From a virus (lineage: Duplodnaviria > Caudoviricetes): a stretch of DNA of 64,000 nt. The stretch's first letter is position 1, and every line of letters starts with the position of its first letter. The position numbers and the translations under genes are program-made. The notes beneath the pieces are model-generated. The model searched no databases. It saw only the letters and a list, made by a program, of their open reading frames with translations, and was not told where the DNA came from. Where the stretch lies: the IMG/VR virus record IMGVR_UViG_3300010965_000001, positions 128,001-192,000 of that record; one strand, 5' to 3'. Below are positions 1 to 64,000 of the stretch, in pieces.

Positions 1-1
1 C

Positions 2-967
2 CCTACCTACCCACGAACCACCGTCTGGTGTACGTGCTATTAAAGCGGTATTATTTCCAGTTATGGCGACAAACGTATAACCTCGATGGCAATACACCAA
101 ATATCCACGATTGAATGTGTTATATGCGGCCGCTGGAACCCACGATGCCCCATTAGTTGAAGAAGAGTACAATTGTGGAATTGTCGATGCCCCTCCTCCA
201 TCATTTGCAACAAAAAGTGTTGAACCAGAAACTGCAACGTCCAATGGTATGGAAGGAGGAGTTCCTCCTGCGGCTGCCCACGTTTGTCCACTATTTGCAG
301 ACACGTACATACCGTTATTGGTTGCAGCGAACAGGTGTGTACCACTTGTGGAAAATGCCAACGATTTGACATCAGTAGACCCTGGTAAACCGCTACTCGA
401 TGCTACCCATGAGGCGCCAGTATTCGCCGATTTATACATTCCAGTTGCCTGCATACCTGCATATAAAAATATACTACCATGTGTAGTATCAGTCTTTGAA
501 CGTATAGCCACGTCACCACCGTTAATCGTTTCATAACCGTTAAATGTGTTAGATGCGGTGGTTGCAAGTGCGGTTACATCGATAGTCTGTGAAACTGGTG
601 ACCAACTTGCTGACACTGCCATATACGAATTTTCTGCTTGAAGTGCATAACTACTACTCAACACGGTCATTGAACTTGTTTGCGTAATTAACACAAATGA
701 ACTTGTATCAATCGTCGTACTACTTCCAGCGTTGAGTGCATATGATGATGTAAGTGCATAACTACTACTTAAAACAGTCATGCTTGCAGTTTGATTGGTT
801 AGTACGAAGGAAGATGTGTCAGTAATCCCTCCTCCTCCGCCATTGATTGCATACGATGCTGTTAATGCATATGAGGAGGTACCAAATAAACTTGATGTTA
901 TACTTGATACAGTTAATGAGCTACTAACTGTCAACGAATTTGTATTTAAATTACCTTTAAGTTTCAT
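2..967 (-). CDS. Tail-fibre-like protein with Ser/Ala-rich SSYA repeats and BNR/Asp-box propeller (3' end runs off window)
   Basis: Open frame from ATG 967 (MKLKGNLNTNSLT...) to the window edge, not in ORF track; repeated SSFVL..SMTVLSSSYAL and YxSxNxGxSW motifs. Confidence 0.75.
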   Translation of the reverse strand, partial: MKLKGNLNTNSLTVSSSLTVSSITSSLFGTSSYALTASYAINGGGGGITDTSSFVLTNQTASMTVLSSSYALTSSYALNAGSSTTIDTSSFVLITQTSSMTVLSSSYALQAENSYMAVSASWSPVSQTIDVTALATTASNTFNGYETINGGDVAIRSKTDTTHGSIFLYAGMQATGMYKSANTGASWVASSSGLPGSTDVKSLAFSTSGTHLFAATNNGMYVSANSGQTWAAAGGTPPSIPLDVAVSGSTLFVANDGGGASTIPQLYSSSTNGASWVPAAAYNTFNRGYLVYCHRGYTFVAITGNNTALIARTPDGGSWVGR

Positions 968-982
968 ATTTTTCCAATAATA

Positions 983-1948
983 TTATGCTTCGACAAAATA
1001 ACCAACTACATTACTCTGTAATGAGCCAGTCCATTTAAATGAATCAATTGTTGTTGTATAAAATGTACTTCCGACTCCACACCAAACGTATGGAAAGTGT
1101 GTTTTTACGAATCCAGGTGCTGCACTTGCAGGTAATCCAGTATTAACTGCTACCCACGTTGCCACGCCGACACTTGAGGTTGCCATTCCTCCACCATTAG
1201 TTGTTGTTATTACTGTACTGCCAGTTACCGCCATTTTCATGGAATATATATTTGGCAATCCATTTGTAGTATTTGATATTGACCAAGTACTTCCACTGTC
1301 ATTTGAACGATAGATTCCGTTGTTGCCACCCATATAAATATATGAACCAGCATCAACACCACCGAGAAAATAATATCCTCCACCAGTTAATTGAACCCAA
1401 ACCGCTGAACCAGTTAAACTTGTTCTATAAATACCGTTGAGTGTTGCCGCAAATAACCACGATTCGCCATATTGAACAATATGGTATGTGTTCTTTAATC
1501 CGTTTCCTGCACCAGTACCAAGACCAACACTTGCAGCACCCCATGTTACTCCATTATTTGATGATGAGAATATTCCACCATCAGTTCCCACCCACAATTT
1601 AGCATATGTAATTGTTGGAAAATAATGAATTGAACGAATTCCAGAAGTTATTCCACTTGTCGTAGATACCCATGACAACTTACTACCAGTTAAAGAGGTT
1701 CGATACACACCACCATCTGTACCAGCCCAAAGAAATGTATTTGGTTGTGCGGCTAACCACTGAACATATAGATTACCAAGACCAGTGATGTACAGTGTCG
1801 GTGACCATGTAGTTCCGTTATTAGAGGATGTATAGACACCACCAGATGCACCATACGAACCACCATATAATTTAGTTGGTATTGCTGGAACTTCAGTATA
1901 TACAATATCTACTTGTCCTTGAAACATTGCAAATGGAAAATTTATCAT
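983..1948 (-). CDS. BNR/Asp-box beta-propeller protein (receptor-binding/fibre accessory)
   Basis: Start moved to MINFPF (1948), just past the upstream stop at 1957; repeats YTSSNNGTTW, FSSSNNGVTW, YRSNDSGSTW. Confidence 0.7.
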   Translation of the reverse strand: MINFPFAMFQGQVDIVYTEVPAIPTKLYGGSYGASGGVYTSSNNGTTWSPTLYITGLGNLYVQWLAAQPNTFLWAGTDGGVYRTSLTGSKLSWVSTTSGITSGIRSIHYFPTITYAKLWVGTDGGIFSSSNNGVTWGAASVGLGTGAGNGLKNTYHIVQYGESWLFAATLNGIYRTSLTGSAVWVQLTGGGYYFLGGVDAGSYIYMGGNNGIYRSNDSGSTWSISNTTNGLPNIYSMKMAVTGSTVITTTNGGGMATSSVGVATWVAVNTGLPASAAPGFVKTHFPYVWCGVGSTFYTTTIDSFKWTGSLQSNVVGYFVEA

Positions 1949-1956
1949 AAACCCTC

Positions 1957-4900
1957 TTAGAAATTCTGTGCTGACGCACCATATGTAAGTGAACCAACAC
2001 ATATAAATGTGTAAATATCTGTTTTACTTGTCGTAGCTGACGCTGTTGTTTGTGTTGGAACCGTGCCGCCCTTCCAAGTAATCGTTGCAGGCCACGATGC
2101 TGTAAATGCACTTGCCGAATTTGTCAGTATCACATTTAATGTTTGACCACTTGATGTGTTGCTAAATGTAAGTGTAGAATGTTGCGTAAGTTTTCGTGTA
2201 AACGTATTCCCAAGTGACCAATCGACATCAACGGCTGACATAGATACGGTTGACCCTATGACAGATTTTGATATAATTAAACTACCAGCGATTGCTTGAT
2301 TACCACTAAATGCATTAGAAGTTAACGTAGCAAACGAACCAGTTTGGTCACTCTTAACAAAGAATGACGCACTTACTACACTTAGTGGATTACCAAGTGA
2401 ACCATCTCCAGATAAAGTCGCATCCGTGACAACTGCTGATAGATAATTTCCAGCACTAACCGTTGTCTGACTGTATCTACTTCCAAGTAATTTATCAGTT
2501 TGAATTACACTCCAGTCATTTGCTCCAGTTTCCCGTATAATCACTCTCGCAACAAATACAAATTCTGGTATCATCGTGGATATTGCCGTAGTATTCAAAC
2601 TTGATGGAGTCAATGCTTGAATTGTCGATAGTGTAGTACTTTGTGTTTGCCCGTGGAACCATACATATCTGTATTTTTGTGACTCGGTATCAGATGTAAC
2701 GGGAACTGCAACTAACCATATCGTAGCATATGCGTTGTTTGGTAATGTCGTTCTTTGCCATACCGTGCCAGTATATTGATTGTACGTTGCACTAATTCCA
2801 CTAACAGGTACGAATTCTGCCGATTCGGTCTGGAATGAACCAGTTCCATTTACACCACTTCCAGTCAAATAGAATAACGTATAAGAGCCAGATAATGCAG
2901 TTAGATTGGTTGCAAGGTCTTCATCTTTGATGGTGGCGATTGACATGGTTGGTCTACGAAGTGAAGGTGTAACGGAATTAAGCGTTAAACCACTCACATC
3001 TGCACCAGAACTTAGATACGTTCCAACTGTAGTATGAATTGCTTCATGTACTTGCCATTGCATTAAACCATGAACTTCACGTAGTGCAAACTTATCAGTT
3101 GAAGAATAACGTACCACTGCTATTTGTAATTTATCAAACGTCCACGGAGTTTGTGACCATGTATATGAAGCACCATCATATGATAAGAACCACGTTCCTT
3201 CTGTTGTATCATGTATAGATGATGTCCATCCACTAACCAATTCCTGTATAACTTGACCTTGCCAGTATGCTACTACCGTTCCAGTCAATACTATCTGACG
3301 TGAACCACTATATGTGACTATTATTGATGTAGGATTAACAAATCCAGTTGGGTCTTTGGTTACTTCGTTCATTGTATAGTATGATGCACTTTGTGCCATA
3401 ATTGCATATGATGAAGTACCAAGTAACGACCCAGTTATTCCCGCCGCAACATTTAATGAACCAGTAACCTGTACTATGTCTCCATAAACACGCATCGGAT
3501 AACTAAATACTCCCGCAGTTGCTACACCAAACCTCATAAATCCATTATTATCTACACCATTCCTAAACGTACCAATAGAACCAATAAAATTTTCTGTTGA
3601 ACCACTCTGTAACGTAAATGTCATACTGGAACCGAACCCGTTTACCATTGTATTGTTGGTATGTGCTCTTAATGTTAAAGTTCCTGTTTCACTGTTACCA
3701 GCCGTGTTGGCACGTTGTACCCTCAAAGGTGGGAACGTATCACTAACAAAGTATCCCTTGCCAGCCACATTCAAAGAACCACTGATAATTTCATTCCCAA
3801 CAAATATGTTAGAACCAGTTGTTGCGAATACACTTGTGTCGATTGTGGGTGCCCAACTTGCAGATACTGCATATGATGCACTTTCTGCCAATCCCAACAA
3901 TATGCTTGCGGTTGCAGCATATGATGCAGATACTACTAAGCCCGCACCAGTTGAAACTACAATCTCACCAGTAAATCTTCCATCGGGAATTTCAGATACT
4001 AAAATATCTACCGTAGTTGGACTTGTCTGCCGAATAGTATCTACACCAACTTGCTCATAATATCCACTGCTACTGTCCCACAACGATATTAATAATTCTT
4101 TTGAATTTAAATTATGTACAAATGATTGAGTGTAATATGGTGATGCCAATCCCCACGACGAAGATAAAAATGTTGCTGTATACGATGACCCAGGAAATCC
4201 TGCTCCACCACTTCCACCGTTAAGTGCATATGATGCTGTAAGTGCATACGATGCTGAAATAGATGAACCACCAGGTGCCCACGATGCGCTTAACGCATAT
4301 GATGAACTCAATACCAACATAGAACTTGTTGATACTGCTGATAAAAATCCCGTATGACCTGAACTTGCATAATCTAAATTAGTCAAGTCACTATGTGCAG
4401 TTACTCCAGTTGCTGAAAAATGAATATCAAATGCACTATCAACTTGTATTGCAGTTGATACACCTTCTTGGACAATTATACGTCCTACCAATATTCCCAT
4501 AGATGCTATTCCAGGAGGAATAGAAGATGGTGGTTGTGCTGCCTGTGCATCTGATAGTTTATTGGCGTTCAATGTTCCTAATAAAACACATGCATTGTTA
4601 TAAATAGAACTAGTGGGTCCACTTTGAATGTGGCGATATACCCAATGAGTATTATAATTATTATTACTTAACGATGCCGTAGTTATACCATTGTCATATG
4701 ATGATGAATTGAACGTACTTCCAGTAACATGCGTCCAAGCACTTGCGGAATGATAATATGTGTAAATTTTCTCTGTGTTAGGTAATATTTCTAATAATGT
4801 ATGACGAACAACACCCAACCACACTTTACCTTCTGTAACTGTAACATATGAACCAGTAGTCGATACTATTAATCCACTCTCTCTCGCGTATCGTTGAGTC

Positions 4901-7900
4901 TTAACTAACCGTTGATGAAGTTTATTTGGAAGTCCTCTTCCCAATGAATCCCAATCCACCCAGTAAAGTGTAAGATTGTCTCTAAATATAGTATATACTG
5001 GAAATATATCACTCTCAGTAATTTCTTCTACATCCGTAGTTACTCTGTATATTGGATTACCACTATTATAATCTACTATGACGTAATTTGTAGCAGAATT
5101 AGTAAGAGATAAGGTGGTAATTGGTGGCATTGTATAACGTTGCATAAACCCACTATGATTTTTATTGGTATACAATCTTGAAGAACCACTTACCACAGTA
5201 ATTGTACCATTCCCATTATCAATTATAGAAGAAGTTGTAGTTATACCAGCTGCCGCAGTTACTGTTTTTTGAAATGTTAATACTGACCCGAGCGGTATTC
5301 CAGAATCACTCAATCCACTATTATTTAAAAGCATGCCGCCAGTAACGTATAAAGAACCAGTCAAAATAATAGAACCAGTTGAAATGACGGACCCACTTAT
5401 AACTTGCGTTCCTCTAAATATGTTAGATGAAGTTACTGCGAATGAAGATGACAACATTCCATTAAATAAATATGAAGTAGAAGATGTTGCCGCAAATGAT
5501 GCAGACACCACGGAAAATGCAAACGATGCTGTAGATACAAATGATGCCGTGCCAAGTAAACTACCTGTTACACCACCATTTATTCTAAGACTTCCTGTTA
5601 TGACTTGGTTACCACGGAATGTATTACTTCCAGTCGTTGCATACGATGCTGTATATGATGACAAGATTGCACTGCTTGTCACTGCTGCATTCCATTGAAT
5701 GGAATTTCCAGTTTCTCCTTCACCACCAGCGACACCAGCATATACAACTCTATCAACATATAAGTTTCCACCAGTATCTGATGCAGAACTTGATATGGTG
5801 AGAAATGCACGAACGCTACGCGCGTCAGTAATTGGTGCTGTAAGTGTTGTACCATAATCATCAGAATACAACATACCTTGTTCACCACCATAAAATAATC
5901 TAGAACCTATATGAGATACACATACACCGTAATTTACATATCCTGCAGTGGCGCAGTTCGTCCACGTTGCACCATTGTCGGTGGAACGATACAATGCACG
6001 GGTATAATCCTGCCCGGTGGCGATGAAAATATAACCATCAAATTCATCAAATCCCCCGACTGTTGGATAACCACTGAAATGTGAATACAATCCAGTATTT
6101 GATGCCGCCCATGATGCTCCACCATTATCGGAAACAAATACACCGGCGGAAGGATATACCGCACCAGCAAACAATCTTGTTGAGTTTGCGTAAACTGACT
6201 GGATGTTTGTATTAGTTAATCCATTATTCGCCACAGCCCACGTTATACCATAATCACTTGAAATATACACACCAACAGAGGTTCCCGCAAGTAATGTTGC
6301 GCCGTCGGGTGTCGAACAAATGGCATTGATTTGTGATGCTGCCATTCCATTTCTGGATTGTGTAAATATTAACTGTGTTGGTATATTGGTGATGGATGAT
6401 GAATACATTCCAAGTGAATACGTACCTACAAATAATTTTGACCCAAGTGCTTTTAAAGCACGAACCTCAACATTTGGAAGTCCGGCTGTGGATGATGTCC
6501 AATGTAATCCAAAGTCAGTTGATACAGCTACTCCAGTATTTATCGCACCAGGACCAGATCCACCTGCGTAAAGTGTAGAACCGTTACGACCCAATGCCGC
6601 AATATATGATGATGTAATTGCAGTCGTTCCACTTCCTGTGGCAACTTGAAGTGATACACCATTATCTATAGATGAATAAAGTTGGGACATGTTGGTAAGT
6701 GGGTTTACACCCATAAACAAGTAGGACGCCGCGGAGGTTGTGGTATCCGATGTTTTATACACGTACGCATTACCATATACGTTGATAGCCGCTCCTGCAC
6801 TTCCAGCGGTTGTCGTAGTTGTCGTAGTTGTAATTGGTGGGAACGATGTAATATTAGTTATATTACGATTGTTAAGACCATTTATCTGCTGTGTCCAAGA
6901 GGCTCCACCGTTTACGCTATAAAATACACCTTGGTTTTCCGTTCCAACATATAAATTATTATCAGACGTGACATTAAGTGTTGTTATAGTATAGTCAGTC
7001 AATCCGTTATTACATGCCGTCCAGGTGGCACCCATATCAGTTGATTTGTAAACTCCACCATTTACATTATAGATACCTGCATATACTGTTGTACCAACAA
7101 ATTTAAGACAACTAATATTTAGTGTTGTGGGTGGCATACCATTATTTGCCGCTCCCCACGAACGTCCGCCATTTGAGGATGTATAAATACCGTCACCAAG
7201 CGTGCCAGCAAATAAAGTCGGACCACTGTATGCAAGACTTCGTACACCACTAAACAAAAATCCACTTGTGACTTCATGGAAGGTTGACCCATTATTTGAA
7301 GATGTTACCACACCACCGCTACTAAATCCATTTGCAATAAAGATGACAGAAGATGAAATCATCATATCATAATTATACACATTGGAAATTCCTAATTGGA
7401 ATCCATTCCATGTTTTTCCACCATCTGTTGACTTGTAATATGCAGTTGGATTTGCAAGTGGTGGAATTCTAACACCGAGATAAATATCTGGACCATTCGT
7501 TACTAAGTTAGTAAGGATAATCGATGACAGTGTTGGAAAGTCTGGTGAGAGTTTCCAAGTGTTTCCATAATCAGATGAAGTATAATATACGTTGTTTGTT
7601 GTTCCTGCGAATAACCATGAGCCAGATGCACCAAGAATACCATTTACCCACGGTGCCATTGGTGTGTTGGTTACAGCCCAGTTTGCACCACCGTCAAATG
7701 AACGATACAATCCAGCATGAGTTCCTGCGAATAATGGTATGTCAGTTGTAGTTACAGAACTTGTGGTAGATGAAATATTTCCACCGTAAAATGTTTGTGT
7801 CTTATCCCAAATATTTGAAGTATGTAAGATACCCCAATCAACAGTATCACTAATCGTGCCGTACTTTATAATACCACCAGTCATTAAGATATTGCTACCA

Positions 7901-10725
7901 GTTATATCACCATTACTCTTAACATTGAATCTTGAAGTTGATATAAACATGTTTGCTGGACTTGGATAACCTGCCCATGCCTCTGAAGGGCTACCGCTTA
8001 TAAAAAGTTGACCCGACCATAATGACGAAGAACCGATATGGAATCCACCAATGTTTCCACCAAGTGCATTAATGATACCATTGTAATATGCATCTCCACT
8101 TGAAGAAAGGAAGAAGTTGCTACTACTAATTTCTATTTTACCGTCAGCACCACTAATGTATTGGCTTCCAAGGTCACCTACAAAGAATGACTGTGCTACA
8201 ACTTCAAATATTGACGCTGTACCATCTGCTCTGAATCGCATGCGCCCATAATTTAGACCAGCGTTAAGTTCCAATCCAATTGCGTTGTAATTGTCAGAAG
8301 AACTTAATCTATTTGTTAATGTTGGTGAACCACTATATATTAAAAATCCAGGTGCAGTATTTCCTGCGGTTGCACTTGTATATCCTGAATATGGAAGTGA
8401 ACGAAGATACCCGCCCCAAGGACCACCAGCCAATTCTACACCATATCGATAGTCAGTGCCGGGAGTTAATCCATATGGTAAATTCTCTGTAATCGATGAA
8501 CCACCAATTACTAAACTTCCATCGTGAATGAAGTTGTCATCACCTTCGATTACTACGTTGTTACTTAACGTATAAAGACTCTTTATGCTCGATAACCACG
8601 TTGACGAAAATGAATTTGCGGGATTTAAAAATTCAATCTTGAATTCTAATGTATCACTTCGTTTACTACTTGGATTTGGGACAATCAACGTGTATTCGGC
8701 TGGAGAAAATCCTTTTAATGGCATAGATGTAACAGTGATGTTATTCACAATCCAATCTGCCATATCCTGTATTACAAATACAAGATTTCCAGTTCCGTCA
8801 AAGTCTGGAGTAAATTTATATGTAAGTGTGCTGAAATCTTTTTCGTATACACCGTTTAAACCAACCGCCAAATTAATTAATGTTTGGTCACCGTTTGGTT
8901 CAGTATAATATCCTGCAGGAGTAACCGTTACTTTACCAGTCTTATCTTTTTTAGATTGTGCGGCTCTCCATACCAATGCCGATGGAGCTGGATAAAGTTT
9001 TTTGGATATTAACTCCTTACCAAAAATATTATCTGTATTCTTTCCAAGTGTACTAAACGAATGCTGTAAACCTTCTGCGTTGTTACCTTCCAAAAATCCC
9101 GACCCACTCATGTATACTTCAAAGATTGGTTGACCACTTGTTTCAAATCGTTGACCAATCAAATCTATTGATATTTGATACTCTGTCCCCTTATAAAACG
9201 TCATTTGCTTCTTATGAGTAATCTTGTAAAAAACAAAATCATTTGATAATACTGAGCCAGATGCATTAAATTTAACTGAGTTGAATGAGACATCCGAACT
9301 GAGTTGAATATTCAAGTCATTTACTGCCGTAGGAAGAACTGTATCTGAAAGTGTTGTATAACTTCCAGTAGAAAATATAGTCATAGTATCAGAGATGGAA
9401 CTTGGAAATCTTCCAACGTCAATACCTTTATTATCCACTAATAAGTTTTGATTTGTAATGTTGCGTTCCGCCAATGATGTGAATTCACCATTTGTGCCAG
9501 CACTTCTATACGATACTCTCACTTTTGAAACTTGTCCACCAAGTGTCTTTAGATTACTCAAATCAAAGTTAAGATATGACACAGTTTTTAAATGTGGAAT
9601 GCGCACTTCTGGGTGATAATAACTCATTGACACATGTGAGTTTTCAAATGTGTAGAACTTCAAATCAAATGGTTTTTCATCCGAATTAATGTAATGCTTA
9701 ACATATGGAGTTATAACTGCGGTAGATGAATTAACTACGCGTGTTACGATTCCTCTGTAAGTAAACAACGTTGGATATTTATCTGGAAATCGTGTTAACA
9801 CATTTACAGAATCAGTCATAATTCCGGGAGTTGCAATTTCCATAGTGTTTAATGACATCACACCGAAATTATTATTATCGTTGATATTGACTGGTTCTTG
9901 CACGACAACAGAAGCACCCACGAAGTTAGAATCAAAGGTGAATCCACTTGCATGTAAATAATAGATATTTGGTTCAAGTGTGTAAGCCGTTCCAGCGTAC
10001 TCATTCTGTCCAACGGATTGTGCATTTGATGTTAATGATACGAAGTTGGTAGATGCAGAATTAACAAATATTCCACTTGGAAATACAGCATCCACACCCT
10101 TATAACTTGCCGTAAATTCCGTTATAACCGAAACGGGCGATTTGTAAAATACAATCGGTGCCGCATTGATGGAGTTCCCCAACGTATTGATTCGGATTTT
10201 TGTTGACCATCTAACATTGTATACACCTGTCCAATCTGTGGGGATGTTAACGGTAGCACCATTATAATAACGAATTGCTTCACCAACAAGTGTCAATGTC
10301 GCCATACCAGATGGAATGTCTTCGTATATAATAACTTGAACATCTCTGCCTGTCGTGGTGTTTACCGAATAACCATCGGATGATACGTTTTCTGTAAATT
10401 GTATATTGCCTGGTGTATAATCAATAATATCTTCCATCGTTTTTGGGAACACGATTGGAATACTAACAATATTACCATTGAAATCTGGTTCATCCATGAC
10501 CAATTCTGCCTTAATCTGTGAAGTTAGTTTTAACAGATTTGGGTCTGGATTTACGATAAATGAATATTTTCCATTGGACATTTCACTAAATATCGGTGAA
10601 ACGTGGAAATAGTCAGACATCGGTGAAGTATCTTCGATGAGAATGGGGATTGTTGCCAATCCAAGATAGTCTGCGTGAAGGTTGCGTCCTTCTTCGGGAT
10701 ATTTTAATAGTCTTTTGTCATACAT
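1957..10725 (-). CDS. Giant (2922 aa) tail fibre/virion adhesin with multiple BNR propellers and ASYA repeats
   Basis: ORF track; more than 10 Asp-box repeats (e.g. YRSFDGGANW, YKSTDMGATW), poly-Thr linker, ASYALTASYA fibre repeats. Confidence 0.75.
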   Translation of the reverse strand: MYDKRLLKYPEEGRNLHADYLGLATIPILIEDTSPMSDYFHVSPIFSEMSNGKYSFIVNPDPNLLKLTSQIKAELVMDEPDFNGNIVSIPIVFPKTMEDIIDYTPGNIQFTENVSSDGYSVNTTTGRDVQVIIYEDIPSGMATLTLVGEAIRYYNGATVNIPTDWTGVYNVRWSTKIRINTLGNSINAAPIVFYKSPVSVITEFTASYKGVDAVFPSGIFVNSASTNFVSLTSNAQSVGQNEYAGTAYTLEPNIYYLHASGFTFDSNFVGASVVVQEPVNINDNNNFGVMSLNTMEIATPGIMTDSVNVLTRFPDKYPTLFTYRGIVTRVVNSSTAVITPYVKHYINSDEKPFDLKFYTFENSHVSMSYYHPEVRIPHLKTVSYLNFDLSNLKTLGGQVSKVRVSYRSAGTNGEFTSLAERNITNQNLLVDNKGIDVGRFPSSISDTMTIFSTGSYTTLSDTVLPTAVNDLNIQLSSDVSFNSVKFNASGSVLSNDFVFYKITHKKQMTFYKGTEYQISIDLIGQRFETSGQPIFEVYMSGSGFLEGNNAEGLQHSFSTLGKNTDNIFGKELISKKLYPAPSALVWRAAQSKKDKTGKVTVTPAGYYTEPNGDQTLINLAVGLNGVYEKDFSTLTYKFTPDFDGTGNLVFVIQDMADWIVNNITVTSMPLKGFSPAEYTLIVPNPSSKRSDTLEFKIEFLNPANSFSSTWLSSIKSLYTLSNNVVIEGDDNFIHDGSLVIGGSSITENLPYGLTPGTDYRYGVELAGGPWGGYLRSLPYSGYTSATAGNTAPGFLIYSGSPTLTNRLSSSDNYNAIGLELNAGLNYGRMRFRADGTASIFEVVAQSFFVGDLGSQYISGADGKIEISSSNFFLSSSGDAYYNGIINALGGNIGGFHIGSSSLWSGQLFISGSPSEAWAGYPSPANMFISTSRFNVKSNGDITGSNILMTGGIIKYGTISDTVDWGILHTSNIWDKTQTFYGGNISSTTSSVTTTDIPLFAGTHAGLYRSFDGGANWAVTNTPMAPWVNGILGASGSWLFAGTTNNVYYTSSDYGNTWKLSPDFPTLSSIILTNLVTNGPDIYLGVRIPPLANPTAYYKSTDGGKTWNGFQLGISNVYNYDMMISSSVIFIANGFSSGGVVTSSNNGSTFHEVTSGFLFSGVRSLAYSGPTLFAGTLGDGIYTSSNGGRSWGAANNGMPPTTLNISCLKFVGTTVYAGIYNVNGGVYKSTDMGATWTACNNGLTDYTITTLNVTSDNNLYVGTENQGVFYSVNGGASWTQQINGLNNRNITNITSFPPITTTTTTTTAGSAGAAINVYGNAYVYKTSDTTTSAASYLFMGVNPLTNMSQLYSSIDNGVSLQVATGSGTTAITSSYIAALGRNGSTLYAGGSGPGAINTGVAVSTDFGLHWTSSTAGLPNVEVRALKALGSKLFVGTYSLGMYSSSITNIPTQLIFTQSRNGMAASQINAICSTPDGATLLAGTSVGVYISSDYGITWAVANNGLTNTNIQSVYANSTRLFAGAVYPSAGVFVSDNGGASWAASNTGLYSHFSGYPTVGGFDEFDGYIFIATGQDYTRALYRSTDNGATWTNCATAGYVNYGVCVSHIGSRLFYGGEQGMLYSDDYGTTLTAPITDARSVRAFLTISSSASDTGGNLYVDRVVYAGVAGGEGETGNSIQWNAAVTSSAILSSYTASYATTGSNTFRGNQVITGSLRINGGVTGSLLGTASFVSTASFAFSVVSASFAATSSTSYLFNGMLSSSFAVTSSNIFRGTQVISGSVISTGSIILTGSLYVTGGMLLNNSGLSDSGIPLGSVLTFQKTVTAAAGITTTSSIIDNGNGTITVVSGSSRLYTNKNHSGFMQRYTMPPITTLSLTNSATNYVIVDYNSGNPIYRVTTDVEEITESDIFPVYTIFRDNLTLYWVDWDSLGRGLPNKLHQRLVKTQRYARESGLIVSTTGSYVTVTEGKVWLGVVRHTLLEILPNTEKIYTYYHSASAWTHVTGSTFNSSSYDNGITTASLSNNNYNTHWVYRHIQSGPTSSIYNNACVLLGTLNANKLSDAQAAQPPSSIPPGIASMGILVGRIIVQEGVSTAIQVDSAFDIHFSATGVTAHSDLTNLDYASSGHTGFLSAVSTSSMLVLSSSYALSASWAPGGSSISASYALTASYALNGGSGGAGFPGSSYTATFLSSSWGLASPYYTQSFVHNLNSKELLISLWDSSSGYYEQVGVDTIRQTSPTTVDILVSEIPDGRFTGEIVVSTGAGLVVSASYAATASILLGLAESASYAVSASWAPTIDTSVFATTGSNIFVGNEIISGSLNVAGKGYFVSDTFPPLRVQRANTAGNSETGTLTLRAHTNNTMVNGFGSSMTFTLQSGSTENFIGSIGTFRNGVDNNGFMRFGVATAGVFSYPMRVYGDIVQVTGSLNVAAGITGSLLGTSSYAIMAQSASYYTMNEVTKDPTGFVNPTSIIVTYSGSRQIVLTGTVVAYWQGQVIQELVSGWTSSIHDTTEGTWFLSYDGASYTWSQTPWTFDKLQIAVVRYSSTDKFALREVHGLMQWQVHEAIHTTVGTYLSSGADVSGLTLNSVTPSLRRPTMSIATIKDEDLATNLTALSGSYTLFYLTGSGVNGTGSFQTESAEFVPVSGISATYNQYTGTVWQRTTLPNNAYATIWLVAVPVTSDTESQKYRYVWFHGQTQSTTLSTIQALTPSSLNTTAISTMIPEFVFVARVIIRETGANDWSVIQTDKLLGSRYSQTTVSAGNYLSAVVTDATLSGDGSLGNPLSVVSASFFVKSDQTGSFATLTSNAFSGNQAIAGSLIISKSVIGSTVSMSAVDVDWSLGNTFTRKLTQHSTLTFSNTSSGQTLNVILTNSASAFTASWPATITWKGGTVPTQTTASATTSKTDIYTFICVGSLTYGASAQNF

Positions 10726-10802
10726 AGTGCTTATAAATATAATTGTTTTGAGTTAATCCTCTATTTATTATAAGGAATTATAATCAATCTAATATAAATA
10801 TC

Positions 10803-10979
10803 ATGCACAACAAAAACTATAAGCCAATACAGATACCTCTTGAGTCGTTTGAGCAACTCAAGAAGTATTGTAATGAGAATGGTTATAAGATGGGTAAGTT
10901 CTTAGAGGTTTTAATAGCAAGAAATTGCAAACTTGAAGAGCAACGTCCTAAATTGCCTGTTACTCGTGAACAATTTTAG
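10803..10979 (+). CDS. Small 58-aa protein, possible ribbon-helix-helix DNA-binding protein
   Basis: MHNKNYKPIQIPLESFEQLKKYCNENGYKMGKFLEVLI..., below ORF-track cutoff; strand-helix-helix pattern. Confidence 0.5.
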   Translation: MHNKNYKPIQIPLESFEQLKKYCNENGYKMGKFLEVLIARNCKLEEQRPKLPVTREQF

Positions 10980-11002
10980 AGAAATGACTATTTATATATA
11001 AT

Positions 11003-11626
11003 ATGAATACTACAAAACAAAAAATATATTGTTCAAATTGCAAAATAGAGATAACTGGAAGAGGAAAACACGGTAAATGTAAAAAATGTGTATTTCTCGG
11101 TGAAAATAATCCAAATTATGGAAATCCATCTGAACGAAAAAGTCCATATAAAGGTACAGTTGGAATTTTACACGCCAACACAATTTTTCCATCAAAATCT
11201 GGAAAAAATAATCCAATGTATGGTGTAACGAGAACTGGAAAATTGTCTGGATTTTTTGGAAAACGACATACAGAAGAAACTAAAAAGAAAAAACGAATTG
11301 CAATGATTGAATATATTAAAAAGAAAAAAGGTGGAATATCACCAAATTACAATATAAATTCAATTAAAATAATAGAACAATATGGTAAAGAACATGGATA
11401 TAATTTTCAGCATGCGGAAAATGGTGGAGAATTTTATATTAAAGAACTTGGATATTGGGTAGATGGATATGATAAAGAAAAGAATGTCATAATTGAATAT
11501 TATGAACCTTACCATAAATCAAAAAAAGAAAGAGATGAAATTCGTAAAAACGAAATAACATCTCTTCTTAATTGTACATTCATTGAATTAAAATCTTGGG
11601 AATTATTACAAGAAAGTGATACTTGA
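11003..11626 (+). CDS. NUMOD3-motif homing endonuclease-like protein with C-terminal PD-(D/E)xK-type domain
   Basis: GENNPNYG / GKNNPMYG / FFGKRHTEETKKK NUMOD3 motifs; YWVDGYD..IIEYYEPYH nuclease core; opposite strand to neighbours. Confidence 0.75.
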   Translation: MNTTKQKIYCSNCKIEITGRGKHGKCKKCVFLGENNPNYGNPSERKSPYKGTVGILHANTIFPSKSGKNNPMYGVTRTGKLSGFFGKRHTEETKKKKRIAMIEYIKKKKGGISPNYNINSIKIIEQYGKEHGYNFQHAENGGEFYIKELGYWVDGYDKEKNVIIEYYEPYHKSKKERDEIRKNEITSLLNCTFIELKSWELLQESDT

Positions 11627-14600
11627 AAACTCCTCTGAATTTTTAACAATTTCAAGATTAGAATCTACGGAATCTTTTATAGAATCCAAATGTGACACAA
11701 TGAGAACAAAGTCAAATTTCTGCCTCAAATAATCAAACAAGTAACCGAGACTATTCATATTGTCAGAGTCCATCACCCCAAATCCTTCGTCAATTGCCAA
11801 GAATGTGGGTCGTGACAGGTTTGAAATATTGAGTAATGCGCTTCTAATTGCCAAAGACGCAATAAACTTTTCCATTCCACTAACTAACTCAATCGGCCAG
11901 AAACGCGAATCATCATATGCGATTACGGCATTGATGTTCTTACCGTCAAGATTGAAGATGATATTGAAGTCTACCAATGATGATAGAATGTCATTGACTT
12001 CTTCTTGTAAGGTAGGAATGGTATTTGCAATAAGTTCATAGGGAACACCGTCTCTACTGATTGCTTGGGCATACAATTCATATGCTCTAAACTTTTCTTC
12101 AATATCACGTGCGTTCTTCATTAACTCATGGATTTTATTCATTTCATTCTTTGATACTTCTGCCTTTGAGATTGCTTCTCTAAGGTCGCGTTCAGTATCC
12201 TTCTTGTTACTTAGAACAACGTCCAACTGTTTACGAATTTCGGTAATCTTTTTGTCAATTAATCGATTCATTTCGATAATTTGTTTGTTCTGTTCGTATG
12301 CATTCATCTGAGAATCGATAAAATTAACTTCCAATTTTAGAAATTCAATTTTCTGCTCCATCGCACTTTTTGCGGCTTCATTCTTAAAAACAAGTAACTT
12401 CTGTTCGTCCATCTCACGCGTTTTACGAAGTAAATCGGAATGTGCTTTCTCGCTCGATGCGATTGTATCTCTGACGTGTGCGATGTCAACCAATTCCTGT
12501 TCAAGTTCCGCAAACTGTTTCAGGTCTTCGACTATCTCTTTCTTTGTTTTGATAGCATTCTTGACGAAGATATTATCCATACAGAAACTACAATTTGGGT
12601 CATATTTGTGCTGTTCCAAATCTGCAAGAGTTTTTTTCTTCTGTTCAAGTTTTATCTTTTCTTTTTCATATGTTGCATATACTCTCACATATTTGGATAC
12701 ACATGTTTGGAATTCACTATACAATTCTTCTACACCGTTATCCTTCAATGACTTCACTTCACCATACAGTTCAACGGCACATGCTTTTTGTTGAACGATT
12801 TTTTGTTTTAATACTTCTAACTCAGGAAGTAATTTATGTAACTGTATTTCACACTGAGTATATTTAACTTGCAATTCGGCTATATCAATAGAGTCATCAA
12901 CTGATTGAATTCTATTTCCAGTTTCGGTAATAATCTGTTCGTTAAGTTTGCGGTCTAATGCGTCTAACTTATCCTTCTCAATTGTATATTTATCGATTCG
13001 TTCTGAGTGTTCTTCAACTTCAGTTTCAAGTGTAGACAGTTTTCTACTGAAATCTTGTTTACGATATTCCGTCAGTAATGTATTAATCTCTTTTGTCTTT
13101 TCGTTTGCCTCGTCGTAGAGAATATCGAAAATATCGATGTCAAGAAATTTTGCTAAGAAGTCCTTACGTTCTGTCTGTGACTTATTAATGAACGAATCAT
13201 TGTTACCTTGAAATGACATGGCAGTTGTAACGAAGTCTTCGTACGTTCCGACATATCCTCTAATTAATGAGTTCGTTTCATCTCTACTATCACCATTGAG
13301 AGAGATGATGTTATCATCGTCACCGATTGTCCAAAAGTCTACGTCAACTTTTACTGCACCATTCCGTTGTTTGTATCCCTTCCGTTCAATGTAGTAATCA
13401 ACATCATTAATTTCGAAATTAAACTTGCAATTGAACGTCAATTTACGACTGTTGAGCACACTTGCTCCCTTGAAGGCACGCGAGGATTTATCAAAGATAC
13501 AGAACATAAGTGCATCAATCAATGAGGATTTACCACTTGCATTAGGTGCGAACAATCCAATGATTCCACCAAGTTTTGCGAAGTCAACTACGTTATCTTC
13601 ACCATACGCAAACATATTACTGAACTCAAATCTCTTTGGTTTCCACACGATGTTACGTGAGGTTTCATTCGCCATTAAATTTTTATTTGTATCTCTGTTG
13701 ATTGAATATATCTTGTCCATAATCTCTGGTTCGATGTTACCATAACGTGTGTCAAGGTAACTTCTAATGAGATTATTTTGTGTTTCTACATTTCTAACAT
13801 CCAACGTATTCTGCCGATTAGTTGCTTGAACTCTTGTCGTTGCTCTGTCAACATTGCTGATTATTATTTCTTGAACGTCATACTGTTTACGTAAATCTGT
13901 TTGAATTCGTTGTAAATCAGTTGCCACTGTATCAGATACTTTCAATCGAATGCGTGGCTTCTTACTCATTAATGGTGGCACTGTATACTGTCCAGCCGTC
14001 AATTCGATTGTAAAATATCCGTAATCGTTGGGGATGCTTATAAATTGTGGTGTGCGTGTTGGTATATCCCATAACAAGTATCCTTTGGGTAGATGCTCAC
14101 CGTAATTATTCTGTACGATGGCACCTGCATACCAAATTTCTGGCTTGTGTAGTAACGCATTATATTCTTGAAGTCGTTGATGCCCGTGGATGTCTCCAAG
14201 AAGAACCATATCATATCCGTCAAATTCACTACAAGACATTTCACCATTCTTTGCCTTAAATCCACCAAAGTCTGCACCTGTAACTACACCATGATAGAGT
14301 GCGATGTTTGTCTTATCGTCCATCTTAACTAACGATGGATAATCTGCTTTTTCAGAAAATACGGACAAATGCGTAATTCGAATATTGTCTATTTCAAGTG
14401 TTTCTGTATTCTTTGAATAGATTATATTCTTATTTTTGATGTTAGCGATGATAGGTGAGAGCGTATCCAACCGTGAAGAATTGTTTAAGTTACAGTCGTG
14501 ATTGCCAGGAATGATAACTACTTTTGCAATTTTAGCAAGGTTTACGAAGAACTTTGATACAACATCAATAAGTTCAGGTGAAATCTCCGTCTTACTATGA

Positions 14601-14746
14601 ACGATGTCACCTGTAAGAATAATGAGAGAATCTTCTGCATTTTGTTTTATCTGTTTGTATATCGTATTAAATACTTGCGTGTACTCACTGTGGCGTTTTA
14701 ACAATCTAATGTGAATATCAGAAATGTGATGAATTTTATTTATCAT
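11606..14746 (-). CDS. Fused Mre11/SbcD (gp47) nuclease - Rad50/SbcC (gp46) SMC ATPase
   Basis: N-term SDIH, GD, GNHD, GDIH phosphoesterase motifs; Walker A NASGKS, zinc-hook CSFC, signature SGME, Walker B IDEGF. Confidence 0.9.
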   Translation of the reverse strand: MINKIHHISDIHIRLLKRHSEYTQVFNTIYKQIKQNAEDSLIILTGDIVHSKTEISPELIDVVSKFFVNLAKIAKVVIIPGNHDCNLNNSSRLDTLSPIIANIKNKNIIYSKNTETLEIDNIRITHLSVFSEKADYPSLVKMDDKTNIALYHGVVTGADFGGFKAKNGEMSCSEFDGYDMVLLGDIHGHQRLQEYNALLHKPEIWYAGAIVQNNYGEHLPKGYLLWDIPTRTPQFISIPNDYGYFTIELTAGQYTVPPLMSKKPRIRLKVSDTVATDLQRIQTDLRKQYDVQEIIISNVDRATTRVQATNRQNTLDVRNVETQNNLIRSYLDTRYGNIEPEIMDKIYSINRDTNKNLMANETSRNIVWKPKRFEFSNMFAYGEDNVVDFAKLGGIIGLFAPNASGKSSLIDALMFCIFDKSSRAFKGASVLNSRKLTFNCKFNFEINDVDYYIERKGYKQRNGAVKVDVDFWTIGDDDNIISLNGDSRDETNSLIRGYVGTYEDFVTTAMSFQGNNDSFINKSQTERKDFLAKFLDIDIFDILYDEANEKTKEINTLLTEYRKQDFSRKLSTLETEVEEHSERIDKYTIEKDKLDALDRKLNEQIITETGNRIQSVDDSIDIAELQVKYTQCEIQLHKLLPELEVLKQKIVQQKACAVELYGEVKSLKDNGVEELYSEFQTCVSKYVRVYATYEKEKIKLEQKKKTLADLEQHKYDPNCSFCMDNIFVKNAIKTKKEIVEDLKQFAELEQELVDIAHVRDTIASSEKAHSDLLRKTREMDEQKLLVFKNEAAKSAMEQKIEFLKLEVNFIDSQMNAYEQNKQIIEMNRLIDKKITEIRKQLDVVLSNKKDTERDLREAISKAEVSKNEMNKIHELMKNARDIEEKFRAYELYAQAISRDGVPYELIANTIPTLQEEVNDILSSLVDFNIIFNLDGKNINAVIAYDDSRFWPIELVSGMEKFIASLAIRSALLNISNLSRPTFLAIDEGFGVMDSDNMNSLGYLFDYLRQKFDFVLIVSHLDSIKDSVDSNLEIVKNSEEFSSITFL

Positions 14747-15666
14747 TCAAATAACCTTGTATAAATGAGAGATTTAAAATTGAATTTTGGTGTCTCCTTT
14801 AAGAGATTTACCATACCTCTGAATCCAATTTCGGATGGGTCTTTCTGTTCCAATCTGACAAGATAAACATTCGTGTCAGGATTTATGGACAACAGTTCTT
14901 CTGCGATTTTAACCGCATCAGTACGTGCATCATTGTCAAGACATACATAAATATCTTTGACTTTCTTGATTTCCAATCGATTTTTCAATTGTGGTTGAAC
15001 AAATTTTCCGAGTAACGGTATGGCGTTTCGTTTAATTGCCATTGCATCAAACACACCTTCACATAGTACGATTGGCTGGTCATAACTGATTAAATTCTCA
15101 AATGCTACTATGTCTTTTGATACCTTCGGATTCTTATATTTAAGATTTGAATCGAAGAATGAACGTCCTACGAAGTAGTTCAGTTCACCAAACATATCAT
15201 ATGAAGGGACGATGATTCGTTCACCATATTCACCATCTTCACAGAATCCGATATTATACTTCTTAATATCTTGTGGTGTGAGTCCTCGTTTGCTGAGATA
15301 GACTTTTGCATGTTTATACTCAACACTCTTCCATTCCTGTTGCATTGATTTGAATTCTTTTGGAAGTCGAAGAATGGTTTTTTGTACGTCTGACTTCTGC
15401 GACAGATGTGTGTTGGTGTATTCCTTTATCTTCTCTAACTGTATGTCAGATACATTTGACAGTTCTCTAAAGAGAAAGAAAAAGTTACGTCCACCACGTT
15501 TCGGAGTGCATGTCCAACAATGATAGTTGAACGTCTCTAAATTGATTTCAAGTTTACGTTTATAATGCTTGCAGTGCGGACAGAAGAACGCATAATTGTC
15601 AGGACCAGTTTGTCTGTATTTACCTAACACGTTTTCTGCGATAGTTAGAATCTCAAGTTTTCCCAT
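14743..15666 (-). CDS. DNA primase (Zn finger + TOPRIM, DnaG/gp61-like)
   Basis: CPHC..CWTC zinc finger; EGVFD and DNDA TOPRIM motifs. Confidence 0.9.
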   Translation of the reverse strand: MGKLEILTIAENVLGKYRQTGPDNYAFFCPHCKHYKRKLEINLETFNYHCWTCTPKRGGRNFFFLFRELSNVSDIQLEKIKEYTNTHLSQKSDVQKTILRLPKEFKSMQQEWKSVEYKHAKVYLSKRGLTPQDIKKYNIGFCEDGEYGERIIVPSYDMFGELNYFVGRSFFDSNLKYKNPKVSKDIVAFENLISYDQPIVLCEGVFDAMAIKRNAIPLLGKFVQPQLKNRLEIKKVKDIYVCLDNDARTDAVKIAEELLSINPDTNVYLVRLEQKDPSEIGFRGMVNLLKETPKFNFKSLIYTRLFE

Positions 15667-15690
15667 AGAACCTTATTTTTAGTGTAATTA

Positions 15691-15719
15691 AATATACGAA
15701 AAAATAAGGTTAAAATCAA
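15691..15719 (-). promoter_or_regulatory. sigma70-type promoter upstream of primase
   Basis: TTGATT-N17-TATATT. Confidence 0.6.
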
Positions 15720-16174
15720 GTTTTTTCTTTAGATAATGTCAAAACGGTCTGTTTTACCTGTTCTAACTGAATTAATAATTTCTGAGCAGACGTTGCGTTG
15801 ATTAAAACGTCTTCTTTAGGATAGATTAACTTAAATAGATTATCGAGGGTCAGAATGACTCTCTCTGGTTCGTTATTTGATTTAAATACGAGAACGGGTA
15901 TGAGAGTGCCCCCCTCAGTATACTCTTCAGACTGTCTAATTGCATCCTTCATCTGAGAACTGACCAATGCTTCCACGTTCTTGCACTCAATACAAAGAGG
16001 GATTATACTTTGTGCCGCTGGAGACAATACAACATCTGCCCCAGCTTGACCCATTGGTTGCGATTTTATATCCTTATCCGAAAGAATCCCATGAAAGGAT
16101 TCTCTAAATTTTAACGTAACCGTTTTCTGCAGCCTCGCACCTTTTGCTTTTCTTGCTCTGGTATTCATAACCAT
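15716..16174 (-). CDS. Holliday-junction resolvase-like PD-(D/E)xK nuclease
   Basis: KAKGARLQ...GADVVL...IECKNVE motif order. Confidence 0.7.
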   Translation of the reverse strand: MVMNTRARKAKGARLQKTVTLKFRESFHGILSDKDIKSQPMGQAGADVVLSPAAQSIIPLCIECKNVEALVSSQMKDAIRQSEEYTEGGTLIPVLVFKSNNEPERVILTLDNLFKLIYPKEDVLINATSAQKLLIQLEQVKQTVLTLSKEKT

Positions 16175-16179
16175 TCCTT

Positions 16180-17670
16180 TTACATATCGAAACGTATTTT
16201 AAAATATAAATTTACATCTTTAATTGATTTAATCGGTGCTCTTAGTTTTGCGGTTGCAAGTAAATTATCATCATCGTCATACAATCCAATTCCTGTAATG
16301 TATGGGACGAATACACCCGCGTTGAATGATGAAGTCATGTTATCTGCAAGAATTGACGTGTTGCCTTTACGTAGACTTGGATTCATTGTTAAATTGAATT
16401 CACCGATACCCGCCATAACAGATACTTCATTCTCCGTCAGCTCCGTCACGGAACGATATTGAAGGTTGAATACTCCACCTAACAAATGAGATGGTGTATT
16501 CATAGCAATAATTCCTTTTTCGTAGAATATACTTCCGACTATATTTGTATTGATTGACGATGAATGTAAATTTGTCACTGATATTGGAGTATCATATATT
16601 CTAAGTTCATCGATAGACCCAGATAAATATGTGGTGGTTGATGGTGTTCCTCCGATGAAGAATTTGGAAGCATTCCTTGTTTCATATCGTGACGTATAAT
16701 CAGATACAGAAGAATTTCCGACGCCATCAATATACATCGTTAGAAGTGTTCCATTCTTAACAAATGCGACATGATGATATGCACCATCATTTAAGGTTAC
16801 AGATGATTTAAGAAGAATTGTCTGTAACAAGGTTGAATCCAACGTACCTTGACGAGTTATTAATAATTTTCCTTCATCTACACTTGTTGAGTTATAAATA
16901 CGAACTTCAAATGGATACACATCTTTGGTGGTATCTCTTGTTGTTAAAATAATGTTTGTAGTTTCTGTAAGTATCGACTGTGTAGGTGGAACGTTTAACC
17001 AAAAACCAATCGTAAAATTGGATGTATTGAAATCGTTAAAATCTTTGTCAGGGATGCTCGCATAACTGTTTCCATGCAAATCATACTTATACCCACTTCC
17101 ACCAACACCAACAGAAAATTTTGGATTTACTGTGTCAAGAGTATTTAAGTGAACTGAGTTATCTCTCAATATATGCGTAGTCTTATATGGAAATTGTTTG
17201 GTAACATACCCATCATCAAATGAGAACCATGCTTTTAAGTTAGTAGTTGGAACAAGACTTGATGTTACTACAGTTGTGTCAATTAGGTTTCCAAATCCGT
17301 CATCTACAATCTGAGTTCCATCGTTAATTACTACACTACCCTGTAAAATTCGTTTGCCAAACTTACGAAGTGGTATAGAGATTAAACTAGCACTCTCTTG
17401 TAATATGTGATTATTTTGTGCATAATATTTTGACTTGTAACTGAAAAATCCTGGATTATTATACACCGAATAGAAGTTGTGTTTTAAGAAATTAAAGTTG
17501 TATGAATGAGAGTTTTCTGTATCTGGAATAGAATCTGATGCAGGTGCAATACTATTCTGTATTGTTATTCCGTCAGCGGCAATCGTAGAATCGGTATAAG
17601 TAAATAACTTATACAAATCATGCGTTGAGACAGTGTGATATTCGACTTTTTTCTTGATAAACATGGGCAT
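16180..17670 (-). CDS. Virion structural protein with LamG/ConA domain and tail-collar-like C-terminus
   Basis: LNDGAYHHVAFV..YIDG..GSIDELRIY LamG motifs; C-term ITGIGLYDD..LLATAKL. Confidence 0.75.
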   Translation of the reverse strand: MPMFIKKKVEYHTVSTHDLYKLFTYTDSTIAADGITIQNSIAPASDSIPDTENSHSYNFNFLKHNFYSVYNNPGFFSYKSKYYAQNNHILQESASLISIPLRKFGKRILQGSVVINDGTQIVDDGFGNLIDTTVVTSSLVPTTNLKAWFSFDDGYVTKQFPYKTTHILRDNSVHLNTLDTVNPKFSVGVGGSGYKYDLHGNSYASIPDKDFNDFNTSNFTIGFWLNVPPTQSILTETTNIILTTRDTTKDVYPFEVRIYNSTSVDEGKLLITRQGTLDSTLLQTILLKSSVTLNDGAYHHVAFVKNGTLLTMYIDGVGNSSVSDYTSRYETRNASKFFIGGTPSTTTYLSGSIDELRIYDTPISVTNLHSSSINTNIVGSIFYEKGIIAMNTPSHLLGGVFNLQYRSVTELTENEVSVMAGIGEFNLTMNPSLRKGNTSILADNMTSSFNAGVFVPYITGIGLYDDDDNLLATAKLRAPIKSIKDVNLYFKIRFDM

Positions 17671-17718
17671 CCTCTATTATTATGTAACTATAAATATCAA
17701 CGTAATAGATTTAATGGC

Positions 17719-17748
17719 AAAAAAATTCCCACCGAAAAGTGGGAATTT
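17719..17748 (-). terminator. Rho-independent terminator
   Basis: AATTCCCAC-TTTTCG-GTGGGAATT followed by a T run. Confidence 0.8.
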
Positions 17749-17758
17749 ATTGGTTTTA

Positions 17759-18772
17759 TTAGAAATCCAATCGTATCTTTACAAGTGCCTCAGTGCCTGG
17801 TTCCTTGAAGAGTGGTTTGCTTAACTTTGCGGTTGCAAGTAAGTTACCAGCGTCATCATACAAACCAATTCCTGTCACATACGTGAATGGAACTCCACGT
17901 TTTGTGATTGTGTCAATGATACGTCCAACTGAACCAGAAACATACGTTGGATTGTTGCTTAAGTTGTATTCTTTGCTCTTCATACGAATGAAGTAGTATT
18001 GTGAATTCAGCGTCTCTTCATTACGTGCCTTGAATGATGCACCAGTTTTAATTAAGTTGTGCATACGTTCGTTGTTGTTTGGAACTGGAGTTGTAATACT
18101 TGCACTTAAATATGATGAGTTTGCAAGAGACATACTAACATTGATTGCATCTGCATTTAAAATCATCAATCCCAATTCCTGATATAACAAACCGTACACT
18201 CCCCGACTACCACTTGGACCTGTTGCGATTGTTCCTTCAACGATATTGTAATACTTCTTGCCAGATGGTGAAACACCAGAAACCTGACCAGTTCCAAGAC
18301 TTTGAAGACTGTCGTCAGTTAATGTAACGGTACGTGTACCATTAGATAACTTAAGTTCCCAATTGCCTGGGTCAATATTTTCTTTGAAGCGTGAACGTTT
18401 GAGATTCAACACAACAATGCTGTCCGAATCTACACCACCAGCGAATGTAAAACGTGTATCACCTGGTTCCAAGAGTAAGTTTCTATATTGTGAATAGATT
18501 GCCTTTGTCGGTTTTGAGTCATTTGTGTTTGCTGACCCCGACCCAAGTGCATTTCCATACGATATAGAAAATTGTACTTCAGAAGTTGCATCTGTAGTTA
18601 CTGCATTGTATGCGCTGATTACATACTCACCATTTGTGGTAACTTGTGTTGATGATGTAAATATCGTCGTGATTTCACCGACTCCATTAGTAAATAATCC
18701 TGCCGCAATTTTTGCACTACGTTCTCCAGTATCATCCCCCGAAATGAGTGGTGTATAAATTTTATAAGCCAT
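17759..18772 (-). CDS. Virion structural protein, tail-collar-like C-terminus
   Basis: C-term VTGIGLYDDAGNLLATAKL shared with neighbour; structural cluster. Confidence 0.65.
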   Translation of the reverse strand: MAYKIYTPLISGDDTGERSAKIAAGLFTNGVGEITTIFTSSTQVTTNGEYVISAYNAVTTDATSEVQFSISYGNALGSGSANTNDSKPTKAIYSQYRNLLLEPGDTRFTFAGGVDSDSIVVLNLKRSRFKENIDPGNWELKLSNGTRTVTLTDDSLQSLGTGQVSGVSPSGKKYYNIVEGTIATGPSGSRGVYGLLYQELGLMILNADAINVSMSLANSSYLSASITTPVPNNNERMHNLIKTGASFKARNEETLNSQYYFIRMKSKEYNLSNNPTYVSGSVGRIIDTITKRGVPFTYVTGIGLYDDAGNLLATAKLSKPLFKEPGTEALVKIRLDF

Positions 18773-18800
18773 TTGTTTTCTCCATTATATAATATTAAAA

Positions 18801-19511
18801 TTATGATGCGATGTATACTGTTCCTGCTATCGTAAGTAAAAATCCGAAAGTTGCACCACTCTGATTTCCAACTACCGTGATAGGAAGAATCACACTTGCG
18901 TCAACGGTTGCAACATTACTTGTAATCTGCAATGCCGTTCCTTGACGAACAATACTTGAAAAATCACCAGATGGGTCATAAGGATTTCCTGTACTGAATT
19001 GCGACATGTCAGTAATCATACCCTTTGATTCGTTGATAATATCTGCCGATGATTTGTTAATAATAAATGTGTACGATGTGTCAAGTGTCTGTGTTACATT
19101 ACCCTTAATCTTTGTTGCTGGGTAGAATGTAACTGACGCTGGTTGGTCACTATTCTGTGCTAAAGTAATTGAACTGCCGTAAGGAACCGTTCCGTTAAGA
19201 CTATTAACTGTAAGATACGGAATGTTCACTGTAGTTGCCGTTGTAAGGGCTGTATCATCACTGATAAGTTTGAATCTCATTGCCTGTGTTTCATCGACAA
19301 GAGCCTCAAGAACAGGCATGTTTTCAATTACTTTACCATAGTAATCACTACCACTTGGATGAAGGGGATTCCACAATGAATAATCGATTTCATCATCTGA
19401 GAGTGCAAACCGCGTAATCTTGAATGCCACTCCATTTTTTGATAAAATTTCTCTACCTTTTTTGGTCAATACCGCGTCTACAGTAATTGATGAATTATCT
19501 AAATATGCCAT
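18801..19511 (-). CDS. Virion structural protein (tail-fibre attachment-like N-terminus)
   Basis: VDAVLTKKGREIL..FKITRFALSDDE resembles phage fibre N-terminal anchor motifs. Confidence 0.6.
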   Translation of the reverse strand: MAYLDNSSITVDAVLTKKGREILSKNGVAFKITRFALSDDEIDYSLWNPLHPSGSDYYGKVIENMPVLEALVDETQAMRFKLISDDTALTTATTVNIPYLTVNSLNGTVPYGSSITLAQNSDQPASVTFYPATKIKGNVTQTLDTSYTFIINKSSADIINESKGMITDMSQFSTGNPYDPSGDFSSIVRQGTALQITSNVATVDASVILPITVVGNQSGATFGFLLTIAGTVYIAS

Positions 19512-19580
19512 TTGAATCTCCTTGTTGTGATACTTGTTATTTTATATAAATATAAGAAAAAAATAAATTATACACGTTTT

Positions 19581-22500
19581 TTACAAATCTAAGTCAACAC
19601 CATCAACTTTAAGACGTGGTTTATCAATATCTTGCGTATTTACTGTTGCAATATTTGGTGAAATGAACGTTACTTCTATTACTTGGTCACCATTCAATGT
19701 AGTTGCACCATTTGGATTTTCTGGTCCTTGGGTGGTTGTTCCATTGTAATACGCCATTTGACCTGCGCTTCTATAAATATAATGTTTAATGTGATTAGGT
19801 TCGTAATGTATGCTTGCAGTCAAGATTTGTCCTGTACTTGACGTAATATACAACGGTTCCATTGCCGAATTTCGTTTGATGTACCATCCGATACTTCCCG
19901 TATATTCTCTTGTTTCTTTGAAATCACTAATTGGCAATATAATTGACATTGTACCATATTCATACAACGGTGCCGTAGTTGCAAAAGTCGTGTAAAATGA
20001 CACCGTATCCAAATTTGCATTACTTGAGGTAGCCTGTTGAACGATTCTTGGTTTGATTCCTTGTTCAAGGAATCTGTGTGATGCAATACCTTCACCTTTA
20101 AATTCGTTATCACCAAATATTATATTATCGGTAACATTGACAAATGTCGTATAGTCGGTAAAACTTCCGATTGGGTCGGAAGGCATAACGTCAATCAGTG
20201 AAGTAAATAATATATACTCTGATTTAAGTGTATCTGGTGCTACATTCACACTTGATGTAAAGTAAATGTATTCTGGATAGAGTGTTGGAACCATACCTAC
20301 AATAGATGAGGTATATGTCACATTCTCAATCTTTACAGACTTCACCATTACAATATTTGTTCTCTCTAAGATGTTTGGTTCAATAGAGATTCCAGCGTTT
20401 AGTATCGTTCGTTCAGAATTAAACTGATGTATATTTCTAAACAATGTTTTTGATAATTGATATGCATTATCTACATAATTTTGAAGTGGAACTGCTGGAT
20501 TGTATGTTCTGTAATACTTGTAAATATTCTCCAAGTCAGTGTATGCCCCAACCTCATCAATCATAAATTTAGGGTCTGCAATATAATCCGTCACGTCAGG
20601 ATTTAAGAACATTATGATTTGTTTGTTCTCTATATTGGTTGGTGAAAAGATGAAATCTGCTTTGTTTAAATCTTTTCCATACTTTGTAAGTGAACTTGGT
20701 TCGATGCTTTCATGCCGTGATAAGTACACCTTACCATCGGAATGTGTTACGTAGTTATTTGCAATTCTAATTTTGTTAGATGTTGGTCTACCACTAAATG
20801 CGGTTGTATTGAGTCTAACAATATTTTTCTCATATCGCTGTTCAAATGTGTTACCAACAAATCCACTCGCAGTTCCATGATTTTTACCAAACGATGATAC
20901 GTTAGCATCATAAATTGAACTTGTCAATGCTAAATTCTTATTTTCATCAAACCGAATATGCGTCACCAATGATTGTGCTGACGATGTAACATCATTTCCA
21001 ATTAAGTAGATTTGTGATAATGAATGTCGTTGGAAAATATCATCACGTAAAACTTCCGTAAATAATTTAAGGTCTGTTACATTACCAACCAATGAGCCAG
21101 AACCAACATTTAATATAGATGAGGATATATATGCACCGTTAATTAACGATGAACTCGTTATCAATGATGCACTTACATAAAAGTTAATAGTATCTGAGTT
21201 GATAGTATTGGTCTTCAATGTATACGTCTGCGATGCAGTTGGATTGCTTGTTGATATGGAACGTTGGAACATTACATTCCAAAATGCACCGTTGAATACA
21301 GGAATCTCTTCTGTAGATACAGTATTTCCGTTGATGGTAAACTGTAGCATTCCAGTAGTAGACTTCCAACCAGTCTTTACCGCCTTAATTGCAAACCCAT
21401 CCGTAGTAAGTAGTGATTGTGTTACAGGAAGACCGTTATTTAATTTAAACTTAAATACAATTGAATCTGGTGTCTTTGAATTATAGGTCTTCCATAACAA
21501 GTTTACATTCTGACTTCCATCGAAACGAAGTGAGTATACCAAATTTGTGTAATCTACTGCTGTCTCAGGAACTACAGTCACGTCCATCTGTCGTGCTGTT
21601 ACGTCTGGTCCACCATATTCACGAATTTCATAATAATCTCTGTCGATGCCGAGCATATTTGCAAATGCGTGAAGTAATTGATAACTTCCCTTTGATTTTA
21701 AGAAGAATACAATGTTACTGAAAAATCGTTTTAATAATACGTTCTTCTTAACGGCGGTTGGAAGGGTACGAATAGACGTATCATCACCTGCATTGTTAAG
21801 AAGGAATGTACCCAAATCATCCGTATCAATATCTGTGATAAGTTCACTACCAAACTGTTCTATAAATTTTGTAATAAGACCATTGGATATTCCTGTATTT
21901 TCTTTTAATCCATGAATATCCTTGCTCGTAATATGTTGAATATACAAATGAAGTTCATCAAAATATTCTGCAACCATATTAATAAACACCATGTAGTCCG
22001 TATTTTGTTCATCCTCTTGAATGAATGTAGGGACAGTGTTTGTTAACAGTGATATGTTTTGACGGTCGTATAGACTTGCAGATGCATACTGTCCATCATA
22101 CCAATCCTGTGCAGTTGAAGATGACACAGAATACAATATATATGGTTTTGCAGAAGTTAACTTTGGCCACGAAGAATTGAACGTTTCACCTAAACTACTT
22201 GACACATATGATGAACTTTCATAATACAAATATTTTTCATATGGAGTGAATGTAGAAATAACATCACTTATCAATTGATTTGTCTTCGTCAATGATTGTG
22301 ATACTGCGACTGTTGGGTTACCACTAATTATTAACAAACCAATTGAACTTGAATATTGTGCGGCATCCGCTGAATAATTTTGAATGTTTGTTAATTTATT
22401 CTTAAAGTTTTCAAGACGTTTTACCGCCGATGAATAATATACAAAATTGTTATAATCGAAGTATTCAACATTAAGAGAATCAATACTTGATGAAAAGTTA

Positions 22501-23372
22501 GAAAGAATTTCTGACGTGTTGGTCATACCTGTTAAGGTATCAAGACTCTTATATAAGTTATCGTCCGATAATTTAGAATGTGCGACTTTAATCGTGAAAT
22601 TTGGTTTCAACTTTATCGAATTGTCAAGTTCCGTTGATTTCTCACCAAAAATTTCTGTAGAAAATATGTTACTGTTTATCTTCTTTGAACAAATATAGCA
22701 AAACTGTTTAACATCAACAATTGTTGGTAATGAGTCATAGAATCGTGCAATAAGTGAATCCGAAGATTCTACTAAAATATTGGTCACGGTGAATAGATTG
22801 TCATTTCCAAAGTTTACAAACACGTTCTGACCAAATGACAAATCTGTACTGCTCTGCTTTCCACTTGTTAGTATAGAGTTAGTAGACAGTGATGGCATAT
22901 TTTTGAAATTGACTTTGCCATCATTTAACGTGTATTTGATTCGTGCTTCATTCCGTGAAGGAGATATATCAAAGGTAATAAGTTCATTGTATGCGTCAGT
23001 AGATACTTCCGCTTTTATGAAGTTAAATGTTAACTTAACTTTACCTGAGAAGAATGGCTGAAAGTCTGCGAAGAACTTTTCTGAGTTAAATGACAATGCT
23101 CCACCTCTATCAGTGGAAAAATAGTCATACATTGCATGTCCGCGGCTCTCAACGTATTTCCTTAGATTTGGAAAAGAGAATAACTGCGTAAAGGTTTCAT
23201 CGTCAGCATATACATGTAATTCAACGATGTCGTTATTGACATCACCAATATTCTTAGAATCCTTCGTTATCTGTAATAATTTTACATCAGTCGCAGATAT
23301 AGTTTCCGCTTCAATCACAGGAACAAGTGACGTTTTTATTTCATCTATATTTTTATAATCAAGTATTGACAT
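19581..23372 (-). CDS. Large baseplate wedge protein (gp7/P2 gpI-like region plus LamG-like domain)
   Basis: FLKSKGS..LLHAFANMLGI..IREYGG motif; position upstream of fibre-anchor genes. Confidence 0.6.
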   Translation of the reverse strand: MSILDYKNIDEIKTSLVPVIEAETISATDVKLLQITKDSKNIGDVNNDIVELHVYADDETFTQLFSFPNLRKYVESRGHAMYDYFSTDRGGALSFNSEKFFADFQPFFSGKVKLTFNFIKAEVSTDAYNELITFDISPSRNEARIKYTLNDGKVNFKNMPSLSTNSILTSGKQSSTDLSFGQNVFVNFGNDNLFTVTNILVESSDSLIARFYDSLPTIVDVKQFCYICSKKINSNIFSTEIFGEKSTELDNSIKLKPNFTIKVAHSKLSDDNLYKSLDTLTGMTNTSEILSNFSSSIDSLNVEYFDYNNFVYYSSAVKRLENFKNKLTNIQNYSADAAQYSSSIGLLIISGNPTVAVSQSLTKTNQLISDVISTFTPYEKYLYYESSSYVSSSLGETFNSSWPKLTSAKPYILYSVSSSTAQDWYDGQYASASLYDRQNISLLTNTVPTFIQEDEQNTDYMVFINMVAEYFDELHLYIQHITSKDIHGLKENTGISNGLITKFIEQFGSELITDIDTDDLGTFLLNNAGDDTSIRTLPTAVKKNVLLKRFFSNIVFFLKSKGSYQLLHAFANMLGIDRDYYEIREYGGPDVTARQMDVTVVPETAVDYTNLVYSLRFDGSQNVNLLWKTYNSKTPDSIVFKFKLNNGLPVTQSLLTTDGFAIKAVKTGWKSTTGMLQFTINGNTVSTEEIPVFNGAFWNVMFQRSISTSNPTASQTYTLKTNTINSDTINFYVSASLITSSSLINGAYISSSILNVGSGSLVGNVTDLKLFTEVLRDDIFQRHSLSQIYLIGNDVTSSAQSLVTHIRFDENKNLALTSSIYDANVSSFGKNHGTASGFVGNTFEQRYEKNIVRLNTTAFSGRPTSNKIRIANNYVTHSDGKVYLSRHESIEPSSLTKYGKDLNKADFIFSPTNIENKQIIMFLNPDVTDYIADPKFMIDEVGAYTDLENIYKYYRTYNPAVPLQNYVDNAYQLSKTLFRNIHQFNSERTILNAGISIEPNILERTNIVMVKSVKIENVTYTSSIVGMVPTLYPEYIYFTSSVNVAPDTLKSEYILFTSLIDVMPSDPIGSFTDYTTFVNVTDNIIFGDNEFKGEGIASHRFLEQGIKPRIVQQATSSNANLDTVSFYTTFATTAPLYEYGTMSIILPISDFKETREYTGSIGWYIKRNSAMEPLYITSSTGQILTASIHYEPNHIKHYIYRSAGQMAYYNGTTTQGPENPNGATTLNGDQVIEVTFISPNIATVNTQDIDKPRLKVDGVDLDL

Positions 23373-23377
23373 AATTT

Positions 23378-23941
23378 TTATATTGGTAATACTAATCCAG
23401 GTCCTACAGGTGTGACCACTGGTTGTGCTAATAAATATTGAACTTGTGCCGCTGAGGCAATTCCATTTTGAACTTTATTTGCAATTTCTATGATACACGC
23501 GTCACCTTGTGACAACTTAATAAACTCATTTTGAATTGTTTGTGCCGCGTAATTCTGTGCGGCTAAAATCAATCCTCTACCAAATGCACCAAAAAGTGCG
23601 GCTACTGCAGGTGCAGGAATATCAAATGCTTTCAAGAATGACAAGTCAGGGACTTGTGGTAACTGTGGAGCACCTGGAATTTGTGGTAAATTATTGTTAT
23701 TTTGATTCAATACAGGGCATCTATTTGTCTTTAACCGTGCATTAACACTTGCCGCGTTCTTTAATCCATCTAAAGGGTCACCATCCCCATTCAACACATC
23801 GTCAAATGATATTGGAAGTAACGTATCAAGTGGATTTTCGGGGGCAACGTAACTTGCACTTGCCTGTAAATAAGTATCAAATGTCGATAAAAGATTTCCA
23901 GTATTAGTGGAAGGATATATACAATATGTTGTTAGTGTCAT
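23378..23941 (-). CDS. Hypothetical structural protein
   Basis: ORF track; abuts both neighbours. Confidence 0.6.
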   Translation of the reverse strand: MTLTTYCIYPSTNTGNLLSTFDTYLQASASYVAPENPLDTLLPISFDDVLNGDGDPLDGLKNAASVNARLKTNRCPVLNQNNNNLPQIPGAPQLPQVPDLSFLKAFDIPAPAVAALFGAFGRGLILAAQNYAAQTIQNEFIKLSQGDACIIEIANKVQNGIASAAQVQYLLAQPVVTPVGPGLVLPI

Positions 23942-26900
23942 TATCTATATCTCATATTAACAGAAACTGCGGTGAATTTAAAGTTAATTGAACTTCCAGG
24001 TGCAATACTAAATAACTGTATCATTCCTGTGAATGTGTTTCCTGCCGTCAATCCTCTTTCTTTTTCTGGAAATGTACCATCGCCAGTATCATAATTTGTA
24101 AACGGTGACGTTATTGTCGTTGTTCCAAAATTCTTTTCATAAATATTTGGAGTTGGTGTACTTCCTTCACCAAAAACACGTCCTGGTTCTGTTTCATACC
24201 ATGAACCGTTCACTGTTGGTGTTACAGCGTCTCTAAGATAAACAGGTGTAAATATATCCGCCATTACTTGTGTATTGAATTTACTTACTTCCCATCCAAA
24301 TGGAGGAATGTAAATCCAAGTATTCGCGTGAATGTACGATATACCATTTTTAGCACTGTTCTGTCCATGTCCATAATAGAATATGGTTGGATGTAAAAAA
24401 TATCCTGAACCATCTACTGGAGGCGTGTATCCTTTTTGTTTGCTTGACGGCCAATTGAGTTTATCAAGTTTTGCAATATTCTCAAAAATTGGAAGTGCCG
24501 TTCCATTGGTAACAAGTGTTGGCAAAGATACACCATTAGAGTACCACTTGTACGTGTCCATCACCGTAATATAATCTGATACTCCTGTCTGTACAGGCGC
24601 GTTTACTTTTGCCAATGCTTCTATGATAAGACTGATATTGGTAAAGTATTGCACCATTAGATTTGTTGCCTTATGCATGACGGTCAATACTTTTTCAGAA
24701 TAAGAAGTACCGTTGAACACACGTTTTTCATTTGTCACAACTTGTGTGATATATACGGACTGTGTTGATAAACTTGCATCAATCATGTTAAACAAATCAG
24801 TGAATCCCTGTAATATAAACTTCATATCGTTGGATTTACTTATCAAATATTCAAGTGGAAATACTTTTAACTCTGGTCTTGCTTGTTTGTCTGCCATATC
24901 AGAAAATATCTTAGGAAACTTATTTATTGCAAAGTCAAATGCAAGAACCATATTGTAATTTATATCTTTTGAATCTATGGTATCTACCGTTCCTAACAAA
25001 ACAGACAACAAATTTTTAACTTTTGTTGAAGTTTTATTGTTTAATATTTTCTCACTGAAATCAAACAACGAACACCAAGGTAACTGCGGAGGATTTTGTG
25101 GTTTAGGCCACTTACCTTCCGATGGGTTCTGCATATGAAAATCATTGAAAATAGTTTGATAATATTTAGTTGTTGTCCTATCTGACCAATTTTTGTTCAA
25201 TTCCCAATTTGTATATGGAACTGATGTTATTCGTAACGATTCTTGAAAATTTGTCTGTGGTATTGATATTAAAATCATATTCAGAACTTGAATGTAATTT
25301 ATATAAAAATTGGCATAGATGTTTTCCAATGCAGATGTTGATAAATTTGACAAATTGAATTGTGTTATCAACGTTACCCAATTTACCTCTGTTTGGTATT
25401 TGGTTAAAAGTAAATTACTTTCAATCAATCCTTTAAGAGAGTTATTGTATGTGTCTGCGTTATACCCATAAAAATTATCTAATGTTTTCTCTAATCCCAT
25501 TAAAAAGTTTAACTGCTTACTCATTTGAATGCTCAGCGTGTTAATGTTCGCATTTAATTTAGAATTCATGTCCGTCAATTGAGTGTTTATATCAGACAAT
25601 ACAGATGGGTCACTGTAATCAAGTCGTGGATTTTCATAAATAAATCGCAACTCATGTGAATTTTCATCCTCTGTACCACCACTTCTAAACGGTGACTGTG
25701 GTATTCCATCTACAACAGTTCCCTTTAATGAATTCATATAATGATAACTACCATTGTATGGTTGTCCATCAAGTGTGAATATTGAACTGTTTGACGTTAG
25801 ATTACTGTAATCCTTGTCACCCTTCAATATTAAGTTAACATACACAATTTCATTCTTCTTAATTATTTCTTTATTTAGTGTTGTAACCTCATTTTTATTA
25901 TTAATCAATTCGGTATATGAATCTCCAACAGTTATTTTTGGAGTATTTTGCTTTATCATTGCCGACACATCAACATATTGTATATATGGTTTTGATACGG
26001 TTGGCGCAGAATTTTGTGTGATAACAGTTGTTCCGCCACCGACCACATCACCAATAACAGTTGATACTGTAGTGAATGTCCACCACGTTGACGGATACTT
26101 ACCCATTGATAAATAATTTCCAAGTCCATCATCTAATAGATAATCTACTTTACCTCTCCACTTATACACCTTATCCTTGACAAGAGTTGCTGTCACCGAT
26201 GGAAATTTAAGAAGAGTGTATGATTTTATATCATTTGGTGAACCATCTGGATATATTTCAATTGTATATTGCTTTACAACTTTTTTGGATTGACCGTCTG
26301 GTGCATTATACATCAACAATGTATGTTGTCCAGAATCAACCTGTATCTGTGTATCGTATGGAGAATTTGGTGTTAACACTGGTGCTTCATCGATTGGCGT
26401 GGTTGTTCCATCACCATCTTCTCTACCAAGTACTACATCTGTTCCACCAGTACCAGTCTTTGCATTTAAAGACAAATCTGTAGTTGTAAAATTACGTATA
26501 ATACTCCACGCACCTGCTCCAGCGTTATTCGATGCTCTTACTCTCCAATAATATTTAGTAGCATTCTGTAATCCCTGTGCAGTAACTGCGGTAGTTGCTA
26601 TACCATTAACATTCATTGGAAGTACATTTGCTTCAAATGTATTCGTCTTGGAAACTTGAACTTGATATGCAAGTGCAGAAGGTGCTGCGTTCCATGACAA
26701 TCCACCAGTTGCAGGGATATTCTTGCTATCATTCAATGGTAATTTCAATGTAGGAGCAGATGGTATTCCACTTGGTGTTGGTGGGGGAGGCAATACCTTA
26801 TTACCCGTTGTAGTGAACTGTGCTCTTGCCCATTCACTTGCCACACCAGATGCACCAATTGCACGAACTTCCCACCAATAATCGGCACCGTCTTCTAAAT

Positions 26901-28803
26901 CAAATATACTTGAAAATCCGACTATGCCAGTCTTACCAGCGTAACCACCGCCGTAACTCGCGTCTGCATATATTCTAACTTCATAACTCGTTGCCGCAGG
27001 TGAACCGTTCCACTTGAATAATATTCCCTTAGAATTCACGTTAGTCAGTAATGTCGGTCCAACTATTTCTGGCATAGGTGGAGGAGGATTTACTGGTGCA
27101 GGCGGTAATTCAACTGAAGTTGCAACCGAAGGTGTGTTAAAAAATATAACTGGAGTTGACGGTTGACTTGCTACGCCCATTGAGTTTACCGCTGTAATAG
27201 TTGCTTCATACTGACTTCCCAATACCAAGTCTACGATGTCTGCCGTTGTTGACATTGCCCCATAAAATGGATATTCACTCCACTGTGGGGAACTACCAAA
27301 TCTCAATTTAAGTATATACGATGCCGCATCCAATACTGAATTCCATTGGAATGAAGATACCAATTTACCAGAAGGAGATGTTGAAAATCTCACCGTTGGA
27401 TTGAGTGATGGAGTTATAGGTACACCCGGCTCAGTTGGTGGAGGTGTTGTCGTTGTCATGGATGGTGTATGAAACTGCGTCCACGTTGGTCCAAATGACC
27501 CATAGCCATAAATATTACCAGACTGAACGTTATATTCATATGCCGTGTCGGGCGTTAATGTATAATTTGTCGCAGTGGTTGCCATTGCACCAATAGTGGT
27601 GATATATGTTACTGGCTGGTCGGAATTTGCTCTGTGATATTGTAAGTTATACTTGTCCGCACCAGGTTGCATGCTCCACTCAAATACGGTCTGAACTTTA
27701 CCATCAACAATAGTTGTTTGTGGTACTTTTTTGACAGGTGGAAGTGGCACAGTTGCCGTTGGTGTAGGTGGTGGTTGTGTTACAGTTCCATTAGATGTTG
27801 TAAATGTATTAACTACCCAATCACTTTTTACTCCAGTACCACCAACAGAACGAACTCTCCAATATATCAATCGATTTGGGTCAAAACCCGTATCTGATTG
27901 ATTTACAACAGTTGATGTATTTACAGTTGTTATGAATACAGTGTCTCCATCAAAATACGGATTCAAATCAAGTTCAACCTCATATGTCGTAGCACCTTGT
28001 GCTGGAATCCATGCAAGAGAAATAGTTGTACTTCCTACCACCTGCCCGTTGATAGGGGAATTGAGTGTTGGCGGTAACAATGGTGGTAATGGTGGAACAT
28101 CCACCAATGCCTGTGCAGTGTTTCCCGTAGTAAATGAATATACATCTGACCAAGGGCTTCCTGTTCCACTTGCCGTAGTACTTCCCTCCGACATAACTCT
28201 CCAGTAATATGTCGTGTTTGGTTTCAATCCTCTATATGTTTTATTTGGTGTAGAACTATCCACCACAAATTGCGTTCCAATTTCTCTAAACGGGTCTATC
28301 GGGACTTCGAAAAATTTCGATGTTCCGTTTGTTTGCATATACCAACCTGTTGACGTATACACAAAATATGGGTCTGTAAATAATTGAACGTAATAACGTG
28401 CGGCTTGTACTGGTTGCCATTCAACAGTATAACCACCCGTTGACGGATTCGTAGAAACATTAGTAGCACCATTTGATGGTGACAATAATATAGGAGTGGT
28501 AGCCTCACCAACTTTGGTTGTTCTGAAATGATATACATCCGAACGTGGACTTTGCCCATGCTCATTTTCTGCCCACACCTGCCAATAGTAATCAAGAAAT
28601 TCACCTAACCCATAAGTATATTTAGACTTTGGCAAGGTGTTGTAGTCGTACACTACACTATTTTGCATGTCGGGCGTGGTGGACACCAACGTGTAATATG
28701 CGGCGGCACCAGGTGATTCTGTCATAATAAATTGCACATTGGATACAGTCGTTAAATCATTTTCTGCTGGATACACAATGGTTGGAGTAATTGGAATAGC
28801 CAT
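23941..28803 (-). CDS. 1620-aa fibronectin type III repeat virion protein with Pro-rich linkers
   Basis: Repeated W...GA..Y.V...YYWRVRA FN3 pattern (about 7 copies) joined by PPPP linkers. Confidence 0.75.
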   Translation of the reverse strand: MAIPITPTIVYPAENDLTTVSNVQFIMTESPGAAAYYTLVSTTPDMQNSVVYDYNTLPKSKYTYGLGEFLDYYWQVWAENEHGQSPRSDVYHFRTTKVGEATTPILLSPSNGATNVSTNPSTGGYTVEWQPVQAARYYVQLFTDPYFVYTSTGWYMQTNGTSKFFEVPIDPFREIGTQFVVDSSTPNKTYRGLKPNTTYYWRVMSEGSTTASGTGSPWSDVYSFTTGNTAQALVDVPPLPPLLPPTLNSPINGQVVGSTTISLAWIPAQGATTYEVELDLNPYFDGDTVFITTVNTSTVVNQSDTGFDPNRLIYWRVRSVGGTGVKSDWVVNTFTTSNGTVTQPPPTPTATVPLPPVKKVPQTTIVDGKVQTVFEWSMQPGADKYNLQYHRANSDQPVTYITTIGAMATTATNYTLTPDTAYEYNVQSGNIYGYGSFGPTWTQFHTPSMTTTTPPPTEPGVPITPSLNPTVRFSTSPSGKLVSSFQWNSVLDAASYILKLRFGSSPQWSEYPFYGAMSTTADIVDLVLGSQYEATITAVNSMGVASQPSTPVIFFNTPSVATSVELPPAPVNPPPPMPEIVGPTLLTNVNSKGILFKWNGSPAATSYEVRIYADASYGGGYAGKTGIVGFSSIFDLEDGADYWWEVRAIGASGVASEWARAQFTTTGNKVLPPPPTPSGIPSAPTLKLPLNDSKNIPATGGLSWNAAPSALAYQVQVSKTNTFEANVLPMNVNGIATTAVTAQGLQNATKYYWRVRASNNAGAGAWSIIRNFTTTDLSLNAKTGTGGTDVVLGREDGDGTTTPIDEAPVLTPNSPYDTQIQVDSGQHTLLMYNAPDGQSKKVVKQYTIEIYPDGSPNDIKSYTLLKFPSVTATLVKDKVYKWRGKVDYLLDDGLGNYLSMGKYPSTWWTFTTVSTVIGDVVGGGTTVITQNSAPTVSKPYIQYVDVSAMIKQNTPKITVGDSYTELINNKNEVTTLNKEIIKKNEIVYVNLILKGDKDYSNLTSNSSIFTLDGQPYNGSYHYMNSLKGTVVDGIPQSPFRSGGTEDENSHELRFIYENPRLDYSDPSVLSDINTQLTDMNSKLNANINTLSIQMSKQLNFLMGLEKTLDNFYGYNADTYNNSLKGLIESNLLLTKYQTEVNWVTLITQFNLSNLSTSALENIYANFYINYIQVLNMILISIPQTNFQESLRITSVPYTNWELNKNWSDRTTTKYYQTIFNDFHMQNPSEGKWPKPQNPPQLPWCSLFDFSEKILNNKTSTKVKNLLSVLLGTVDTIDSKDINYNMVLAFDFAINKFPKIFSDMADKQARPELKVFPLEYLISKSNDMKFILQGFTDLFNMIDASLSTQSVYITQVVTNEKRVFNGTSYSEKVLTVMHKATNLMVQYFTNISLIIEALAKVNAPVQTGVSDYITVMDTYKWYSNGVSLPTLVTNGTALPIFENIAKLDKLNWPSSKQKGYTPPVDGSGYFLHPTIFYYGHGQNSAKNGISYIHANTWIYIPPFGWEVSKFNTQVMADIFTPVYLRDAVTPTVNGSWYETEPGRVFGEGSTPTPNIYEKNFGTTTITSPFTNYDTGDGTFPEKERGLTAGNTFTGMIQLFSIAPGSSINFKFTAVSVNMRYR

Positions 28804-28845
28804 TTATTTTTCCTTTATTTACGATGTTGGTGTTACGTTACTATT

Positions 28846-29487
28846 TTATGTATCGATTGCTCTTCCACCACCAGGAGGAGGTGCCGTTGGAATATAAGTT
28901 GGTGTAGCGTTAAACGTCTTTAAGTCTATCTTTTGATTTTCGACTAAGAATGCGTTAATTCCTTCTTGCACTATATCATTATTAAATGACTCATAATTTC
29001 CAATGAATGCTTGTAATGCTGGACTGTATTTTGTTATATTATCACCACTCATCATAAAGTCTGTTAACGATTTTGTCATTCCACCCAACACACCACCGAA
29101 GGAATTGATGATTGTGACGGATGCGTTAAGTTGTTCGTTCAACTGTATAATTCTATTTCGTAATGTGTCATTTTGAAGTAATAATGCTTCTATTTCGTTT
29201 GGAGAATATTGTGCACTATCACCAGTTAAATAATTTACACTGTTTGCTACTAAGTATGCGTGTGTTTTATATGTGGTATTATTCGCGTCAACAGGCACTC
29301 CTGTCGGCGGCACTTTGTTTATCTTGCCAGGGTCAATACTGTCTTTTAGTTTATCATACAATCTAAACAGCGTATCAATCTCATCTTCACCTGCCAACTC
29401 AAATATAGTGTCATCAATGATATTTTCTTCATTGATATTTGGTGGAGGTGGATTATACAATTCACTTTTAAATGGTGTGTCTGCCAT
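28846..29487 (-). CDS. Hypothetical structural protein (coiled coil)
   Basis: ORF track; ends in PPPGGGRAIDT. Confidence 0.6.
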   Translation of the reverse strand: MADTPFKSELYNPPPPNINEENIIDDTIFELAGEDEIDTLFRLYDKLKDSIDPGKINKVPPTGVPVDANNTTYKTHAYLVANSVNYLTGDSAQYSPNEIEALLLQNDTLRNRIIQLNEQLNASVTIINSFGGVLGGMTKSLTDFMMSGDNITKYSPALQAFIGNYESFNNDIVQEGINAFLVENQKIDLKTFNATPTYIPTAPPPGGGRAIDT

Positions 29488-29488
29488 A

Positions 29489-30568
29489 TTATCTTCCTAC
29501 TTTAAAGTAAAATTTATCATCTAAAATAATTGTATTTGCCGTATTCTCTACCTTCAATACAAACTTATAATACCGTTCAGGTTGAAGACCACTCATATCA
29601 AAATTGAAATAATTAATTGTTCCATCACAACTTAACTTCGTAGAATTTACGTCGAATGGAATCAACACTTCTTCTGTATGTGCATCCATTACGGAGTAGT
29701 AAGAAGTTTGTGGAAGTGCCTGTCCAATTAAATAACGTGAACTTGTAACGAACGCTCTTGCTGGGTATCTTCCTCTTGCAAACACATCTACTCTTGCAAC
29801 TTCAGATGTCTTATATTCCGCTTTCAGTTGATTCATTGAAATCAATGTGTGGTTAATATCCGCCAATGCCAAACTACCTGTAGCATATGAAGAATCATCC
29901 CACTTTACTTGAAGTAATGGTGGGTAGATTGTATGTGTATCTCTTGAAAAGAAATTAAGAGAACCGTATTCATTTCCATCTGCTTCGAATGCGGCAGGAA
30001 ATTTTAAAATAAATCCGTAATTAGGTGTGCTTCCGCTTATCCAAGCATTTACTATCTGCGTTACATCCATTAGAATGTCAGATGTTTCATATGAGAATGC
30101 CTGCGATGCTGATGGTGATGCTGCCCACGTTCCACCCTGTAATGTCGTATCTACGGGTAGTCCACCAACCCACGGAGTAACACCATCCGTGAAATTCCAA
30201 CTCACACCATCTATGATGATTGGATTTGCAAATCTATTTCCCATTCCCATTTGCCAATCTTGCGATACAGGATGTGCTTCAAGATTATACTTGATTTTCA
30301 TTCTGTCCGCATGGGTTGTACTAAGTTTTAAATAAAATGCAGGATTGGTAATTCTACCTGATGCAACTGAGCTTGAAATGTCCGTGATGTCGAATTTAAT
30401 TAATGGACGAGCAATCGATGCGGATACTGCGGTAGTCTCAGTCAACGTCCCTACATTAATTTTAAGAAAACTTTTACGGATTTCTAAAATCTCATCAAGA
30501 CCTGTATTTAATGTCGGAATGTCATTATATATCGTAGCATCTGATTCTACGAAAGTACTTTTAATCAT
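29489..30568 (-). CDS. DNRLRE-domain-like virion protein
   Basis: ESDATIY..LNTGLDEILEI..LIKFD..MDVTQIVNAW..NYGFILK..FFSRD..YPPLL pattern. Confidence 0.65.
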   Translation of the reverse strand: MIKSTFVESDATIYNDIPTLNTGLDEILEIRKSFLKINVGTLTETTAVSASIARPLIKFDITDISSSVASGRITNPAFYLKLSTTHADRMKIKYNLEAHPVSQDWQMGMGNRFANPIIIDGVSWNFTDGVTPWVGGLPVDTTLQGGTWAASPSASQAFSYETSDILMDVTQIVNAWISGSTPNYGFILKFPAAFEADGNEYGSLNFFSRDTHTIYPPLLQVKWDDSSYATGSLALADINHTLISMNQLKAEYKTSEVARVDVFARGRYPARAFVTSSRYLIGQALPQTSYYSVMDAHTEEVLIPFDVNSTKLSCDGTINYFNFDMSGLQPERYYKFVLKVENTANTIILDDKFYFKVGR

Positions 30569-30578
30569 TGGTTACTCC

Positions 30579-32540
30579 TTAGTAATTTACTACACGACCA
30601 GTTATGTCTTGATTTGGGAACTTTATTTCAAATATACTTGCGTCCGCCGCTGGATAAATAATTCCACCATCTGGTGAGAATGCCGCGGTGATACCACCTT
30701 CATATGATGCATTTGAATAATTACCACCGACTTTATTTGTAACTTTGACCGATGGAACCGACTGTACACCGTTGACTAATGAAATCAAATTATAAATTTC
30801 CGACATGATAATCGGTTTGTTGATTTGCATATTGTCATTGTTAAAGTAATCTTTTAATGCTAAAATACAACGAAGTAATACTTCATTTTGATTGTAATTC
30901 TTCAACACAACGATGGAGAAGTCTACTCCAATGTTGATTATGTATGCGTCCATCAAATTCAATGAATCACCGAGCATCCGATAGAATCCCAAGTATTGTG
31001 TTAAATTATATTTGGTTGCCGCGTTTACTTTCACAAAGTTCTTTGCACTGTCATATGCCAAACAATACAAGTTAATTGCCATTGGATTGTCTGTAGACGG
31101 TGGAGTTGGAAGTACCGCCGTTGTAGGTGTGCTGTTTCCAATCTCAGTATCAATTGCTCTTCCACCGCCAGCGGGTGGTTGAGTTGGAGTATACGTATTG
31201 ACAATTGGTGTGGATGAATGAATTTGGTCATCTCTAATCGCAAATACTTTTGCAATACTTCCAAGTTTTTGTGGAAGTGCCAATGTACGAATCATGTAAT
31301 CTTGAGCAGTTACACATCGATTCTGTGCGTTGAAATACGCCATTGCGTTCTGTCGAATCTCTTCATCCGATTCTGCCTCTCTACCGCCCTGTGCAGGTTC
31401 TTCATTCGTTGCGGTGATACTATTTTGAACAAATGTAAGAATTCCACTATTTAATCCAGTTGAATTCATCTCACCAAGTTGGATGGATTGTAACTCCGTT
31501 ATACTTCCTGCACTCACGTTTGACTGAAATCCTCCACCAGCATAATAACGAACCGTCAATGTAACATCAGAGGGAACTTCACCATTTGCCTTCATATAAA
31601 GAAAGTTAGTAGGGTCCAATGCTCTGTTGTTTACGGCGGTTGTTTCGAATCCACTGTTAATTGTTTCTTGATTTGCAAACAATATTGAGTCTGCATCAAT
31701 AGCAACACCCGAACCAAACATCAATTCGGTTGTATTATCCACGTTAACTTTCTTAACAAACTTTTTATTGGTTAAGATGTAATTTAACAAATATGGTGTT
31801 TCACGTTCGAATGCAGAAAATACATTATACATACTTGCGTTATTTTCATTGAGTTGTAATATAGTCTGTTGTGCAAGGTATGGAACTTCATACCACACAT
31901 AACCACGACTATCTACCACGTCCATAATTTCAATAACATCCGTTCTATTAATTTTTATAGATGGATTTGGTTGTGTGTTCTGTGGAAAGTAAAATGTTTC
32001 CGTAATCAACGACCCCGCAGACGCCATTACTTTTTGTTTTAATAACCAATATGGGTCTTGATATAAATCTGCGGATGCACCTAACGAAGAAGTCATTGCA
32101 AAATTAACATCTGTAAGAGTTCTAAACGTTACTCCACCAGAAGTTCCTATCAACGAATTTGCCTTAATGGTCATAGCGTAATCTAAGTCTGGATATGCAC
32201 CACTTCCTGTGCCTGGTACCAACTGATACAAACTTAACTGCGTTGCCGCGGGTGTAATATTCTTATGAGTATAACCCAACATGTTTGCAATCTGAATAAT
32301 ATTTTCACGTTCCGTCGCCGTCTGAATGTATGTCTCTTGAATCTGCTTATCAATATAGAATGAAAGTAAGTCACCAACATACGCCGTCATTTCAATAAAC
32401 ATCGTTCCAGGTGAAGCAGGTGAAAAATCATTTCCTGTCGTTGGGAAATATGTCTTGGCATAATTAAACAAATCTTCTCTAATCTTTGAGAAATCTTTGT
32501 TGTAATAATTTATTCGGGTGTTGTTGTTTGGAGTTGCCAT
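30579..32540 (-). CDS. Baseplate wedge subunit (T4 gp6/baseplate J-like)
   Basis: DFSPASPGTMFIEMTAYVGDLLSFY; GGREAES..EIRQNA..QNRCVT.QDY. Confidence 0.85.
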   Translation of the reverse strand: MATPNNNTRINYYNKDFSKIREDLFNYAKTYFPTTGNDFSPASPGTMFIEMTAYVGDLLSFYIDKQIQETYIQTATERENIIQIANMLGYTHKNITPAATQLSLYQLVPGTGSGAYPDLDYAMTIKANSLIGTSGGVTFRTLTDVNFAMTSSLGASADLYQDPYWLLKQKVMASAGSLITETFYFPQNTQPNPSIKINRTDVIEIMDVVDSRGYVWYEVPYLAQQTILQLNENNASMYNVFSAFERETPYLLNYILTNKKFVKKVNVDNTTELMFGSGVAIDADSILFANQETINSGFETTAVNNRALDPTNFLYMKANGEVPSDVTLTVRYYAGGGFQSNVSAGSITELQSIQLGEMNSTGLNSGILTFVQNSITATNEEPAQGGREAESDEEIRQNAMAYFNAQNRCVTAQDYMIRTLALPQKLGSIAKVFAIRDDQIHSSTPIVNTYTPTQPPAGGGRAIDTEIGNSTPTTAVLPTPPSTDNPMAINLYCLAYDSAKNFVKVNAATKYNLTQYLGFYRMLGDSLNLMDAYIINIGVDFSIVVLKNYNQNEVLLRCILALKDYFNNDNMQINKPIIMSEIYNLISLVNGVQSVPSVKVTNKVGGNYSNASYEGGITAAFSPDGGIIYPAADASIFEIKFPNQDITGRVVNY

Positions 32541-32542
32541 TG

Positions 32543-32968
32543 TTATCCTAAATTAGTATTAAGTGTGAGACTCACAGTTTGTTGTGGTGCGGCACCGAAC
32601 AACGTGTTGCTTGAGTTTTTCAATCTAAAAGTTACATCAATGTCAATTCGATAGTTGTTGTTATCGGGAAATGTTACATCGATTAAAAGTACGTCAACAT
32701 ATGGAAAATACAAATCCATCAAATTTTGAATATTGGAAATGATTGTTGCAGTAACATCTTGCTCCGAAGTTATCTGCTCAAATAACAATCGATGTAGTTG
32801 TGAACCAAAACCAACGTTCATCCTACGTTCACCAACCATTGTAAGAAGTAAATTCTTTATGTTAGAATATGCTTGGTCAATCGTTGAAAAGTTTTGATTA
32901 AAATATCCCAAGTTACCTCTTGTCAAGGGAAGTTTCAAACCAACTGCTATTTTATTATTAGTTGCCAT
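32543..32968 (-). CDS. Baseplate gp25-like protein
   Basis: NIKNLLLTMVGERRMNVGFGSQL..LFE motif. Confidence 0.85.
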   Translation of the reverse strand: MATNNKIAVGLKLPLTRGNLGYFNQNFSTIDQAYSNIKNLLLTMVGERRMNVGFGSQLHRLLFEQITSEQDVTATIISNIQNLMDLYFPYVDVLLIDVTFPDNNNYRIDIDVTFRLKNSSNTLFGAAPQQTVSLTLNTNLG

Positions 32969-33453
32969 TATATTTTCTTCTTGTCTTTAAGTGTTTTCAT
33001 TACAGCGGAATAGTCACGAGTAATTGCTTGTTCCACTACGGGGTCAAGTTGTGTGACGGGTCTACCCTCAATGTCTACTTGTGGAATTCTTGTTTCGGGA
33101 ACCGCAGAACGTCCCATCCTCATTGACGATGCATCACCGTATCCAAACATCGCTGGATTGATTCCTCTTCCTTGAAAATTCTGAGCATCCTTTGAAGTGA
33201 ACTGCATCACACCAGCCTCTTCCATCATCTCTTCCTTTGTCTCATTGAGAATATCCATGAGGGATGGCTTTGCTGGAAGTGGTTTCCGTGGTTGTCGAAC
33301 TTGTTCTTGTAATTTTGCAACATGTACCATGTCTTGCTTAAATGACGTTTGTTGTGTAGGTTGTACTGATTCCTTTAGTAAATTTCTAACTGCGAAAGTT
33401 ACTTCCTCACGAATCATCTTACGTAGTTCTTTTAAAAATGTTTTATCGTCCAT
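32968..33453 (-). CDS. Hypothetical protein
   Basis: ORF track; TATTTATA motif upstream. Confidence 0.6.
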   Translation of the reverse strand: MDDKTFLKELRKMIREEVTFAVRNLLKESVQPTQQTSFKQDMVHVAKLQEQVRQPRKPLPAKPSLMDILNETKEEMMEEAGVMQFTSKDAQNFQGRGINPAMFGYGDASSMRMGRSAVPETRIPQVDIEGRPVTQLDPVVEQAITRDYSAVMKTLKDKKKI

Positions 33454-33488
33454 AATACTCCTTCGTTTCTATATAAATATAAGGATAC

Positions 33489-34730
33489 TTATAAAGTAAA
33501 CGTTGTTTTACTTGAAAATACCGTTGAATTGTCTTTCTTTGATAATAGTGATTTTAACTGTCTTAACTGCGTGTCTGTGCCTGGTATGAGTGTACCATAA
33601 TTGTCGTATTTCAGTGACAATATTGCATCAATCATTGATTTTAGAAAATTCATCATATCGTATCCCTTTACCACAGGTTGACCAGATGCTTTTGCACGTT
33701 CACCCAAATTGATAACACTTCCATGAACTTCTAACGTATTTTGGGTTTTAAAATATATGTTTTTGTTGGATAACCCTATCAAATTATTGTAACTTGACAA
33801 TACAATGTCAGATGCCTTTGAATTGAAAATCAATCTATCCGAATTTAATATAATTAAATTATCATTATATTCCGATGGTAACTTTACATCAGATGGAATG
33901 TTATTTTTTATCGCAGACAGCAAGAATGGTAAAGTTATACCATTTGGACCACCTTGTGATATTAATATAGTAGATGGGTCATGTTGAATATCTTCTATTG
34001 TATAAAACTGTGAAATGTTTGATTTGCCTGCACCAATGACAATGTATGGATTACCACCTACCGTATCTGACTTGGAGTATATCCACTTAGAGTTTGGGAT
34101 TAGTTGTGAATAGTTTGGGTTGCCGAAAGTAATCTTCTTTGGAATTGCACTACCAAACCGAATCGACTGTCCAGATCGTCCCTCATAAATCAAATCTCCT
34201 TCAAACATCACAGAACGTTTGTCGGACTCTTGTTTATATTCAAAATATTTACCAACGTAAAATACTTTTGAATTTATACTCGATGGTATTCCTTTTATTT
34301 TTTCAATGTCTATCCCATGTTTCCGTAAATCTTCCACCGATGCCACAATTAAGTCGGCAAATCCTTGGTCATTCATATGAACCGAATAATTCCAACTAAG
34401 TGGTTCATAAAAACTACTAAAAAGTGGTGTGGGGTTTCCAGCAACCGTAACAGGATTTTTCAATAATCGGTGATTTCGGAATGTAACAATTTCACCTGGT
34501 AAAGGATTACTACGAAGGTTCATGTTCGAAGGCATCGCCTCAACTATAACCTTACTAAATAATCCATACGCACGAATTTTGTCAACACTTCCACTAAATT
34601 CAGTATCAAGCACGATGGCTGGTTCTATCTCGTAGAAGTAATTCATTTTCTCTACAATGGATGAACCAACTTCATATCCAGATGGATTGACGATGTTTGA
34701 ATTTTGAGATGTAGTTTCGGTGTATGCCAT
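33489..34730 (-). CDS. Baseplate hub/spike protein (gp5-like)
   Basis: PLPGEIV, GDLIYEGRSGQSIRFGS and C-term GQPVVKG motifs; next to gp25/gp6. Confidence 0.6.
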   Translation of the reverse strand: MAYTETTSQNSNIVNPSGYEVGSSIVEKMNYFYEIEPAIVLDTEFSGSVDKIRAYGLFSKVIVEAMPSNMNLRSNPLPGEIVTFRNHRLLKNPVTVAGNPTPLFSSFYEPLSWNYSVHMNDQGFADLIVASVEDLRKHGIDIEKIKGIPSSINSKVFYVGKYFEYKQESDKRSVMFEGDLIYEGRSGQSIRFGSAIPKKITFGNPNYSQLIPNSKWIYSKSDTVGGNPYIVIGAGKSNISQFYTIEDIQHDPSTILISQGGPNGITLPFLLSAIKNNIPSDVKLPSEYNDNLIILNSDRLIFNSKASDIVLSSYNNLIGLSNKNIYFKTQNTLEVHGSVINLGERAKASGQPVVKGYDMMNFLKSMIDAILSLKYDNYGTLIPGTDTQLRQLKSLLSKKDNSTVFSSKTTFTL

Positions 34731-35104
34731 TATGCGCTAGTCCCAATTTGTCCACTATCTTGCATTACCTTATCGTAGTAATTTTCCGCTTCCTTAATCA
34801 ACTGTCTCTTCTCTTCTTCAGTGATGAGTGTTTCGTCTCCACCCTTTGACGTTGCCGCGGCCGCAAGGCGCTGGACGATTACGGCAAGTTTAATGAGATG
34901 TTCATCATTCTTGACGGAAACGTCCATGTATTCTTTGATAATGGGGACAAGCATTGCGGCATCACCAATATTCTTGATGAAAGGGCGTAGGTCTTCGATT
35001 AGACTGTGAATACGTTCACGTTTGTCTACCGAATTAGTGTATATCTCTTTGAAGAGGTCAGCAAGAGTCTTGCCCGAAAAAACTTCAATTTCATTAATAT
35101 CCAT
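34730..35104 (-). CDS. Conserved phage hypothetical protein
   Basis: ORF track; RBS GGAG upstream. Confidence 0.6.
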   Translation of the reverse strand: MDINEIEVFSGKTLADLFKEIYTNSVDKRERIHSLIEDLRPFIKNIGDAAMLVPIIKEYMDVSVKNDEHLIKLAVIVQRLAAAATSKGGDETLITEEEKRQLIKEAENYYDKVMQDSGQIGTSA

Positions 35105-35157
35105 ATAGTTCTCCTTATATGAATAAATATTAAAATTAAAGTTTTTTCAGGCGCTTT

Positions 35158-35868
35158 TTACTCATATATGAAGAAGTTTTCCGATTGAATATCACCTGTA
35201 TTTTGGAACTCATAATGTGCTTTAACATATGATGACTTAAGAGTGTTGATAACTTTGGTTATCTGTTGGGTTTTGGCTCCCGTCATCTCCCTTAGTTGTA
35301 GATACAATGCCTTCTTATTGAAGTTTTCAATTGAATCTATACTCCTAAACAACTGTAACACACAGTCGGCAATTGTGATGTCCCTTTTATGTTTAAATAT
35401 GAATGGAAGTCTTCCTTCCAAATAGGGAACCATCCTTTGGATAAGTTCCTTGTTGTATAAACCTGTATCTGTTTCGGTTTCCTCCGTTGCGAAATCTCGT
35501 TCAGCATCAATGACATCAAGTGTATTGTGAATCTTAAGTTTCTTGTAGTTATTGTTATTATGAAGTATCAAATAGTTCTTTGCTACGATACTAAAATAAG
35601 AGAAAGCCTTACCCTTGTCTTGGTTATACTTTTCAATATTGATTAACATAAATGCGACAACTTCATGCTTCAAGTCGGTGAAGGACATATCGAAGTATTG
35701 AAACTTAAACGTGTTTATAATATTTTCTGCCAATTTGTCGAACGCGTATTCAATACCTTCTTTATATATCTGATTCTTTTTTATTTTATCTTTTTCTTTT
35801 ACGTACTCTACAATAGCATTTTCTGTATCCTGCGTAAAATAATTTTTACTCTTCTTTTTTATCAACAT
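35158..35868 (-). CDS. Phage RNA polymerase sigma factor (T4 gp55-like late sigma)
   Basis: NYFT...KLAENII..F...KYNQDKGKAFSYFSIVAKNY, region-2-like motif. Confidence 0.75.
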   Translation of the reverse strand: MLIKKKSKNYFTQDTENAIVEYVKEKDKIKKNQIYKEGIEYAFDKLAENIINTFKFQYFDMSFTDLKHEVVAFMLINIEKYNQDKGKAFSYFSIVAKNYLILHNNNNYKKLKIHNTLDVIDAERDFATEETETDTGLYNKELIQRMVPYLEGRLPFIFKHKRDITIADCVLQLFRSIDSIENFNKKALYLQLREMTGAKTQQITKVINTLKSSYVKAHYEFQNTGDIQSENFFIYE

Positions 35869-36139
35869 AATTCACATTAAAAACTTGCAATTGAGAAATG
35901 ACCAATTTAATTGTTTTGAATGCGAAACCGACTTCATCGTCAGCCGCAAACACGCCTCGGTTATCAATTTCGGTCAACTGTGAATCTATTGTAGAAAGAC
36001 TGTTCGAAAATTCGCCGATAAAATTTTGTAATAGGAGAACTCTTTCTTCCAACTTTTCATTTTTTTTCAGCATGTTAATGCAACCAAATACGGCGGCACC
36101 TAATAATATTAAAAGTAACACGATAATAAACCATTCCAT
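35846..36139 (-). CDS. Small membrane-anchored coiled-coil protein
   Basis: Hydrophobic N-terminus. Confidence 0.55.
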   Translation of the reverse strand: MEWFIIVLLLILLGAAVFGCINMLKKNEKLEERVLLLQNFIGEFSNSLSTIDSQLTEIDNRGVFAADDEVGFAFKTIKLVISQLQVFNVNYVDKKEE

Positions 36140-36148
36140 AACGACTCC

Positions 36149-36937
36149 TTATTTTCTGAACAAGTCTTCAAATATTTGCTGACCGTTCGTTGTTCCAGTC
36201 TTGTTTACGATTTGTGAAATCTTTTCAAGATTTTGTTTCTTGTGCATGACAACAGGTTCATCTTTACCTTTTTGAACCATTCCAATAAGTGATTTGGATG
36301 TAGCCCATCGTTCATATTCCAAACGAGTTGCCGTCATGTCAGCGTGATGTAAAATGTGAACGATGTTAGTCTTGACGATTTGCTCAGGATAACTTGTCTT
36401 GAGATATTTGCCATTCTCTTCATCGTACATTCCATCGGTACACTTGATACCAATAAATTCTGTCTCAGTATACTTGATACCAAAATATTGAAGTATGAAG
36501 AATGTTCTATCGGCAGTAGACATGTTAATGATTTTGGGATTGTACGAATACATCTTCCCTTGATGCTCTCTGTGCCACTGCGAATCATTTGGAATGTAAA
36601 ACTCTTCATCGACACTTCCAAGTTTACCTAAATCGTGATGCATAGCACAAAAAATCAGTGTCTCTTTAGTGAAATTAAAGACGGCACCGTTTCGTTCCCA
36701 CACATCAAACAACTGTAAACTTAAATCGATAACACGTAAAACATGGTCAATGTATCCACCAGGAAATGCATTATGATAATGTTCGATACTTGAAGCAGGT
36801 GCCATTACGGCTCTTTCCTCAAAGTGTTCGTACATTTTGTTTAACAAATCACGTTTTTCACCAGTGAATGTTGTATTGATTATTTCTTTTAACTTTTCCC
36901 AATTTTCTACAAGTTTCGTGTCTGATAACATAACCAT
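36149..36937 (-). CDS. HD-domain phosphohydrolase (YhaM-like)
   Basis: APAS..HYHNAFPGGYIDH..HHDLGK..HHADM. Confidence 0.8.
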   Translation of the reverse strand: MVMLSDTKLVENWEKLKEIINTTFTGEKRDLLNKMYEHFEERAVMAPASSIEHYHNAFPGGYIDHVLRVIDLSLQLFDVWERNGAVFNFTKETLIFCAMHHDLGKLGSVDEEFYIPNDSQWHREHQGKMYSYNPKIINMSTADRTFFILQYFGIKYTETEFIGIKCTDGMYDEENGKYLKTSYPEQIVKTNIVHILHHADMTATRLEYERWATSKSLIGMVQKGKDEPVVMHKKQNLEKISQIVNKTGTTNGQQIFEDLFRK

Positions 36938-36945
36938 TTCTCCTT

Positions 36946-37512
36946 TTACTGATTGATATATCTCTTGTAAACTACTCTTGCATATTTATTAAACTGTCTT
37001 TTGTGTTTGTTGAAACTACCCTCACCTGTATTGTATGCTGTAAGGGTTGCCATCCAAATAGAATCTTGTGATGTATACTCCTGTGAATACTTGTCATACA
37101 ATAATTTTATAAATTTGGTCGCAGTCGCAACGTTGAATTGAATGTCGTACTTTAACTTTTTTCCCGTAACGGCGATTGAAGAATCTTTCCACAACGACTT
37201 TGCGGTATTCAATTTTATCTGTCCAACACCGTATGAAGTTCCACCGTCACCAACAACATTCGCACTGTATGAGGTATCACCCAACTGCCATCGGCTCTCT
37301 TCATAAAAAACCGATTCCATAATTCCGCGTGGGACTTGATACATCACCGAATATATTCCAGTCCAATAATTAACGCTATCGGCGTGTGTAACCAAAACAA
37401 CGGCTGGTGCGGGCATGGGCACGGCAGCAGGATTGTTTAACTTTTTTACACCATAAACTGCAACACTTCCCAAAAATAATATAACAATTGCTCTGATTAA
37501 AAGGCTTCTCAT
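36946..37512 (-). CDS. Lytic transglycosylase (SLT family) with signal anchor
   Basis: ESRW..SYGVGQI..NV..ATKFI..AYNTG. Confidence 0.8.
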   Translation of the reverse strand: MRSLLIRAIVILFLGSVAVYGVKKLNNPAAVPMPAPAVVLVTHADSVNYWTGIYSVMYQVPRGIMESVFYEESRWQLGDTSYSANVVGDGGTSYGVGQIKLNTAKSLWKDSSIAVTGKKLKYDIQFNVATATKFIKLLYDKYSQEYTSQDSIWMATLTAYNTGEGSFNKHKRQFNKYARVVYKRYINQ

Positions 37513-37526
37513 ACAACTTCCCCCAT

Positions 37527-37733
37527 TTATTGAATAAAGATTTCCGTTGATAAATCCAACGGAATATATGTTTCATCGTCCTCATCTGTGGACTCAATAG
37601 ATGATAATTCGATGTCACTGATTATTTCATTTAGAAGTTGTAGACTTTCTTCCAAATATTCGTGATTGTACTCGGAGAGCACCACTTGAATTAAGTTTTC
37701 TACTTTATATAATATGTCTAAGTTATTTTCCAT
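37527..37733 (-). CDS. Small acidic hypothetical protein
   Basis: ORF track, gene-dense context. Confidence 0.5.
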   Translation of the reverse strand: MENNLDILYKVENLIQVVLSEYNHEYLEESLQLLNEIISDIELSSIESTDEDDETYIPLDLSTEIFIQ

Positions 37734-37752
37734 AATATATAAGTATTATAAA

Positions 37753-38127
37753 TTATTTAATTTCATTTAGTTTCTCCTGAAACTCGCGAACTTTGTCATT
37801 CACTCGCTTTATTATGTTTTTGTTATATTCCAATTTTTTCCCATCAGATGTTTGTTGATTCTTGTTGAATACTTCGTAAAACACCGCATCAATTTCTTGT
37901 CTAAACTGCTCACGGTCAACACCAATCCCCGAGAGATACTGTTCATAGACAAACATCGATGCCATTACATAATTTAATGTGTTGGTTGTAATGTTCATCA
38001 ACTTGGTATATTCAGTATCTCTCAGTTCCAATGTGTGAAGACGGTTATTCAATTCGTCAATTACTTTTGCTATGCCTACAATGTCTTCATCCACTTCATC
38101 TGCTCTTGTTACCTTTTTCTTTGCCAT
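37753..38127 (-). CDS. Hypothetical protein
   Basis: ORF track. Confidence 0.55.
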   Translation of the reverse strand: MAKKKVTRADEVDEDIVGIAKVIDELNNRLHTLELRDTEYTKLMNITTNTLNYVMASMFVYEQYLSGIGVDREQFRQEIDAVFYEVFNKNQQTSDGKKLEYNKNIIKRVNDKVREFQEKLNEIK

Positions 38128-38433
38128 TTACTTCTCCGATTGAGATTCATCTCTCTTGTTAATATCGTCAACCGAGATGTTCATTCTTGTCAACAAATCA
38201 CGCAACGGCTTTTGAACATCGTCTTGTATATAAATAGTCTTATCTTTTTCTACAACGTCCAAATTTACCAAATACTGAACAACAAAATCATAATGGTCTA
38301 ATGTCTGTAGAAACTCTTCCGCTGAATAATTCTTCTGTTGTAACTCAACTGACCTCTTCAGAGTCTTGAAGACTTCGACTAAGATAATTACTGCCCAACC
38401 ATCTATTGTATAATGTTTATTATTGTCTATCAT
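38128..38433 (-). CDS. Hypothetical protein
   Basis: ORF track. Confidence 0.55.
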   Translation of the reverse strand: MIDNNKHYTIDGWAVIILVEVFKTLKRSVELQQKNYSAEEFLQTLDHYDFVVQYLVNLDVVEKDKTIYIQDDVQKPLRDLLTRMNISVDDINKRDESQSEK

Positions 38434-38442
38434 GTGGTTTCC

Positions 38443-38901
38443 TTATTCGAAAAATTGTTCAACGTGCTCAGCGCGCGCGTCTTCTTGTGCTTTCTTTTCT
38501 TTCTTCTTCTTCACTTTGTCCTTCTTATCCATCTTCTTCTCATACTTCGCAGCAAGTTTCTTTTCCTTTGCAATACGAGCCTGCTCCTTGTGATACTTTG
38601 AGATTTTAGGTTTGGCAGTAATAACGGTGGCATCCAACGTTCCCTTCAAGGATTCGTCTTCCACACCACTTATATAAACTCGTCCATCCGTATGGACAAA
38701 TTGTTTGTACAATTTCCATCCACGCGGGAATCCAGAAGATTCTTTCACTGCCTTAACAGTTACCTTCCCACCATAATGTGAGCAACATGTTGAACAAATC
38801 ACACCAACCGATTCACTGTCAACATTTTTTACTGTCTTGCCGCATTGCGAACAATTCAATTTCTTGATGCTGTGTATAGTAAGTGTAAATTTCTTTTTCA
38901 T
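38443..38901 (-). CDS. Zn-finger protein with Lys-rich C-terminus
   Basis: Start moved to MKKKFTL (38901); CSQC..CSTC. Confidence 0.6.
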   Translation of the reverse strand: MKKKFTLTIHSIKKLNCSQCGKTVKNVDSESVGVICSTCCSHYGGKVTVKAVKESSGFPRGWKLYKQFVHTDGRVYISGVEDESLKGTLDATVITAKPKISKYHKEQARIAKEKKLAAKYEKKMDKKDKVKKKKEKKAQEDARAEHVEQFFE

Positions 38902-38902
38902 G

Positions 38903-39388
38903 TTAGGCTCCTGTGCTTCCAAAACCATCCGCACCACGGGTTGTTTCAGATAATGAAGTAACGATTTCCACGTTGATTGGTTCAAGTGTTGCGGCGACAA
39001 TTTGTAACAGTCGCGTTCCACCTTTTATAAAATATTCTTCGTCTGAATTATTAAACAACTTCCCCATAATTTCTCCACGATACATCGAATCAATGATGCC
39101 AGGACTGTTTGCCATAAGCAACGGAGTCTTTGTCATGGAACTTCGTGGGACTAAAAAGTACGAATTGAAGTTGGAGTGATATACGCGGGTAAAACTGTCC
39201 TGCACGACTTCTTTCATTTCACATGCGATGTCGTGATGAATAGTTGTAACTTGTCGTGGTGAACAGATTGTATCATTCTGCACGATTAAGTCAAATCCTG
39301 CGTCACCGTGATGAACACCACCCAAAGTTGTATATGGATAATTCACCAATGATGAATCGAGAAGATATTTCACGTAGAGTGTTTTCAT
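38903..39388 (-). CDS. dut: dUTPase (trimeric)
   Basis: GDAGFDL, PRSS, GIIDSMYRGEI, RGADGFGSTG; start MKTLYVK. Confidence 0.95.
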   Translation of the reverse strand: MKTLYVKYLLDSSLVNYPYTTLGGVHHGDAGFDLIVQNDTICSPRQVTTIHHDIACEMKEVVQDSFTRVYHSNFNSYFLVPRSSMTKTPLLMANSPGIIDSMYRGEIMGKLFNNSDEEYFIKGGTRLLQIVAATLEPINVEIVTSLSETTRGADGFGSTGA

Positions 39389-39570
39389 TAACGAGGGCTC
39401 CTGTGTTTGAATTGCTGATAGAAGAATCGTTTGCAATCGACAGTAAGATACAATGTCTCTTTGCCGTTCGTCATTTCAGCAGGTGTAAGATTATAGGTAG
39501 GTGTATTAGACAAGTCGGCGAATTTCGCTTCAATCCATCGTCTAAGTGTTTTTGCTTTTTTCAAGTTCAT
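39388..39570 (-). CDS. Hypothetical protein
   Basis: ORF track; follows sigma70 promoter. Confidence 0.55.
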   Translation of the reverse strand: MNLKKAKTLRRWIEAKFADLSNTPTYNLTPAEMTNGKETLYLTVDCKRFFYQQFKHRSPR

Positions 39571-39597
39571 AGGTATTCCTTTCTATTATGTGTATAT

Positions 39598-39626
39598 AAT
39601 ATAAGGAAAAAATCTATTAAAGTCAA
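39598..39626 (-). promoter_or_regulatory. sigma70-type promoter
   Basis: TTGACT-N17-TATATT. Confidence 0.7.
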
Positions 39627-39629
39627 GTA

Positions 39630-40673
39630 TTAAAAACTTGACGTTTGACTTGGCATAGGATGATATGGTTCTTCGTACTTCTGCTCCAACGCTTTTGCTA
39701 CTTCAGTCTTTTCGACTTTTGGAGTCTCTATGATAGGTTCCAAAGGTGTGTCAATTATCTCCGACATGACATTTTTCGGTCTTTCAGGTGCCGAATCCTT
39801 CCAAAACTTGGTCAGAACCCCATCCCCCGTGGTTTGCACCGCAGGAACGGGCTCTAATTGCGTCTCAGGCGTGAAATTGGCAAAGATTTGACCTCTTTCT
39901 TCCCTGTCGGAAGTCATTGTAATCTTGTTAAATGCGATAATTAACGCAAGTGCAAGGGGGTCAAACACGATAATAAAGAGAATAATCAAATACTGAACTG
40001 CGGTTGTAACGGTGATGTCAAATGCTCGTGCTACGAAGATAATTGGACCGACATCTGAACCTGTATCAATCATTTTGACTTTTGCATCGGAAATTCCTTG
40101 TGAAAGATTTCCAATTTTTTGATTGTTAACAGTTATCTGCTTATCTTTGTCAGAAATTAATGCTTGATAACGTTTCTGTACGCCTGCTCTACGTTGAACA
40201 TCGGAATACCGTGTCTCTTCTTTTATAACAAGACCATTTAATTCTTGTGCTAAATTGCTCTGATAGTCCTTCTTCTCTAATTTAAGAGTTTCATTATCAC
40301 TTTTAATTCGTGTAATTTCATCTTCTTGAAGGGTAAGCGTTGCAATTTCCTTTTCCAATCCTAATGTAGAACCTTGAAAGGCGTTACTTAAAAAGCCGTA
40401 GATACCAATACTTGTAATTAACATTAAGATAAGTAAAGCCGAAACCATATAAGACTTGAAGAGTAAACCTAAATCTTTCCAATATCGATACACATATGAC
40501 GCAGTAATAACCTTTGCGAACTCAAGACTTGATGCCATGATTCCAACATAAATTGCCGCTCCTGCGAACAACTTTGTAAGTCCATATACACTAAAAAAGG
40601 TTGCACAAATTTCTACTATTGCAGCAGACGTTAATAACAATATTGGAAAGTATTTAGTTTTGATATGAACCAT
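39630..40673 (-). CDS. Multi-TM membrane protein with coiled coil
   Basis: Three N-terminal TM segments, coiled coil, C-terminal TM (IIVFDPLALAL). Confidence 0.65.
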   Translation of the reverse strand: MVHIKTKYFPILLLTSAAIVEICATFFSVYGLTKLFAGAAIYVGIMASSLEFAKVITASYVYRYWKDLGLLFKSYMVSALLILMLITSIGIYGFLSNAFQGSTLGLEKEIATLTLQEDEITRIKSDNETLKLEKKDYQSNLAQELNGLVIKEETRYSDVQRRAGVQKRYQALISDKDKQITVNNQKIGNLSQGISDAKVKMIDTGSDVGPIIFVARAFDITVTTAVQYLIILFIIVFDPLALALIIAFNKITMTSDREERGQIFANFTPETQLEPVPAVQTTGDGVLTKFWKDSAPERPKNVMSEIIDTPLEPIIETPKVEKTEVAKALEQKYEEPYHPMPSQTSSF

Positions 40674-40858
40674 TAAACGTTGTCACTTTCCAATTCCATT
40701 CGTTCAAGAATAAACTCAAGTGTCTTACCGATGTTTGCAGTAAGTTGAGCAAGTTCCTGTTGTGTTGCGGGCTTGTTGCCGAGCAATACTTGATGGACTG
40801 TTTCCGTGAGATTCAATGCGGCTTCTAATCGTGATACATATTCCTGTTTGTATTTCAT
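40673..40858 (-). CDS. Hypothetical protein
   Basis: ORF track. Confidence 0.5.
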   Translation of the reverse strand: MKYKQEYVSRLEAALNLTETVHQVLLGNKPATQQELAQLTANIGKTLEFILERMELESDNV

Positions 40859-40882
40859 AATACTGTTCCTTTTAGTTTGTTA

Positions 40883-41461
40883 TTACCATTCTGGATGTGT
40901 TATATGGTTCCAGTACCATTGCCAAGTTCTGTCTTTTCTAAATGCAAAACTGTAATAAAACGTGAAAGTGAAACCTTCAACTGCGTACAAGAATACGTAG
41001 GACAATAAACCATATCCCCACTCCCTCGGTAAAATTAATGCCGCCATAACTGCAGTTGTTACTGTTGCACTTATACATAACGTCCACATCCATTTACACC
41101 AATGCCAAAAATCACACTTGAAAGGATTTCCTGGTGGGAATTTGTAGTTACCACCTATGAACCATTTTTCTGCTGGAGAGTATACACTGCTTTCCATTGT
41201 ATAATCGGTCATTGTTAATTTGTTCGTCCAAAATTTGGATTGCTCAGGTGCGTCTTTTCTAACAGTCTGTGCTCCATCAAACATTCCAAATAAGTGAGTC
41301 AATAATATTGGAAGAAGTACTACAAGTAAATTTGTGATGAAGTTGTAATCTACATATACACCAAAATACAATGTTAAAAACGTTTGGAATGTAGACAGTA
41401 TAATTATTAAACATAATGCCAATGTGACAATAAATTTATATCTATAAACAGTGTTTAACAT
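40883..41461 (-). CDS. Membrane protein
   Basis: Four hydrophobic segments. Confidence 0.55.
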   Translation of the reverse strand: MLNTVYRYKFIVTLALCLIIILSTFQTFLTLYFGVYVDYNFITNLLVVLLPILLTHLFGMFDGAQTVRKDAPEQSKFWTNKLTMTDYTMESSVYSPAEKWFIGGNYKFPPGNPFKCDFWHWCKWMWTLCISATVTTAVMAALILPREWGYGLLSYVFLYAVEGFTFTFYYSFAFRKDRTWQWYWNHITHPEW

Positions 41462-41468
41462 ATGTCTC

Positions 41469-41702
41469 CTAATTAATTGTAGTCTTTGTACCGTACATAA
41501 AATCGTAAATTGTATTTATCTGAGCCAACAACAATGGAAAATATTGTGGGTCATTTGATAATAGATTTTCAACTGTTAATGCAAACACATCGTTCACGTT
41601 TTTATTTGTAATATTTGTATGTGTTATTTGTGGTATTGAATTATTCTTTTCCCATGTAAACGCGATGGTAGCATCGATATTGTCTTTTTTGATTTTTTTC
41701 AT
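41469..41702 (-). CDS. Hypothetical protein
   Basis: ORF track; RBS GGAG. Confidence 0.5.
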   Translation of the reverse strand: MKKIKKDNIDATIAFTWEKNNSIPQITHTNITNKNVNDVFALTVENLLSNDPQYFPLLLAQINTIYDFMYGTKTTIN

Positions 41703-41703
41703 A

Positions 41704-41940
41704 TCATTTTATGAATCTAAGTGGAAACCAAAAACAACGATTGTTTGGTATTATATGAATCTTATATACAATTCTATGTTGTAAAAACCAAATTGAAAAT
41801 AAATACGTCTTGAAATTTGGTATATTCTTTATCTTTGCATAACTAAATGCAGGTAAAAGATACACATTGTATTCACAGGAATTATATTCAATCTTTTCCA
41901 TTACATATTTTATCACCATTATATGTTTTAATCTTCTCAC
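41704..41940 (-). CDS. Hypothetical protein
   Basis: ORF track. Confidence 0.4.
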   Translation of the reverse strand: MRRLKHIMVIKYVMEKIEYNSCEYNVYLLPAFSYAKIKNIPNFKTYLFSIWFLQHRIVYKIHIIPNNRCFWFPLRFIK

Positions 41941-41961
41941 TCATACTACCTCATCTATGTG

Positions 41962-42162
41962 CTACATTTTTGGGATAATTGTTTCGATGACTTCTTGTGC
42001 TTCTGGTATTTTATAACAAAAATGATACACTACATCATTCTTCACCACAATATCATAATCATACTCTTTTCTAATAGCAATGCTATCTTCTTCCGTAATG
42101 ATATTTGTAGGGCGAGAATATGCTACATAATACTTCTCACCATTCAAATCAATAAACTGCAT
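41962..42162 (-). CDS. Hypothetical protein
   Basis: ORF track; RBS GGAGG. Confidence 0.55.
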   Translation of the reverse strand: MQFIDLNGEKYYVAYSRPTNIITEEDSIAIRKEYDYDIVVKNDVVYHFCYKIPEAQEVIETIIPKM

Positions 42163-42172
42163 ATATCCTCCA

Positions 42173-42207
42173 AATAAAAAGGGAGAAGCAGTGATGCGTT
42201 CTCCCTT
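42173..42207 (-). terminator. Rho-independent terminator downstream of tmRNA
   Basis: AAGGGAGAA...TTCTCCCTT followed by TTTATTT. Confidence 0.7.
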
Positions 42208-42374
42208 ATAAATATAACGAATTGTTTGTTTTATGCGTCAAAAACATTGTCTAACCAGTCATAATTAACTTTTTTTGGCGAATTAATATAATAAGCCATT
42301 ACAAGTACTATGACGATTGGACATATGATTGTGGCGATAACTATTGCCGATATTTTTTTCATAAGTTGCCTCGG

Positions 42375-42755
42375 TGGACTAGGAGGGGTTCGAACCCTCG
42401 TGTTGAACAAACACCAATTAAAAGACTACATGCTTAGTTTGATTCTGCGGAACGTCATAAACTTGTAAGAATCTAACAAGATACAAGAAAATCTATTCTG
42501 CTTTTGAATGGTACAGATAAACCATTTGTATCTACAACGTCTTATTTTTTGTTCTGACTAAGGTAAATAAGAACCTTAGGCTGCGTACGCGTATTCGGCG
42601 TTCACTGCTTCACCCATGATGAACGCCATAGCATCATCAAATGTGAATGAAGATTTCTCTTCTGCGTTTATTTGTTTTGCACCTTTTAAAGAGTTTATTG
42701 CTCCCTCTGCATGCCTTCTAATCTATACTTATCCAGTCGATTCCATATCTAGCCC
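42375..42755 (-). ncRNA. ssrA: tmRNA
   Basis: 5' GGGCTAG pairs with 3' CTAGTCC-A with G3-U70; T-arm GGGTTCGAACCC; D-like GAATCGAC; tag frame 42665-42576 AEEKSSFTFDDAMAFIMGEAVNAEYAYAA*. Confidence 0.92.
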
Positions 42756-42764
42756 AAACCGCTG

Positions 42765-43076
42765 TTAGACGATTTCTTCACCAATAAGTGTTGCTGTAAG
42801 ACCTGTTGCTGCAGTTAAGACGGTTGGTAATACAATGTCTTTAACCTTGATTTCAAGTGCAACTGAATACACTGTTGACTGTCCATCAGCCTTTGAACCA
42901 ATTCTAACTAATACAGATGCCAACGTTGCATCAAACAATACAATATTGTCTGCAACATCTTTTAACATATCATCAAATACAACTGAATACGTTACACCAC
43001 CATCAATTGACTGTTCAAGAACCTGTGTATCATTTCCACCAGGAATCCATGCAATATTAAACTTTTTCATCAACAT
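42765..43076 (-). CDS. Hypothetical beta-rich protein
   Basis: Start MLMKKF after GGAGG RBS. Confidence 0.55.
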   Translation of the reverse strand: MLMKKFNIAWIPGGNDTQVLEQSIDGGVTYSVVFDDMLKDVADNIVLFDATLASVLVRIGSKADGQSTVYSVALEIKVKDIVLPTVLTAATGLTATLIGEEIV

Positions 43077-43473
43077 AATAATTATCCTCCACAATAATCT
43101 AATTAAGTAATATAAGAATTTTATAACTGTTTTCATGTCTATAAATATCAACTTAAAATTATTTAATGGCTTCGCACAGCAAAGAACGCTGTGTTTATTT
43201 TTCAATTATTTAATAACTCTTTACAGCCTAAAAGCCATTCTTCACCCTTGAAGGGAATAATTTTGATTGTGCCTTATCAACGTAAGGGGTTTCGACCGTT
43301 GAGTTTACATCAAATCTTTCGGTAGACAACGATAACTTATCTTATATACTAAGACTACAAACCGTTTGTGGCGTCACAGTTACGAATAACTTCTACCTCT
43401 TCACAATGCCTTCGCATTCACCTTACGGTGCCTCCATTTTTACGCTCTTGGTGCGTTCACTGTGTGCTCTGTA

Positions 43474-43677
43474 TTACGATTGTGGGTGGTCTTTATACCA
43501 ATCTGCTTCTGACTTTTCAAACCATTCTTGTGCCATTCTGTCAAATTCTTCCCTAGAAATCGGAGGAGAGTTTTCTCCATCCAACGATTCAATTAAAATT
43601 TGTTCAATCTCTTCTTTTGTAAAATGTGGTCTATCTTTCCATTCAATTGTATGTACCTTCATTCTCATCTTGACCAT
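43474..43677 (-). CDS. Hypothetical protein
   Basis: ORF track. Confidence 0.45.
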   Translation of the reverse strand: MVKMRMKVHTIEWKDRPHFTKEEIEQILIESLDGENSPPISREEFDRMAQEWFEKSEADWYKDHPQS

Positions 43678-44330
43678 CCCATTGCTTTTGCAATATCGGG
43701 AAACTGTTCATTGAATATAACCATTATTTGTTTTGCGATTTCTGTATGTTCAAGTTGTGTGCCGTGTTCCATTCTCAAATCAAGATAGTGTATCCAACTC
43801 CGTGCGCTTCCCGTCATATACATCGTTGTGGCTAAGTTCGTGGGTAAAAGGAATCTCGCACATTCTTTTGCGATACCCTTATCAAGTGCATTTTGATACT
43901 TGTCAAATGCTACATTCCAAACTGTTTCCTGTGCATCTAAGAACCATTGTTTAGTAGCATCATCCAAATCATCGACACTATTCTGTCGATTCTTTTCATC
44001 TTGTCGCCTTGCTTGTTGTGGGAGATAGTTAGTCATTTTTGCATAACGACCAGAAAATTTTTGGAAGGTAAAGGAGCGGTGACGGAGCATCTGCTCTGCG
44101 ATAGGCATCGTTGTGGTAATTTCCACCGTCATAAATGCGTGTTCAAAGATTGACCAATGATTGTGTTGAATACAATAACGGAGCAACCCCGAGACAGTAT
44201 CAAAATTCATTTGATTACTTGGATTACTTACTCTTGCTACAAAGCCAGTAACTTCTTGGGCACTCTTATTAATCAAATCTCCAGCCCCTTGTGTGATACT
44301 AACTAATTTAGTAGTTGGTTGCTCTGTCAT
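43665..44330 (-). CDS. thyX: FAD-dependent thymidylate synthase
   Basis: HWSIFEH, RHRSFTFQKFSGRY, ARFLLP; start MTEQ. Confidence 0.95.
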   Translation of the reverse strand: MTEQPTTKLVSITQGAGDLINKSAQEVTGFVARVSNPSNQMNFDTVSGLLRYCIQHNHWSIFEHAFMTVEITTTMPIAEQMLRHRSFTFQKFSGRYAKMTNYLPQQARRQDEKNRQNSVDDLDDATKQWFLDAQETVWNVAFDKYQNALDKGIAKECARFLLPTNLATTMYMTGSARSWIHYLDLRMEHGTQLEHTEIAKQIMVIFNEQFPDIAKAMGWSR

Positions 44331-44595
44331 ACGCCTCCGTCCAATCTTTATCTTCAACAAAATAGTTATCTAACAAGTACGAACAGAGTAAAAGTAAATC
44401 CTCTGGTTTTTCTGGAAGAATTAACCAACCAGCACACCATTCGTCTGCTGAGTATTCACGGTATGCGAATTGTATATCAAGGTCATCCACTACCGCATTG
44501 AGTTCATTAAATCCTACACGGAATCGCTCAACATCATCGGGATAGTCAATCATTGTAGGAGTATTTTTTAATCTATATTTCTTAATTAATCCCAT
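44308..44595 (-). CDS. Hypothetical protein
   Basis: ORF track. Confidence 0.5.
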   Translation of the reverse strand: MGLIKKYRLKNTPTMIDYPDDVERFRVGFNELNAVVDDLDIQFAYREYSADEWCAGWLILPEKPEDLLLLCSYLLDNYFVEDKDWTEAYDRATNY

Positions 44596-45194
44596 AAGTT
44601 ATCCCACACATCAATGATTCGTTTCATTCGTTTCTTAATATTGTTATGGATAACAAGTTCATCATCCCAAAACTTTTTGTATACGTCACGGGGAAGTTTG
44701 TATTTAGGATTGTTCAAATAATCAGTAAACTTTCCCAACTCACCACTTGCGACTTCTTGCCACGTAGGAATATTGTGTTGTTTATGTAGTACATCCAATC
44801 GAGCGTGAGAATTATCATCGTAATTCTTATAATCATCAAATGCCTTAATGATTTCATCCAACTCAGTCTGCCATTCCTGTAAGGAATTAAACTGACATGG
44901 ATGCCCCATTGGATTACTGCGCAATTTCGTAACAGAACCGATTATAACGTCTGTCAAATAACTGTTCAATCCCCAAACATCATTGTCTGCGAAACCATAT
45001 TTGATACGTTGATAGGGATACTTGAAATGGCACCGCACCCAATAATGGATGTTGTGATAGTTGTCTTTGAAATATTTAGAAATGATACCAAAACCTTTTG
45101 GTTCCACATAACGATGAATCTCTTTGTCTATCAATTGAAGTTCTTCATCAGACCATTCGACAGGTTTCTCAAACAATTCAAGTTGTTCACCCAT
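44586..45194 (-). CDS. Conserved phage hypothetical protein
   Basis: ORF track; D.DVWGL..W..LDEII pattern. Confidence 0.55.
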   Translation of the reverse strand: MGEQLELFEKPVEWSDEELQLIDKEIHRYVEPKGFGIISKYFKDNYHNIHYWVRCHFKYPYQRIKYGFADNDVWGLNSYLTDVIIGSVTKLRSNPMGHPCQFNSLQEWQTELDEIIKAFDDYKNYDDNSHARLDVLHKQHNIPTWQEVASGELGKFTDYLNNPKYKLPRDVYKKFWDDELVIHNNIKKRMKRIIDVWDNLWD

Positions 45195-45214
45195 GATAAT
45201 AACCTTTATAAAAT

Positions 45215-45290
45215 TGGAGCGAGCCGAAGGAATTGAACCTCCATCCTCATGCTGGATTTAGCATGCCATCTTAACATTAGACGAAGCCCG
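45215..45290 (-). tRNA. tRNA with Gly-type body and atypical anticodon loop (TAATCCA)
   Basis: GCGGGCT/GGCTCGC, U73, encoded CCA; stem CATGC/GCATG. Confidence 0.7.
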
Positions 45291-45306
45291 CATATGTAAC
45301 TGTAAT

Positions 45307-45335
45307 AATATACAAAATAAATCAATCAATGTCAA
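45307..45335 (-). promoter_or_regulatory. sigma70-type promoter
   Basis: TTGACA-N17-TATATT. Confidence 0.75.
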
Positions 45336-45567
45336 GTCGTTTTTTTAATTCAAGAACTTGTTCTTCCAACCAAACAGTGTAGTCGTAGATATACCAAAAA
45401 TCATATCCGTCCGTTTCAATTATATTTGAAAATCCTTCATGGACACGATTACCAAATAATTTACGATTGACATGTGTTAATCCTTCTTCACGTAACCGTT
45501 CAACATCAGTCATCATCTTCATCACCGTCACCGTTGATTCCCTGTACACCAATGGAGTAAAATTCAC
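45322..45567 (-). CDS. Hypothetical protein
   Basis: ORF track. Confidence 0.45.
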   Translation of the reverse strand: MNFTPLVYRESTVTVMKMMTDVERLREEGLTHVNRKLFGNRVHEGFSNIIETDGYDFWYIYDYTVWLEEQVLELKKRLDID

Positions 45568-45820
45568 CGTTGTTTACATCAAACACGACACCACCTGCAT
45601 TAGCACCCTTACCGAAATTTTTCCGTACATAATTTTCGAAGGACGCCCATGCCTCATTTGCAATCTTCATAGCGTCTTCACTGTTAAGGTCAAAATATTT
45701 GGAGAATGTTTCGGATTTGTAAAGGGAAATGAGAAGTAATCCCTTTGGGGTCAGTGTATACTTTGGTTCTTCTGCGGGTTCACCGTCTGTCGGTTCCACA
45801 TAATCATCATCTAAGTTCAT
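45506..45820 (-). CDS. Acidic hypothetical protein
   Basis: Start moved to MNLDDDY after GGAG; longer ORF overlaps a tRNA. Confidence 0.55.
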   Translation of the reverse strand: MNLDDDYVEPTDGEPAEEPKYTLTPKGLLLISLYKSETFSKYFDLNSEDAMKIANEAWASFENYVRKNFGKGANAGGVVFDVNNGEFYSIGVQGINGDGDEDDD

Positions 45821-45842
45821 CGTAACTCCTTTTGTTTGTAAA

Positions 45843-45920
45843 TGGTATCCCGAATAGGATTTGAACCTACATTCTCCAATTATGCACCTATCGTTTAGGA
45901 AACGCGGCCAATATCGGGAC
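45843..45920 (-). tRNA. Atypical tRNA-Arg(CCT) lacking a canonical D-arm
   Basis: Acceptor GTCCCGA/TCGGGAT+ACCA, T-arm, loop TT-CCT-AA. Confidence 0.65.
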
Positions 45921-45991
45921 ATTTTATTAAATGTACTGTCTTTCTGATTCGAAAATTAAAATTCATTATACTTATATTAAAGGAGAATATT

Positions 45992-46618
45992 ATGAAAATT
46001 AATTGTGCATATTGTGGTAAAGAAACTGATAAACGCCCATGTAGAGCAAAGGTTGAAAATAATTGTTGCTCTATTCAATGTAAACATTTATTAATGACAA
46101 CTAAATTGTTAGTTCATTGCTTACATTGTAATTTTGAATTTTATAAAAAACAATCCGAAATAAAAAAATCTAATAAACATTTCTGTAGTAAATCGTGTGC
46201 TGCAAGTTATAACAATACACACAAAACCAAAGGAAATCGAAGGTCTAAACTTGAGTCATGGATTCAATCTAAATTAACTGAAATATATCCAAATTTAGAA
46301 ATCCACTACAATCGAACTGACACAATTGATGCTGAACTTGACATCTATATTCCATCATTAAAACTTGCATTTGAATTAAATGGAATTTTTCATTATGAAC
46401 CAATTTACAGTCAATCTAAATTAGAACGAACCAAAATGAATGATTCCAAGAAATTCGTAGCATGTCATCAGCATGACATTGGATTTTGTGTAATAGATAC
46501 ATCAAAACAAAAATATTTTAAAGAACAAACTTCATTGCAATATCTGAAAATAATTACAGATATAATCAGTAGGCACGGAGAGACTCGAACTCTCATGGTT
46601 TTACCCGCAACGGTCTAA
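45992..46618 (+). CDS. Free-standing homing endonuclease-like protein (Cys-rich zinc repeats + Vsr/DUF559-type domain)
   Basis: CxxC..FCSxxC repeats; ELDIYIPSLKLAFELNGIFH; inverted within tRNA array. Confidence 0.75.
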   Translation: MKINCAYCGKETDKRPCRAKVENNCCSIQCKHLLMTTKLLVHCLHCNFEFYKKQSEIKKSNKHFCSKSCAASYNNTHKTKGNRRSKLESWIQSKLTEIYPNLEIHYNRTDTIDAELDIYIPSLKLAFELNGIFHYEPIYSQSKLERTKMNDSKKFVACHQHDIGFCVIDTSKQKYFKEQTSLQYLKIITDIISRHGETRTLMVLPATV

Positions 46619-46654
46619 ACGTTGTGCGTCTATGTCCAATTTCGCCACGCGCCC
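46570..46654 (-). tRNA. tRNA-Leu(TAG)
   Basis: Cloverleaf, long V arm. Confidence 0.9.
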
Positions 46655-46659
46655 ATACA

Positions 46660-47013
46660 TTACTTATAATCGAACGGAATCCTGAGACTTCTAATTCCAG
46701 CATCATCGAAGGTGTGTTGCATACTTTGCGCTCCGACGGGATTAAAACTGTGAATGATGATTCTCTTAGGGAGTTTATCAGCAGGCAACGTAGTGATGAA
46801 TTTAGCAACTTCGTGTCCACTCACCTCATCACTTGGGCAATACACATTCCCACCTAAGTCATGGTCAAGAGAAACCAAATCGAACGGAGAATGCTCAGTT
46901 AACACTTTTATTGCATCTTCCGCTGTCTCCGCTTCAAACCATTCACAACCAATAAAATTTGGTTTTGCCTTTTTAAGACGAATTTTATCATCGTCCAAGA
47001 AAAATACTTTCAT
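46660..47013 (-). CDS. Cyclic-phosphate-processing receiver (cREC)-like protein
   Basis: FFLDDD..VSLDHDLG..G..VA..IIIHSFNPVG..M. Confidence 0.7.
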   Translation of the reverse strand: MKVFFLDDDKIRLKKAKPNFIGCEWFEAETAEDAIKVLTEHSPFDLVSLDHDLGGNVYCPSDEVSGHEVAKFITTLPADKLPKRIIIHSFNPVGAQSMQHTFDDAGIRSLRIPFDYK

Positions 47014-47108
47014 TGTTTATTATTTCTCCTATTCCGCCTAACAAGATAGTCGATACCTAAAAATATACAAATAGTTCCAACAAACAATAAAACCGTCATA
47101 TAACCTCC

Positions 47109-47585
47109 TCAACGTTCTTTATTCAAAATGTATTTTGCTTTGTAACAATTCCGTGGTGTTAAACCACTAAATCCATCCACATGAATGAAGTTGTATTGTT
47201 GCCAAAGTAACATATCCGAATCATCATCAAAAATTACATACGTGTCAAATTCAGAGTCTCTTTTACCAAGTAATGCAAAATTATCTTGAATCCATACACG
47301 TATTTCGTTTCCACGAACTGTTCCACGTCCAAGAAAAGGTGTGTAGTCAATTATCTCACCCACAAATCCAGCCTCTGCAAACAACTCACACAATCTGTCA
47401 ATTGCAGTGCTTCGTCTCCACGATGAACTAATTACAATCTTACAATCCGTATCTTTTACAAGTTCATTGAGTAATTTAATACACCGTGGGTCTAAAGGAT
47501 ACCGTGTATTATCACTCTTTGGATTGGTTTGGCTGAACAGTTCACTATTAAGAACACCGTCAATATCTAAGAATACAATTTTCAT
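47109..47585 (-). CDS. HAD phosphatase of the Swiss-Army-knife RNA repair type
   Basis: FLDIDGVLN, IVISSSWR, RGNEI, YVIFDD. Confidence 0.8.
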   Translation of the reverse strand: MKIVFLDIDGVLNSELFSQTNPKSDNTRYPLDPRCIKLLNELVKDTDCKIVISSSWRRSTAIDRLCELFAEAGFVGEIIDYTPFLGRGTVRGNEIRVWIQDNFALLGKRDSEFDTYVIFDDDSDMLLWQQYNFIHVDGFSGLTPRNCYKAKYILNKER

Positions 47586-47604
47586 AGTAACCCTTTTTTG
47601 TTTG

Positions 47605-47679
47605 TAGCGTTCGTGGGATTCGAACCCACACGTAAGTAATTTTTGAGACTACATCCTCTGCCAGTTGGGATAGAACGCC
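47605..47679 (-). tRNA. tRNA-Leu(CAA), short variable region
   Basis: Cloverleaf, loop CT-CAA-AA. Confidence 0.85.
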
Positions 47680-47914
47680 ATAAATTCTTCCATATACTAA
47701 TGTGTTGCTCCGCACCGATTTCTACCCGACGAACGGCGAGACTCCTATAGAATACACCGTGAGACAGCAGGTGTTGACAGCCAAGCTCTCTGTCTTTATT
47801 GTCGTGTTTCGTTAGTATATGGAAGAATAAAATCACCTCTATGTGAACTCACTCATTTCAGAGATTTCTGATTCACTTTCAATCTTTTACTTTCGCAGTC
47901 AGATTAGAGGTTAG

Positions 47915-48000
47915 TAGGGATGGTCGGGGTCGAACCGACACGGTTGTTTAGACCTCCAGATTTTAAGTCTGGTGCGTGCTACCAATTTCGCCACACCCCC
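47915..48000 (-). tRNA. tRNA-Leu(TAA)
   Basis: Cloverleaf, long V arm. Confidence 0.9.
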
Positions 48001-48143
48001 ATAAAAAGTTGATAATTTAAATTTAAGGTTGAAACCCAACTGCGTCCGCGCTCGAAGTCATTCACAGTGGTCAATATCCGCCCGCTCTATTTACTTTTTT
48101 CCAGAGTCAGTCTCGCGGGTTGGCTGAAATTATCACACTTTTG

Positions 48144-48217
48144 TACACTTATCGGGATTTGAACCCGATTTGCCTTCTTGAGAGGAAGGTATCCTAACTC
48201 ATATAGATGATAAGTGC
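48144..48217 (-). tRNA. tRNA-Glu(CTC)
   Basis: Cloverleaf, loop CT-CTC-AA. Confidence 0.85.
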
Positions 48218-48221
48218 ATGG

Positions 48222-48641
48222 TTATATACACCATACGTATGGTAAATTGTCTGGAACATCTGTAAATTTACTTGAATAAAAACTATAATCCTTACGCAAC
48301 AGATTTGATTGATGTGAACGATGAAAATCTTCTCTACCTAACCACTTTGGACGTTCGATTTCACTAAATATCCTATCTCCGAGTTCTGCCAAAAAGAAGT
48401 CACGTTGAGTATCTTTGTAACCTCTCATTCTCCATTCTGTGCACATTTCGAATCCGTACAACAACAACGCATCTTCATAACCTTTCCACATTTTAACCGC
48501 AGGGTGATTCTTCCATCCGTATTCATCCTTAGTCAATGCGAAGTAAATCTGCTTTGCTTCCACTCGTTGCTTACCCAGTCTACGATAATCCAAAGACTTT
48601 GCAGATTGTGCGAAGTTTGGAAAAGGTAAGAAGGTTTGCAT
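48222..48641 (-). CDS. Pyrimidine-dimer glycosylase-like (MSMEG_6728/DenV family) protein
   Basis: MQTFLP..LDYRRLGKQRVEA..NHPAVKMW..SHQSNLLRKD. Confidence 0.8.
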   Translation of the reverse strand: MQTFLPFPNFAQSAKSLDYRRLGKQRVEAKQIYFALTKDEYGWKNHPAVKMWKGYEDALLLYGFEMCTEWRMRGYKDTQRDFFLAELGDRIFSEIERPKWLGREDFHRSHQSNLLRKDYSFYSSKFTDVPDNLPYVWCI

Positions 48642-48761
48642 ATTAAATATCTCCCTTTTCAGATTTGCCGTATTTAATAAAACAAACAATGCCGACGATT
48701 ACTGCAATGGATGTTATCGTACCCAAAAATGATTTCCATAGTATAACCTTTTATTGTATAG

Positions 48762-48833
48762 TATTCTCAGTTGGAATCGAACCAACATTAGAGGTTTAGA
48801 AGACCGCTGTCCTATCCGTTGAACGATGAGAAC
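48762..48833 (-). tRNA. tRNA-Arg(TCT)
   Basis: Cloverleaf. Confidence 0.9.
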
Positions 48834-48845
48834 ATATTATTTCAG

Positions 48846-48921
48846 TAGGCGTGGTAGGAGTCGAACCCACCTAACAAGGAGATATAAGCTCCTTTCCTGC
48901 AACCACGCTTGATTCACGCCC
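48846..48921 (-). tRNA. tRNA-Ile(TAT)
   Basis: AGGAG/CTCCT stem, loop CT-TAT-AT. Confidence 0.8.
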
Positions 48922-48954
48922 GATTTAACATATATAAATATACGAAATTTTAAT

Positions 48955-49212
48955 TTAATAATCAAGTGATTTTAACAATTCTTTTAACTTGTTTTTATCG
49001 AGTAAAATCTCATCAAAATCACCGAATTTACATCTATAACCGAAGATATACTTCAATCCGTACCATATCCGTTCAAAGAATGGGCGCGGCGTCAGGTGAA
49101 TTTCAACATCAATTTCATCCTCATACCCGTCCACTACTTGGAATATTACAATATGTTCCGTAGAGTTACATTCACATACCATCAATTTTCGCGTAACCAT
49201 GATTATCTCCAA
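48955..49212 (-). CDS. Hypothetical protein
   Basis: ORF track. Confidence 0.55.
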   Translation of the reverse strand: MEIIMVTRKLMVCECNSTEHIVIFQVVDGYEDEIDVEIHLTPRPFFERIWYGLKYIFGYRCKFGDFDEILLDKNKLKELLKSLDY

Positions 49213-49444
49213 ATATTCTGTTTAATATTTTATAGTGTTCATACAACATTGCATTTTCATTTGACCACCACATATACTGCTTGCCTATTCGTATATAGAT
49301 ATTTTTATTAGTCGCCCTATACACTTCGGATATGGTATCCTCAATTACGACACGTTCGTCACTTTCTGGATTGTGCCCTCCCAACAGTATAACAATGTCA
49401 CCATTTTTGAATTTGTGGTTCATATGATACTCAAATATTTGCAA
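49172..49444 (-). CDS. Hypothetical protein
   Basis: ORF track. Confidence 0.45.
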   Translation of the reverse strand: MQIFEYHMNHKFKNGDIVILLGGHNPESDERVVIEDTISEVYRATNKNIYIRIGKQYMWWSNENAMLYEHYKILNRIFGDNHGYAKIDGM

Positions 49445-50316
49445 TACATTGTGTCAGATGATAAATACATTTCTGCTAACTTTCGATTTATGTCACCCAT
49501 AAATATACTGTAGTTCTTAATTTCATTTGATACTACATCATCATCCCATGCACCATCTACAAGATACGCCATATTCATATTATAATAGAACAACTCATTA
49601 AAATTACGTTCTGTGACCCACGTGCTAAGTGTTCTACCATCCGAAACAAACACGGCTTTACCACATGCCATGCCTTCATATGCAGACCGCCCAATCCCAA
49701 TTACAAAGTCAGATAAATGAATCATATCTCTAATTTCACGTTGTCCAAAGTCATTGCCAACAAATTGTAATTCAATATCATTTTGCTTAAAAGAATTTAT
49801 CAGTTGCTCTGTAAAATGTGTAGAATATCGTGATAGAACCAATCCTCTTTTTAATTTCACTGCGGAACAACCCATGTAATCAAACAAATCCAAATCTATT
49901 CCATTTGGTATACTGTAATTTGCATTAATCAAATCATACAAATATTGACTTACTGCGATAACTTTTCCATTGAAATTATAATCATATAAACCTTCACACA
50001 TTGCTTTGCCATGTGCCACAAATATTTTCTTAGCGGTAACGGTATTAAATTCTTCTAAATGAAAAAGATAATTTAAAAATATTACATCGAACTTATTATA
50101 GTTAGCAGATTCGTCAGGAAGGATAATAGAAATATTCGCGGATTTGCAGTAATCAAAAAACTTCGGCTTGCTTACATCATAATAAGGACGAAACTTTTCA
50201 GGAATAATCTTAAAAGATACAAAATGCCCATCATCAATAAAGTGTTTAGCAAGCGTGTAAGCCCACGTATTTACTCCTGTGAACCGATTATGTTGTAACA
50301 CAAGTAGAATTTTCAT
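49420..50316 (-). CDS. GT-B fold glycosyltransferase (family 4-like)
   Basis: TGVNTW..GHFV; IPNGIDL; GRSAYEGMACGKAV. Confidence 0.75.
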   Translation of the reverse strand: MKILLVLQHNRFTGVNTWAYTLAKHFIDDGHFVSFKIIPEKFRPYYDVSKPKFFDYCKSANISIILPDESANYNKFDVIFLNYLFHLEEFNTVTAKKIFVAHGKAMCEGLYDYNFNGKVIAVSQYLYDLINANYSIPNGIDLDLFDYMGCSAVKLKRGLVLSRYSTHFTEQLINSFKQNDIELQFVGNDFGQREIRDMIHLSDFVIGIGRSAYEGMACGKAVFVSDGRTLSTWVTERNFNELFYYNMNMAYLVDGAWDDDVVSNEIKNYSIFMGDINRKLAEMYLSSDTMYCKYLSII

Positions 50317-50336
50317 TGTAGACCTTATATTGTTAG

Positions 50337-50409
50337 TACCCTAGTGCGGAATCGAACCGCCGTCTCAGCTTTGTAAGAGCCACGCCTTATACCACTAGAC
50401 CACAAGGGC
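50337..50409 (-). tRNA. tRNA-Val(TAC)
   Basis: Cloverleaf. Confidence 0.85.
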
Positions 50410-50420
50410 ATTTGTTGTTG

Positions 50421-50492
50421 AGAACGAAATGGGAATTGAACCCATCTAAATGGTTTTGCGGACCATCACCTCAGCCTCTCGGTCATTCGTTC
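50421..50492 (-). tRNA. tRNA-Cys(GCA)
   Basis: Cloverleaf, U73. Confidence 0.85.
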
Positions 50493-50503
50493 ATGTTTTA
50501 TTG

Positions 50504-50575
50504 AGCCCCTTACCCGCATCGAACGGGTGACTTAACTTTACGAGAGTCACATTTTACCAACTAAACTAAAAGGGC
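50504..50575 (-). tRNA. tRNA-Thr(CGT)
   Basis: Cloverleaf. Confidence 0.85.
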
Positions 50576-50583
50576 GTTTCTTG

Positions 50584-50654
50584 CAGTCCTAAATGGTGTT
50601 GAACCACTGTTTTTCGGTTCAGAGCCGAATGTAATACCGTTATACTATAGGACT
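50584..50654 (-). tRNA. tRNA-Gln(CTG)
   Basis: Cloverleaf. Confidence 0.9.
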
Positions 50655-50659
50655 ATTTG

Positions 50660-50732
50660 CAGAGGCAGCAGGGCTCGAACCTACACTTGTACGCCTTCAA
50701 AGGGCGTTGCCATACCATTAGGCGATACCTCT
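50660..50732 (-). tRNA. tRNA-Gln(TTG)
   Basis: Cloverleaf. Confidence 0.9.
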
Positions 50733-50742
50733 AAACCTTTTA

Positions 50743-51111
50743 TTACTTGAACAACTGAGAAGAAATTATAAAATTTGCAGTTGCACGATTACACGCTGTT
50801 GGAACATCATACAGAACTGCAAGTCTAAGTAATGCCTTAACGTCTGGGTCATGTGGATGTGCGTTCATCGGGTCCCAAAAAAATATTAATGCATCGACTT
50901 GTTTATTTGCAATCATTGCACCTATTTCTTGGTCGCCACCGAGCGGTCCAGATTTTTTACGTTCAACCACCAAATCAGTTGCATCGGTGATTAATCCACC
51001 CGTAGTTCCTGTAGCGACTAATGTGTGTTTACTTAAAGTTAATTTATTGAAGACTGCCCATTCCAATAAATCTTTCTTTTTTTCATCATGTGCAATTAGT
51101 GCTATATTCAT
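50743..51111 (-). CDS. mgsA: Methylglyoxal synthase
   Basis: [41 protein letters not shown]. Confidence 0.95.
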
Positions 51112-51258
51112 TCAGTCACTTCCTTAGATTTTAACCACTTAAAATACATTTCCAACCAATCTCCAGACGTATGTTCATCTTTCCACGATGTTTCATCCAT
51201 AAATTGGCTGATGAGGTTTTCCATGTGACATTGAAATTCGACCATTCCCATTTCTTCG

Positions 51259-51801
51259 TTAGTCTGCTCCATGACCTGCCATTTTCTTTTCCTTACCACG
51301 GCAAACATGGTCACTTGCATAACTTGCTGCAGGCGAGTCAGGCTTTGCGTATGCATCGAAACCCATACTCTGAATATATCCCATAGCCTGCTTGTGGATA
51401 ACATTGCTTTCGAAGTTTTCATTTGGGTTTACATCCAAGTGAACTTCAAATGCGGTGATTTTCTTATTATCAAACAAATCAGAATCAGTTAAAATGGACG
51501 CAATATCAACTACTCTGTAAACTTCATCCCAAAGACGATTCTTTAACCTATCTCCCTTTGCCTTACCGTAAATCTTAACATTGTTATCACGCGAAAAGAC
51601 AACGTGTGCACCACGACCAACCTTGTAGATACAAACAACTGTTACATATGTTGCGGCGTCAAAACGACGGGGCTGACTGTCACATCCTACGTAAATTTTA
51701 AATTCAGAAGTAAGTTCATCCTTACGAATGTATTCTTTAATATACTCCGCGATGTTTGGAATCTTCGTTCCCTCTACCGTTTCCCATTTGAATTCTCGCA
51801 T
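51259..51801 (-). CDS. RNase H-like YkuK family protein
   Basis: YVGCDSQ..RLWDEV..EVHLD..KPDSPAASYASD; start MREF. Confidence 0.8.
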   Translation of the reverse strand: MREFKWETVEGTKIPNIAEYIKEYIRKDELTSEFKIYVGCDSQPRRFDAATYVTVVCIYKVGRGAHVVFSRDNNVKIYGKAKGDRLKNRLWDEVYRVVDIASILTDSDLFDNKKITAFEVHLDVNPNENFESNVIHKQAMGYIQSMGFDAYAKPDSPAASYASDHVCRGKEKKMAGHGAD

Positions 51802-51828
51802 AACCTTACTCCTTTGTTTTGTTAGTTG

Positions 51829-51903
51829 TCGGAGTGACAGGATTCGAACCTGCGACCTCATGGTCCCAAACCACGCGCTCTACCAAACTGAGACTACACT
51901 CCG
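51829..51903 (-). tRNA. tRNA-Pro(TGG)
   Basis: Cloverleaf. Confidence 0.9.
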
Positions 51904-52136
51904 ATATATTTACCTTTTAGTGCATTAAAACTTTCTAAATACAATGGTCCTTTACAATTGGGACATCCATGAGAATAATATAATAGATACCAATTCTCAT
52001 ACAAACTGTCAACGAATCGAAATCTATGCTCATGGTTTATAAATGCTTTGCAATTGTAACACCTTATCAGTGGAGCATTTCCAGCATTTATAATTCTAAC
52101 ACAACGTTCTCTAAATTCTTTATATGATAGAGTCAT
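51894..52136 (-). CDS. Small Zn-finger protein, paralog 1
   Basis: MTLSYKEF..CYNC..CPNC..LYLESF. Confidence 0.6.
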   Translation of the reverse strand: MTLSYKEFRERCVRIINAGNAPLIRCYNCKAFINHEHRFRFVDSLYENWYLLYYSHGCPNCKGPLYLESFNALKGKYIGV

Positions 52137-52153
52137 AATCATTTTGTTTATTG

Positions 52154-52228
52154 TCGGGATAGAGAGACTTGAACTCTCACGATACCTTCGCCCCAAACGA
52201 AGTGGCTTGCCAATTAGCCCACATCCCG
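52154..52228 (-). tRNA. tRNA-Pro(TGG), second copy
   Basis: Cloverleaf. Confidence 0.85.
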
Positions 52229-52230
52229 TA

Positions 52231-52458
52231 TTAAAATGCCCTTACAAACTTGTCACCACGTTCATCTTTAGCACATTCTAAATACTTTTGTGAATTACAT
52301 CTAACACATTTACGAATATAGTTATAATTATATAACATATGGAAATCTCCACCAACCTTTATCCACGTTCCACAATAATAACACTTTAATATTGGTATGT
52401 GACGTGCTTTTCTAATTCGGTCAATTCTATCACAAAATTCTTCATAAGATAGTGTCAT
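52231..52458 (-). CDS. Small Zn-finger protein, paralog 2
   Basis: MTLSYEEF..CYYC..CVRC..YLEC. Confidence 0.6.
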   Translation of the reverse strand: MTLSYEEFCDRIDRIRKARHIPILKCYYCGTWIKVGGDFHMLYNYNYIRKCVRCNSQKYLECAKDERGDKFVRAF

Positions 52459-52646
52459 CTTGGTTTTCCCGCAGTAAAACTTTTTAAATATAATTGAGAA
52501 CCACACCGTTTGCATCCACGTTCATATCGAATATATCCACCAGCATTTTCATGTTGAATACATTTATAACAGAATAACAGTGGTGCATGCTGTGCAAGAC
52601 GTATTCTATTAATCCTGTCGTAATATTCATTAAAAGAAAGCATCAT
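52455..52646 (-). CDS. Small Zn-finger protein, paralog 3
   Basis: MLSFNEY..CYKC..CKRC..LYLKSF. Confidence 0.6.
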   Translation of the reverse strand: MMLSFNEYYDRINRIRLAQHAPLLFCYKCIQHENAGGYIRYERGCKRCGSQLYLKSFTAGKPR

Positions 52647-52744
52647 AACATTTATCAATTTTAAAGGTAATCGACATTAGTATGTAACAACATAACTCGT
52701 GTAGTTAGAGGTTTGTCAGGATACTACTCCACAATTACCAATTG

Positions 52745-52822
52745 TACACACAGAAGGACTCGAACCTTCATTTTCAACCATTACCTATAGTCCCGCGTAT
52801 CAGACGGGCTGGATATGTGTGC
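52745..52822 (-). tRNA. Atypical tRNA-Ile(GAT) lacking a canonical D-arm
   Basis: GCACACA/TGTGTGT, CCCGT-CTGATAC-GCGGG, canonical T-arm. Confidence 0.7.
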
Positions 52823-52829
52823 ATTGTTG

Positions 52830-52912
52830 CTCATTAGGTAGGATTCGAACCTACAGGGGCGTTAGCCGTCCGCTTAACAGGCGGGGGAGTTTACCAGTTC
52901 CTCTACTAATGA
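52830..52912 (-). tRNA. tRNA-Asn(GTT) with long variable arm
   Basis: Cloverleaf; 14-nt V region. Confidence 0.8.
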
Positions 52913-52926
52913 ATATAAATTTTTTG

Positions 52927-53008
52927 TGCATTCGGAAGGAGTCGAACCCTCGTTGGATTTCTCCACCGCTTAAGAGGCGGGTGCATAATGCCGTTCTGCC
53001 ACGAATGC
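52927..53008 (-). tRNA. tRNA-Lys(CTT) with long variable arm
   Basis: Cloverleaf; GGA-GAAA-TCC V hairpin. Confidence 0.8.
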
Positions 53009-53016
53009 TTGTTTTG

Positions 53017-53089
53017 TACACCCAGTAGGAGTCGAACCCACCTAATACAATTTAAAAGATTGTTACCTAAACCGCTCGGTCACGGGTGC
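53017..53089 (-). tRNA. tRNA-Lys(TTT)
   Basis: Cloverleaf. Confidence 0.85.
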
Positions 53090-53095
53090 GTGTTG

Positions 53096-53166
53096 TGCAC
53101 CCACAGGGAATCGAACCCTGGTCAATTGATTAAAAGTCAACTGCTTTGCCACTAAGCTATGGATGC
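53096..53166 (-). tRNA. tRNA-Lys(TTT), second copy
   Basis: Cloverleaf. Confidence 0.9.
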
Positions 53167-53295
53167 GTTTATTAACGTCACACCCACTACTTAGTGAATG
53201 CGACCTACCGTTTAGTCATCTTCTTTTTCATTGTGTATATCTCCTTAATTGTCTTTCGCCCCGCTACCATAAGCAATATGCTTAATTTCTTGTTG

Positions 53296-53367
53296 AGCCC
53301 CAGATGGGAGTTGAACCCATGTCTCATCCTTACCAAAGACGCGTTCTACCGTTAGTACTACAAGGGC
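53296..53367 (-). tRNA. tRNA-Thr(GGT)
   Basis: Cloverleaf. Confidence 0.85.
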
Positions 53368-53510
53368 AAATCTGTTAAAAATTTTGTGAGTTTCGGTGTC
53401 CTACGAAGTGCTCTGTTATTTTTCTTTTTATTAAAAACTGCACGTTCATTGGAATCTGCATACTTATTTGTTGCCTTTGTAACAATCTTTTTATACAGTG
53501 CTTTTTGCAT
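53358..53510 (-). CDS. Small basic protein between tRNAs
   Basis: MQKALYKKIVTK..., 50 aa, AAGGA RBS; below track cutoff. Confidence 0.4.
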   Translation of the reverse strand: MQKALYKKIVTKATNKYADSNERAVFNKKKNNRALRRTPKLTKFLTDLPL

Positions 53511-53529
53511 AAAAATCCTTTTTTGTTTG

Positions 53530-53600
53530 AGCCCACTATCGGAGTCGAGCCGATGTCACAACTTTACAAGAGTCGCGTTTTACCGTTAAACTAAGCAGGC
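53530..53600 (-). tRNA. tRNA-Thr(TGT)
   Basis: Cloverleaf; T-loop CTCGACT. Confidence 0.85.
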
Positions 53601-53615
53601 ATGCTGTGTTACTTG

Positions 53616-53690
53616 TAGTGCGTACGGGATTCGAACCCGTGATACCTACCTTGAAAGGGTAGTGACTTAAGCCAGCTTGTCGAACGCACC
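53616..53690 (-). tRNA. tRNA-Glu(TTC)
   Basis: Cloverleaf. Confidence 0.9.
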
Positions 53691-53694
53691 ATAT

Positions 53695-53842
53695 AATATT
53701 TTATAATAGGATTTTCACCTATACGGTCTACCTCTCTCCTAGCTGACCCACTTGGAATTTTACTTCCGTGCCCGACTCGAACGGGGATGGGTGTGACCTC
53801 GATTCAGCTCTAGCGTCTAAATATTTCGCCATATAAAATATT
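53695..53842 (-). ncRNA. tRNA-like RNA with a 57-nt structured insert in place of the anticodon loop
   Basis: 11-bp terminal stem, Leu-type D-arm, AGCTGA/TCAGCT stem, T-arm-like ATAGG-TGAAAAT-CCTAT. Confidence 0.55.
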
Positions 53843-53843
53843 G

Positions 53844-53932
53844 CGGAAGAAAAGAGAATTGAACTCTTAGGACACTTTCATGCCCGACTGTTTAGCAAAC
53901 AGGTCCGACTAACCAATATTCGGCTTTCTTCC
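53844..53932 (-). tRNA. tRNA-Ser(GCT)
   Basis: Cloverleaf, long V arm, G73. Confidence 0.9.
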
Positions 53933-53938
53933 ATGTTG

Positions 53939-54007
53939 TACGGTATTTTGGTTCCGACCCAAATCAACAAGTTTATGATACTCGTTTCGTCTCCTGACGT
54001 ATACCGC
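53939..54007 (-). tRNA. Degenerate CAT-anticodon tRNA-like gene
   Basis: GCGGTAT/ATACCGT, mini D-arm, T-loop GTCGGAA. Confidence 0.5.
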
Positions 54008-54020
54008 GTTAAAACTAATT

Positions 54021-54090
54021 TGGTAGCGGGGCTGGGAACCGCCCCCAGGTAATCTCGGTTATGAGCCGGACTGGCACTCTGCTCCCCGCA
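54021..54090 (-). tRNA. Degenerate tRNA-Met(CAT)-like gene with encoded CCA
   Basis: TGCGGGG/CCCCGCT+ACCA, loop CT-CAT-AA, mini D-arm, T-loop GGCGGTT. Confidence 0.55.
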
Positions 54091-54102
54091 ATATATTCTT
54101 TT

Positions 54103-54176
54103 GTAGCGCGAACGGGATTCGAACCCGTGGTCTGAAGGTTATGAGCCTACTGAGATGACCTCTTCTCTATCGCGCA
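54103..54176 (-). tRNA. tRNA-Met(CAT), initiator-like (1:72 mismatch)
   Basis: Cloverleaf, T1:T72. Confidence 0.85.
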
Positions 54177-54188
54177 GTAATTTCTTTG

Positions 54189-54259
54189 AGCACCGTATCG
54201 GTGTCGAACCGATGACCGTAGTTTGGAAGACTACTATTTTACCGTTAAACTAACAGTGC
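54189..54259 (-). tRNA. tRNA-Gly(TCC)
   Basis: Cloverleaf. Confidence 0.9.
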
Positions 54260-54277
54260 GTTATTTCTGACACTTAT

Positions 54278-54306
54278 AATATACAACTAATTTTCATCAA
54301 TGTCAA
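54278..54306 (-). promoter_or_regulatory. sigma70-type promoter for tRNA run
   Basis: TTGACA-N17-TATATT. Confidence 0.75.
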
Positions 54307-54493
54307 GTTTTTCTTTTCTACGTATTCTTTTTTTACATCGTTCGTATGGAATACCATCTTCCACCTTATAATCTGTTTCTATTACATTTTCACAATCCCA
54401 ACATTCGTGACCCCAATGTCCACCTGCGTTAAACCAATTCCAACAAACATAGATAGATTTACAGTACGGACATTTACGAAATCGATTTTTCAT
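54287..54493 (-). CDS. Small Zn-ribbon protein
   Basis: CPYC..CWDC. Confidence 0.5.
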   Translation of the reverse strand: MKNRFRKCPYCKSIYVCWNWFNAGGHWGHECWDCENVIETDYKVEDGIPYERCKKRIRRKEKLDIDEN

Positions 54494-54494
54494 A

Positions 54495-54677
54495 TTATCC
54501 CTTGTAGAATTTGTTGAGAATTTCTTCTATCTCACCACTTGCCAACATTGTTCCACATTCACAAATGGCTTGAATGTCATATTGATGGTCAATTCCTCCA
54601 TCTGGATTCCACAATGGAGTTTCTTTAATACGTAACTTCCATGTGTGTACATGTTTTTCTTTTTTATCATGTCCCAT
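54495..54677 (-). CDS. Hypothetical protein
   Basis: Start MGHDKK after TATTTATA motif. Confidence 0.45.
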   Translation of the reverse strand: MGHDKKEKHVHTWKLRIKETPLWNPDGGIDHQYDIQAICECGTMLASGEIEEILNKFYKG

Positions 54678-54945
54678 AATAGAACCCTTTATAAATATAA
54701 AAGAATAAAAAATACCCACGATTCTGTATAACGGATACCATTTCTCTATTGGCCGCAACCCGCTCTCATCAATAACAGGAAATGAGTATCTCAAGCTGTT
54801 TGCGTTGCACGCTCTCTTGTAGTTAAACGATTTTCATCAATTCATCGTCTCCGATGGTTGAGATAATCTCCTACTCTTCCTGTTGCGTGTCGTGAGGTTC
54901 CTCACATCCTTTTACAAGGGTAGTGCGGTATCCTATTTTATTCTT

Positions 54946-55018
54946 GTTGCTCGACAGGCTTCGAACCTGTAGTCTCTCGGGTCGCAGCCGAGCATTTTAC
55001 CAATTAAACTACAAGCCA
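54946..55018 (-). tRNA. tRNA-Arg(GCG)
   Basis: CTCGG-CTGCGAC-CCGAG; one acceptor mismatch. Confidence 0.75.
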
Positions 55019-55197
55019 ATTTTCATTCCACCAGCCATAATAACTTGTAATGCCATTTGGTGATGTTCTGGTTTTATTTTTGAAAAATCAAATACCGCGT
55101 CTACTTCTGCACCATTTCCAAAATCAACATATCCTTTTACCATGACTTTTGGTTCTGTCATTACTATACAAATATTATCAATGTCTGCCGTAATCAT
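55009..55197 (-). CDS. Hypothetical protein
   Basis: Start MITAD; longer ORF overlaps tRNA-Ser. Confidence 0.4.
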   Translation of the reverse strand: MITADIDNICIVMTEPKVMVKGYVDFGNGAEVDAVFDFSKIKPEHHQMALQVIMAGGMKIGL

Positions 55198-55220
55198 AAT
55201 ATAACCTTTATGTTGTTCTG

Positions 55221-55311
55221 CGGAAAAGAGAGGATTCGAACCCCCAACCCAGCTTTCGCCAAGAACTGTTTTCGAGACAGTAGCGGTCATCCAGTTACGC
55301 TTTACTCTTCC
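55221..55311 (-). tRNA. tRNA-Ser(CGA)
   Basis: Cloverleaf, long V arm. Confidence 0.9.
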
Positions 55312-55461
55312 ATTTTCGTTCCCATACAGAAACCAATATTGCAAGTGGAAATGCAAACGGTAACAAAAATAATGCTTCTCTACTTGTATATGGTGAACAT
55401 AAATATTTTATGTTATTCCAAAAATTTCTAAATCCCATGATATAACCTTTTTGTTGTTCTG

Positions 55462-55549
55462 CGGAAAGTGAGGGGCTCGAACCCGTCAACTGATTTTTCA
55501 ACCAGCATCTGATTTCCAATCAGACTCCTTGCCAATTCGGTTACTTTCC
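55462..55549 (-). tRNA. tRNA-Ser(GGA)
   Basis: Cloverleaf, long V arm. Confidence 0.85.
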
Positions 55550-55696
55550 ATTATTTTTTACTATCCCACAATGCCCAAATCAATCCAACTAATACGATAG
55601 CGGGTATTGTCCACCAAGGGTCTTCTTTGTTAATCTTAATCTTATTCCAAAATTCTTTTAACAGTTCATTCATTGAAAACCTTTGTTTGTGTATTG

Positions 55697-55779
55697 CGGA
55701 AGATATAGGAGTCGAACCTATACATCCTTTCGGACGGCAGTTTTCAAGACTGCTGCAATAGCCATTATGCGAATCTTCC
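55697..55779 (-). tRNA. tRNA-Ser(TGA)
   Basis: Cloverleaf, long V arm. Confidence 0.9.
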
Positions 55780-55781
55780 AT

Positions 55782-55925
55782 TTAACAATTTGTTTTATAC
55801 TTTCTCACACGACCTTTCCATCTTCGAATACAAATCAAACATGCTTTACTTTCTTTTATCATTTTGCGTATTTTTAACTTCTTGTAGACAGAAGAATTTG
55901 TCGTATTTTTCAAAGTATCAGTCAT
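55782..55925 (-). CDS. Small basic protein between tRNAs
   Basis: MTDTLKNTT..CLIC.. Confidence 0.4.
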   Translation of the reverse strand: MTDTLKNTTNSSVYKKLKIRKMIKESKACLICIRRWKGRVRKYKTNC

Positions 55926-56056
55926 AGTATATTCAGTTATGCGATAGTGAACAGTAATTAAACCTTTACCTCCATAACTCGTTTTGAGTGAGTCAGCGCT
56001 CTGATTTGAACAGGCGATTCGTAGCGTGCAAGGCTCGCGAGGTTTCTCATATTTTG

Positions 56057-56136
56057 TAGACTTGATAGGATTTGAACCTACATTTTCAGCTCCAGTTACG
56101 ATTAAATGTTTCGAAGACATACTCGGCTACAAGTCC
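56057..56136 (-). tRNA. Atypical tRNA-Arg(TCG) lacking a canonical D-arm
   Basis: GGACTTG/CAAGTCT, ATGT-CTTCGAA-ACAT, canonical T-arm. Confidence 0.65.
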
Positions 56137-56351
56137 ATATAAAATTAAACCCAATTGATGCCGTATTCATCTCTGCGGGGTTGCAATGCCTTACGTAAAG
56201 AATGTCTGATAGCACCATCGCCTTTACTACCAAACTGCTCTCGGCTACTGAACTATAAAACCGTCAACCTACACATTAAAGTGCCCAGCCTCCCGATAAC
56301 GATTATGTGATGACCAGGAATCGTTAGTTCATTTACATCTCTTGGGTATTG

Positions 56352-56422
56352 AGCATCGTATCGGTTACGCTCCGATTTTTGTAACTTGGCAAGTTACCAT
56401 TCTACTATTAAATTAACGATGC
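56352..56422 (-). tRNA. tRNA-Gly(GCC) with atypical T-loop (AGCGTAA)
   Basis: All four stems pair; D-loop lacks GG. Confidence 0.75.
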
Positions 56423-56476
56423 ATTTGTGATTCGAAAATTAAAATTCATTATACTTATACATATAAGGAGAATACT

Positions 56477-57076
56477 ATGAAAATACCAATTATATGTGAT
56501 TATTGTGGAAATCCGTCAACAAAATTAAAATATAGCATTACACGATATAAAAATCATTTCTGCTCCAATACCTGTGCTTCCATGTTTCATAGGAATAAAA
56601 TTGAAGTAGAATGTAAATTTTGTGGAAATAAATTTCTAAAATTTGCAAATCAACTAAAAAAACATCCAAACAGTTTTTGTAATAAATCATGTGCTGCTAA
56701 ATACAACAACACACATAAAACACATGGGTCATCTCGTTCTAAACTTGAAGTGTGGTTGGAAAACGAACTTATTACATTATATCCAACTTTGGATTTTCAT
56801 TTCAATCGTAAAGATGCCATCAATTCTGAACTCGACATTTATATTCCATCGTTAAAACTTGCATTTGAACTAAATGGAATCTTTCATTTTGAACCAATTT
56901 TTAGTGAATCTGGGTTAAAGCGAACCAAAGAAAACGATTCAAAAAAATTTAAATTATGCCATGACAATGGAATCAGTTTATGTGTAATCGACACTTCAAA
57001 ACAAAAATATTTTAAAGAACAAACTTCATTACAATATCTAAAAATAATTACAGATATTATTAATATGAAAGTTTAA
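56477..57076 (+). CDS. Free-standing homing endonuclease-like protein, paralog of 45992-46618
   Basis: Near-identical C-terminus ELDIYIPSLKLAFELNGIFH..VIDTSKQKYFKEQTSLQYLKIITDII. Confidence 0.75.
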   Translation: MKIPIICDYCGNPSTKLKYSITRYKNHFCSNTCASMFHRNKIEVECKFCGNKFLKFANQLKKHPNSFCNKSCAAKYNNTHKTHGSSRSKLEVWLENELITLYPTLDFHFNRKDAINSELDIYIPSLKLAFELNGIFHFEPIFSESGLKRTKENDSKKFKLCHDNGISLCVIDTSKQKYFKEQTSLQYLKIITDIINMKV

Positions 57077-57297
57077 ATATTTGCGGTGTGTTGTCATTTA
57101 CACTATTAATTCCGATTTCGAAATTAAATTGAATTTGAGCCAATATCTCCGCATTTACAACTAAATTGTGTCCGTATGCTATCCAGTACATCACGATTTT
57201 CAATCTATCATTTAGGTGCTCATGCATTAGCACAGTAATGGATTTCACGTTGTTCTGAAAATCGAGAGGAATCGAACCTCTTCAACGGACTGTTATT

Positions 57298-57326
57298 AAT
57301 ATACAAAATCTTTTTATCAATGTCAA
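57298..57326 (-). promoter_or_regulatory. sigma70-type promoter
   Basis: TTGACA-N17-TATATT. Confidence 0.75.
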
Positions 57327-57377
57327 CAACTTATTCTGTGATTAAATTGGAGTCGAAATTTAATTTCCAGATACTTG

Positions 57378-57450
57378 TGCGACAGACTTGAGTTGAACAA
57401 GTTCCTGTGGTTTTTCAGACCACCGTGCATACCACCTACACCACTCTCGC
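57378..57450 (-). tRNA. tRNA-Phe(GAA)
   Basis: Cloverleaf. Confidence 0.85.
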
Positions 57451-57658
57451 ATAAAAACGTAGGAATCACGGGTTGTACATGCACGGGTATTTCACTCCCC
57501 ACTATTTCCCGTTGCCCAGTTTAATTGCAACCTATTATATTCACTGTTCGTATACTCTTCTTGCCGCTAAGCAAGTACCCTCTACTTTAAAATGTATTCG
57601 TGAATATCCACTTTACCATACATTGGGATTTTCGTGTTTTAATAGGTATACAGTATAT

Positions 57659-57949
57659 CTATAAAATCTCTACTACCTTTCCATACACACTGCGTGTCCA
57701 TCCATTTATACCACCTCTGTTATTTCCAATCAAACAACCTTTGTGTAAGTCCGTTGCTTTAACTAAGTGCGTATAATAATTTCCATGAACTTTGCAATAT
57801 ACAATGTCTCCAGTCTTAACTTCTAAGAATGTTACAGGAGCGAGTTTATGCTCTTGACCAGACTTAATTAGTGGAACCATTGAATTACCTTTTTCACTGG
57901 TGATAAACGTCTCACCATTTTGTAACTTCTCTAATTTGTAGTTTCTCAT
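57659..57949 (-). CDS. S24/S26 peptidase-like small protein
   Basis: GNSMVPLI..GDIV..HLVK Ser/His pattern. Confidence 0.6.
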   Translation of the reverse strand: MRNYKLEKLQNGETFITSEKGNSMVPLIKSGQEHKLAPVTFLEVKTGDIVYCKVHGNYYTHLVKATDLHKGCLIGNNRGGINGWTRSVYGKVVEIL

Positions 57950-57951
57950 AG

Positions 57952-58033
57952 TGCAGTTACAGAGACTCGAACTCTGACGGATTACTCCACGGGCTTCTTA
58001 GACCCGCATGTTTACCAATTACATCATAACTGC
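57952..58033 (-). tRNA. tRNA-Leu(AAG)
   Basis: CGGGT-CTAAGAA-GCCCG, long V arm, A73. Confidence 0.85.
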
Positions 58034-58042
58034 GTTTTGTTG

Positions 58043-58125
58043 TGTATCGCCAGGGAATCGAACCCCGCGTGTCCTTCCGAACGGGTGGGTTACAGCCACC
58101 TGCCACACCTTGTAGCCTGCGATAC
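58043..58125 (-). tRNA. tRNA-Tyr(GTA)
   Basis: Cloverleaf, long V arm. Confidence 0.85.
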
Positions 58126-58137
58126 ATATTATTACTT

Positions 58138-58209
58138 GACATCCAGAGAGCCTTGAACTCTCATTCCCCACTGAAATGTGAGTTCTTAGTCCGTTTAGAA
58201 GATAGATGT
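58138..58209 (-). tRNA. tRNA-like gene with 6-nt anticodon loop (ATTTCA)
   Basis: ACATCTA/TGGATGT, D-arm, CTCAC/GTGGG, T-arm. Confidence 0.5.
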
Positions 58210-58246
58210 TCCGTGTTATTCACCTGCCCGATGAGGTAACACATTC

Positions 58247-58477
58247 TTAGAATCTTGAAGTATATCTCATTGTTTCTGTTTCGATAGCCTTCTTAATCCA
58301 TTTCATAAAATAAATTGCTTTTTCATCACGAAGGAGAACACCAGTTCCAACTTCTTCAATTGGAATAGGAAATTCATACATATCATTCTCAACCGAAATT
58401 GAGTAATACACTTTTCCTTCTTGATAAAAGGAAAATTGTGCCGTGTTGTTTTCTATAATTTGTTTAATTGTATGCAT
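58247..58477 (-). CDS. Conserved phage hypothetical protein
   Basis: Start MHTIKQII. Confidence 0.55.
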   Translation of the reverse strand: MHTIKQIIENNTAQFSFYQEGKVYYSISVENDMYEFPIPIEEVGTGVLLRDEKAIYFMKWIKKAIETETMRYTSRF

Positions 58478-58495
58478 TGTTTTTCTTTCTGTTTG

Positions 58496-58573
58496 TAGGA
58501 AGAGATGGATTCGAACCATCAGTCTCCGAGTCAATGATTCCCCGGCGTTTTGCGCTTATTAAACTATCTGCCT
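58496..58573 (-). tRNA. tRNA-like gene with 10-nt anticodon loop (GAATCATTGA)
   Basis: Canonical T-arm, CCGGG/CTCGG stem. Confidence 0.55.
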
Positions 58574-58579
58574 ATGTTG

Positions 58580-58650
58580 CGCGTCCTACAGGAGTCGAAC
58601 CCGTGTGAGGAGATTTGGAGTTTCCCATGTTTCCGTTACATCAAGGACGC
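58580..58650 (-). tRNA. tRNA-Trp(CCA)
   Basis: Cloverleaf, G73. Confidence 0.85.
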
Positions 58651-59015
58651 ATTTTTACGTGACGTATTTTATGACAATTTGCACAAATTAAATCACATTT
58701 TTCAATTTCAGTGTTAAAATATGTTTTACCACTATGAATTGCACCAGACACGGACGATAATTTTTTAGACGGCTCTCTGTGATGGAACTCTGCAATTTCT
58801 GGATGCTCATTAAATGATACATTACAGTCCATACAAAATTGTGTTTTTTTCCATTCTATTAATTCTTCTTTTTTCTTTCGTCTGACATCTAACTGCGAAT
58901 CAATTTGATGTTTTTTATTGCGGTAATACCAATCTCTACGGTATTGTCGCATTTTATCTATATTTTCTTCTTTCCATTCTAATGTCGCCATGATATTCTC
59001 CATTTGTTTAACCAC
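58641..59015 (-). CDS. HNH endonuclease
   Basis: CMDC..EFHH..CDLICANCHKIRH. Confidence 0.8.
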   Translation of the reverse strand: MVKQMENIMATLEWKEENIDKMRQYRRDWYYRNKKHQIDSQLDVRRKKKEELIEWKKTQFCMDCNVSFNEHPEIAEFHHREPSKKLSSVSGAIHSGKTYFNTEIEKCDLICANCHKIRHVKMRP

Positions 59016-59080
59016 TATATATAAATAGTAGTATCCAAATGGAAAGTTGTGTTTGGAGACATTATTTGTTAATAAATTTT

Positions 59081-59328
59081 GGATGCTGTTTTACCATTGC
59101 CACTACAAAAAGTCGTTAGACAATCTGGTGGGAGTCGAACCCACAACTTCATCCTTGTTAAATCCTGCCATATGTCCTATCCGTTAGACGATGTTACCCC
59201 GAAGGGCACCACTGGGATTCGAACCCAGATTTTCCAGCCTGTTAAACACGTAGAGTGCTCTGACCACTGAGCTACCGTGCCGTCTTTTGAACGAACACAG
59301 GTGGGATTCGAACCCACGACCTCTCTAC
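59081..59328 (-). ncRNA. Array of three circularly permuted tRNA-like modules
   Basis: Order T-arm, loop-capped acceptor stem, D-arm in each unit; see findings. Confidence 0.7.
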
Positions 59329-59341
59329 TCCTTTTCTTAAA

Positions 59342-59431
59342 TGGGGTGACGAGTGGAATTTGAATCCACGATAGGGTATTATCCCAACGAGGGCCACAAC
59401 CTCGCGCAATTGACCGCTCTGCCATCGTCAC
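59342..59431 (-). tRNA. tRNA-His(GTG) with long variable arm and encoded CCA
   Basis: CGAGG-TTGTGGC-CCTCG, C73. Confidence 0.8.
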
Positions 59432-59433
59432 AG

Positions 59434-59510
59434 CGGTCTGTACGGAGAATGATTCCGTCTGTTTCTCTTCATTGACAGTGAAGCGTCCACACCAAGCAGA
59501 CCCACAGACC
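59434..59510 (-). tRNA. tRNA-Asp(GTC) with atypical T-loop (ATCATTC)
   Basis: GGTCTGT/ACAGACC, G73. Confidence 0.8.
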
Positions 59511-59521
59511 ATATTTATTTC

Positions 59522-59836
59522 TTATTCAATGTATTTATAAAGTGGTAAAAATTTCACGAACTTTGGAAAATTTTCTCTTGGTAAAAGAACACACGCTACT
59601 TCTTGATTACCAAGAGAACTTTCCGTAATTATAACAGACCGTTCAAGATTTTTACATTGTTCAAATGCTTCGTTAGAAACTTTACATACGACTTTTTTGA
59701 ACGAATTCTGCATCCATTCGATGACTTCTGCATCTTCTTTATTCTTGTGGTATGCCGACAATGCCGCATGCGCGCATACAACAGGAACATAATTTGAAGG
59801 AACGTCATCTCTAACTACAATATACATTTTAGACAT
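59522..59836 (-). CDS. Peptidyl-tRNA hydrolase 2 (PTH2)-like protein
   Basis: MYIVVRDD..CAHA..W...FKKVVCKV..LPLY. Confidence 0.75.
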   Translation of the reverse strand: MSKMYIVVRDDVPSNYVPVVCAHAALSAYHKNKEDAEVIEWMQNSFKKVVCKVSNEAFEQCKNLERSVIITESSLGNQEVACVLLPRENFPKFVKFLPLYKYIE

Positions 59837-60633
59837 TATTGTTTCTTTCGTTTACCAATATCTTTAACAACCGCTTTCGTATGGAACTTCCTAATGTCAA
59901 CATCTTGATGACCCTTGAGAAATTCTACAATCCCTTTTAATACACCTACCAACGATTGAACGTCTGCGATTGCCGAATGCCAATTATCAACATTGACTTC
60001 AAGTGCGGTTGATAATTGACCAAGATTAGAATTAATTCTACCGTTTCTTGTCAATGCTCCCAACATTTTTGTTATACCTTCATCACCAGACTTTTCTAAT
60101 GACTGTAATGCCGGGGCGAAATACAACTGTGCAATTTTCAAAGAATCAAGAACTCTAAATCGGTTCATTCGTATTCCATAGTGTTGCCCACGTTGGTTGA
60201 TATATTTCATATCAAATGATGCGTTGTGAGCGATTAATAATGGATTCTCAAATGTTCCTAACCAACCATTAAACTCTTGTAAAACTTGTTGTTCACCTTT
60301 GAATTTTGCGTGACGTTCACCATACTTCGTCATCTTCATAATGTCACGCATCTTCATCGAACCTTTTTTCGGAGGTTCTGTATCTTGAACCTTCATCTTT
60401 GCCTGTGCGTCTTTTCTAAGACTTACTTTTTCATGGAAGATACCAACTTGTTCAAAGGTAGTTCCATCAAATGCGATTGCGGCAACTTCTGTTACTTGTG
60501 TATCAAGATTTTGCGGTTTCAATCCAAGTGTTTCTGTGTCAAAGAATATTAACGTCTGTCCTTCGAACGCCAAAAACTTTTCTAATACTTCCTTGATTGA
60601 TAGTCCGTATATCTTTTTTTCCTGTAATTTCAT
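59836..60633 (-). CDS. DEDDh 3'-5' exonuclease (Pol III epsilon-like)
   Basis: FFDTETLG, AHNASFD, H.AIAD. Confidence 0.85.
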   Translation of the reverse strand: MKLQEKKIYGLSIKEVLEKFLAFEGQTLIFFDTETLGLKPQNLDTQVTEVAAIAFDGTTFEQVGIFHEKVSLRKDAQAKMKVQDTEPPKKGSMKMRDIMKMTKYGERHAKFKGEQQVLQEFNGWLGTFENPLLIAHNASFDMKYINQRGQHYGIRMNRFRVLDSLKIAQLYFAPALQSLEKSGDEGITKMLGALTRNGRINSNLGQLSTALEVNVDNWHSAIADVQSLVGVLKGIVEFLKGHQDVDIRKFHTKAVVKDIGKRKKQ

Positions 60634-60864
60634 TTGATTCTCCCATTAGTGTATATATAAATATGAGTGAATCAAAGTAAAACTATTATAAACGGAGCCG
60701 ATGGGCGGGAATTTTAGTGTCCCGAACATACCGATGTAACATATCCCATCAAAAGGGATATTGCATGCGGATTCTTGTGCCTCATCGGCAAATTGAGGTT
60801 CTTTGTAAATTTTCGATTTCTGGTTCATGCACCTAAGTGAAATGTACGATTTACAAGAAACTTG

Positions 60865-60940
60865 TGGAAGATAAGGGATTTGAACCCTTCTGAAATCCTC
60901 ATTGCAAGTGAGGTGTCCACCCCGAGCAGACCCATCCCCC
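60865..60940 (-). tRNA. tRNA-Ala(TGC)
   Basis: Cloverleaf, G3-U70. Confidence 0.9.
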
Positions 60941-61201
60941 AAGTTTATTTCTATTTTAAAGTAATTGGATTTTTGCGACATCAGAGTTATCGTCGCCCCA
61001 CTTTTTACAACACCAACTACTTTTTTGCTTTGGTGTTACGCCAGTGGGGCTTGATAAAATTCAGGTGTATTACCGTTCGCAAACATGACTCCACTATCAG
61101 CAATGGATGCCGACTGCCATGAGCGTTTTGATTCGGTATGTAAATTCGTCTTTTTCACGATAATCACCTTGAATGAATTTGTTGTTTGTGTATATAATAT
61201 A

Positions 61202-61229
61202 AGTATAAAGAAAAAAAATAAAACGTCAA
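61202..61229 (-). promoter_or_regulatory. sigma70-type promoter
   Basis: TTGACG-N16-TATACT. Confidence 0.55.
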
Positions 61230-61391
61230 TTATTTTACAACTTCCTTGACTTTTTTAATGTCACGAACTGTCACCTTCCAGTCCCGCTTGGGAACGTAGA
61301 TGTGCGTCTTGTCGAGTGTGACGCGGTGTTCTGCGGTATAATCCGAAACCTTAGTGATTTCGTTTGTTTCAATGGATTTAATGCACTTCAT
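61230..61391 (-). CDS. Small hypothetical protein
   Basis: Start MKCIKS after GGAG. Confidence 0.5.
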   Translation of the reverse strand: MKCIKSIETNEITKVSDYTAEHRVTLDKTHIYVPKRDWKVTVRDIKKVKEVVK

Positions 61392-61519
61392 AATTGAATC
61401 TCCGTGATTAATGGTTGACAACTTTTTGAGATGAATAGAATTAACAACTTGTAAACTACTTGTAAACAATATAGGTATTGCTCCTATCAAGTGCTCATTG
61501 CAATTGTTTATAAAAAATT

Positions 61520-62395
61520 AAAAGGTTGAGAGATTACACCTTCTACGCATTTCCTTTTCGTAGATTATAGTGACCTTGCGGGTCAGTTTCCTACTTTCTC
61601 CACCAGCGTTCAGCTCGAGTAGAAATGCATGACTTCCGTTGTTTTTAACGGTGACGGTACCGATATGTATGAGCCTACTCAATCCTTGTCAATTCTCCCT
61701 GCCTTGCGAGCAGTTAATCCTTGCGGGGAATAGATGCAGACTTGAATTAAATTCCTACGCCTTGCGGGTTTCAGAACTCTCCATTCCTTTCGGTGGAGAT
61801 TTAAGCCATTTTTGTTCTCATACATGACCACGACTTTGCTGTTTTTAATTGTCTTGGGATTTGAACCCAATCTTTAGTTCCATATACTAACGCTCAACCA
61901 TTTGAGCTAAGACTGTGCAACTCACAAAAGACGTGCGTGGTCAGTGGTTCCATTCTCTTTTGGAAAACGATATGCCACACGCCCTGTATCTTTCGTCTGC
62001 TCGACTACTCAACGGATTTTCAAGATTTTGGTGCTTATGGAACAACCACACCAACACCAACCTCTTTCAATCTAAATAGAAGCCCTTATTTTGCATCACT
62101 CGGACAACTACTCTCCCCTTCATTTCTCGTTCATCGTCTCGTTTGGTATCTGCTTACTCGGCACCACCCGCTAGTCCAGTCCTACGGAGTTACCCTCGGT
62201 CTGTTCGCAGCGAAACTTCTGACATACTTCCAGCAGGATTAGTGGCTGAAAGACTCCGAAACTCGGTTTGCATAAGTGACCAATTGAGATTGGCGACGCC
62301 CTGTGAGCGGGTTAAGTCTTTTACCATATTACTACGGCTTATCTTCTCCCTTGCGGGAATGGATGTCATACCACCCATTTTAAACTTTATAATTC
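61520..62395 (-). ncRNA. Large ornate ncRNA, GOLLD-like
   Basis: About 870 nt with no credible ORF, five C-GCAA-G hairpins, embedded tRNA-like domain, own sigma70 promoter, U-rich 3' end; family call not confirmed by a covariance model. Confidence 0.65.
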
Positions 62396-62409
62396 AAAGA
62401 ACAATTTTG

Positions 62410-62556
62410 TTTCAACTTGATGTATTAAATATACAAAACTTTTATTACAATGTCAAGCCTTATTTCAAAATTCTTTTATTTCTTTTTCGTTACGACTTGT
62501 TTCAACTTGATGTATTAAATATACAAACTTTTTATTACAATGTCAACGCCTTATTT
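62410..62556 (-). repeat. Direct duplication (about 55 bp, two copies) each carrying a TTGACA-N17-TATATT promoter
   Basis: gtttcaacttgatgtattaaatatacaaa...ttacaatgtcaa at about 62410 and 62500; -35 boxes at 62451-56 and 62541-46. Confidence 0.85.
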
Positions 62557-62834
62557 GCTTTTTTATATAATGCGTTAAAAAGAATCATGTCCCACCCATT
62601 TATACTCTGCGCCGAGACCCCATTCACCTGACCAGCAATATGAATAGAATTCGTTTCATTCAACATCCATTGCTCACTTGCTAAATTAAAGAATGCAAAC
62701 TCTCGCATACTCTCATAAATAGGATTTGAACATTTTAGCAGAAATTCCGTTGTAACAGTTATATTGAACGTTGTGGTTTTGTTATTTTTTAGTAAATAAA
62801 ACAAGTCCACAGTTTTCTCATATGCTGATTTCAT
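62535..62834 (-). CDS. Hypothetical protein between early promoters
   Basis: ORF track. Confidence 0.4.
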   Translation of the reverse strand: MKSAYEKTVDLFYLLKNNKTTTFNITVTTEFLLKCSNPIYESMREFAFFNLASEQWMLNETNSIHIAGQVNGVSAQSINGWDMILFNALYKKANKALTL

Positions 62835-62836
62835 AT

Positions 62837-62994
62837 AATATAACCTTTATTTATTGGAAAGTCAACGCCTAAATAAAAATAAATTCAAGGCGACCCGCTT
62901 ACGGATTGGCTTACTCTATCGTCAGATTTTTCGGAGTCTGACCGAGCCTTGAACTTTATGTATTAAATATAGTAACTTTTTAGGCAAATGTCAA
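62837..62994 (-). promoter_or_regulatory. Two further sigma70-type promoters
   Basis: TTGACT-N17-TATATT (62865-62837) and TTGACA-N17-TATATT (62994-62966). Confidence 0.7.
62881..62956 (-). ncRNA. Small three-way-junction RNA
   Basis: 11-bp terminal stem AAGTTCAAGGC/GCCTTGAATTT starting about 10 nt after a sigma70 -10 box. Confidence 0.55.
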
Positions 62995-63003
62995 CGCCTA
63001 AAA

Positions 63004-63999
63004 TTAACTTGTTGCTTCACCAAAATGAAGACAGAATGGGTGACCGTAATCCTGTGTTTCACAAGGAGGAACTCTACCAAAAATAAGACACCAAATATGT
63101 TCTGGGTCAGTTGGCAGTGGGTCATATGATACAGTATTTCCATCTGCAACATACATACCACTTCCAGTAGGTTCCCATCCATAACTCAAATTCTCACCCC
63201 ACCATATACGTGTTTTTGGATTTGGGTTGACCATAGTGATAGTGTGTTTAAGTCTTCCATATGCACCAGGGCTTGTAGACCGCACATAAGTAACTACATC
63301 TGGAATACGTTGTTTAGTTATATTAAAATTATTATATGCAAAACATTGTCCATGATTTTGGCTTGTAATCATCGTGTTTACGAGAACATCCTCATCACCA
63401 AATAATGGGAGTGTAACTTTAACAGTCCATGTTTTTGAAGTAGTACACCAATCATCCGAAGATAAGAGTTGATACGATGCACCGTTATTCGCAGCAATTG
63501 CCAGCGTGTACGGTTCATTGTCAATTCCATATCCAGAATTAGTAATGTCAAATGAATATATGTTTTCAATCATACCAGTATATTGACCAGTCTGAGTTGT
63601 AACACTTGACTGTAAAGTACGGTTAAAAACAGGAATCACATGTGTTGGTTCTGGTGGAGGTGGTGGAGTAAACAATGGATATTGAACGCCAACAAGCGTA
63701 CATCCAACTACATACCAATTACCATAAATCACCACATATATCTGGCACGAACCTGGGGATGCATTTGCCGTCAACGCTCTCCACGAATGTGTAGATGGAT
63801 TACATCGTTGTGAGTAATAATTGTAAGTTCCACCCACTCCACCTGTTCCCTCTATGGCTTCGGGTCCATACGGCCAGAACACATCCGAATTGGCAATCGG
63901 AATATTTGGGAATGTGACATCGTACACTTCCGCTGTGAAATCAATTCTATATGATGTGTTTGTGTTTGTTACTGTTTGTACATACCGAACCCAATACTC
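63004..63999 (-). CDS. Ig/FN3-like beta-sandwich virion protein (5' end outside window)
   Basis: Frame open to the window edge; Thr/Trp/Tyr-rich with PPPP linker. Confidence 0.55.
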   Translation of the reverse strand, partial: EYWVRYVQTVTNTNTSYRIDFTAEVYDVTFPNIPIANSDVFWPYGPEAIEGTGGVGGTYNYYSQRCNPSTHSWRALTANASPGSCQIYVVIYGNWYVVGCTLVGVQYPLFTPPPPPEPTHVIPVFNRTLQSSVTTQTGQYTGMIENIYSFDITNSGYGIDNEPYTLAIAANNGASYQLLSSDDWCTTSKTWTVKVTLPLFGDEDVLVNTMITSQNHGQCFAYNNFNITKQRIPDVVTYVRSTSPGAYGRLKHTITMVNPNPKTRIWWGENLSYGWEPTGSGMYVADGNTVSYDPLPTDPEHIWCLIFGRVPPCETQDYGHPFCLHFGEATS

Positions 64000-64000
64000 C

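What the first reader, a model, noticed from the sequence alone, without database searches (positions are those of the whole stretch)
45843..45920. Arm-swapped tRNA-Arg(CCT) copy with encoded CCA
GTCCCGA-TA-TTGGC-[CGCGT TTCCTAA ACGAT]-AGGTGCATAATTGGAGAAT-T arm-TCGGGAT-A-CCA. It is one of only four tRNA genes here with an encoded CCA, which supports a mature tRNA-like product despite a weak (3-bp) anticodon stem.
Basis: partly seen in the sequence, partly recalled or inferred. Interest (0 to 1): 0.6.

Follow-up and report, generated by a model that had tools for sequence, protein, structure and literature searches.

The report
Rewired phage arginine tRNA gene
This 78-base phage gene is very probably a working arginine tRNA whose inner parts are joined in a different order from the universal cloverleaf; it belongs to a large family, found almost only on phage DNA, that tRNA finders mostly miss and that I found in no paper.

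Summary
The 78-nt stretch at 45843-45920 (minus strand) is a real gene, not a chance tRNA look-alike. It has a perfect 7-bp acceptor stem, a canonical T arm, discriminator A and encoded CCA. ARAGORN misses it and Rfam's tRNA model scores it below threshold, because the inner 41 nt are in a different order.

I collected 75 distinct relatives from cultured phages (Streptomyces, Rhodococcus, Pseudomonas, Alishewanella), viral contigs and metagenomes. Covariation supports one plan. Canonical segment 10-21 (D-stem strand plus D-loop) lies after segment 22-47. A short long-range D stem therefore encloses the anticodon arm, and the D-loop motif becomes the strand leading into the T arm.

The bacterial arginine identity marks are kept. 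Anticodons are UCU, CCU, ACG or UCG (one Ile GAU) and never duplicate a canonical tRNA in the same locus. Sister Streptomyces phages carry an ordinary tRNA-Arg(UCU) at the same site.

Most likely this is a working tRNA-Arg(CCU) reading AGG and charged by host ArgRS. That is inferred; there are no expression data. I found no paper on this layout. This scan has reported the same family before, on other phage DNA and on two other genes in this window.

The parts
45843..45920 (-). Whole gene, 78 nt including the encoded CCA. RNA position p = 45921 minus the coordinate.
   Evidence: Model R1 of the family scores it 82.8 bits over its full length.
45914..45920 (-). Acceptor stem, 5' strand (p1-7).
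   Evidence: Pairs with p68-74. All 7 pairs show changes on both sides across the family, and 97% of cells are paired.
45912..45913 (-). U8 and A9.
   Evidence: TA in all 55 core-family sequences, although never part of a search pattern.
45909..45911 (-). First strand of the long-range D stem (p10-12, equivalent to canonical 22-24).
   Evidence: p11-p38 is UA 65, CG 9, AU 1. p12-p37 is GC 67, CG 4, AU 2, UA 2. No sequence breaks either pair. p10-p39 is mostly unpaired.
45906..45908 (-). p13-15, pairing with p33-35 (45886-45888). This extends the anticodon helix.
   Evidence: Predicted independently by RNAalifold. p13-p35 is GU 58, GC 7, AU 2, CG 2, UA 1.
45891..45905 (-). Anticodon hairpin p16-30: a G16.A30 pair, 3 Watson-Crick pairs (17-19/27-29) and a 7-nt loop.
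   Evidence: p17-29 and p19-27 each show four pair types with none broken. The two members with a base other than A at p30 (L044, L060) have U.G or A-U at 16-30.
45897..45899 (-). Anticodon CCT (CCU), which reads AGG.
   Evidence: The loop is TTCCTAA, with U33 and A37. Within the family only the wobble base and base 36 vary, and always among Arg anticodons.
45889..45890 (-). Two-nucleotide bulge (p31-32).
   Evidence: Hypervariable across the family.
45882..45885 (-). p36-39: second strand of the long-range D stem (equivalent to canonical 10-13). G36 is probably bulged in this subfamily.
   Evidence: In Francob and Braelyn the equivalent of p36 forms a Watson-Crick pair.
45871..45881 (-). Junction strand p40-50. 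It carries the relocated D-loop motif (A14 R15 Y16 Y17 G18 G19 A20), then 2-3 variable nt, then A (A21-like) and U (Y48-like).
   Evidence: A14 in 75 of 75. A after GG in 74 of 74 Arg members. The R15/Y48 combination is A/U 74 times and G/C once, never mismatched.
45854..45870 (-). T arm (p51-67): 5-bp stem and loop TTCAAAT.
   Evidence: Matched by the Rfam tRNA model. All 5 pairs covary; 100% of cells paired on A2, 99.5% on A3.
45847..45853 (-). Acceptor stem, 3' strand (p68-74).
45843..45846 (-). Discriminator A75 and encoded CCA.
   Evidence: CCA is encoded in 48 of 75 family members.

Best explanation
This is a gene for an arginine tRNA (anticodon CCU, codon AGG) built on a non-cloverleaf plan shared by a large, almost wholly phage-borne family.

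Shown here:
- The two blocks between A9 and the T stem stand in reversed order relative to every ordinary tRNA. The 26-nt block equivalent to canonical 22-47 (D-stem 3' strand, position 26, anticodon arm, variable-loop bases) comes first. The block equivalent to 10-21 (D-stem 5' strand and D-loop) comes second, followed by a Y48-type base and a normal T arm.
- As a result the D stem is a short long-range helix that encloses the anticodon arm. The two stack into one composite arm of about ten layers, the same count as the D stem, the 26.44 pair and the anticodon stem in a cloverleaf.
- The D-loop bases (A14, R15, G18, G19, A20) sit on the single strand that runs from this arm into the T stem.

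Inferred:
- The RNA still folds into the L shape. From my knowledge of the yeast tRNA-Phe crystal structure, each of the three new joints (9 to 22, 44-47 to 10, 21 to 48) links residues that lie in neighbouring layers of the canonical core.
- It is cut out of its transcript like its tRNA neighbours.
- It is charged by the host ArgRS, which reads A20, C35, U36 and A73.
- It decodes AGG on the ribosome, complementing this phage's ordinary tRNA-Arg(UCU).
For: Family and structure:
- 55 distinct core-family sequences, and 75 distinct sequences with the same layout, come from cultured phages of Streptomyces, Rhodococcus, Pseudomonas and Alishewanella, from a 635-kb uncultured phage, from IMG/VR and from metagenomes.
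- Acceptor and T stems differ freely but stay paired.
- Pairs 11-38, 12-37, 13-35, 17-29, 18-28 and 19-27 all show changes on both sides. None of 11-38, 12-37, 17-29, 18-28 or 19-27 is ever broken.
- RNAalifold recovers the arm without guidance.
- Both rival folds fail.

Origin:
- Sister Streptomyces phages carry an ordinary tRNA-Arg(tct), with the same T arm, at the syntenic site.
- Exchanging segments 10-21 and 22-47 of that gene reproduces the Francob/Enygma gene helix for helix.

Function:
- The bacterial Arg identity set is A20, C35, U/G36 and A/G73 (PMC9976931). A follows GG in 74 of 74 Arg members, while the one Ile member has U there. The discriminator is A or G in 72 of 75.
- Anticodons are TCT 58, ACG 7, TCG 6, CCT 4 and GAT 1.
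- None of 76 odd genes shares an anticodon with any of 312 canonical tRNAs in its own locus. Label shuffling gives a mean of 4.1 duplicates, P = 0.0016.
- The window is the only locus with a canonical tct, and its core-family copy reads CCT.
- All 310 neighbouring tRNAs lie on the same strand, often 1-11 nt away.
- None of five complete phage genomes encodes an ArgRS.
Against: - There is no expression, end-mapping, charging or decoding evidence. No RNA run holds the stretch.
- Folding energy alone is unremarkable: z = -0.28, and the proposed fold is 2.8 kcal/mol above the MFE.
- In this copy the stem next to the anticodon loop has only 3 Watson-Crick pairs plus G.A. The long-range D stem has only 2 sure pairs.
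- Much of the core family's invariance was imposed by my search patterns.
- Alignment A3 was fitted to the model, and related sequences inflate the shuffle statistics.
- The Levitt-type covariation rests on a single sequence (L037).
- AGG is rare in this phage: 2.3 per 1000 codons.
- This copy lies outside the main tRNA array, beside a homing-endonuclease-like gene, so it could be a recent passenger.
- A later check of the same claim on other DNA is recorded as 'part of it fell', without saying which part.
Confidence: 0.75

Rival explanations
1. It is a tRNA mimic that is made and perhaps charged but is not used for decoding. Examples would be a decoy for a host tRNA-Arg-directed nuclease, or a sponge or regulator acting on ArgRS or another tRNA-binding factor.
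For: The altered core could impair ribosome or EF-Tu use while keeping the surfaces that enzymes recognise. Phage tRNAs are known to counter tRNA-targeting defences (titles and abstracts of PMC10264068 and PMC11464382).
Against: - A decoy for one nuclease would not need four different Arg anticodons, each in its proper loop context.
- It would also not need to avoid duplicating the canonical tRNAs in the same locus.
- In several phages the odd genes are the only Arg tRNAs in a large array. L034 has 14 canonical tRNAs, none of them Arg, and three odd Arg genes. Slicko01 has no annotated tRNA-Arg.
- A canonical tRNA-Arg(UCU) occupies the same site in sister phages.
Confidence: 0.12
2. The family is functional elsewhere, but this copy is an inactive or dispensable passenger, recently brought in with the neighbouring homing-endonuclease cassette.
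For: - It lies outside the main array, 72 nt from a divergent homing-endonuclease-like ORF at 45992-46618 (PHROG 559, 3339, 9084).
- It encodes CCA while 38 of 41 tRNA-like genes here do not.
- AGG is rare in the phage.
Against: - Every helix and every conserved core base is intact, and it scores 82.8 bits on the family model.
- Its anticodon differs from the family's usual UCU in exactly the way that avoids duplicating the phage's canonical tRNA-Arg(UCU). That points to selection in this genome.
Confidence: 0.06
3. The strict two-hairpin reading: a 5-bp anticodon arm (15-19/27-31) followed by a true D hairpin (36-39 paired with 49-52), meaning whole arms were exchanged.
For: The segment 36-52 can be drawn as a 4-bp stem with a D-type loop in this copy. 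38-50 and 39-49 are nearly invariant A-U pairs.
Against: - 15-31 is unpaired in 43 of 55 sequences and 16-30 in 53 of 55.
- Positions 51 and 52 covary perfectly with T-stem partners 67 and 66, while breaking the D-like stem in 7 and 12 sequences.
- L037 changes U50 to C, which breaks 38-50 but keeps the pair with G41.
Confidence: 0.03
4. An ordinary-order cloverleaf with an odd D arm (10-13/23-26) and an anticodon arm at 28-44 (loop triplet UGC, Ala), or a decayed tRNA pseudogene.
For: The length between A9 and the T stem equals that of a class I tRNA. A 4-bp helix 10-13/23-26 can be drawn.
Against: - The would-be anticodon stem has 15, 20 and 35 of 55 sequences unpaired at three of its five pairs, and its loop lacks U33.
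- This fold cannot explain the 19-27 and 17-29 covariation.
- A pseudogene would not keep 75 distinct, fully paired relatives across phages of Actinobacteria and Proteobacteria.
Confidence: 0.01
5. A cis-acting tRNA-like leader that regulates the downstream minus-strand ORF. That ORF's ATG is at 45820, 22 nt past the CCA.
For: The element ends 22 nt before a ribosome-binding site and start codon.
Against: In other phages the same RNA sits inside tRNA arrays, 1-11 nt from other tRNAs and next to unrelated genes. The downstream ORF has no Pfam or PHROG family.
Confidence: 0.02

Closest known systems
Canonical class I bacterial and phage tRNA-Arg (Rfam RF00005). Examples: tRNA-Arg(tct) of Streptomyces phages Wofford and Blueeyedbeauty at the syntenic site, and this window's own tRNA-Arg(tct) at 48761-48833.
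   Same: - 7-bp acceptor stem, U8 A9, T arm, discriminator A or G, CCA.
- The same anticodon loop as tRNA-Arg(UCU).
- A D-loop motif with A20.
- The same total length, and the same number of stacked layers in the anticodon-side arm.
- The same position in tRNA arrays.
   Different: - Segments 10-21 and 22-47 stand in reversed order.
- There is no D hairpin; the D stem is long-range and encloses the anticodon arm.
- The junction is three-way instead of four-way.
- It is missed by ARAGORN and lies at or below the Rfam threshold.
Circularly permuted tRNA genes of the red alga Cyanidioschyzon merolae
   Same: The order of tRNA parts in the gene departs from the cloverleaf order.
   Different: In the alga, the 3' half precedes the 5' half in the gene, and processing through a circular intermediate restores a normal cloverleaf RNA. 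Here the acceptor ends are at the termini, so no excision or circularisation can restore the canonical order. The mature RNA itself must be rewired.
D-arm-lacking mitochondrial tRNAs, such as metazoan mt-tRNA-Ser(AGY) and nematode mt-tRNAs (reviewed in PMC7609411).
   Same: There is no D hairpin between the acceptor stem and the anticodon arm.
   Different: Those tRNAs have lost the D-loop G18 G19 motif and the elbow contacts. They work with specialised mitochondrial factors. Here the D-loop motif, A14, R15/Y48 and a canonical T loop are all kept, only relocated, and the setting is bacterial translation.
Allo-tRNAs and tRNA-Sec with 8/4 or 9/3 acceptor/T branches (PMC5389517).
   Same: Natural, conserved departures from the 7/5 cloverleaf. 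They were found mainly in metagenomes and phages and are missed by standard finders.
   Different: Those change helix lengths but keep the order of the four arms. This family keeps the helix lengths of the acceptor branch and changes the strand order of the core.

Membership tests
Canonical cloverleaf tRNA (Rfam RF00005) | 7-bp acceptor stem, discriminator, and a T arm with a T-loop of the TTCRANY type. | tested here: met
   Pairs covary across the family.
Canonical cloverleaf tRNA (Rfam RF00005) | D hairpin directly after positions 8-9 (stem 10-13/22-25). | tested here: not met
   The Rfam alignment skips the region. The only helix that can be drawn there fails on covariation.
Canonical cloverleaf tRNA (Rfam RF00005) | 5-bp anticodon stem at 27-31/39-43, placed after the D arm. 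| tested here: not met
   The anticodon hairpin starts at position 16-17, ahead of the D-loop motif. It has 3 Watson-Crick pairs plus G.A.
Canonical cloverleaf tRNA (Rfam RF00005) | Score at or above the curated threshold, and detection by ARAGORN. | tested here: not met
   - 26.5 bits against a threshold of 29.
- ARAGORN finds nothing even when relaxed.
- Only 5 of 20 relatives pass the Rfam threshold, at 29-34 bits.
Bacterial tRNA-Arg identity (PMC9976931, Table 1) | C35, U36 or G36, and discriminator A73 or G73. | tested here: met
   This copy has anticodon CCU and discriminator A. In the family the discriminator is A 40, G 32, U 3.
Bacterial tRNA-Arg identity (PMC9976931, Table 1) | A20 in the D-loop. 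| tested here: inconclusive
   An A follows G18 G19 in 74 of 74 Arg members, and U follows in the Ile member. Whether it occupies the A20 pocket in three dimensions cannot be told from sequence.
Bacterial tRNA-Arg identity (PMC9976931, Table 1) | Arginylation by ArgRS. | not testable with these tools
   No ArgRS gene in five carrier phage genomes, so a host enzyme would have to do it.
Rewired (segment-swapped) phage tRNA family, as defined here by model R1 | Order: acceptor strand, U8 A9, short strand, anticodon hairpin, complementary strand, D-loop motif, Y48, T arm, acceptor strand. | tested here: met
   82.8 bits over the full length. Canonical tRNAs score 34 bits or less.
Rewired (segment-swapped) phage tRNA family, as defined here by model R1 | Long-range helix enclosing the anticodon arm, supported by covariation. 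| tested here: met
   U11-A38 and G12-C37 in this copy. Across the family there are three and four pair types at these two pairs, with none broken.
Circularly permuted tRNA genes | 3' half upstream of the 5' half, with acceptor ends internal to the gene. | tested here: not met
   The acceptor strands are at the two ends of the gene.
D-armless mitochondrial-type tRNA | Loss of the D-loop G18 G19 motif and of the canonical T-loop partners. | tested here: not met
   The GG motif, A14, R15/Y48 and a canonical T loop are all present.

The most novel reading that the evidence does not exclude
Bacterial translation routinely uses natural non-cloverleaf tRNAs supplied by phages. The rewired core was selected because it escapes host defences or toxins that recognise the ordinary D-arm and anticodon-stem geometry of tRNA-Arg (and tRNA-Ile), while the host synthetase still reads the relocated D-loop base. 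The genes spread between phages with homing-endonuclease cassettes.
Probability: 0.2. Interest if true: 0.92.

Novelty: new variant of a known kind. Interest (0 to 1): 0.8.

Why it matters
If these RNAs are charged and used on the ribosome, the four-arm cloverleaf is not obligatory for tRNAs in bacterial translation. The same L-shaped core could then be threaded in a second strand order.

That would matter in several ways:
- **Structural biology.** It would be a natural experiment on which tRNA features ArgRS, EF-Tu, RNase P, the CCA-adding enzyme and the ribosome really need.
- **Annotation.** ARAGORN failed to call these genes correctly in any of 74 family loci, and Rfam missed 15 of 20. In GenBank I saw them unannotated, labelled tRNA-Ser or tRNA-OTHER, or buried in a hypothetical protein. 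Phage tRNA repertoires and codon-supply analyses are therefore systematically short of Arg (and some Ile) decoders.
- **Engineering.** It offers a new scaffold for orthogonal tRNA design.
- **Phage-host conflict.** It opens a testable link to the current question of why phages carry tRNAs at all.

Tried and rejected
- **ARAGORN.** Default, relaxed, intron and mitochondrial modes all find nothing.
- **Single-sequence folding.** z = -0.28, not informative.
- **Canonical-order cloverleaf.** Rejected on covariation.
Also rejected on covariation.
- **Pattern scans freeing the loop, or positions 10-16 and 35-39.** No new core-family variants in viral contigs. Those blocks are close to invariant in that subfamily, and only blastn with divergent members reached the variants that covary.
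- **Expression.** No RNA holder is listed for this stretch, so I did not use read laying.
- **Phage-encoded ArgRS.** None in five genomes.
- **Promoter scan.** No consensus promoter directly upstream on the minus strand. The nearest candidate is at 46084-46056.
- **Pfam on the two flanking ORFs.** No hits.
- **Literature.** Nine full-text searches and six papers opened turned up no description of this layout. The library holds only open-access papers and preprints, so this is not proof of absence.
- **Anti-phage tRNases aimed at tRNA-Arg or tRNA-Ile.** Term searches of two opened papers returned no hits, so the defence-evasion idea has no direct support.

Full report
**Observation.** I number the RNA from 1 at window coordinate 45920.
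- Positions 1-7 pair with 68-74.
- U8 and A9 follow the acceptor strand.
- Positions 51-55 pair with 63-67 around a TTCAAAT loop.
- A75 is the discriminator, and CCA is encoded at 76-78.

ARAGORN tRNAs and a tmRNA in the window, all on the minus strand, but nothing here, even with relaxed settings. Rfam's tRNA model gives 26.5 bits against a gathering score of 29. Its alignment uses only the acceptor stem, U8 A9, the last bases before the T stem, the T arm and the discriminator, and it skips the D and anticodon arms as local gaps. Folding energy alone says nothing (z = -0.28).

**A family exists.** A blastn search of 2 kb around the element against cultured phages hit only the element itself, in two Alishewanella phages where it is annotated tRNA-Ser. 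In that copy the acceptor and T stems are entirely different but still pair. The inner 36 nt are almost identical, and the small hairpin carries a compensatory change.

Pattern scans of viral contigs and metagenomes, each leaving a different block free, gave 55 distinct sequences. blastn with divergent members added more:
- about 40 Streptomyces phages;
- Rhodococcus phage NiceHouse;
- Pseudomonas phage vB_PsaM_M1;
- a 635-kb uncultured phage.

In GenBank these copies are unannotated, labelled tRNA-OTHER, or covered by a hypothetical-protein CDS. One pattern scan of 185,579 species genomes found four copies, all on MAG contigs, one of them inside a 9-tRNA array.

**Structure.** I tested three folds on the 55-sequence alignment A2.
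- **Canonical arm order** fails. Three of the five pairs of its anticodon stem are unpaired in 15, 20 and 35 sequences.
Positions 51 and 52 covary perfectly with the T stem and break the hairpin in 7 and 12 sequences. The outer two pairs of a 5-bp anticodon stem are unpaired in 43 and 53 sequences.
- **My model** keeps 92% of cells paired against 75% in shuffles.

RNAalifold independently predicts the acceptor stem, the T stem, 17-19/27-29 and 13-15/33-35.

The long-range pairs were invariant in the core family, so the divergent members decide the question. I built a covariance model from A2 and aligned 77 layout members with it. On that alignment:
- 11-38 is UA 65, CG 9, AU 1;
- 12-37 is GC 67, CG 4, AU 2, UA 2;
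- 17-29 and 19-27 each have four pair types;
- none of these pairs is ever broken.

This alignment is fitted to the model. The key cases are also plain by eye: the LR745206, Francob, Enygma and Braelyn copies.

**The plan.**
- Positions 10-35 are 26 nt, the length of canonical 22-47. They read as D-stem 3' strand, position 26, anticodon arm and variable-loop bases.
- Positions 36-49 read as D-stem 5' strand plus D-loop (A14, R15, Y16, Y17, G18, G19, A20 through to A21).
- Position 50 is a Y48-type base.

The D stem therefore closes around the anticodon arm, the two form one arm of about ten layers, and the D-loop becomes the strand that enters the T stem. The fold is nested, a three-way junction, and is not a pseudoknot in this subfamily.

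Across 75 distinct members:
- A14 is invariant;
- the R15/Y48 combination is A/U 74 times and G/C once, never mismatched (one event only);
- the base before Y48 is A in 72.

That the L shape survives is an inference. From my knowledge of the yeast tRNA-Phe structure, each of the three new joints links residues that lie in adjacent layers of the canonical core.

**Origin.** In Streptomyces phages the odd gene and an ordinary tRNA-Arg(tct) occupy the same site. Wofford has tRNA-Gly(gcc), tRNA-Arg(tct), three small genes and tRNA-Ala(tgc). Mildred21 has the same series with the odd gene in place of the tRNA-Arg. The T arms are identical. Exchanging segments 10-21 and 22-47 of the Wofford gene gives the Francob layout helix for helix. 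A single segment swap in a tRNA-Arg(UCU) is therefore the simplest origin (inference).

**Function.** The evidence is indirect but points one way.
- The bacterial arginine identity set is A20, C35, U/G36 and A/G73 (PMC9976931). All 74 Arg members have A after GG, while the one Ile member has U. All have C35 and U36 or G36. The discriminator is A or G in 72 of 75.
- Anticodons are TCT 58, ACG 7, TCG 6, CCT 4 and GAT 1, each in its usual loop context.
- No odd gene shares an anticodon with any of 312 canonical tRNAs in its own locus. Shuffled labels give 4.1 duplicates on average, P = 0.0016, though related loci are not independent.
- Some phages take all their Arg tRNAs from this family: L034 has three odd genes and no canonical Arg, and Slicko01 has no annotated tRNA-Arg.
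- Neighbouring tRNAs are always on the same strand and often a few bases away.
- None of five complete carrier genomes encodes an ArgRS, so the host enzyme must serve.

**This copy.** The window is part of a 210,562-bp virus record with 38% G+C. All 34 of its canonical tRNAs lie in this window, including Arg(tct) and Arg(gcg) but no Arg(cct). This is the only locus with a canonical tct, and it is one of only four odd genes that read CCT. AGA makes up 36% of the phage's Arg codons and AGG 6%.

The gene lies outside the main array, 72 nt from a divergent homing-endonuclease-like ORF. It encodes CCA where 38 of 41 tRNA-like genes here do not. That suggests import from a CCA-encoding lineage (inference).

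Two further genes in the window share the layout in more diverged form:
- Arg(UCG) at 56054-56136, which has the same T arm as this copy;
- Ile(GAU) at 52742-52822.

**Known things and novelty.** The closest relatives are ordinary tRNA-Arg genes. Permuted algal tRNA genes yield a normal cloverleaf after processing. D-armless mitochondrial tRNAs have lost the D-loop motif. Allo-tRNAs change helix lengths, not strand order.

Nine full-text searches and six opened papers gave no description of this layout. The library is open-access only.

Earlier notes from this scan describe the same family on many other phage genomes and on the two other genes in this window. I used them as leads and tested what I report. 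One note records that a later check of the same claim on other DNA found that part of it fell, without saying which part. I therefore keep the functional reading at 0.75 and mark charging, processing, the three-dimensional fold and decoding as inferred.

Noticed in passing
window 56054-56136 (-): A second rewired Arg gene, anticodon UCG. It scores 45.8 bits on the family model and 34.8 bits on Rfam tRNA, and ARAGORN does not call it. Its T arm is identical to that of the CCU copy. It is followed by CAA rather than CCA.
   Followed up: partly
window 52742-52822 (-): A rewired Ile gene, anticodon GAU, with the same layout (35.7 bits on the family model). U rather than A follows the GG motif, it has C4-G69 and A73, and the window has no canonical tRNA-Ile(GAU).
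   Followed up: partly
window 45992-46618 (+) and 56477-57076 (+): Two paralogous ORFs, 58% identical, that match PHROG homing/HNH endonuclease families (559, 3339, 9084) but no Pfam family. The first abuts the rewired Arg(CCU) gene, and its 3' end overlaps tRNA-Leu(tag) on the other strand. The second lies 340 nt from the rewired Arg(UCG) gene.
   Followed up: partly
window 46570-60940 (-), 3' trailers of the tRNA genes: In 29 of 41 tRNA-like genes the discriminator is followed by CAA, and in 5 more by CTA or CTG. Only 3 encode CCA. The conserved C-A-A trailer may be a processing signal.
   Followed up: no
window 61523-61987 (-): GOLLD RNA (Rfam RF02032, 180.5 bits) with a tRNA-like gene inside it at 61847-61916, which ARAGORN calls His(atg).
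   Followed up: no
window 42372-42755 (-): A phage tmRNA (111 bits) with a 29-residue tag peptide.
   Followed up: no
window 45215-45291 (-): A tRNA-like gene with encoded CCA and discriminator U. Rfam scores it 34 bits, ARAGORN does not call it, and its anticodon arm is irregular.
   Followed up: no
window 48843-48921, 55218-55311, 58493-58573 (-): Three more tRNA-like genes that ARAGORN misses: an Ile(UAU)-type with an odd D region, a Ser(CGA)-type with a long variable arm, and one with an irregular anticodon region.
   Followed up: no
L037:172-407: A group I intron (Rfam RF00028, 108.7 bits) lies just upstream of the rewired tRNA-Arg on a 194-kb IMG/VR contig, apparently inside or beside the preceding tRNA.
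   Followed up: no
L105:1456-1596 (Rhodococcus phage NiceHouse), L001:2987-3065 (Alishewanella phage Slicko01), L104:1501-1575 (Streptomyces phage Mildred21): Likely misannotations of family members: a 46-codon 'hypothetical protein' drawn over the gene, 'tRNA-Ser', and 'tRNA-OTHER'. Most other cultured-phage copies are unannotated.
   Followed up: yes
L034:3329-3407, 3522-3600, 4778-4861: One uncultured phage carries three rewired Arg genes (UCU, ACG, UCG) and no canonical tRNA-Arg among 14 neighbouring tRNAs.
   Followed up: partly

Follow-up and report, generated by a model that had tools for sequence, protein, structure and literature searches.

We report here that the gene at positions 52745–52822 on the minus strand of a 64,000-nucleotide stretch of phage DNA probably encodes a functional elongator tRNA-Ile(GAU), and that it belongs to a phage-specific class of tRNA-Arg and tRNA-Ile genes that lack a D hairpin. 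There is almost no doubt that the gene and its architecture are real. As judged from sequence comparisons, the D stem is re-threaded around the anticodon arm and is predicted to be assembled in trans by the connector. To our knowledge, the arm order of the cloverleaf is treated as universal outside organelles. The class is a structural variant of tRNA that differs in the wiring of the D arm, and no published description of it was found in the full-text literature and in the 2020 review of non-canonical tRNAs, with subscription-only papers lying outside the scope of the search. The analyzed stretch, referred to as the window, comprises bases 128001–192000 of a 210.5-kb IMG/VR phage record.

Two short helices are essential for the description of the gene, i.e. 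Hb, which adjoins the anticodon stem, and Ha, which adjoins the acceptor stem and contains zero to three base pairs. On the minus strand, from 52822 to 52745, the gene is composed of the following elements:

52745–52822 (−): probable tRNA-Ile(GAU), whole gene, 78 nt, re-threaded class, without an encoded CCA
52816–52822 (−): acceptor stem 5' strand GCACACA, nt 1–7, with 7 of 7 pairs to 52746–52752, including G1·U72
52814–52815 (−): U8 A9, the same in all family members; the 1 bp of Ha is a predicted pair between A9 and the U at 52776
52809–52813 (−): 5-nt connector UCCAG between A9 and the anticodon stem; its G14 is the position-26-like nucleotide
52812, 52811 with 52784, 52785 (−): helix Hb, C11 and C12 with G39 and G38
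52792–52808 (−): anticodon arm CCCGU CUGAUAC GCGGG, with a 5-bp stem, a 7-nt loop, U33 and A37; GAU at 52799–52801
52784–52791 (−): ACUAUAGG, junction nucleotides followed by the 3' strand of Hb (GG)
52778–52783 (−): D-loop-like UAAUGG, with U13-, A14-, A15-, G18- and G19-like positions; family consensus UARYUGG
52776–52777 (−): UU; the first U is position-20-like (A in Arg members), the second is the predicted partner of A9
52770–52775 (−): GAAAAU, joiner to the T arm; A15 is matched by its final U (52770), which is Y48-like
52753–52769 (−): T arm GAAGG UUCGAGU CCUUC, canonical
52745–52752 (−): acceptor stem 3' strand UGUGUGU and discriminator A73

A D hairpin (stem 10–13/22–25) is not present between position 9 and the anticodon arm, and the anticodon arm and the T arm are separated by 22 nt that carry UAAUGG and end in AAU. 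The acceptor stem, an anticodon arm with a 7-nt loop, and a T arm with a UUCRANY loop are all present, as is a D-loop-like motif with R15 matched to Y48 (UAAUGG ... GAAAAU, A15 with U48). In a search of 131 nt, the Rfam tRNA model RF00005 yielded 35.8 bits for the gene (gathering threshold 29); in the resulting alignment, the 15 D-arm positions of the model were reduced to 4 nt, and a 19-nt insert was placed in the variable region. The preliminary description had assigned a common layout without a D arm to three genes of the window, consisting of an acceptor stem, TA, a short linker, a normal anticodon arm, a motif-bearing segment ending in AAT, and a T arm. This layout was indeed read in all three genes, the other two being the following, with scores for the tRNA model of Rfam and for our own covariance model R1, which is introduced below:

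56057–56136 (−): tRNA-Arg(UCG), 80-nt class; R1 89.9 bits (in the seed), Rfam tRNA 34.8 bits; Ha formed by A9-G10-C11 with G47-C48-U49, Hb by C12-G13-A14 with U36-C37-G38
45846–45920 (−): tRNA-Arg(CCU), short subtype ending in GGAGAAU; R1 34.9 bits, Rfam tRNA 26.5 bits, below threshold
45843–45845 (−): CCA encoded for tRNA-Arg(CCU)

All three genes start with G1·U72, which is present in 33 of 108 members family-wide. A search of the whole 210-kb phage genome with R1 revealed exactly these three members of the class. It had also been noted that one of the motifs occurs in the D-loop of tRNA-Ser(CGA), and TAACTGGA is in fact the D-loop of this tRNA (55222–55311).

None of the three genes was called by ARAGORN with default settings. 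At a relaxed threshold, ARAGORN proposed an ordinary cloverleaf in another register for the Ile gene, in which the first hairpin is the D arm and the second hairpin (ACUAU AGGUA AUGGU) is the anticodon arm of a tRNA-Thr(GGU), and the minimum free energy fold of the single sequence draws this second hairpin as well. However, in this register the acceptor stem has to be shifted, U33 is replaced by A33, and the 7-nt loop on the 5-bp "D stem" is devoid of GG; the z-score of the single-sequence fold is only −1.33. Moreover, the closest Ile relatives (L041, L126, and L078:11632) are unable to form the second hairpin and have kept the CUGAUAN loop. The Thr-GGU cloverleaf was therefore rejected, and we regard it as extremely improbable. 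A class II tRNA was also considered and rejected, because the hairpin that the minimum free energy fold contains in the long region is absent from the relatives, and there is no D arm.

Relatives of the Ile gene were collected from IMG/VR with an exact pattern that joined the 3' segment to the T arm. This first scan yielded 68 stretches, most of which contained the same architecture. A second pattern left positions 15 and 48 free. An alignment of all size classes with MAFFT misaligned the anticodon loops, and therefore the covariance model was built from the gap-free class of 79–80 nt, to which the remaining sequences were aligned. The seed of the resulting model R1 consisted of 21 gap-free relatives, which included the Arg-UCG gene and excluded the Ile gene. 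R1 matched 71 sites in the first set of loci and at least 54 in the second set, for which 73 loci were listed. After removal of duplicates, at least 108 distinct members of 74–82 nt were obtained; as the members are related, their counts do not represent independent events. The Ile gene scored 50.7 bits with R1 (E = 3.7e-11, model positions 1–80), and the best ordinary tRNA of the window scored 28.3 bits. R1 had been built without the Ile gene, and this match is beyond chance. The preliminary description had taken the architecture of the three genes to be shared rather than duplicated and had suggested a covariance-model search for homologs; the search bore this out, as the three genes are members of one class with more than 100 distinct homologs of conserved architecture.

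The amino acid identities of the 108 distinct members are restricted to Arg (91) and Ile (15), apart from two members with the anticodon CAU. The Arg members carry the anticodons UCU (44), ACG (21), UCG (15), CCU (9), and GCG (2), and the Ile members carry GAU (8) and UAU (7). A family tree of 76 columns, built to see whether the Ile members had a single origin among the Arg members, is unresolved, and its strongly supported branches force at least two changes. ARAGORN in its default mode detected 3 of the 108 members, and the anticodon was correct in one case only. No RNA run was listed that contains the sequence of the window. For one member (L008), the sequencing runs listed as RNA mostly cover the neighboring ordinary tRNA, and the member itself is spanned by only two contigs, one of which is probably DNA, without information on the RNA ends.

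The same pattern was used to scan 185,579 bacterial and archaeal genomes. Among the 80 cellular loci listed, two matched R1, and both are located on contigs of metagenome-assembled genomes, of 9 and 19 kb, respectively. In contrast, the 73 viral loci listed yielded 54 matches to the model, and therefore the class is essentially phage-borne. Members were confirmed with R1 in five cultured phages, namely Vibrio phage D260 (L070:2995-3074), Pseudomonas phage vB_PaeM_Ty (L071:1495-1574, Arg-UCU), Xanthomonas phage XacN1 (L303:2495-2571), Mesorhizobium phage Cp1R7A-A1 (L304:1501-1577), and Microbacterium phage Pumpernickel (L305:1485-1562), all of them with the identity Arg-ACG or Arg-UCU. By BLAST matches only, the list is extended to Vibrio phages D254 and D51, Xanthomonas phage Xoo-sp13, Stenotrophomonas phages CM1 and RAS14, and Microbacterium phage Zooman. 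The hosts of the carrier phages range from Proteobacteria to Actinobacteria. In every GenBank record of a cultured phage that was examined, a tRNA annotation was absent at the site of the member, and the site was often seen as a gap within an annotated tRNA array.

The secondary structure emerged most clearly from the 79–80 nt class. There, nucleotides 9–11 pair with the three nucleotides directly 5' of GAAAAY to form Ha, and nucleotides 12–14 pair with the three nucleotides directly 5' of UAR to form Hb. The 3' strands of Hb and Ha enclose an 8-nt bulge, U-A-R-Y-U-G-G-N, which has the sequence of a D-loop (U-A14-R15-Y-U-G18-G19-N20). In the seed alignment, 97.9% of the cells contained standard pairs, and the covariation score was 0.859, compared to 0.25 for shuffled columns and not more than 0.15 for slid partners. 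Double changes, e.g. from G-C to A-U to U-A, were present in two of the three pairs of each helix. An independent set of 51 distinct sequences, the alignment of which was fitted to R1, was 95.1% paired and had a score of 0.872, again with compensatory changes in both helices. Two approaches were independent of the model alignment. RNAalifold, applied to a plain MAFFT alignment, returned the same fold of Ha and Hb plus a 26:44-like pair, and mutual information, calculated from an anchor-based alignment to which no structure had been supplied, recovered Ha, Hb, and the 26:44-like, 15:48, and 35:20 pairs; Hb, Ha, 15:48, and the 26:44-like pair ranked just behind the classical stems.

The size classes share a constant Hb and bulge and differ mainly in Ha (1 bp at 77–78 nt, 3 bp at 80 nt), and the covariation of Ha is seen in members of 79–81 nt. 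Family-wide, all three Hb pairs are present in 53 of the 108 members and two of the three in 54. The Ile gene belongs to the latter group, with the standard pairs C11-G39 and C12-G38. In its 78-nt size class A9-U47 is the only possible Ha pair, and this pair never varies there. The own pairs of the Ile gene are therefore few (two in Hb and one in Ha), and the case for its trans helices is thin when taken by itself and rests on the relatives. The preliminary description had postulated an arm-swapped fold. The location of a D-loop motif 3' of the anticodon arm and the lack of a D hairpin hold true for the class, but a self-contained D arm has not been moved. Because the connector (nt 9–14) forms two short trans helices that flank a bulge, the arm swap has to be corrected to a re-threading.

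The family-wide compensatory changes also bear on the question of whether the genes are decaying tRNA pseudogenes that have lost the D arm. Such a decay could account for the failure of ARAGORN to detect the Ile gene, and the Arg-CCU copy (45846–45920) might be cited in its favor, because its anticodon stem has three standard pairs and two mismatches and its 3' segment is shortened. However, the non-cloverleaf plan has been kept with compensatory changes in more than 100 distinct sequences from unrelated phages, and the acceptor, anticodon, and T stems of the Ile gene are intact. The compensatory changes exclude a pseudogene for the Ile and the Arg-UCG genes, and we regard decay as a very improbable explanation in general. 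For the Arg-CCU copy, with its three standard anticodon-stem pairs, it is possible. The short GGAGAAU subtype to which this copy belongs recurs in other phages (L013:1601-1676, L116:954-1027, and L081:1830-1904).

Several further signatures of the family are those of a molecule that is handled as a tRNA. U8, A9, A14, and G18G19 are invariant or nearly so. Of the 108 R15:Y48 combinations, 94 are A:U, 13 are G:C, and one is G:G, and neither A:C nor G:U was found. Among the matches listed from the scan that had left both bases free, the numbers were 37, 11, and one, respectively. This covariation is the pattern of the Levitt pair in ordinary tRNAs. The position after GG is A20 in 89 of 91 Arg members and U20 in 11 of 15 Ile members, and A20 is an established major identity element for bacterial ArgRS. 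The discriminator is A73 in all 15 Ile members. The anticodon loops are canonical over eight different anticodons, with U33 in 108 of 108 and A37 in 105 of 108 members. In 64 of the 108 members (59%) CCA is encoded directly after the discriminator, compared to about 1.6% expected by chance. The encoded CCA is unequally distributed between the identities, as it occurs in 63 of 91 Arg members and 0 of 15 Ile members. The signatures matter only to a molecule that is processed as a tRNA and charged, which argues that the bulge occupies the usual site of the D-loop. The retention of U8, A14, G18G19, and the T-loop together with the R15:Y48 covariation indicates that the core tertiary pairs are probably kept. 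An L-like shape is thus probably still formed, with the chain threaded differently.

A fold that unites these features can be proposed. Hb would stack on the anticodon stem and act as the D stem. The strand that enters the anticodon stem, canonically nucleotides 22–25, would come from the 5' connector, and the strand that rises to A14, canonically nucleotides 10–13, would come from the 3' side. Three connections of the chain would deviate from the cloverleaf: a bulge of 3–5 nt would bridge the nick between positions 44 and 10, U8-A9 would run straight into the "22" side, and the D-loop would go back to Y48 via Ha and GAAAA and not via a D stem. In model terms, Hb as a strand-swapped D stem appears to fit well to the 77–78 nt class, to which the Ile gene belongs. 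For the 80-nt class, a 3-bp Ha stacked on Hb could not be reconciled by reasoning with the canonical G19–C56 elbow contact, because one nucleotide only (A20) joins G19 to Ha.

A comparison with known systems underscores how the class deviates from each of them. With canonical tRNA-Ile(GAU) and tRNA-Arg (RF00005) it shares the 7-bp acceptor stem, the 5-bp anticodon stem, the 7-nt loop with U33 and A37, the 5-bp T stem with a UUCRANY loop, U8, A14/R15/G18G19, the R15:Y48 covariation, A20 in Arg and A73 in Ile members, and a frequently encoded CCA. In contrast to canonical tRNAs, it lacks the D hairpin. Its D-loop-like motif follows the anticodon arm on the 3' side and is flanked by segments that pair with the 5' connector, and the GAAAAY joiner takes the place of the ordinary variable loop. 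The D-armless mitochondrial tRNAs likewise have no D hairpin, and connectors on both sides of the anticodon arm take a structural role. However, these shortened molecules no longer carry the D-loop/T-loop signature and have been characterized as flexible (PMC7609411), whereas the phage class is found in phages of bacteria, has the full length (74–82 nt), and has retained GG, 15:48, and a canonical T-loop. An assignment of the Ile gene to this group was rejected, as it is phage-borne, has a length of 78 nt, and has kept GG and the UUCGAGU T-loop. The tolerance of the L shape for non-standard helix lengths in the D region is also seen with tRNA-Sec, which has a 6-bp D stem, and with the allo-tRNAs (PMC5389517), and Ha and Hb together comprise up to 6 bp. 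Yet in these tRNAs the order of the arms is normal, the D hairpin is closed, and the acceptor/T combination is 8/5, 9/4, 8/4, or 9/3, in contrast to 7/5 in the phage class.

An unusual order of tRNA parts along the gene is also characteristic of the permuted and split tRNA genes of Cyanidioschyzon and archaea, which are processed into a normal cloverleaf. In the phage class the acceptor stem is already built from the two gene ends, so that no cutting and joining could restore the order, and the mature RNA must be non-cloverleaf. Lastly, phage-borne Ile and Arg tRNAs are encoded in the ileZ-argN-argO cluster of the Stx phage 933W. They were considered as known members and rejected, as they are canonical tRNAs with ordinary D arms (UAGCUCA...GAGC), and the best R1 score in that region was 16.7 bits.

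In the right third of the window, the minus strand encodes about 40 tRNAs as well as a tmRNA and a GOLLD RNA. The Ile gene is located 6 nt downstream of a tRNA-Asn gene in a tight same-strand run of Lys-Lys-Asn-Ile. The region also contains the following genes:

42373–42755: tmRNA
47109–47585 (−): HAD_SAK_2 domain protein ("Swiss Army Knife" RNA repair), E = 1.9e-27, inside the tRNA array
51259–51861 (−): RNaseH_like PF04308 protein, E = 1.5e-24, inside the tRNA array
59836–60633 (−): RNase T-like 3'-5' exonuclease, E = 2.8e-9, inside the tRNA array

Searches of the phage genome for an ArgRS, an IleRS-type synthetase, a CCA-adding enzyme, and RtcB found none. Because the phage lacks its own ArgRS, IleRS-type enzyme, and CCA-adding enzyme, host enzymes must serve the three RNAs. 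The Ile gene would be transcribed together with the neighboring tRNAs, and host enzymes would trim the transcript and add CCA. The host IleRS would then charge the tRNA, guided by the GAU anticodon, A37, and A73, and the product would read AUU and AUC as the only tRNA-Ile(GAU) of the phage. No other GAT, CCT, or TCG anticodons were present among the tRNA calls of the window, in line with the earlier claim that the three genes are its sole decoders of this kind. Ile codons account for 71 per 1000 codons in the phage, and AUU and AUC together for 75% of them. That the gene carries the sole GAU anticodon in such a genome supports decoding, which we regard as its probable function; the earlier suggestion that all three genes are functional is also probable.

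The array contains several additional unusual elements. A tRNA-like gene at 48847–48921 (−) was not called by ARAGORN and scored 27.4 bits with the tRNA-Sec model of Rfam. It has the acceptor stem GGGCGUG/CACGCCU, a good T arm, and the anticodon arm AGGAG CUUAUAU CUCCU, with a UAU anticodon that would read the Ile codon AUA; its D region is odd, with AA at positions 8–9, a 3-bp stem, and 5–6 extra nucleotides preceding the anticodon stem. ATA represents 26% of the Ile codons of the phage. Another tRNA-like gene, at 45218–45291 (−) (Rfam tRNA 34 bits), has a normal acceptor stem, a D stem, a T arm, and an encoded CCA, and its anticodon loop of 8 nt (UAAAUCCA) on a 5-bp stem was interpreted by ARAGORN in the relaxed mode as containing a 4-base anticodon. 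A third, at 58496–58573 (−) (Rfam tRNA 45.8 bits, no ARAGORN call), has a D-loop without GG and the anticodon stem CCGGG/CUCGG around a 10-nt loop, GAAUCAUUGA. A tRNA-Asp gene was not found in the window. On the minus strand, tRNA-Asn (52829–52912, 84 nt), tRNA-Lys(CUU) (52926–53008, 83 nt), and tRNA-His (59342–59431, 90 nt) have long class II-type variable arms, which are unusual for these identities. The "tRNA-Asn(GUU)" that was called by ARAGORN at 59204–59281 (−) overlaps a match to the Y RNA-like YrlA (59248–59329, 36 bits, below gathering), and the region 59204–59329 (−) may thus represent a Y-RNA-like or tRNA-like module instead of a plain tRNA. The GOLLD RNA (61523–61987 (−), 180.5 bits) adjoins the tRNA array, and a tRNA-like element (61847–61916; His, anticodon AUG according to ARAGORN) is embedded in it.

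An alternative to decoding is that the Ile gene encodes a tRNA-like RNA that undergoes tRNA-type processing and, as a decoy or sponge, might capture nucleases that attack tRNAs or another host factor that binds tRNAs. EF-Tu or the ribosome could accept an RNA with this altered core only poorly, the limitation of the family to two amino acid identities would be in agreement with such a role, and so would the RNA-repair-type HAD_SAK_2 gene in the tRNA array. However, elements that are needed for charging only follow the anticodon (A20 with Arg, A73 with Ile), the anticodon loops are fully canonical across all eight anticodons, and the three genes fill anticodons for which the phage has no canonical tRNA. 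A decoy is therefore unlikely, and a decoding tRNA-Ile(GAU) is the preferred reading.

A different question is why the fold exists, and one answer is compatible with a functional tRNA-Ile. The wiring might have been selected because it renders Arg and Ile tRNAs resistant to tRNA-cleaving defenses of the host or to a nuclease with which the phage destroys the tRNAs of its host. Colicin D, which is specific for tRNA-Arg, and a CdiA toxin specific for tRNA-Ile(GAU) are examples of such nucleases. The near confinement of the family to phages, as seen among the viral and cellular loci listed, points in the same direction, and the gene with an RNA-repair domain in the array is a circumstantial hint. 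On the other hand, anticodon nucleases cut in the anticodon loop and stem, which are canonical here, and no result ties a nuclease, a defense gene, or a host to the carrier phages. As the hosts span such distant groups of bacteria, a single defense system is an unlikely explanation. Taken together, we regard selection for nuclease resistance as a tentative idea. In a wider formulation, phages would keep a second, non-cloverleaf build of L-shaped tRNA that is accepted by the ArgRS, IleRS, EF-Tu, and ribosomes of the host and that has been selected for escape from an activity, either of the host or phage-made, that recognizes the normal D arm or core of tRNA-Arg and tRNA-Ile; this proposal is speculative and at present rather doubtful.

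If the proposed reading of the class is true, the ordinary translation machinery of bacteria accepts a tRNA with a re-threaded core, and the class would explain the "missing" Arg and Ile tRNAs in phage annotations. It would also offer a new natural scaffold for the structural biology of tRNAs and for the design of orthogonal tRNAs, and the cultured phage–host pairs would allow a direct test of whether tRNA-targeting immunity shapes the structure of phage tRNAs.

What the first reader, a model, noticed from the sequence alone, without database searches (positions are those of the whole stretch)
56057..56136. Arm-swapped tRNA-Arg(TCG) copy
GGACTTG-TA-GCCGAG-[TATGT CTTCGAA ACATT]-TAATCGTAACTGGAGCTGAAAAT-T arm. 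TAGC can pair with GCTG around the relocated TAACTGGA, so the anticodon hairpin may be an insertion inside the D-loop, with no arm at the canonical position.
Basis: partly seen in the sequence, partly recalled or inferred. Interest (0 to 1): 0.6.

Follow-up and report, generated by a model that had tools for sequence, protein, structure and literature searches.

The report
Phage arginine tRNA with split D-arm
An 80-base gene in a giant phage's tRNA cluster is very probably a working arginine tRNA (anticodon UCG) whose anticodon arm sits inside a split D-arm instead of after it. About a hundred phage genes share this conserved non-cloverleaf wiring, and standard tRNA finders mostly miss it.

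Summary
On the minus strand, 56136..56057 holds a 7-bp acceptor stem, U8-A9, a 6-nt linker, a normal anticodon arm (UCG), a 23-nt segment with a D-loop-like UAACUGGA, a normal T arm and a discriminator. ARAGORN misses it. Rfam's tRNA model scores 34.8 bits by deleting the D arm.

It is not a decayed copy. Two pattern scans of IMG/VR gave 98 distinct homologues, 88 of them exactly 80 nt, and 96 carry Arg anticodons. A local hairpin in the variable region is rejected.

The bacterial arginine identity set (A after GG, C35, U/G36) is kept. The genes sit inside phage tRNA arrays. In two cultured phages it is the only Arg tRNA that ARAGORN or my model found in the DNA I scanned. The signature is almost absent from 185,579 bacterial and archaeal genomes.

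Best reading (0.78): a functional tRNA-Arg with a new strand topology. Expression and charging are untested.

This scan has noted the same family before, in this genome (the Ile paralogue) and in at least 22 others. I found no paper describing it.

The parts
56130..56136 (-). Acceptor stem, 5' strand (nt 1-7, GGACUUG)
   Evidence: Pairs with 56058-56064. All 7 pairs covary in the family, 98.3% of cells paired.
56126..56129 (-). U8 A9 G10 C11: 5' strand of helix Pa, the outer half of the split D stem
   Evidence: Nt 10 and 11 covary with 56089 and 56090. U8 and A9 are invariant.
56123..56125 (-). C12 G13 A14: 5' strand of helix Pb, the inner half of the split D stem
   Evidence: Nt 13 and 14 covary with 56100 and 56101. 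C12:G38 is invariant.
56122..56122 (-). G15, counterpart of position 26
   Evidence: It pairs with the first nt after the anticodon stem (56104) in 75 of 98 sequences: GU 52, AU 15, CG 5, GC 2, UG 1.
56105..56121 (-). Anticodon arm: stem UAUGU/ACAUU (U-U plus 4 pairs), loop CUUCGAA, anticodon UCG at 56112-56114
   Evidence: Rfam alignment. Five covarying pairs. U33 in 97/98 and a purine at 37 in 98/98.
56102..56104 (-). UAA joint after the anticodon stem. The first U pairs with G15 and the other two nt are bulged
56099..56101 (-). UCG: 3' strand of helix Pb
56091..56098 (-). D-loop-like bulge UAACUGGA (UAA..GGA invariant: counterparts of A14, R15, G18, G19, A20)
   Evidence: Invariant columns in 98 sequences. 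The A after GG is present in 98/98.
56087..56090 (-). GCUG: 3' strand of helix Pa
   Evidence: The second pattern scan left these four bases free.
56082..56086 (-). AAAAU: variable-loop counterpart (44-48)
   Evidence: Invariant, partly because the search patterns fixed it. CM-only hits show CAAAU, GAAAU and AAAAC.
56065..56081 (-). T arm GUAGG-UUCAAAU-CCUAU
   Evidence: Rfam alignment. Stem pairs covary.
56057..56064 (-). Acceptor stem 3' strand CAAGUCU plus discriminator A. No CCA is encoded (next bases CAA)
52745..52822 (-). Paralogue with related wiring, tRNA-Ile(GAU)
   Evidence: 50.1 bits with family model R1. Missed by ARAGORN.
45846..45920 (-). More distant paralogue, tRNA-Arg(CCU)-like, with CCA encoded and the outer helix largely missing
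   Evidence: 31.7 bits with R1. 26.5 bits with Rfam tRNA.

Best explanation
It is a genuine elongator tRNA-Arg(UCG) gene of the phage, with a strand topology that differs from the cloverleaf. After the acceptor stem, nt 8-14 run straight down as the 5' strand of a helix that continues through a 26:44-like pair into the anticodon stem. The returning 3' strand pairs first with nt 12-14 (UCG). It then loops out as an 8-nt bulge that carries the conserved D-loop residues (A14, R15, G18, G19, A20). It then pairs with nt 8/10-11 (GCUG) and passes through AAAAU into a normal T arm.

Inferred steps:
- It is transcribed with the minus-strand tRNA array.
- It is trimmed by RNase P and 3' processing enzymes, and CCA is added by the host enzyme.
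- The bulge docks its GG on the T loop to build an L-like elbow.
- Host ArgRS charges it, reading A20, C35, G36 and A73.
- It decodes CGA and CGG for the phage.

Shown: sequence anatomy, family conservation, covariation of all helices, retention of identity nucleotides, genomic context. Inferred: expression, 3D fold, charging, use on the ribosome.
For: (1) All canonical tRNA modules except the D hairpin are present, and Rfam tRNA scores above its gathering threshold.
(2) There are 98 distinct homologues from IMG/VR and MAG contigs, 88 of them exactly 80 nt. Overall 96.3% of cells are paired and the covariation score is 0.854, against at most 0.144 when slid.
(3) The non-canonical helices covary.
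(4) 96/98 have Arg anticodons (UCU 65, ACG 19, UCG 8, CCU 3, CCG 1). U33 is present in 97/98 and R37 in 98/98. The A after GG is present in 98/98. C35 and U/G36 are present in every Arg-anticodon member. The discriminator is G, A or U. This matches the bacterial Arg identity set A20, C35, U/G36, A/G/U73 (PMC9976931).
(5) 36 of the first 55 have CCA encoded right after the discriminator.
(6) 41 of 97 lie within 20 nt of a canonical tRNA gene.
(7) In Vibrio phage D260 the member sits 6 nt after tRNA-Leu and 9 nt before tRNA-Pro. It is the only Arg tRNA in the 25-kb stretch that holds the annotated tRNA array.
(8) In Pseudomonas phage vB_PaeM_Ty (44.8% GC) it is the only tRNA-like gene found, with anticodon UCU, while AGA and AGG make up 37% of the phage's Arg codons.
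(9) In the window's genome the four Arg tRNAs (UCU, GCG, UCG, CCU) cover all six codons without overlap. CGA and CGG are 21% of Arg codons.
(10) E. coli translation accepts a tRNA with no D arm at all (PMC11551756).
Against: There is no evidence of expression, processing or charging, and no RNA run holds the stretch. RNAalifold does not predict the two short helices from energy plus covariation; it predicts only the three canonical arms. The MFE fold of the single sequence is not unusual (z = -1.56). U8:G and A9:U never vary, so that part of the helix is unproven. The third Pb pair is unpaired in 38/98. If all pairs form, the arm from nt 8 to the anticodon loop has 13 stacked layers and may be longer than the canonical arm, so fit on the ribosome is not obvious. 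In 10 of 97 loci a canonical tRNA-Arg with the same anticodon lies nearby, so the rewired gene is not always needed for decoding.
Confidence: 0.78

Rival explanations
1. It is a tRNA mimic that is not used in translation. Examples would be a decoy or sponge for a host tRNA-targeting nuclease, or a regulator that binds ArgRS or other tRNA-binding proteins. On this reading the odd core exists because ribosome fit is not required.
For: The core is non-canonical. 10 of 97 loci also carry a canonical tRNA-Arg with the same anticodon. Phage tRNAs are known to counter tRNA-cleaving defences (PMC10264068, PMC11555353 and PMC11464382, listed). Type I-A retrons are suggested to cut tRNA D loops (PMC12916289).
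Against: A decoy would not need an intact 7-bp acceptor stem, discriminator, encoded CCA, U33/R37 loop, the whole Arg identity set, and anticodons spread over all Arg codon families. It is the only Arg tRNA found in the scanned tRNA region of Vibrio phage D260. It is the only tRNA-like gene found in a low-GC Pseudomonas phage rich in AGA/AGG.
Confidence: 0.12
2. It is a D-armless tRNA with a long, unpaired or locally folded variable region. On this reading the TAGC/GCTG and CGA/TCG pairings do not form, and the D-loop-like motif is a hairpin in the variable position.
For: Rfam's alignment treats the 20 nt as a plain insertion. RNAalifold leaves the region unpaired.
Against: A local hairpin (3 nt before the motif paired with 3 nt after it) is paired in only 19% of cells, the same as shuffled. 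The long-range pairs are paired in 88% of cells with four to five pair types each.
Confidence: 0.05
3. It is a decayed pseudogene of a canonical tRNA-Arg that suffered a deletion of the D arm and an insertion in the variable loop.
For: ARAGORN fails to call it. Its Rfam score is the second lowest among the window's above-threshold tRNA hits.
Against: The same layout, with linker lengths 6 + 6 + 8 + 4 + 5, recurs in 98 distinct sequences from unrelated phages with compensatory changes everywhere. The window copy scores 86.6 bits, inside the family range of 76-97 bits.
Confidence: 0.02
4. The gene order is rearranged at the RNA level (cut and rejoined by the phage's RNA repair enzymes) to give a canonical cloverleaf. 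Alternatively, the stretch is the 5' end of the 112-codon ORF 55782-56120.
For: An ATG inside the anticodon stem opens a 112-codon frame. An earlier scan note (unchecked) reports RNA end-healing genes in this tRNA island.
Against: Covariation fits the unrearranged order: nt 12-14 pair with bases 5' of the D-loop motif, which a canonical order would not allow. The ORF has no PHROG match. The family varies by compensatory base-pair changes, not by codon position.
Confidence: 0.02

Closest known systems
Canonical bacterial and phage tRNA-Arg (class I cloverleaf, Rfam RF00005)
   Same: 7-bp acceptor stem, discriminator, 5-bp anticodon stem with a 7-nt loop (U33, A37), 5-nt variable loop, T arm with GUUCRAAUC, D-loop residues A14, R15, G18, G19, A20, and Arg identity nucleotides.
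   Different: There is no D hairpin between nt 9 and 26. The anticodon arm is nested between the 5' strand of the D stem and the D loop. The D-stem partner strand is split in two around the D loop, which becomes a bulge. The 5' strand is paired without a break from nt 1 to nt 20.
D-armless mitochondrial tRNA-Ser(AGY) and the synthetic D-armless 'mini HisT' of E. coli (PMC11551756)
   Same: No D hairpin at the canonical place, yet usable (mitochondria) or accepted ab initio (E. coli) by the synthetase, EF-Tu and the ribosome.
   Different: Those RNAs lose the D-loop residues and the D/T-loop contact and are shorter (62 nt for mini HisT). This family keeps all D-loop residues and a paired D-stem equivalent, is 80 nt long, and occurs in phages of bacteria.
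allo-tRNAs with 8/4 or 9/3 acceptor/T branches (PMC5389517)
   Same: Natural non-standard tRNA architectures found by mining genomes and metagenomes, some of them in phages.
   Different: allo-tRNAs keep the cloverleaf order of arms and change only helix lengths. Here the order of the elements along the chain is changed.
Circularly permuted tRNA genes of Cyanidioschyzon merolae (from my own knowledge; no paper was read here)
   Same: The gene order of tRNA parts differs from the textbook order.
   Different: There the transcript is circularised and re-cut to give a normal cloverleaf. Here covariation fits the collinear RNA, so the mature RNA itself is rewired.
tRNA-like structures of plant RNA viruses, for example TYMV (from my own knowledge)
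   Same: An L-shaped tRNA mimic built with a different strand connectivity. Some are aminoacylated.
   Different: Those are 3' ends of viral genomes that use a pseudoknotted acceptor arm and are not decoders. This is a free-standing gene in a tRNA array with a normal acceptor stem and anticodon loop.

Membership tests
tRNA (Rfam RF00005; elongator tRNA) | Score at or above the curated gathering threshold of the family model | tested here: met
   34.8 bits against a gathering score of 29, full-length match 1-71.
tRNA (Rfam RF00005; elongator tRNA) | 7-bp acceptor stem with discriminator, and a T arm with the conserved T-loop sequence | tested here: met
   GGACUUG/CAAGUCU plus A, and GUAGG-UUCAAAU-CCUAU. 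Both helices covary in 98 homologues.
tRNA (Rfam RF00005; elongator tRNA) | Anticodon arm with a 7-nt loop, U33 and a purine at 37 | tested here: met
   CUUCGAA. In the family U33 is present in 97/98 and R37 in 98/98.
tRNA (Rfam RF00005; elongator tRNA) | D hairpin (stem 10-13/22-25 closed by the D loop) between nt 9 and nt 26, that is, the cloverleaf order of arms | tested here: not met
   Only 6 nt lie between A9 and the anticodon stem. Rfam deletes 15 D-arm positions. Nt 10-14 pair with two segments 3' of the anticodon arm.
tRNA (Rfam RF00005; elongator tRNA) | Aminoacylation and use in translation | not testable with these tools
   No RNA run holds the stretch. This needs tRNA-seq and charging assays.
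Bacterial tRNA-Arg identity | A20 in the D loop, C35, U/G36, discriminator A/G (or U) (PMC9976931) | tested here: met
   Window copy: A after GG, C35, G36, A73. Family: A after GG in 98/98, Arg anticodons in 96/98, discriminator G 40, A 32, U 26. Equating the A after GG with A20 is an inference.
Split-D-arm phage tRNA family (model R1 built here) | 80-nt layout 7 + UA + 6 + 17 + 6 + 8 + 4 + 5 + 17 + 7 + 1 with helices Pa and Pb | tested here: met
   86.6 bits, E = 2.4e-21. The range for other members is 76-97 bits. The window copy was one of the 55 sequences used to build the model.
D-armless tRNA (mitochondrial type) | Loss of the D-loop residues and of a paired D-stem equivalent | tested here: not met
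   UAA..GGA is invariant, and a 4-7 bp D-stem equivalent covaries.
Class II tRNA (long variable arm) | A local hairpin in the variable region | tested here: not met
   The local pairing is formed in 19% of cells, equal to shuffles.

The most novel reading that the evidence does not exclude
Phages have evolved, and spread across hosts from at least four bacterial phyla, a second natural tRNA fold. Its D-arm is rebuilt from strands on both sides of the anticodon arm. It still works with host ArgRS, EF-Tu and ribosomes, but it is selected because the altered core escapes host tRNA-cleaving defence nucleases, or host tRNA decay, that recognise the canonical D arm and elbow.
Probability: 0.25. Interest if true: 0.92.

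Novelty: new variant of a known kind. Interest (0 to 1): 0.8.

Why it matters
[quoted passage not shown] A conserved natural tRNA with a different order of elements along the chain, used in bacterial cells during phage infection, would be a direct counter-example.

It would show how much of the tRNA core the synthetase, EF-Tu, RNase P, the CCA-adding enzyme and the ribosome really need. It would give a new scaffold for orthogonal tRNA design. It would also open a testable link to tRNA-targeting antiphage defences.

On the practical side, tRNA finders miss most of these genes: ARAGORN called 10 of 97. Phage tRNA repertoires therefore look as if they lack tRNA-Arg, and some copies are annotated as hypothetical proteins. 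Cultured carriers exist, so the question can be tested directly.

Tried and rejected
- ARAGORN with lowered threshold, intron and mitochondrial modes: nothing, or an implausible Asn(AUU) call.
- An exact 32-nt match in IMG/VR: none.
- Relatives of the phage through its baseplate protein: only two short contigs, not useful.
- A 1-kb blastn against cultured phages: only the neighbouring tRNA-Ser matched.
- RNAalifold on the family: predicts only the three canonical arms, so energy-based prediction does not recover Pa/Pb.
- A local hairpin in the variable region: rejected.
- The only isolate-genome pattern match (Rossellomorea arthrocnemi) is not a family member.
- ORF 55782-56120 overlapping the gene: no PHROG family.
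- The 214-nt spacer upstream (56137-56350): no Rfam hit, and its fold is no better than shuffles (z = -1.04).
- Six literature searches for non-cloverleaf, D-armless or atypical phage tRNAs found no description of this layout; a seventh query was rejected for a syntax error. The library lacks most subscription journals, so this is not proof of absence.
- No 3D modelling tool was available.

Full report
**What is there.** The window is bases 128001-192000 of a 210,562-bp IMG/VR virus record that CheckV rates as complete. Its right third is a minus-strand island of 34 ARAGORN tRNAs, a tmRNA and a GOLLD RNA.

The finding lies between tRNA-Ser(UGA) (55696-55779) and tRNA-Gly(GCC) (56351-56422). 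Read on the minus strand, its 80 nt are:

| nt | sequence | element |
|---|---|---|
| 1-7 | GGACUUG | acceptor stem, 5' strand |
| 8-9 | U8 A9 | |
| 10-15 | GCCGAG | linker |
| 16-32 | UAUGU-CUUCGAA-ACAUU | anticodon arm, anticodon UCG |
| 33-38 | UAAUCG | |
| 39-46 | UAACUGGA | D-loop-like motif |
| 47-50 | GCUG | |
| 51-55 | AAAAU | |
| 56-72 | GUAGG-UUCAAAU-CCUAU | T arm |
| 73-79 | CAAGUCU | acceptor stem, 3' strand |
| 80 | A | discriminator |

Rfam's tRNA model matches end to end at 34.8 bits (gathering score 29). It does so only by deleting the 15 D-arm positions and inserting 20 nt before the T arm. ARAGORN does not find it in any mode.

**It belongs to a large, conserved phage family.**
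- blastn of the 80 nt against cultured phages hit 301 records. The hits were unannotated stretches inside the tRNA arrays of 114-117-kb Vibrio phages, plus 50-kb Pseudomonas phages.
- Three of these, read directly, have the same layout with anticodons ACG, ACG and UCU and an encoded CCA.
- A 25-nt signature (GGAGYTGAAAATGNNNGTTCRANTC) found 65 IMG/VR loci.
- A second signature that leaves the four bases of the GCUG strand free found 108 loci.
- After removing duplicates, 98 distinct sequences align almost without gaps (A3), and 88 are exactly 80 nt.
- A covariance model built from the first 55 (R1) scores the window copy at 86.6 bits (E = 2.4e-21). The window's Ile(GAU) paralogue at 52745-52822 scores 50.1 bits, an Arg(CCU) variant at 45846-45920 scores 31.7, and all canonical tRNAs score at most 29.6.
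- R1 also found members that do not fit either signature, as well as more divergent Ile(UAU/GAU) and Arg sub-types.

**The proposed pairings hold.** On A3 the three canonical helices covary as in any tRNA. The counts for the non-canonical pairs are below.

| Pair | Counts |
|---|---|
| nt 10 with the C of GCUG | GC 53, AU 38, UA 4, CG 1, GU 1, other 1 |
| nt 11 with the first G of GCUG | CG 70, UA 10, AU 7, UG 2, GC 1, other 8 |
| nt 13 with the C of UCG | GC 72, AU 16, CG 7, UA 2, GU 1, none unpaired |
| nt 14 with the U of UCG | 60 paired in five types, 38 unpaired |
| C12:G38, U8:G50, A9:U49 | invariant |

- The four variable pairs alone are paired in 88% of cells. Their covariation score is 0.764, against at most 0.131 for slid partners, and 0 of 500 shuffles reach it.
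- Nt 15 pairs with the first base after the anticodon stem in 75 of 98 sequences (GU, AU, CG, GC, UG). This is a counterpart of the 26:44 pair.
- A rival local hairpin around the D-loop motif is paired in only 19% of cells, the same as shuffles.
- In the divergent Ile sub-type, nt 10 again changes together with the base four from the end of the segment before AAAAY: U with A, C with G, G with C. I read this by eye.
- Caveat: RNAalifold does not predict these short helices, so the support is comparative, not energetic.
- Caveat: U8 and A9 cannot be tested, because neither they nor their partners ever vary.

**Resulting secondary structure.** The 5' strand is paired from nt 1 to nt 20 without a break: acceptor 7, Pa 4, Pb 3, one 26:44-like pair, anticodon stem 5. 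The returning strand carries a 2-nt bulge and then an 8-nt bulge, UAAnnGGA, between Pb and Pa.

That bulge keeps the residues that make the canonical core in ordinary tRNAs: A14, R15, G18, G19 and A20. The final U of AAAAU could be the Levitt partner of A15.

So the D stem is split. The half that pairs with nt 12-14 lies 5' of the D loop, and the half that pairs with nt 10-11 lies 3' of it. The anticodon arm emerges where the D loop would normally close the hairpin.

My 3D inference has not been tested. The duplex formed by nt 8-14 would occupy the place of the D stem with reversed strand polarity, and the bulge would reach up to the T loop. Counting layers gives 13 from U8 to the anticodon loop. 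That is close to, or slightly longer than, the augmented D/anticodon stack of a normal tRNA.

**Why I think it works as tRNA-Arg.**
- 96 of 98 anticodons are Arg (UCU 65, ACG 19, UCG 8, CCU 3, CCG 1).
- The A after GG is invariant, and C35 and U/G36 are present in every Arg-anticodon member. The discriminator is G, A or U. This is the bacterial Arg identity set, in which A20 is the main determinant (PMC9976931).
- 36 of the first 55 members encode CCA.
- 41 of 97 lie within 20 nt of a canonical tRNA gene.
- In Vibrio phage D260 the gene sits 6 nt after tRNA-Leu and 9 nt before tRNA-Pro. ARAGORN's 17 tRNAs in the 25-kb stretch I scanned, which holds the annotated tRNA array, include no Arg.
- Pseudomonas phage vB_PaeM_Ty (44.8% GC; its host is GC-rich, from my own knowledge) has no ARAGORN tRNA. 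This Arg(UCU) gene is the only tRNA-like gene I found in it. AGA and AGG are 37% of its Arg codons. That is the classical codon-supply situation.
- Maribacter phage Panino has a clean member (82.4 bits) between tRNA-Val and tRNA-Met, annotated as a hypothetical CDS. Microbacterium phage Pumpernickel has a 65.9-bit variant. Hosts therefore span Proteobacteria, Bacteroidota and Actinobacteria.
- In the window's own genome the Arg tRNAs are UCU and GCG (canonical) and UCG and CCU (rewired). Together they cover all six codons once. CGA plus CGG are 21% of Arg codons in long ORFs.

**Phage-specific.** The first signature occurs in only 9 contigs of 185,579 species-representative genomes. Only five of these hold full members. 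All five are MAG contigs, and one carries three tandem copies. The single isolate-genome match is not a member.

**Open points and rivals.**
- Nothing here shows expression or charging, and no RNA run holds the stretch.
- In 10 of 97 loci a canonical tRNA-Arg(UCU) lies beside a rewired tRNA-Arg(UCU). Decoding need alone therefore does not explain every copy.
- This redundancy fits a second layer of selection, such as escape from tRNA-targeting defences. Phage tRNAs are known to do this through anticodon-loop changes (PMC10264068) or by replacing cleaved host tRNAs (PMC11555353, PMC11464382). Some retrons are suggested to cut D loops (PMC12916289). This remains speculation.
- A pure decoy role is less likely, given the complete acceptor end and identity set.
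- The pseudogene, coding-ORF and RNA-rearrangement readings are excluded by conservation and by the pattern of covariation.

**Comparison with what is known.**
- It passes every tRNA criterion except the defining cloverleaf order of arms.
- It is not a D-armless tRNA of the mitochondrial kind, because the D loop and a paired D-stem equivalent are retained.
- It is not a class II tRNA, because there is no local variable-arm hairpin.
- It is not an allo-tRNA, because only the order of elements is altered, not branch lengths.
- It is not a permuted gene that matures into a cloverleaf.
- I found no paper describing it. A 2024 paper states that all known bacterial tRNAs are canonical cloverleaves.
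- Earlier notes of this scan report the same family for the Ile paralogue in this window and in at least 22 other genomes. I used one note to locate the two paralogues and re-derived everything else independently.

**Verdict.** The element is a typical member of a conserved, phage-borne family of tRNA-Arg (and some tRNA-Ile) genes with a split D-arm. It is very probably functional, it is a new structural variant of tRNA, and it can be tested directly in cultured phages.

Noticed in passing
window 61523-61987 (-): Full-length GOLLD RNA (180.5 bits, gathering score 150) with a tRNA-like His(AUG) element embedded at 61847-61916.
   Followed up: no
window 42372-42755 (-): Phage-encoded tmRNA (111.4 bits; tag peptide ending AEYAYAA) at the start of the tRNA island.
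   Followed up: no
window 52829-52912, 52926-53008, 59342-59431 (-): tRNA-Asn(GUU) at 84 nt, tRNA-Lys(CUU) at 83 nt and tRNA-His(GUG) at 90 nt carry long variable arms. In bacteria these normally occur only in Leu, Ser, Tyr and Sec tRNAs. tRNA-Leu(CAA) at 47604-47679 is only 76 nt long.
   Followed up: no
window 58496-58573, 45218-45291, 48847-48921, 55222-55311 (-): Further tRNA-like genes seen by Rfam but missed by ARAGORN. Two have odd anticodon loops containing AUC. One is an Ile(UAU)-like gene with an unusual D region. One is a 90-nt Ser(CGA)-like gene.
   Followed up: partly
window 59204-59329 (-): The 78-nt 'tRNA-Asn' has a normal D arm but an irregular anticodon region. It overlaps a sub-threshold YrlA (Y RNA-like) match (36.2 bits, gathering score 69).
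   Followed up: no
L025:4960-5039, L028:5569-5647, L043:964-1039, L062:5533-5609: A second rewired Arg sub-type. It has a 5-nt linker such as ACAGC or AUGAC, and GGAUAGGAAGAU or GGAAUAAU in place of GGAGCUGAAAAU. The outer helix is short or absent, as in the window's Arg(CCU) copy.
   Followed up: partly
L129:1650-1926: Three rewired tRNA genes in tandem, about 10-20 nt apart, on a MAG contig labelled Saccharofermentanales.
   Followed up: no
L015, L018, L021, L026, L043, L083, L084, L086, L100, L123: A canonical tRNA-Arg(UCU) and a rewired tRNA-Arg(UCU) occur in the same few kilobases. These are redundant decoders with different cores.
   Followed up: partly
L134:1398-1505 and 1627-3034 (Maribacter phage Panino): The rewired tRNA lies under an annotated hypothetical CDS (PANI_CDS0068). 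A 5.5-kb CDS annotated as tRNA methyltransferase starts right after the tRNA array.
   Followed up: no
window 55782-56120 (-): A 112-codon ORF starts at an ATG inside the anticodon stem of the rewired tRNA and ends 3 nt before tRNA-Ser. It has no PHROG match, and any real gene probably starts downstream of the tRNA.
   Followed up: partly
window 56137-56350 (-): A 214-nt spacer without a long ORF between tRNA-Gly and the rewired tRNA. There is no Rfam match, and the predicted fold is no more stable than shuffles (z = -1.04).
   Followed up: partly
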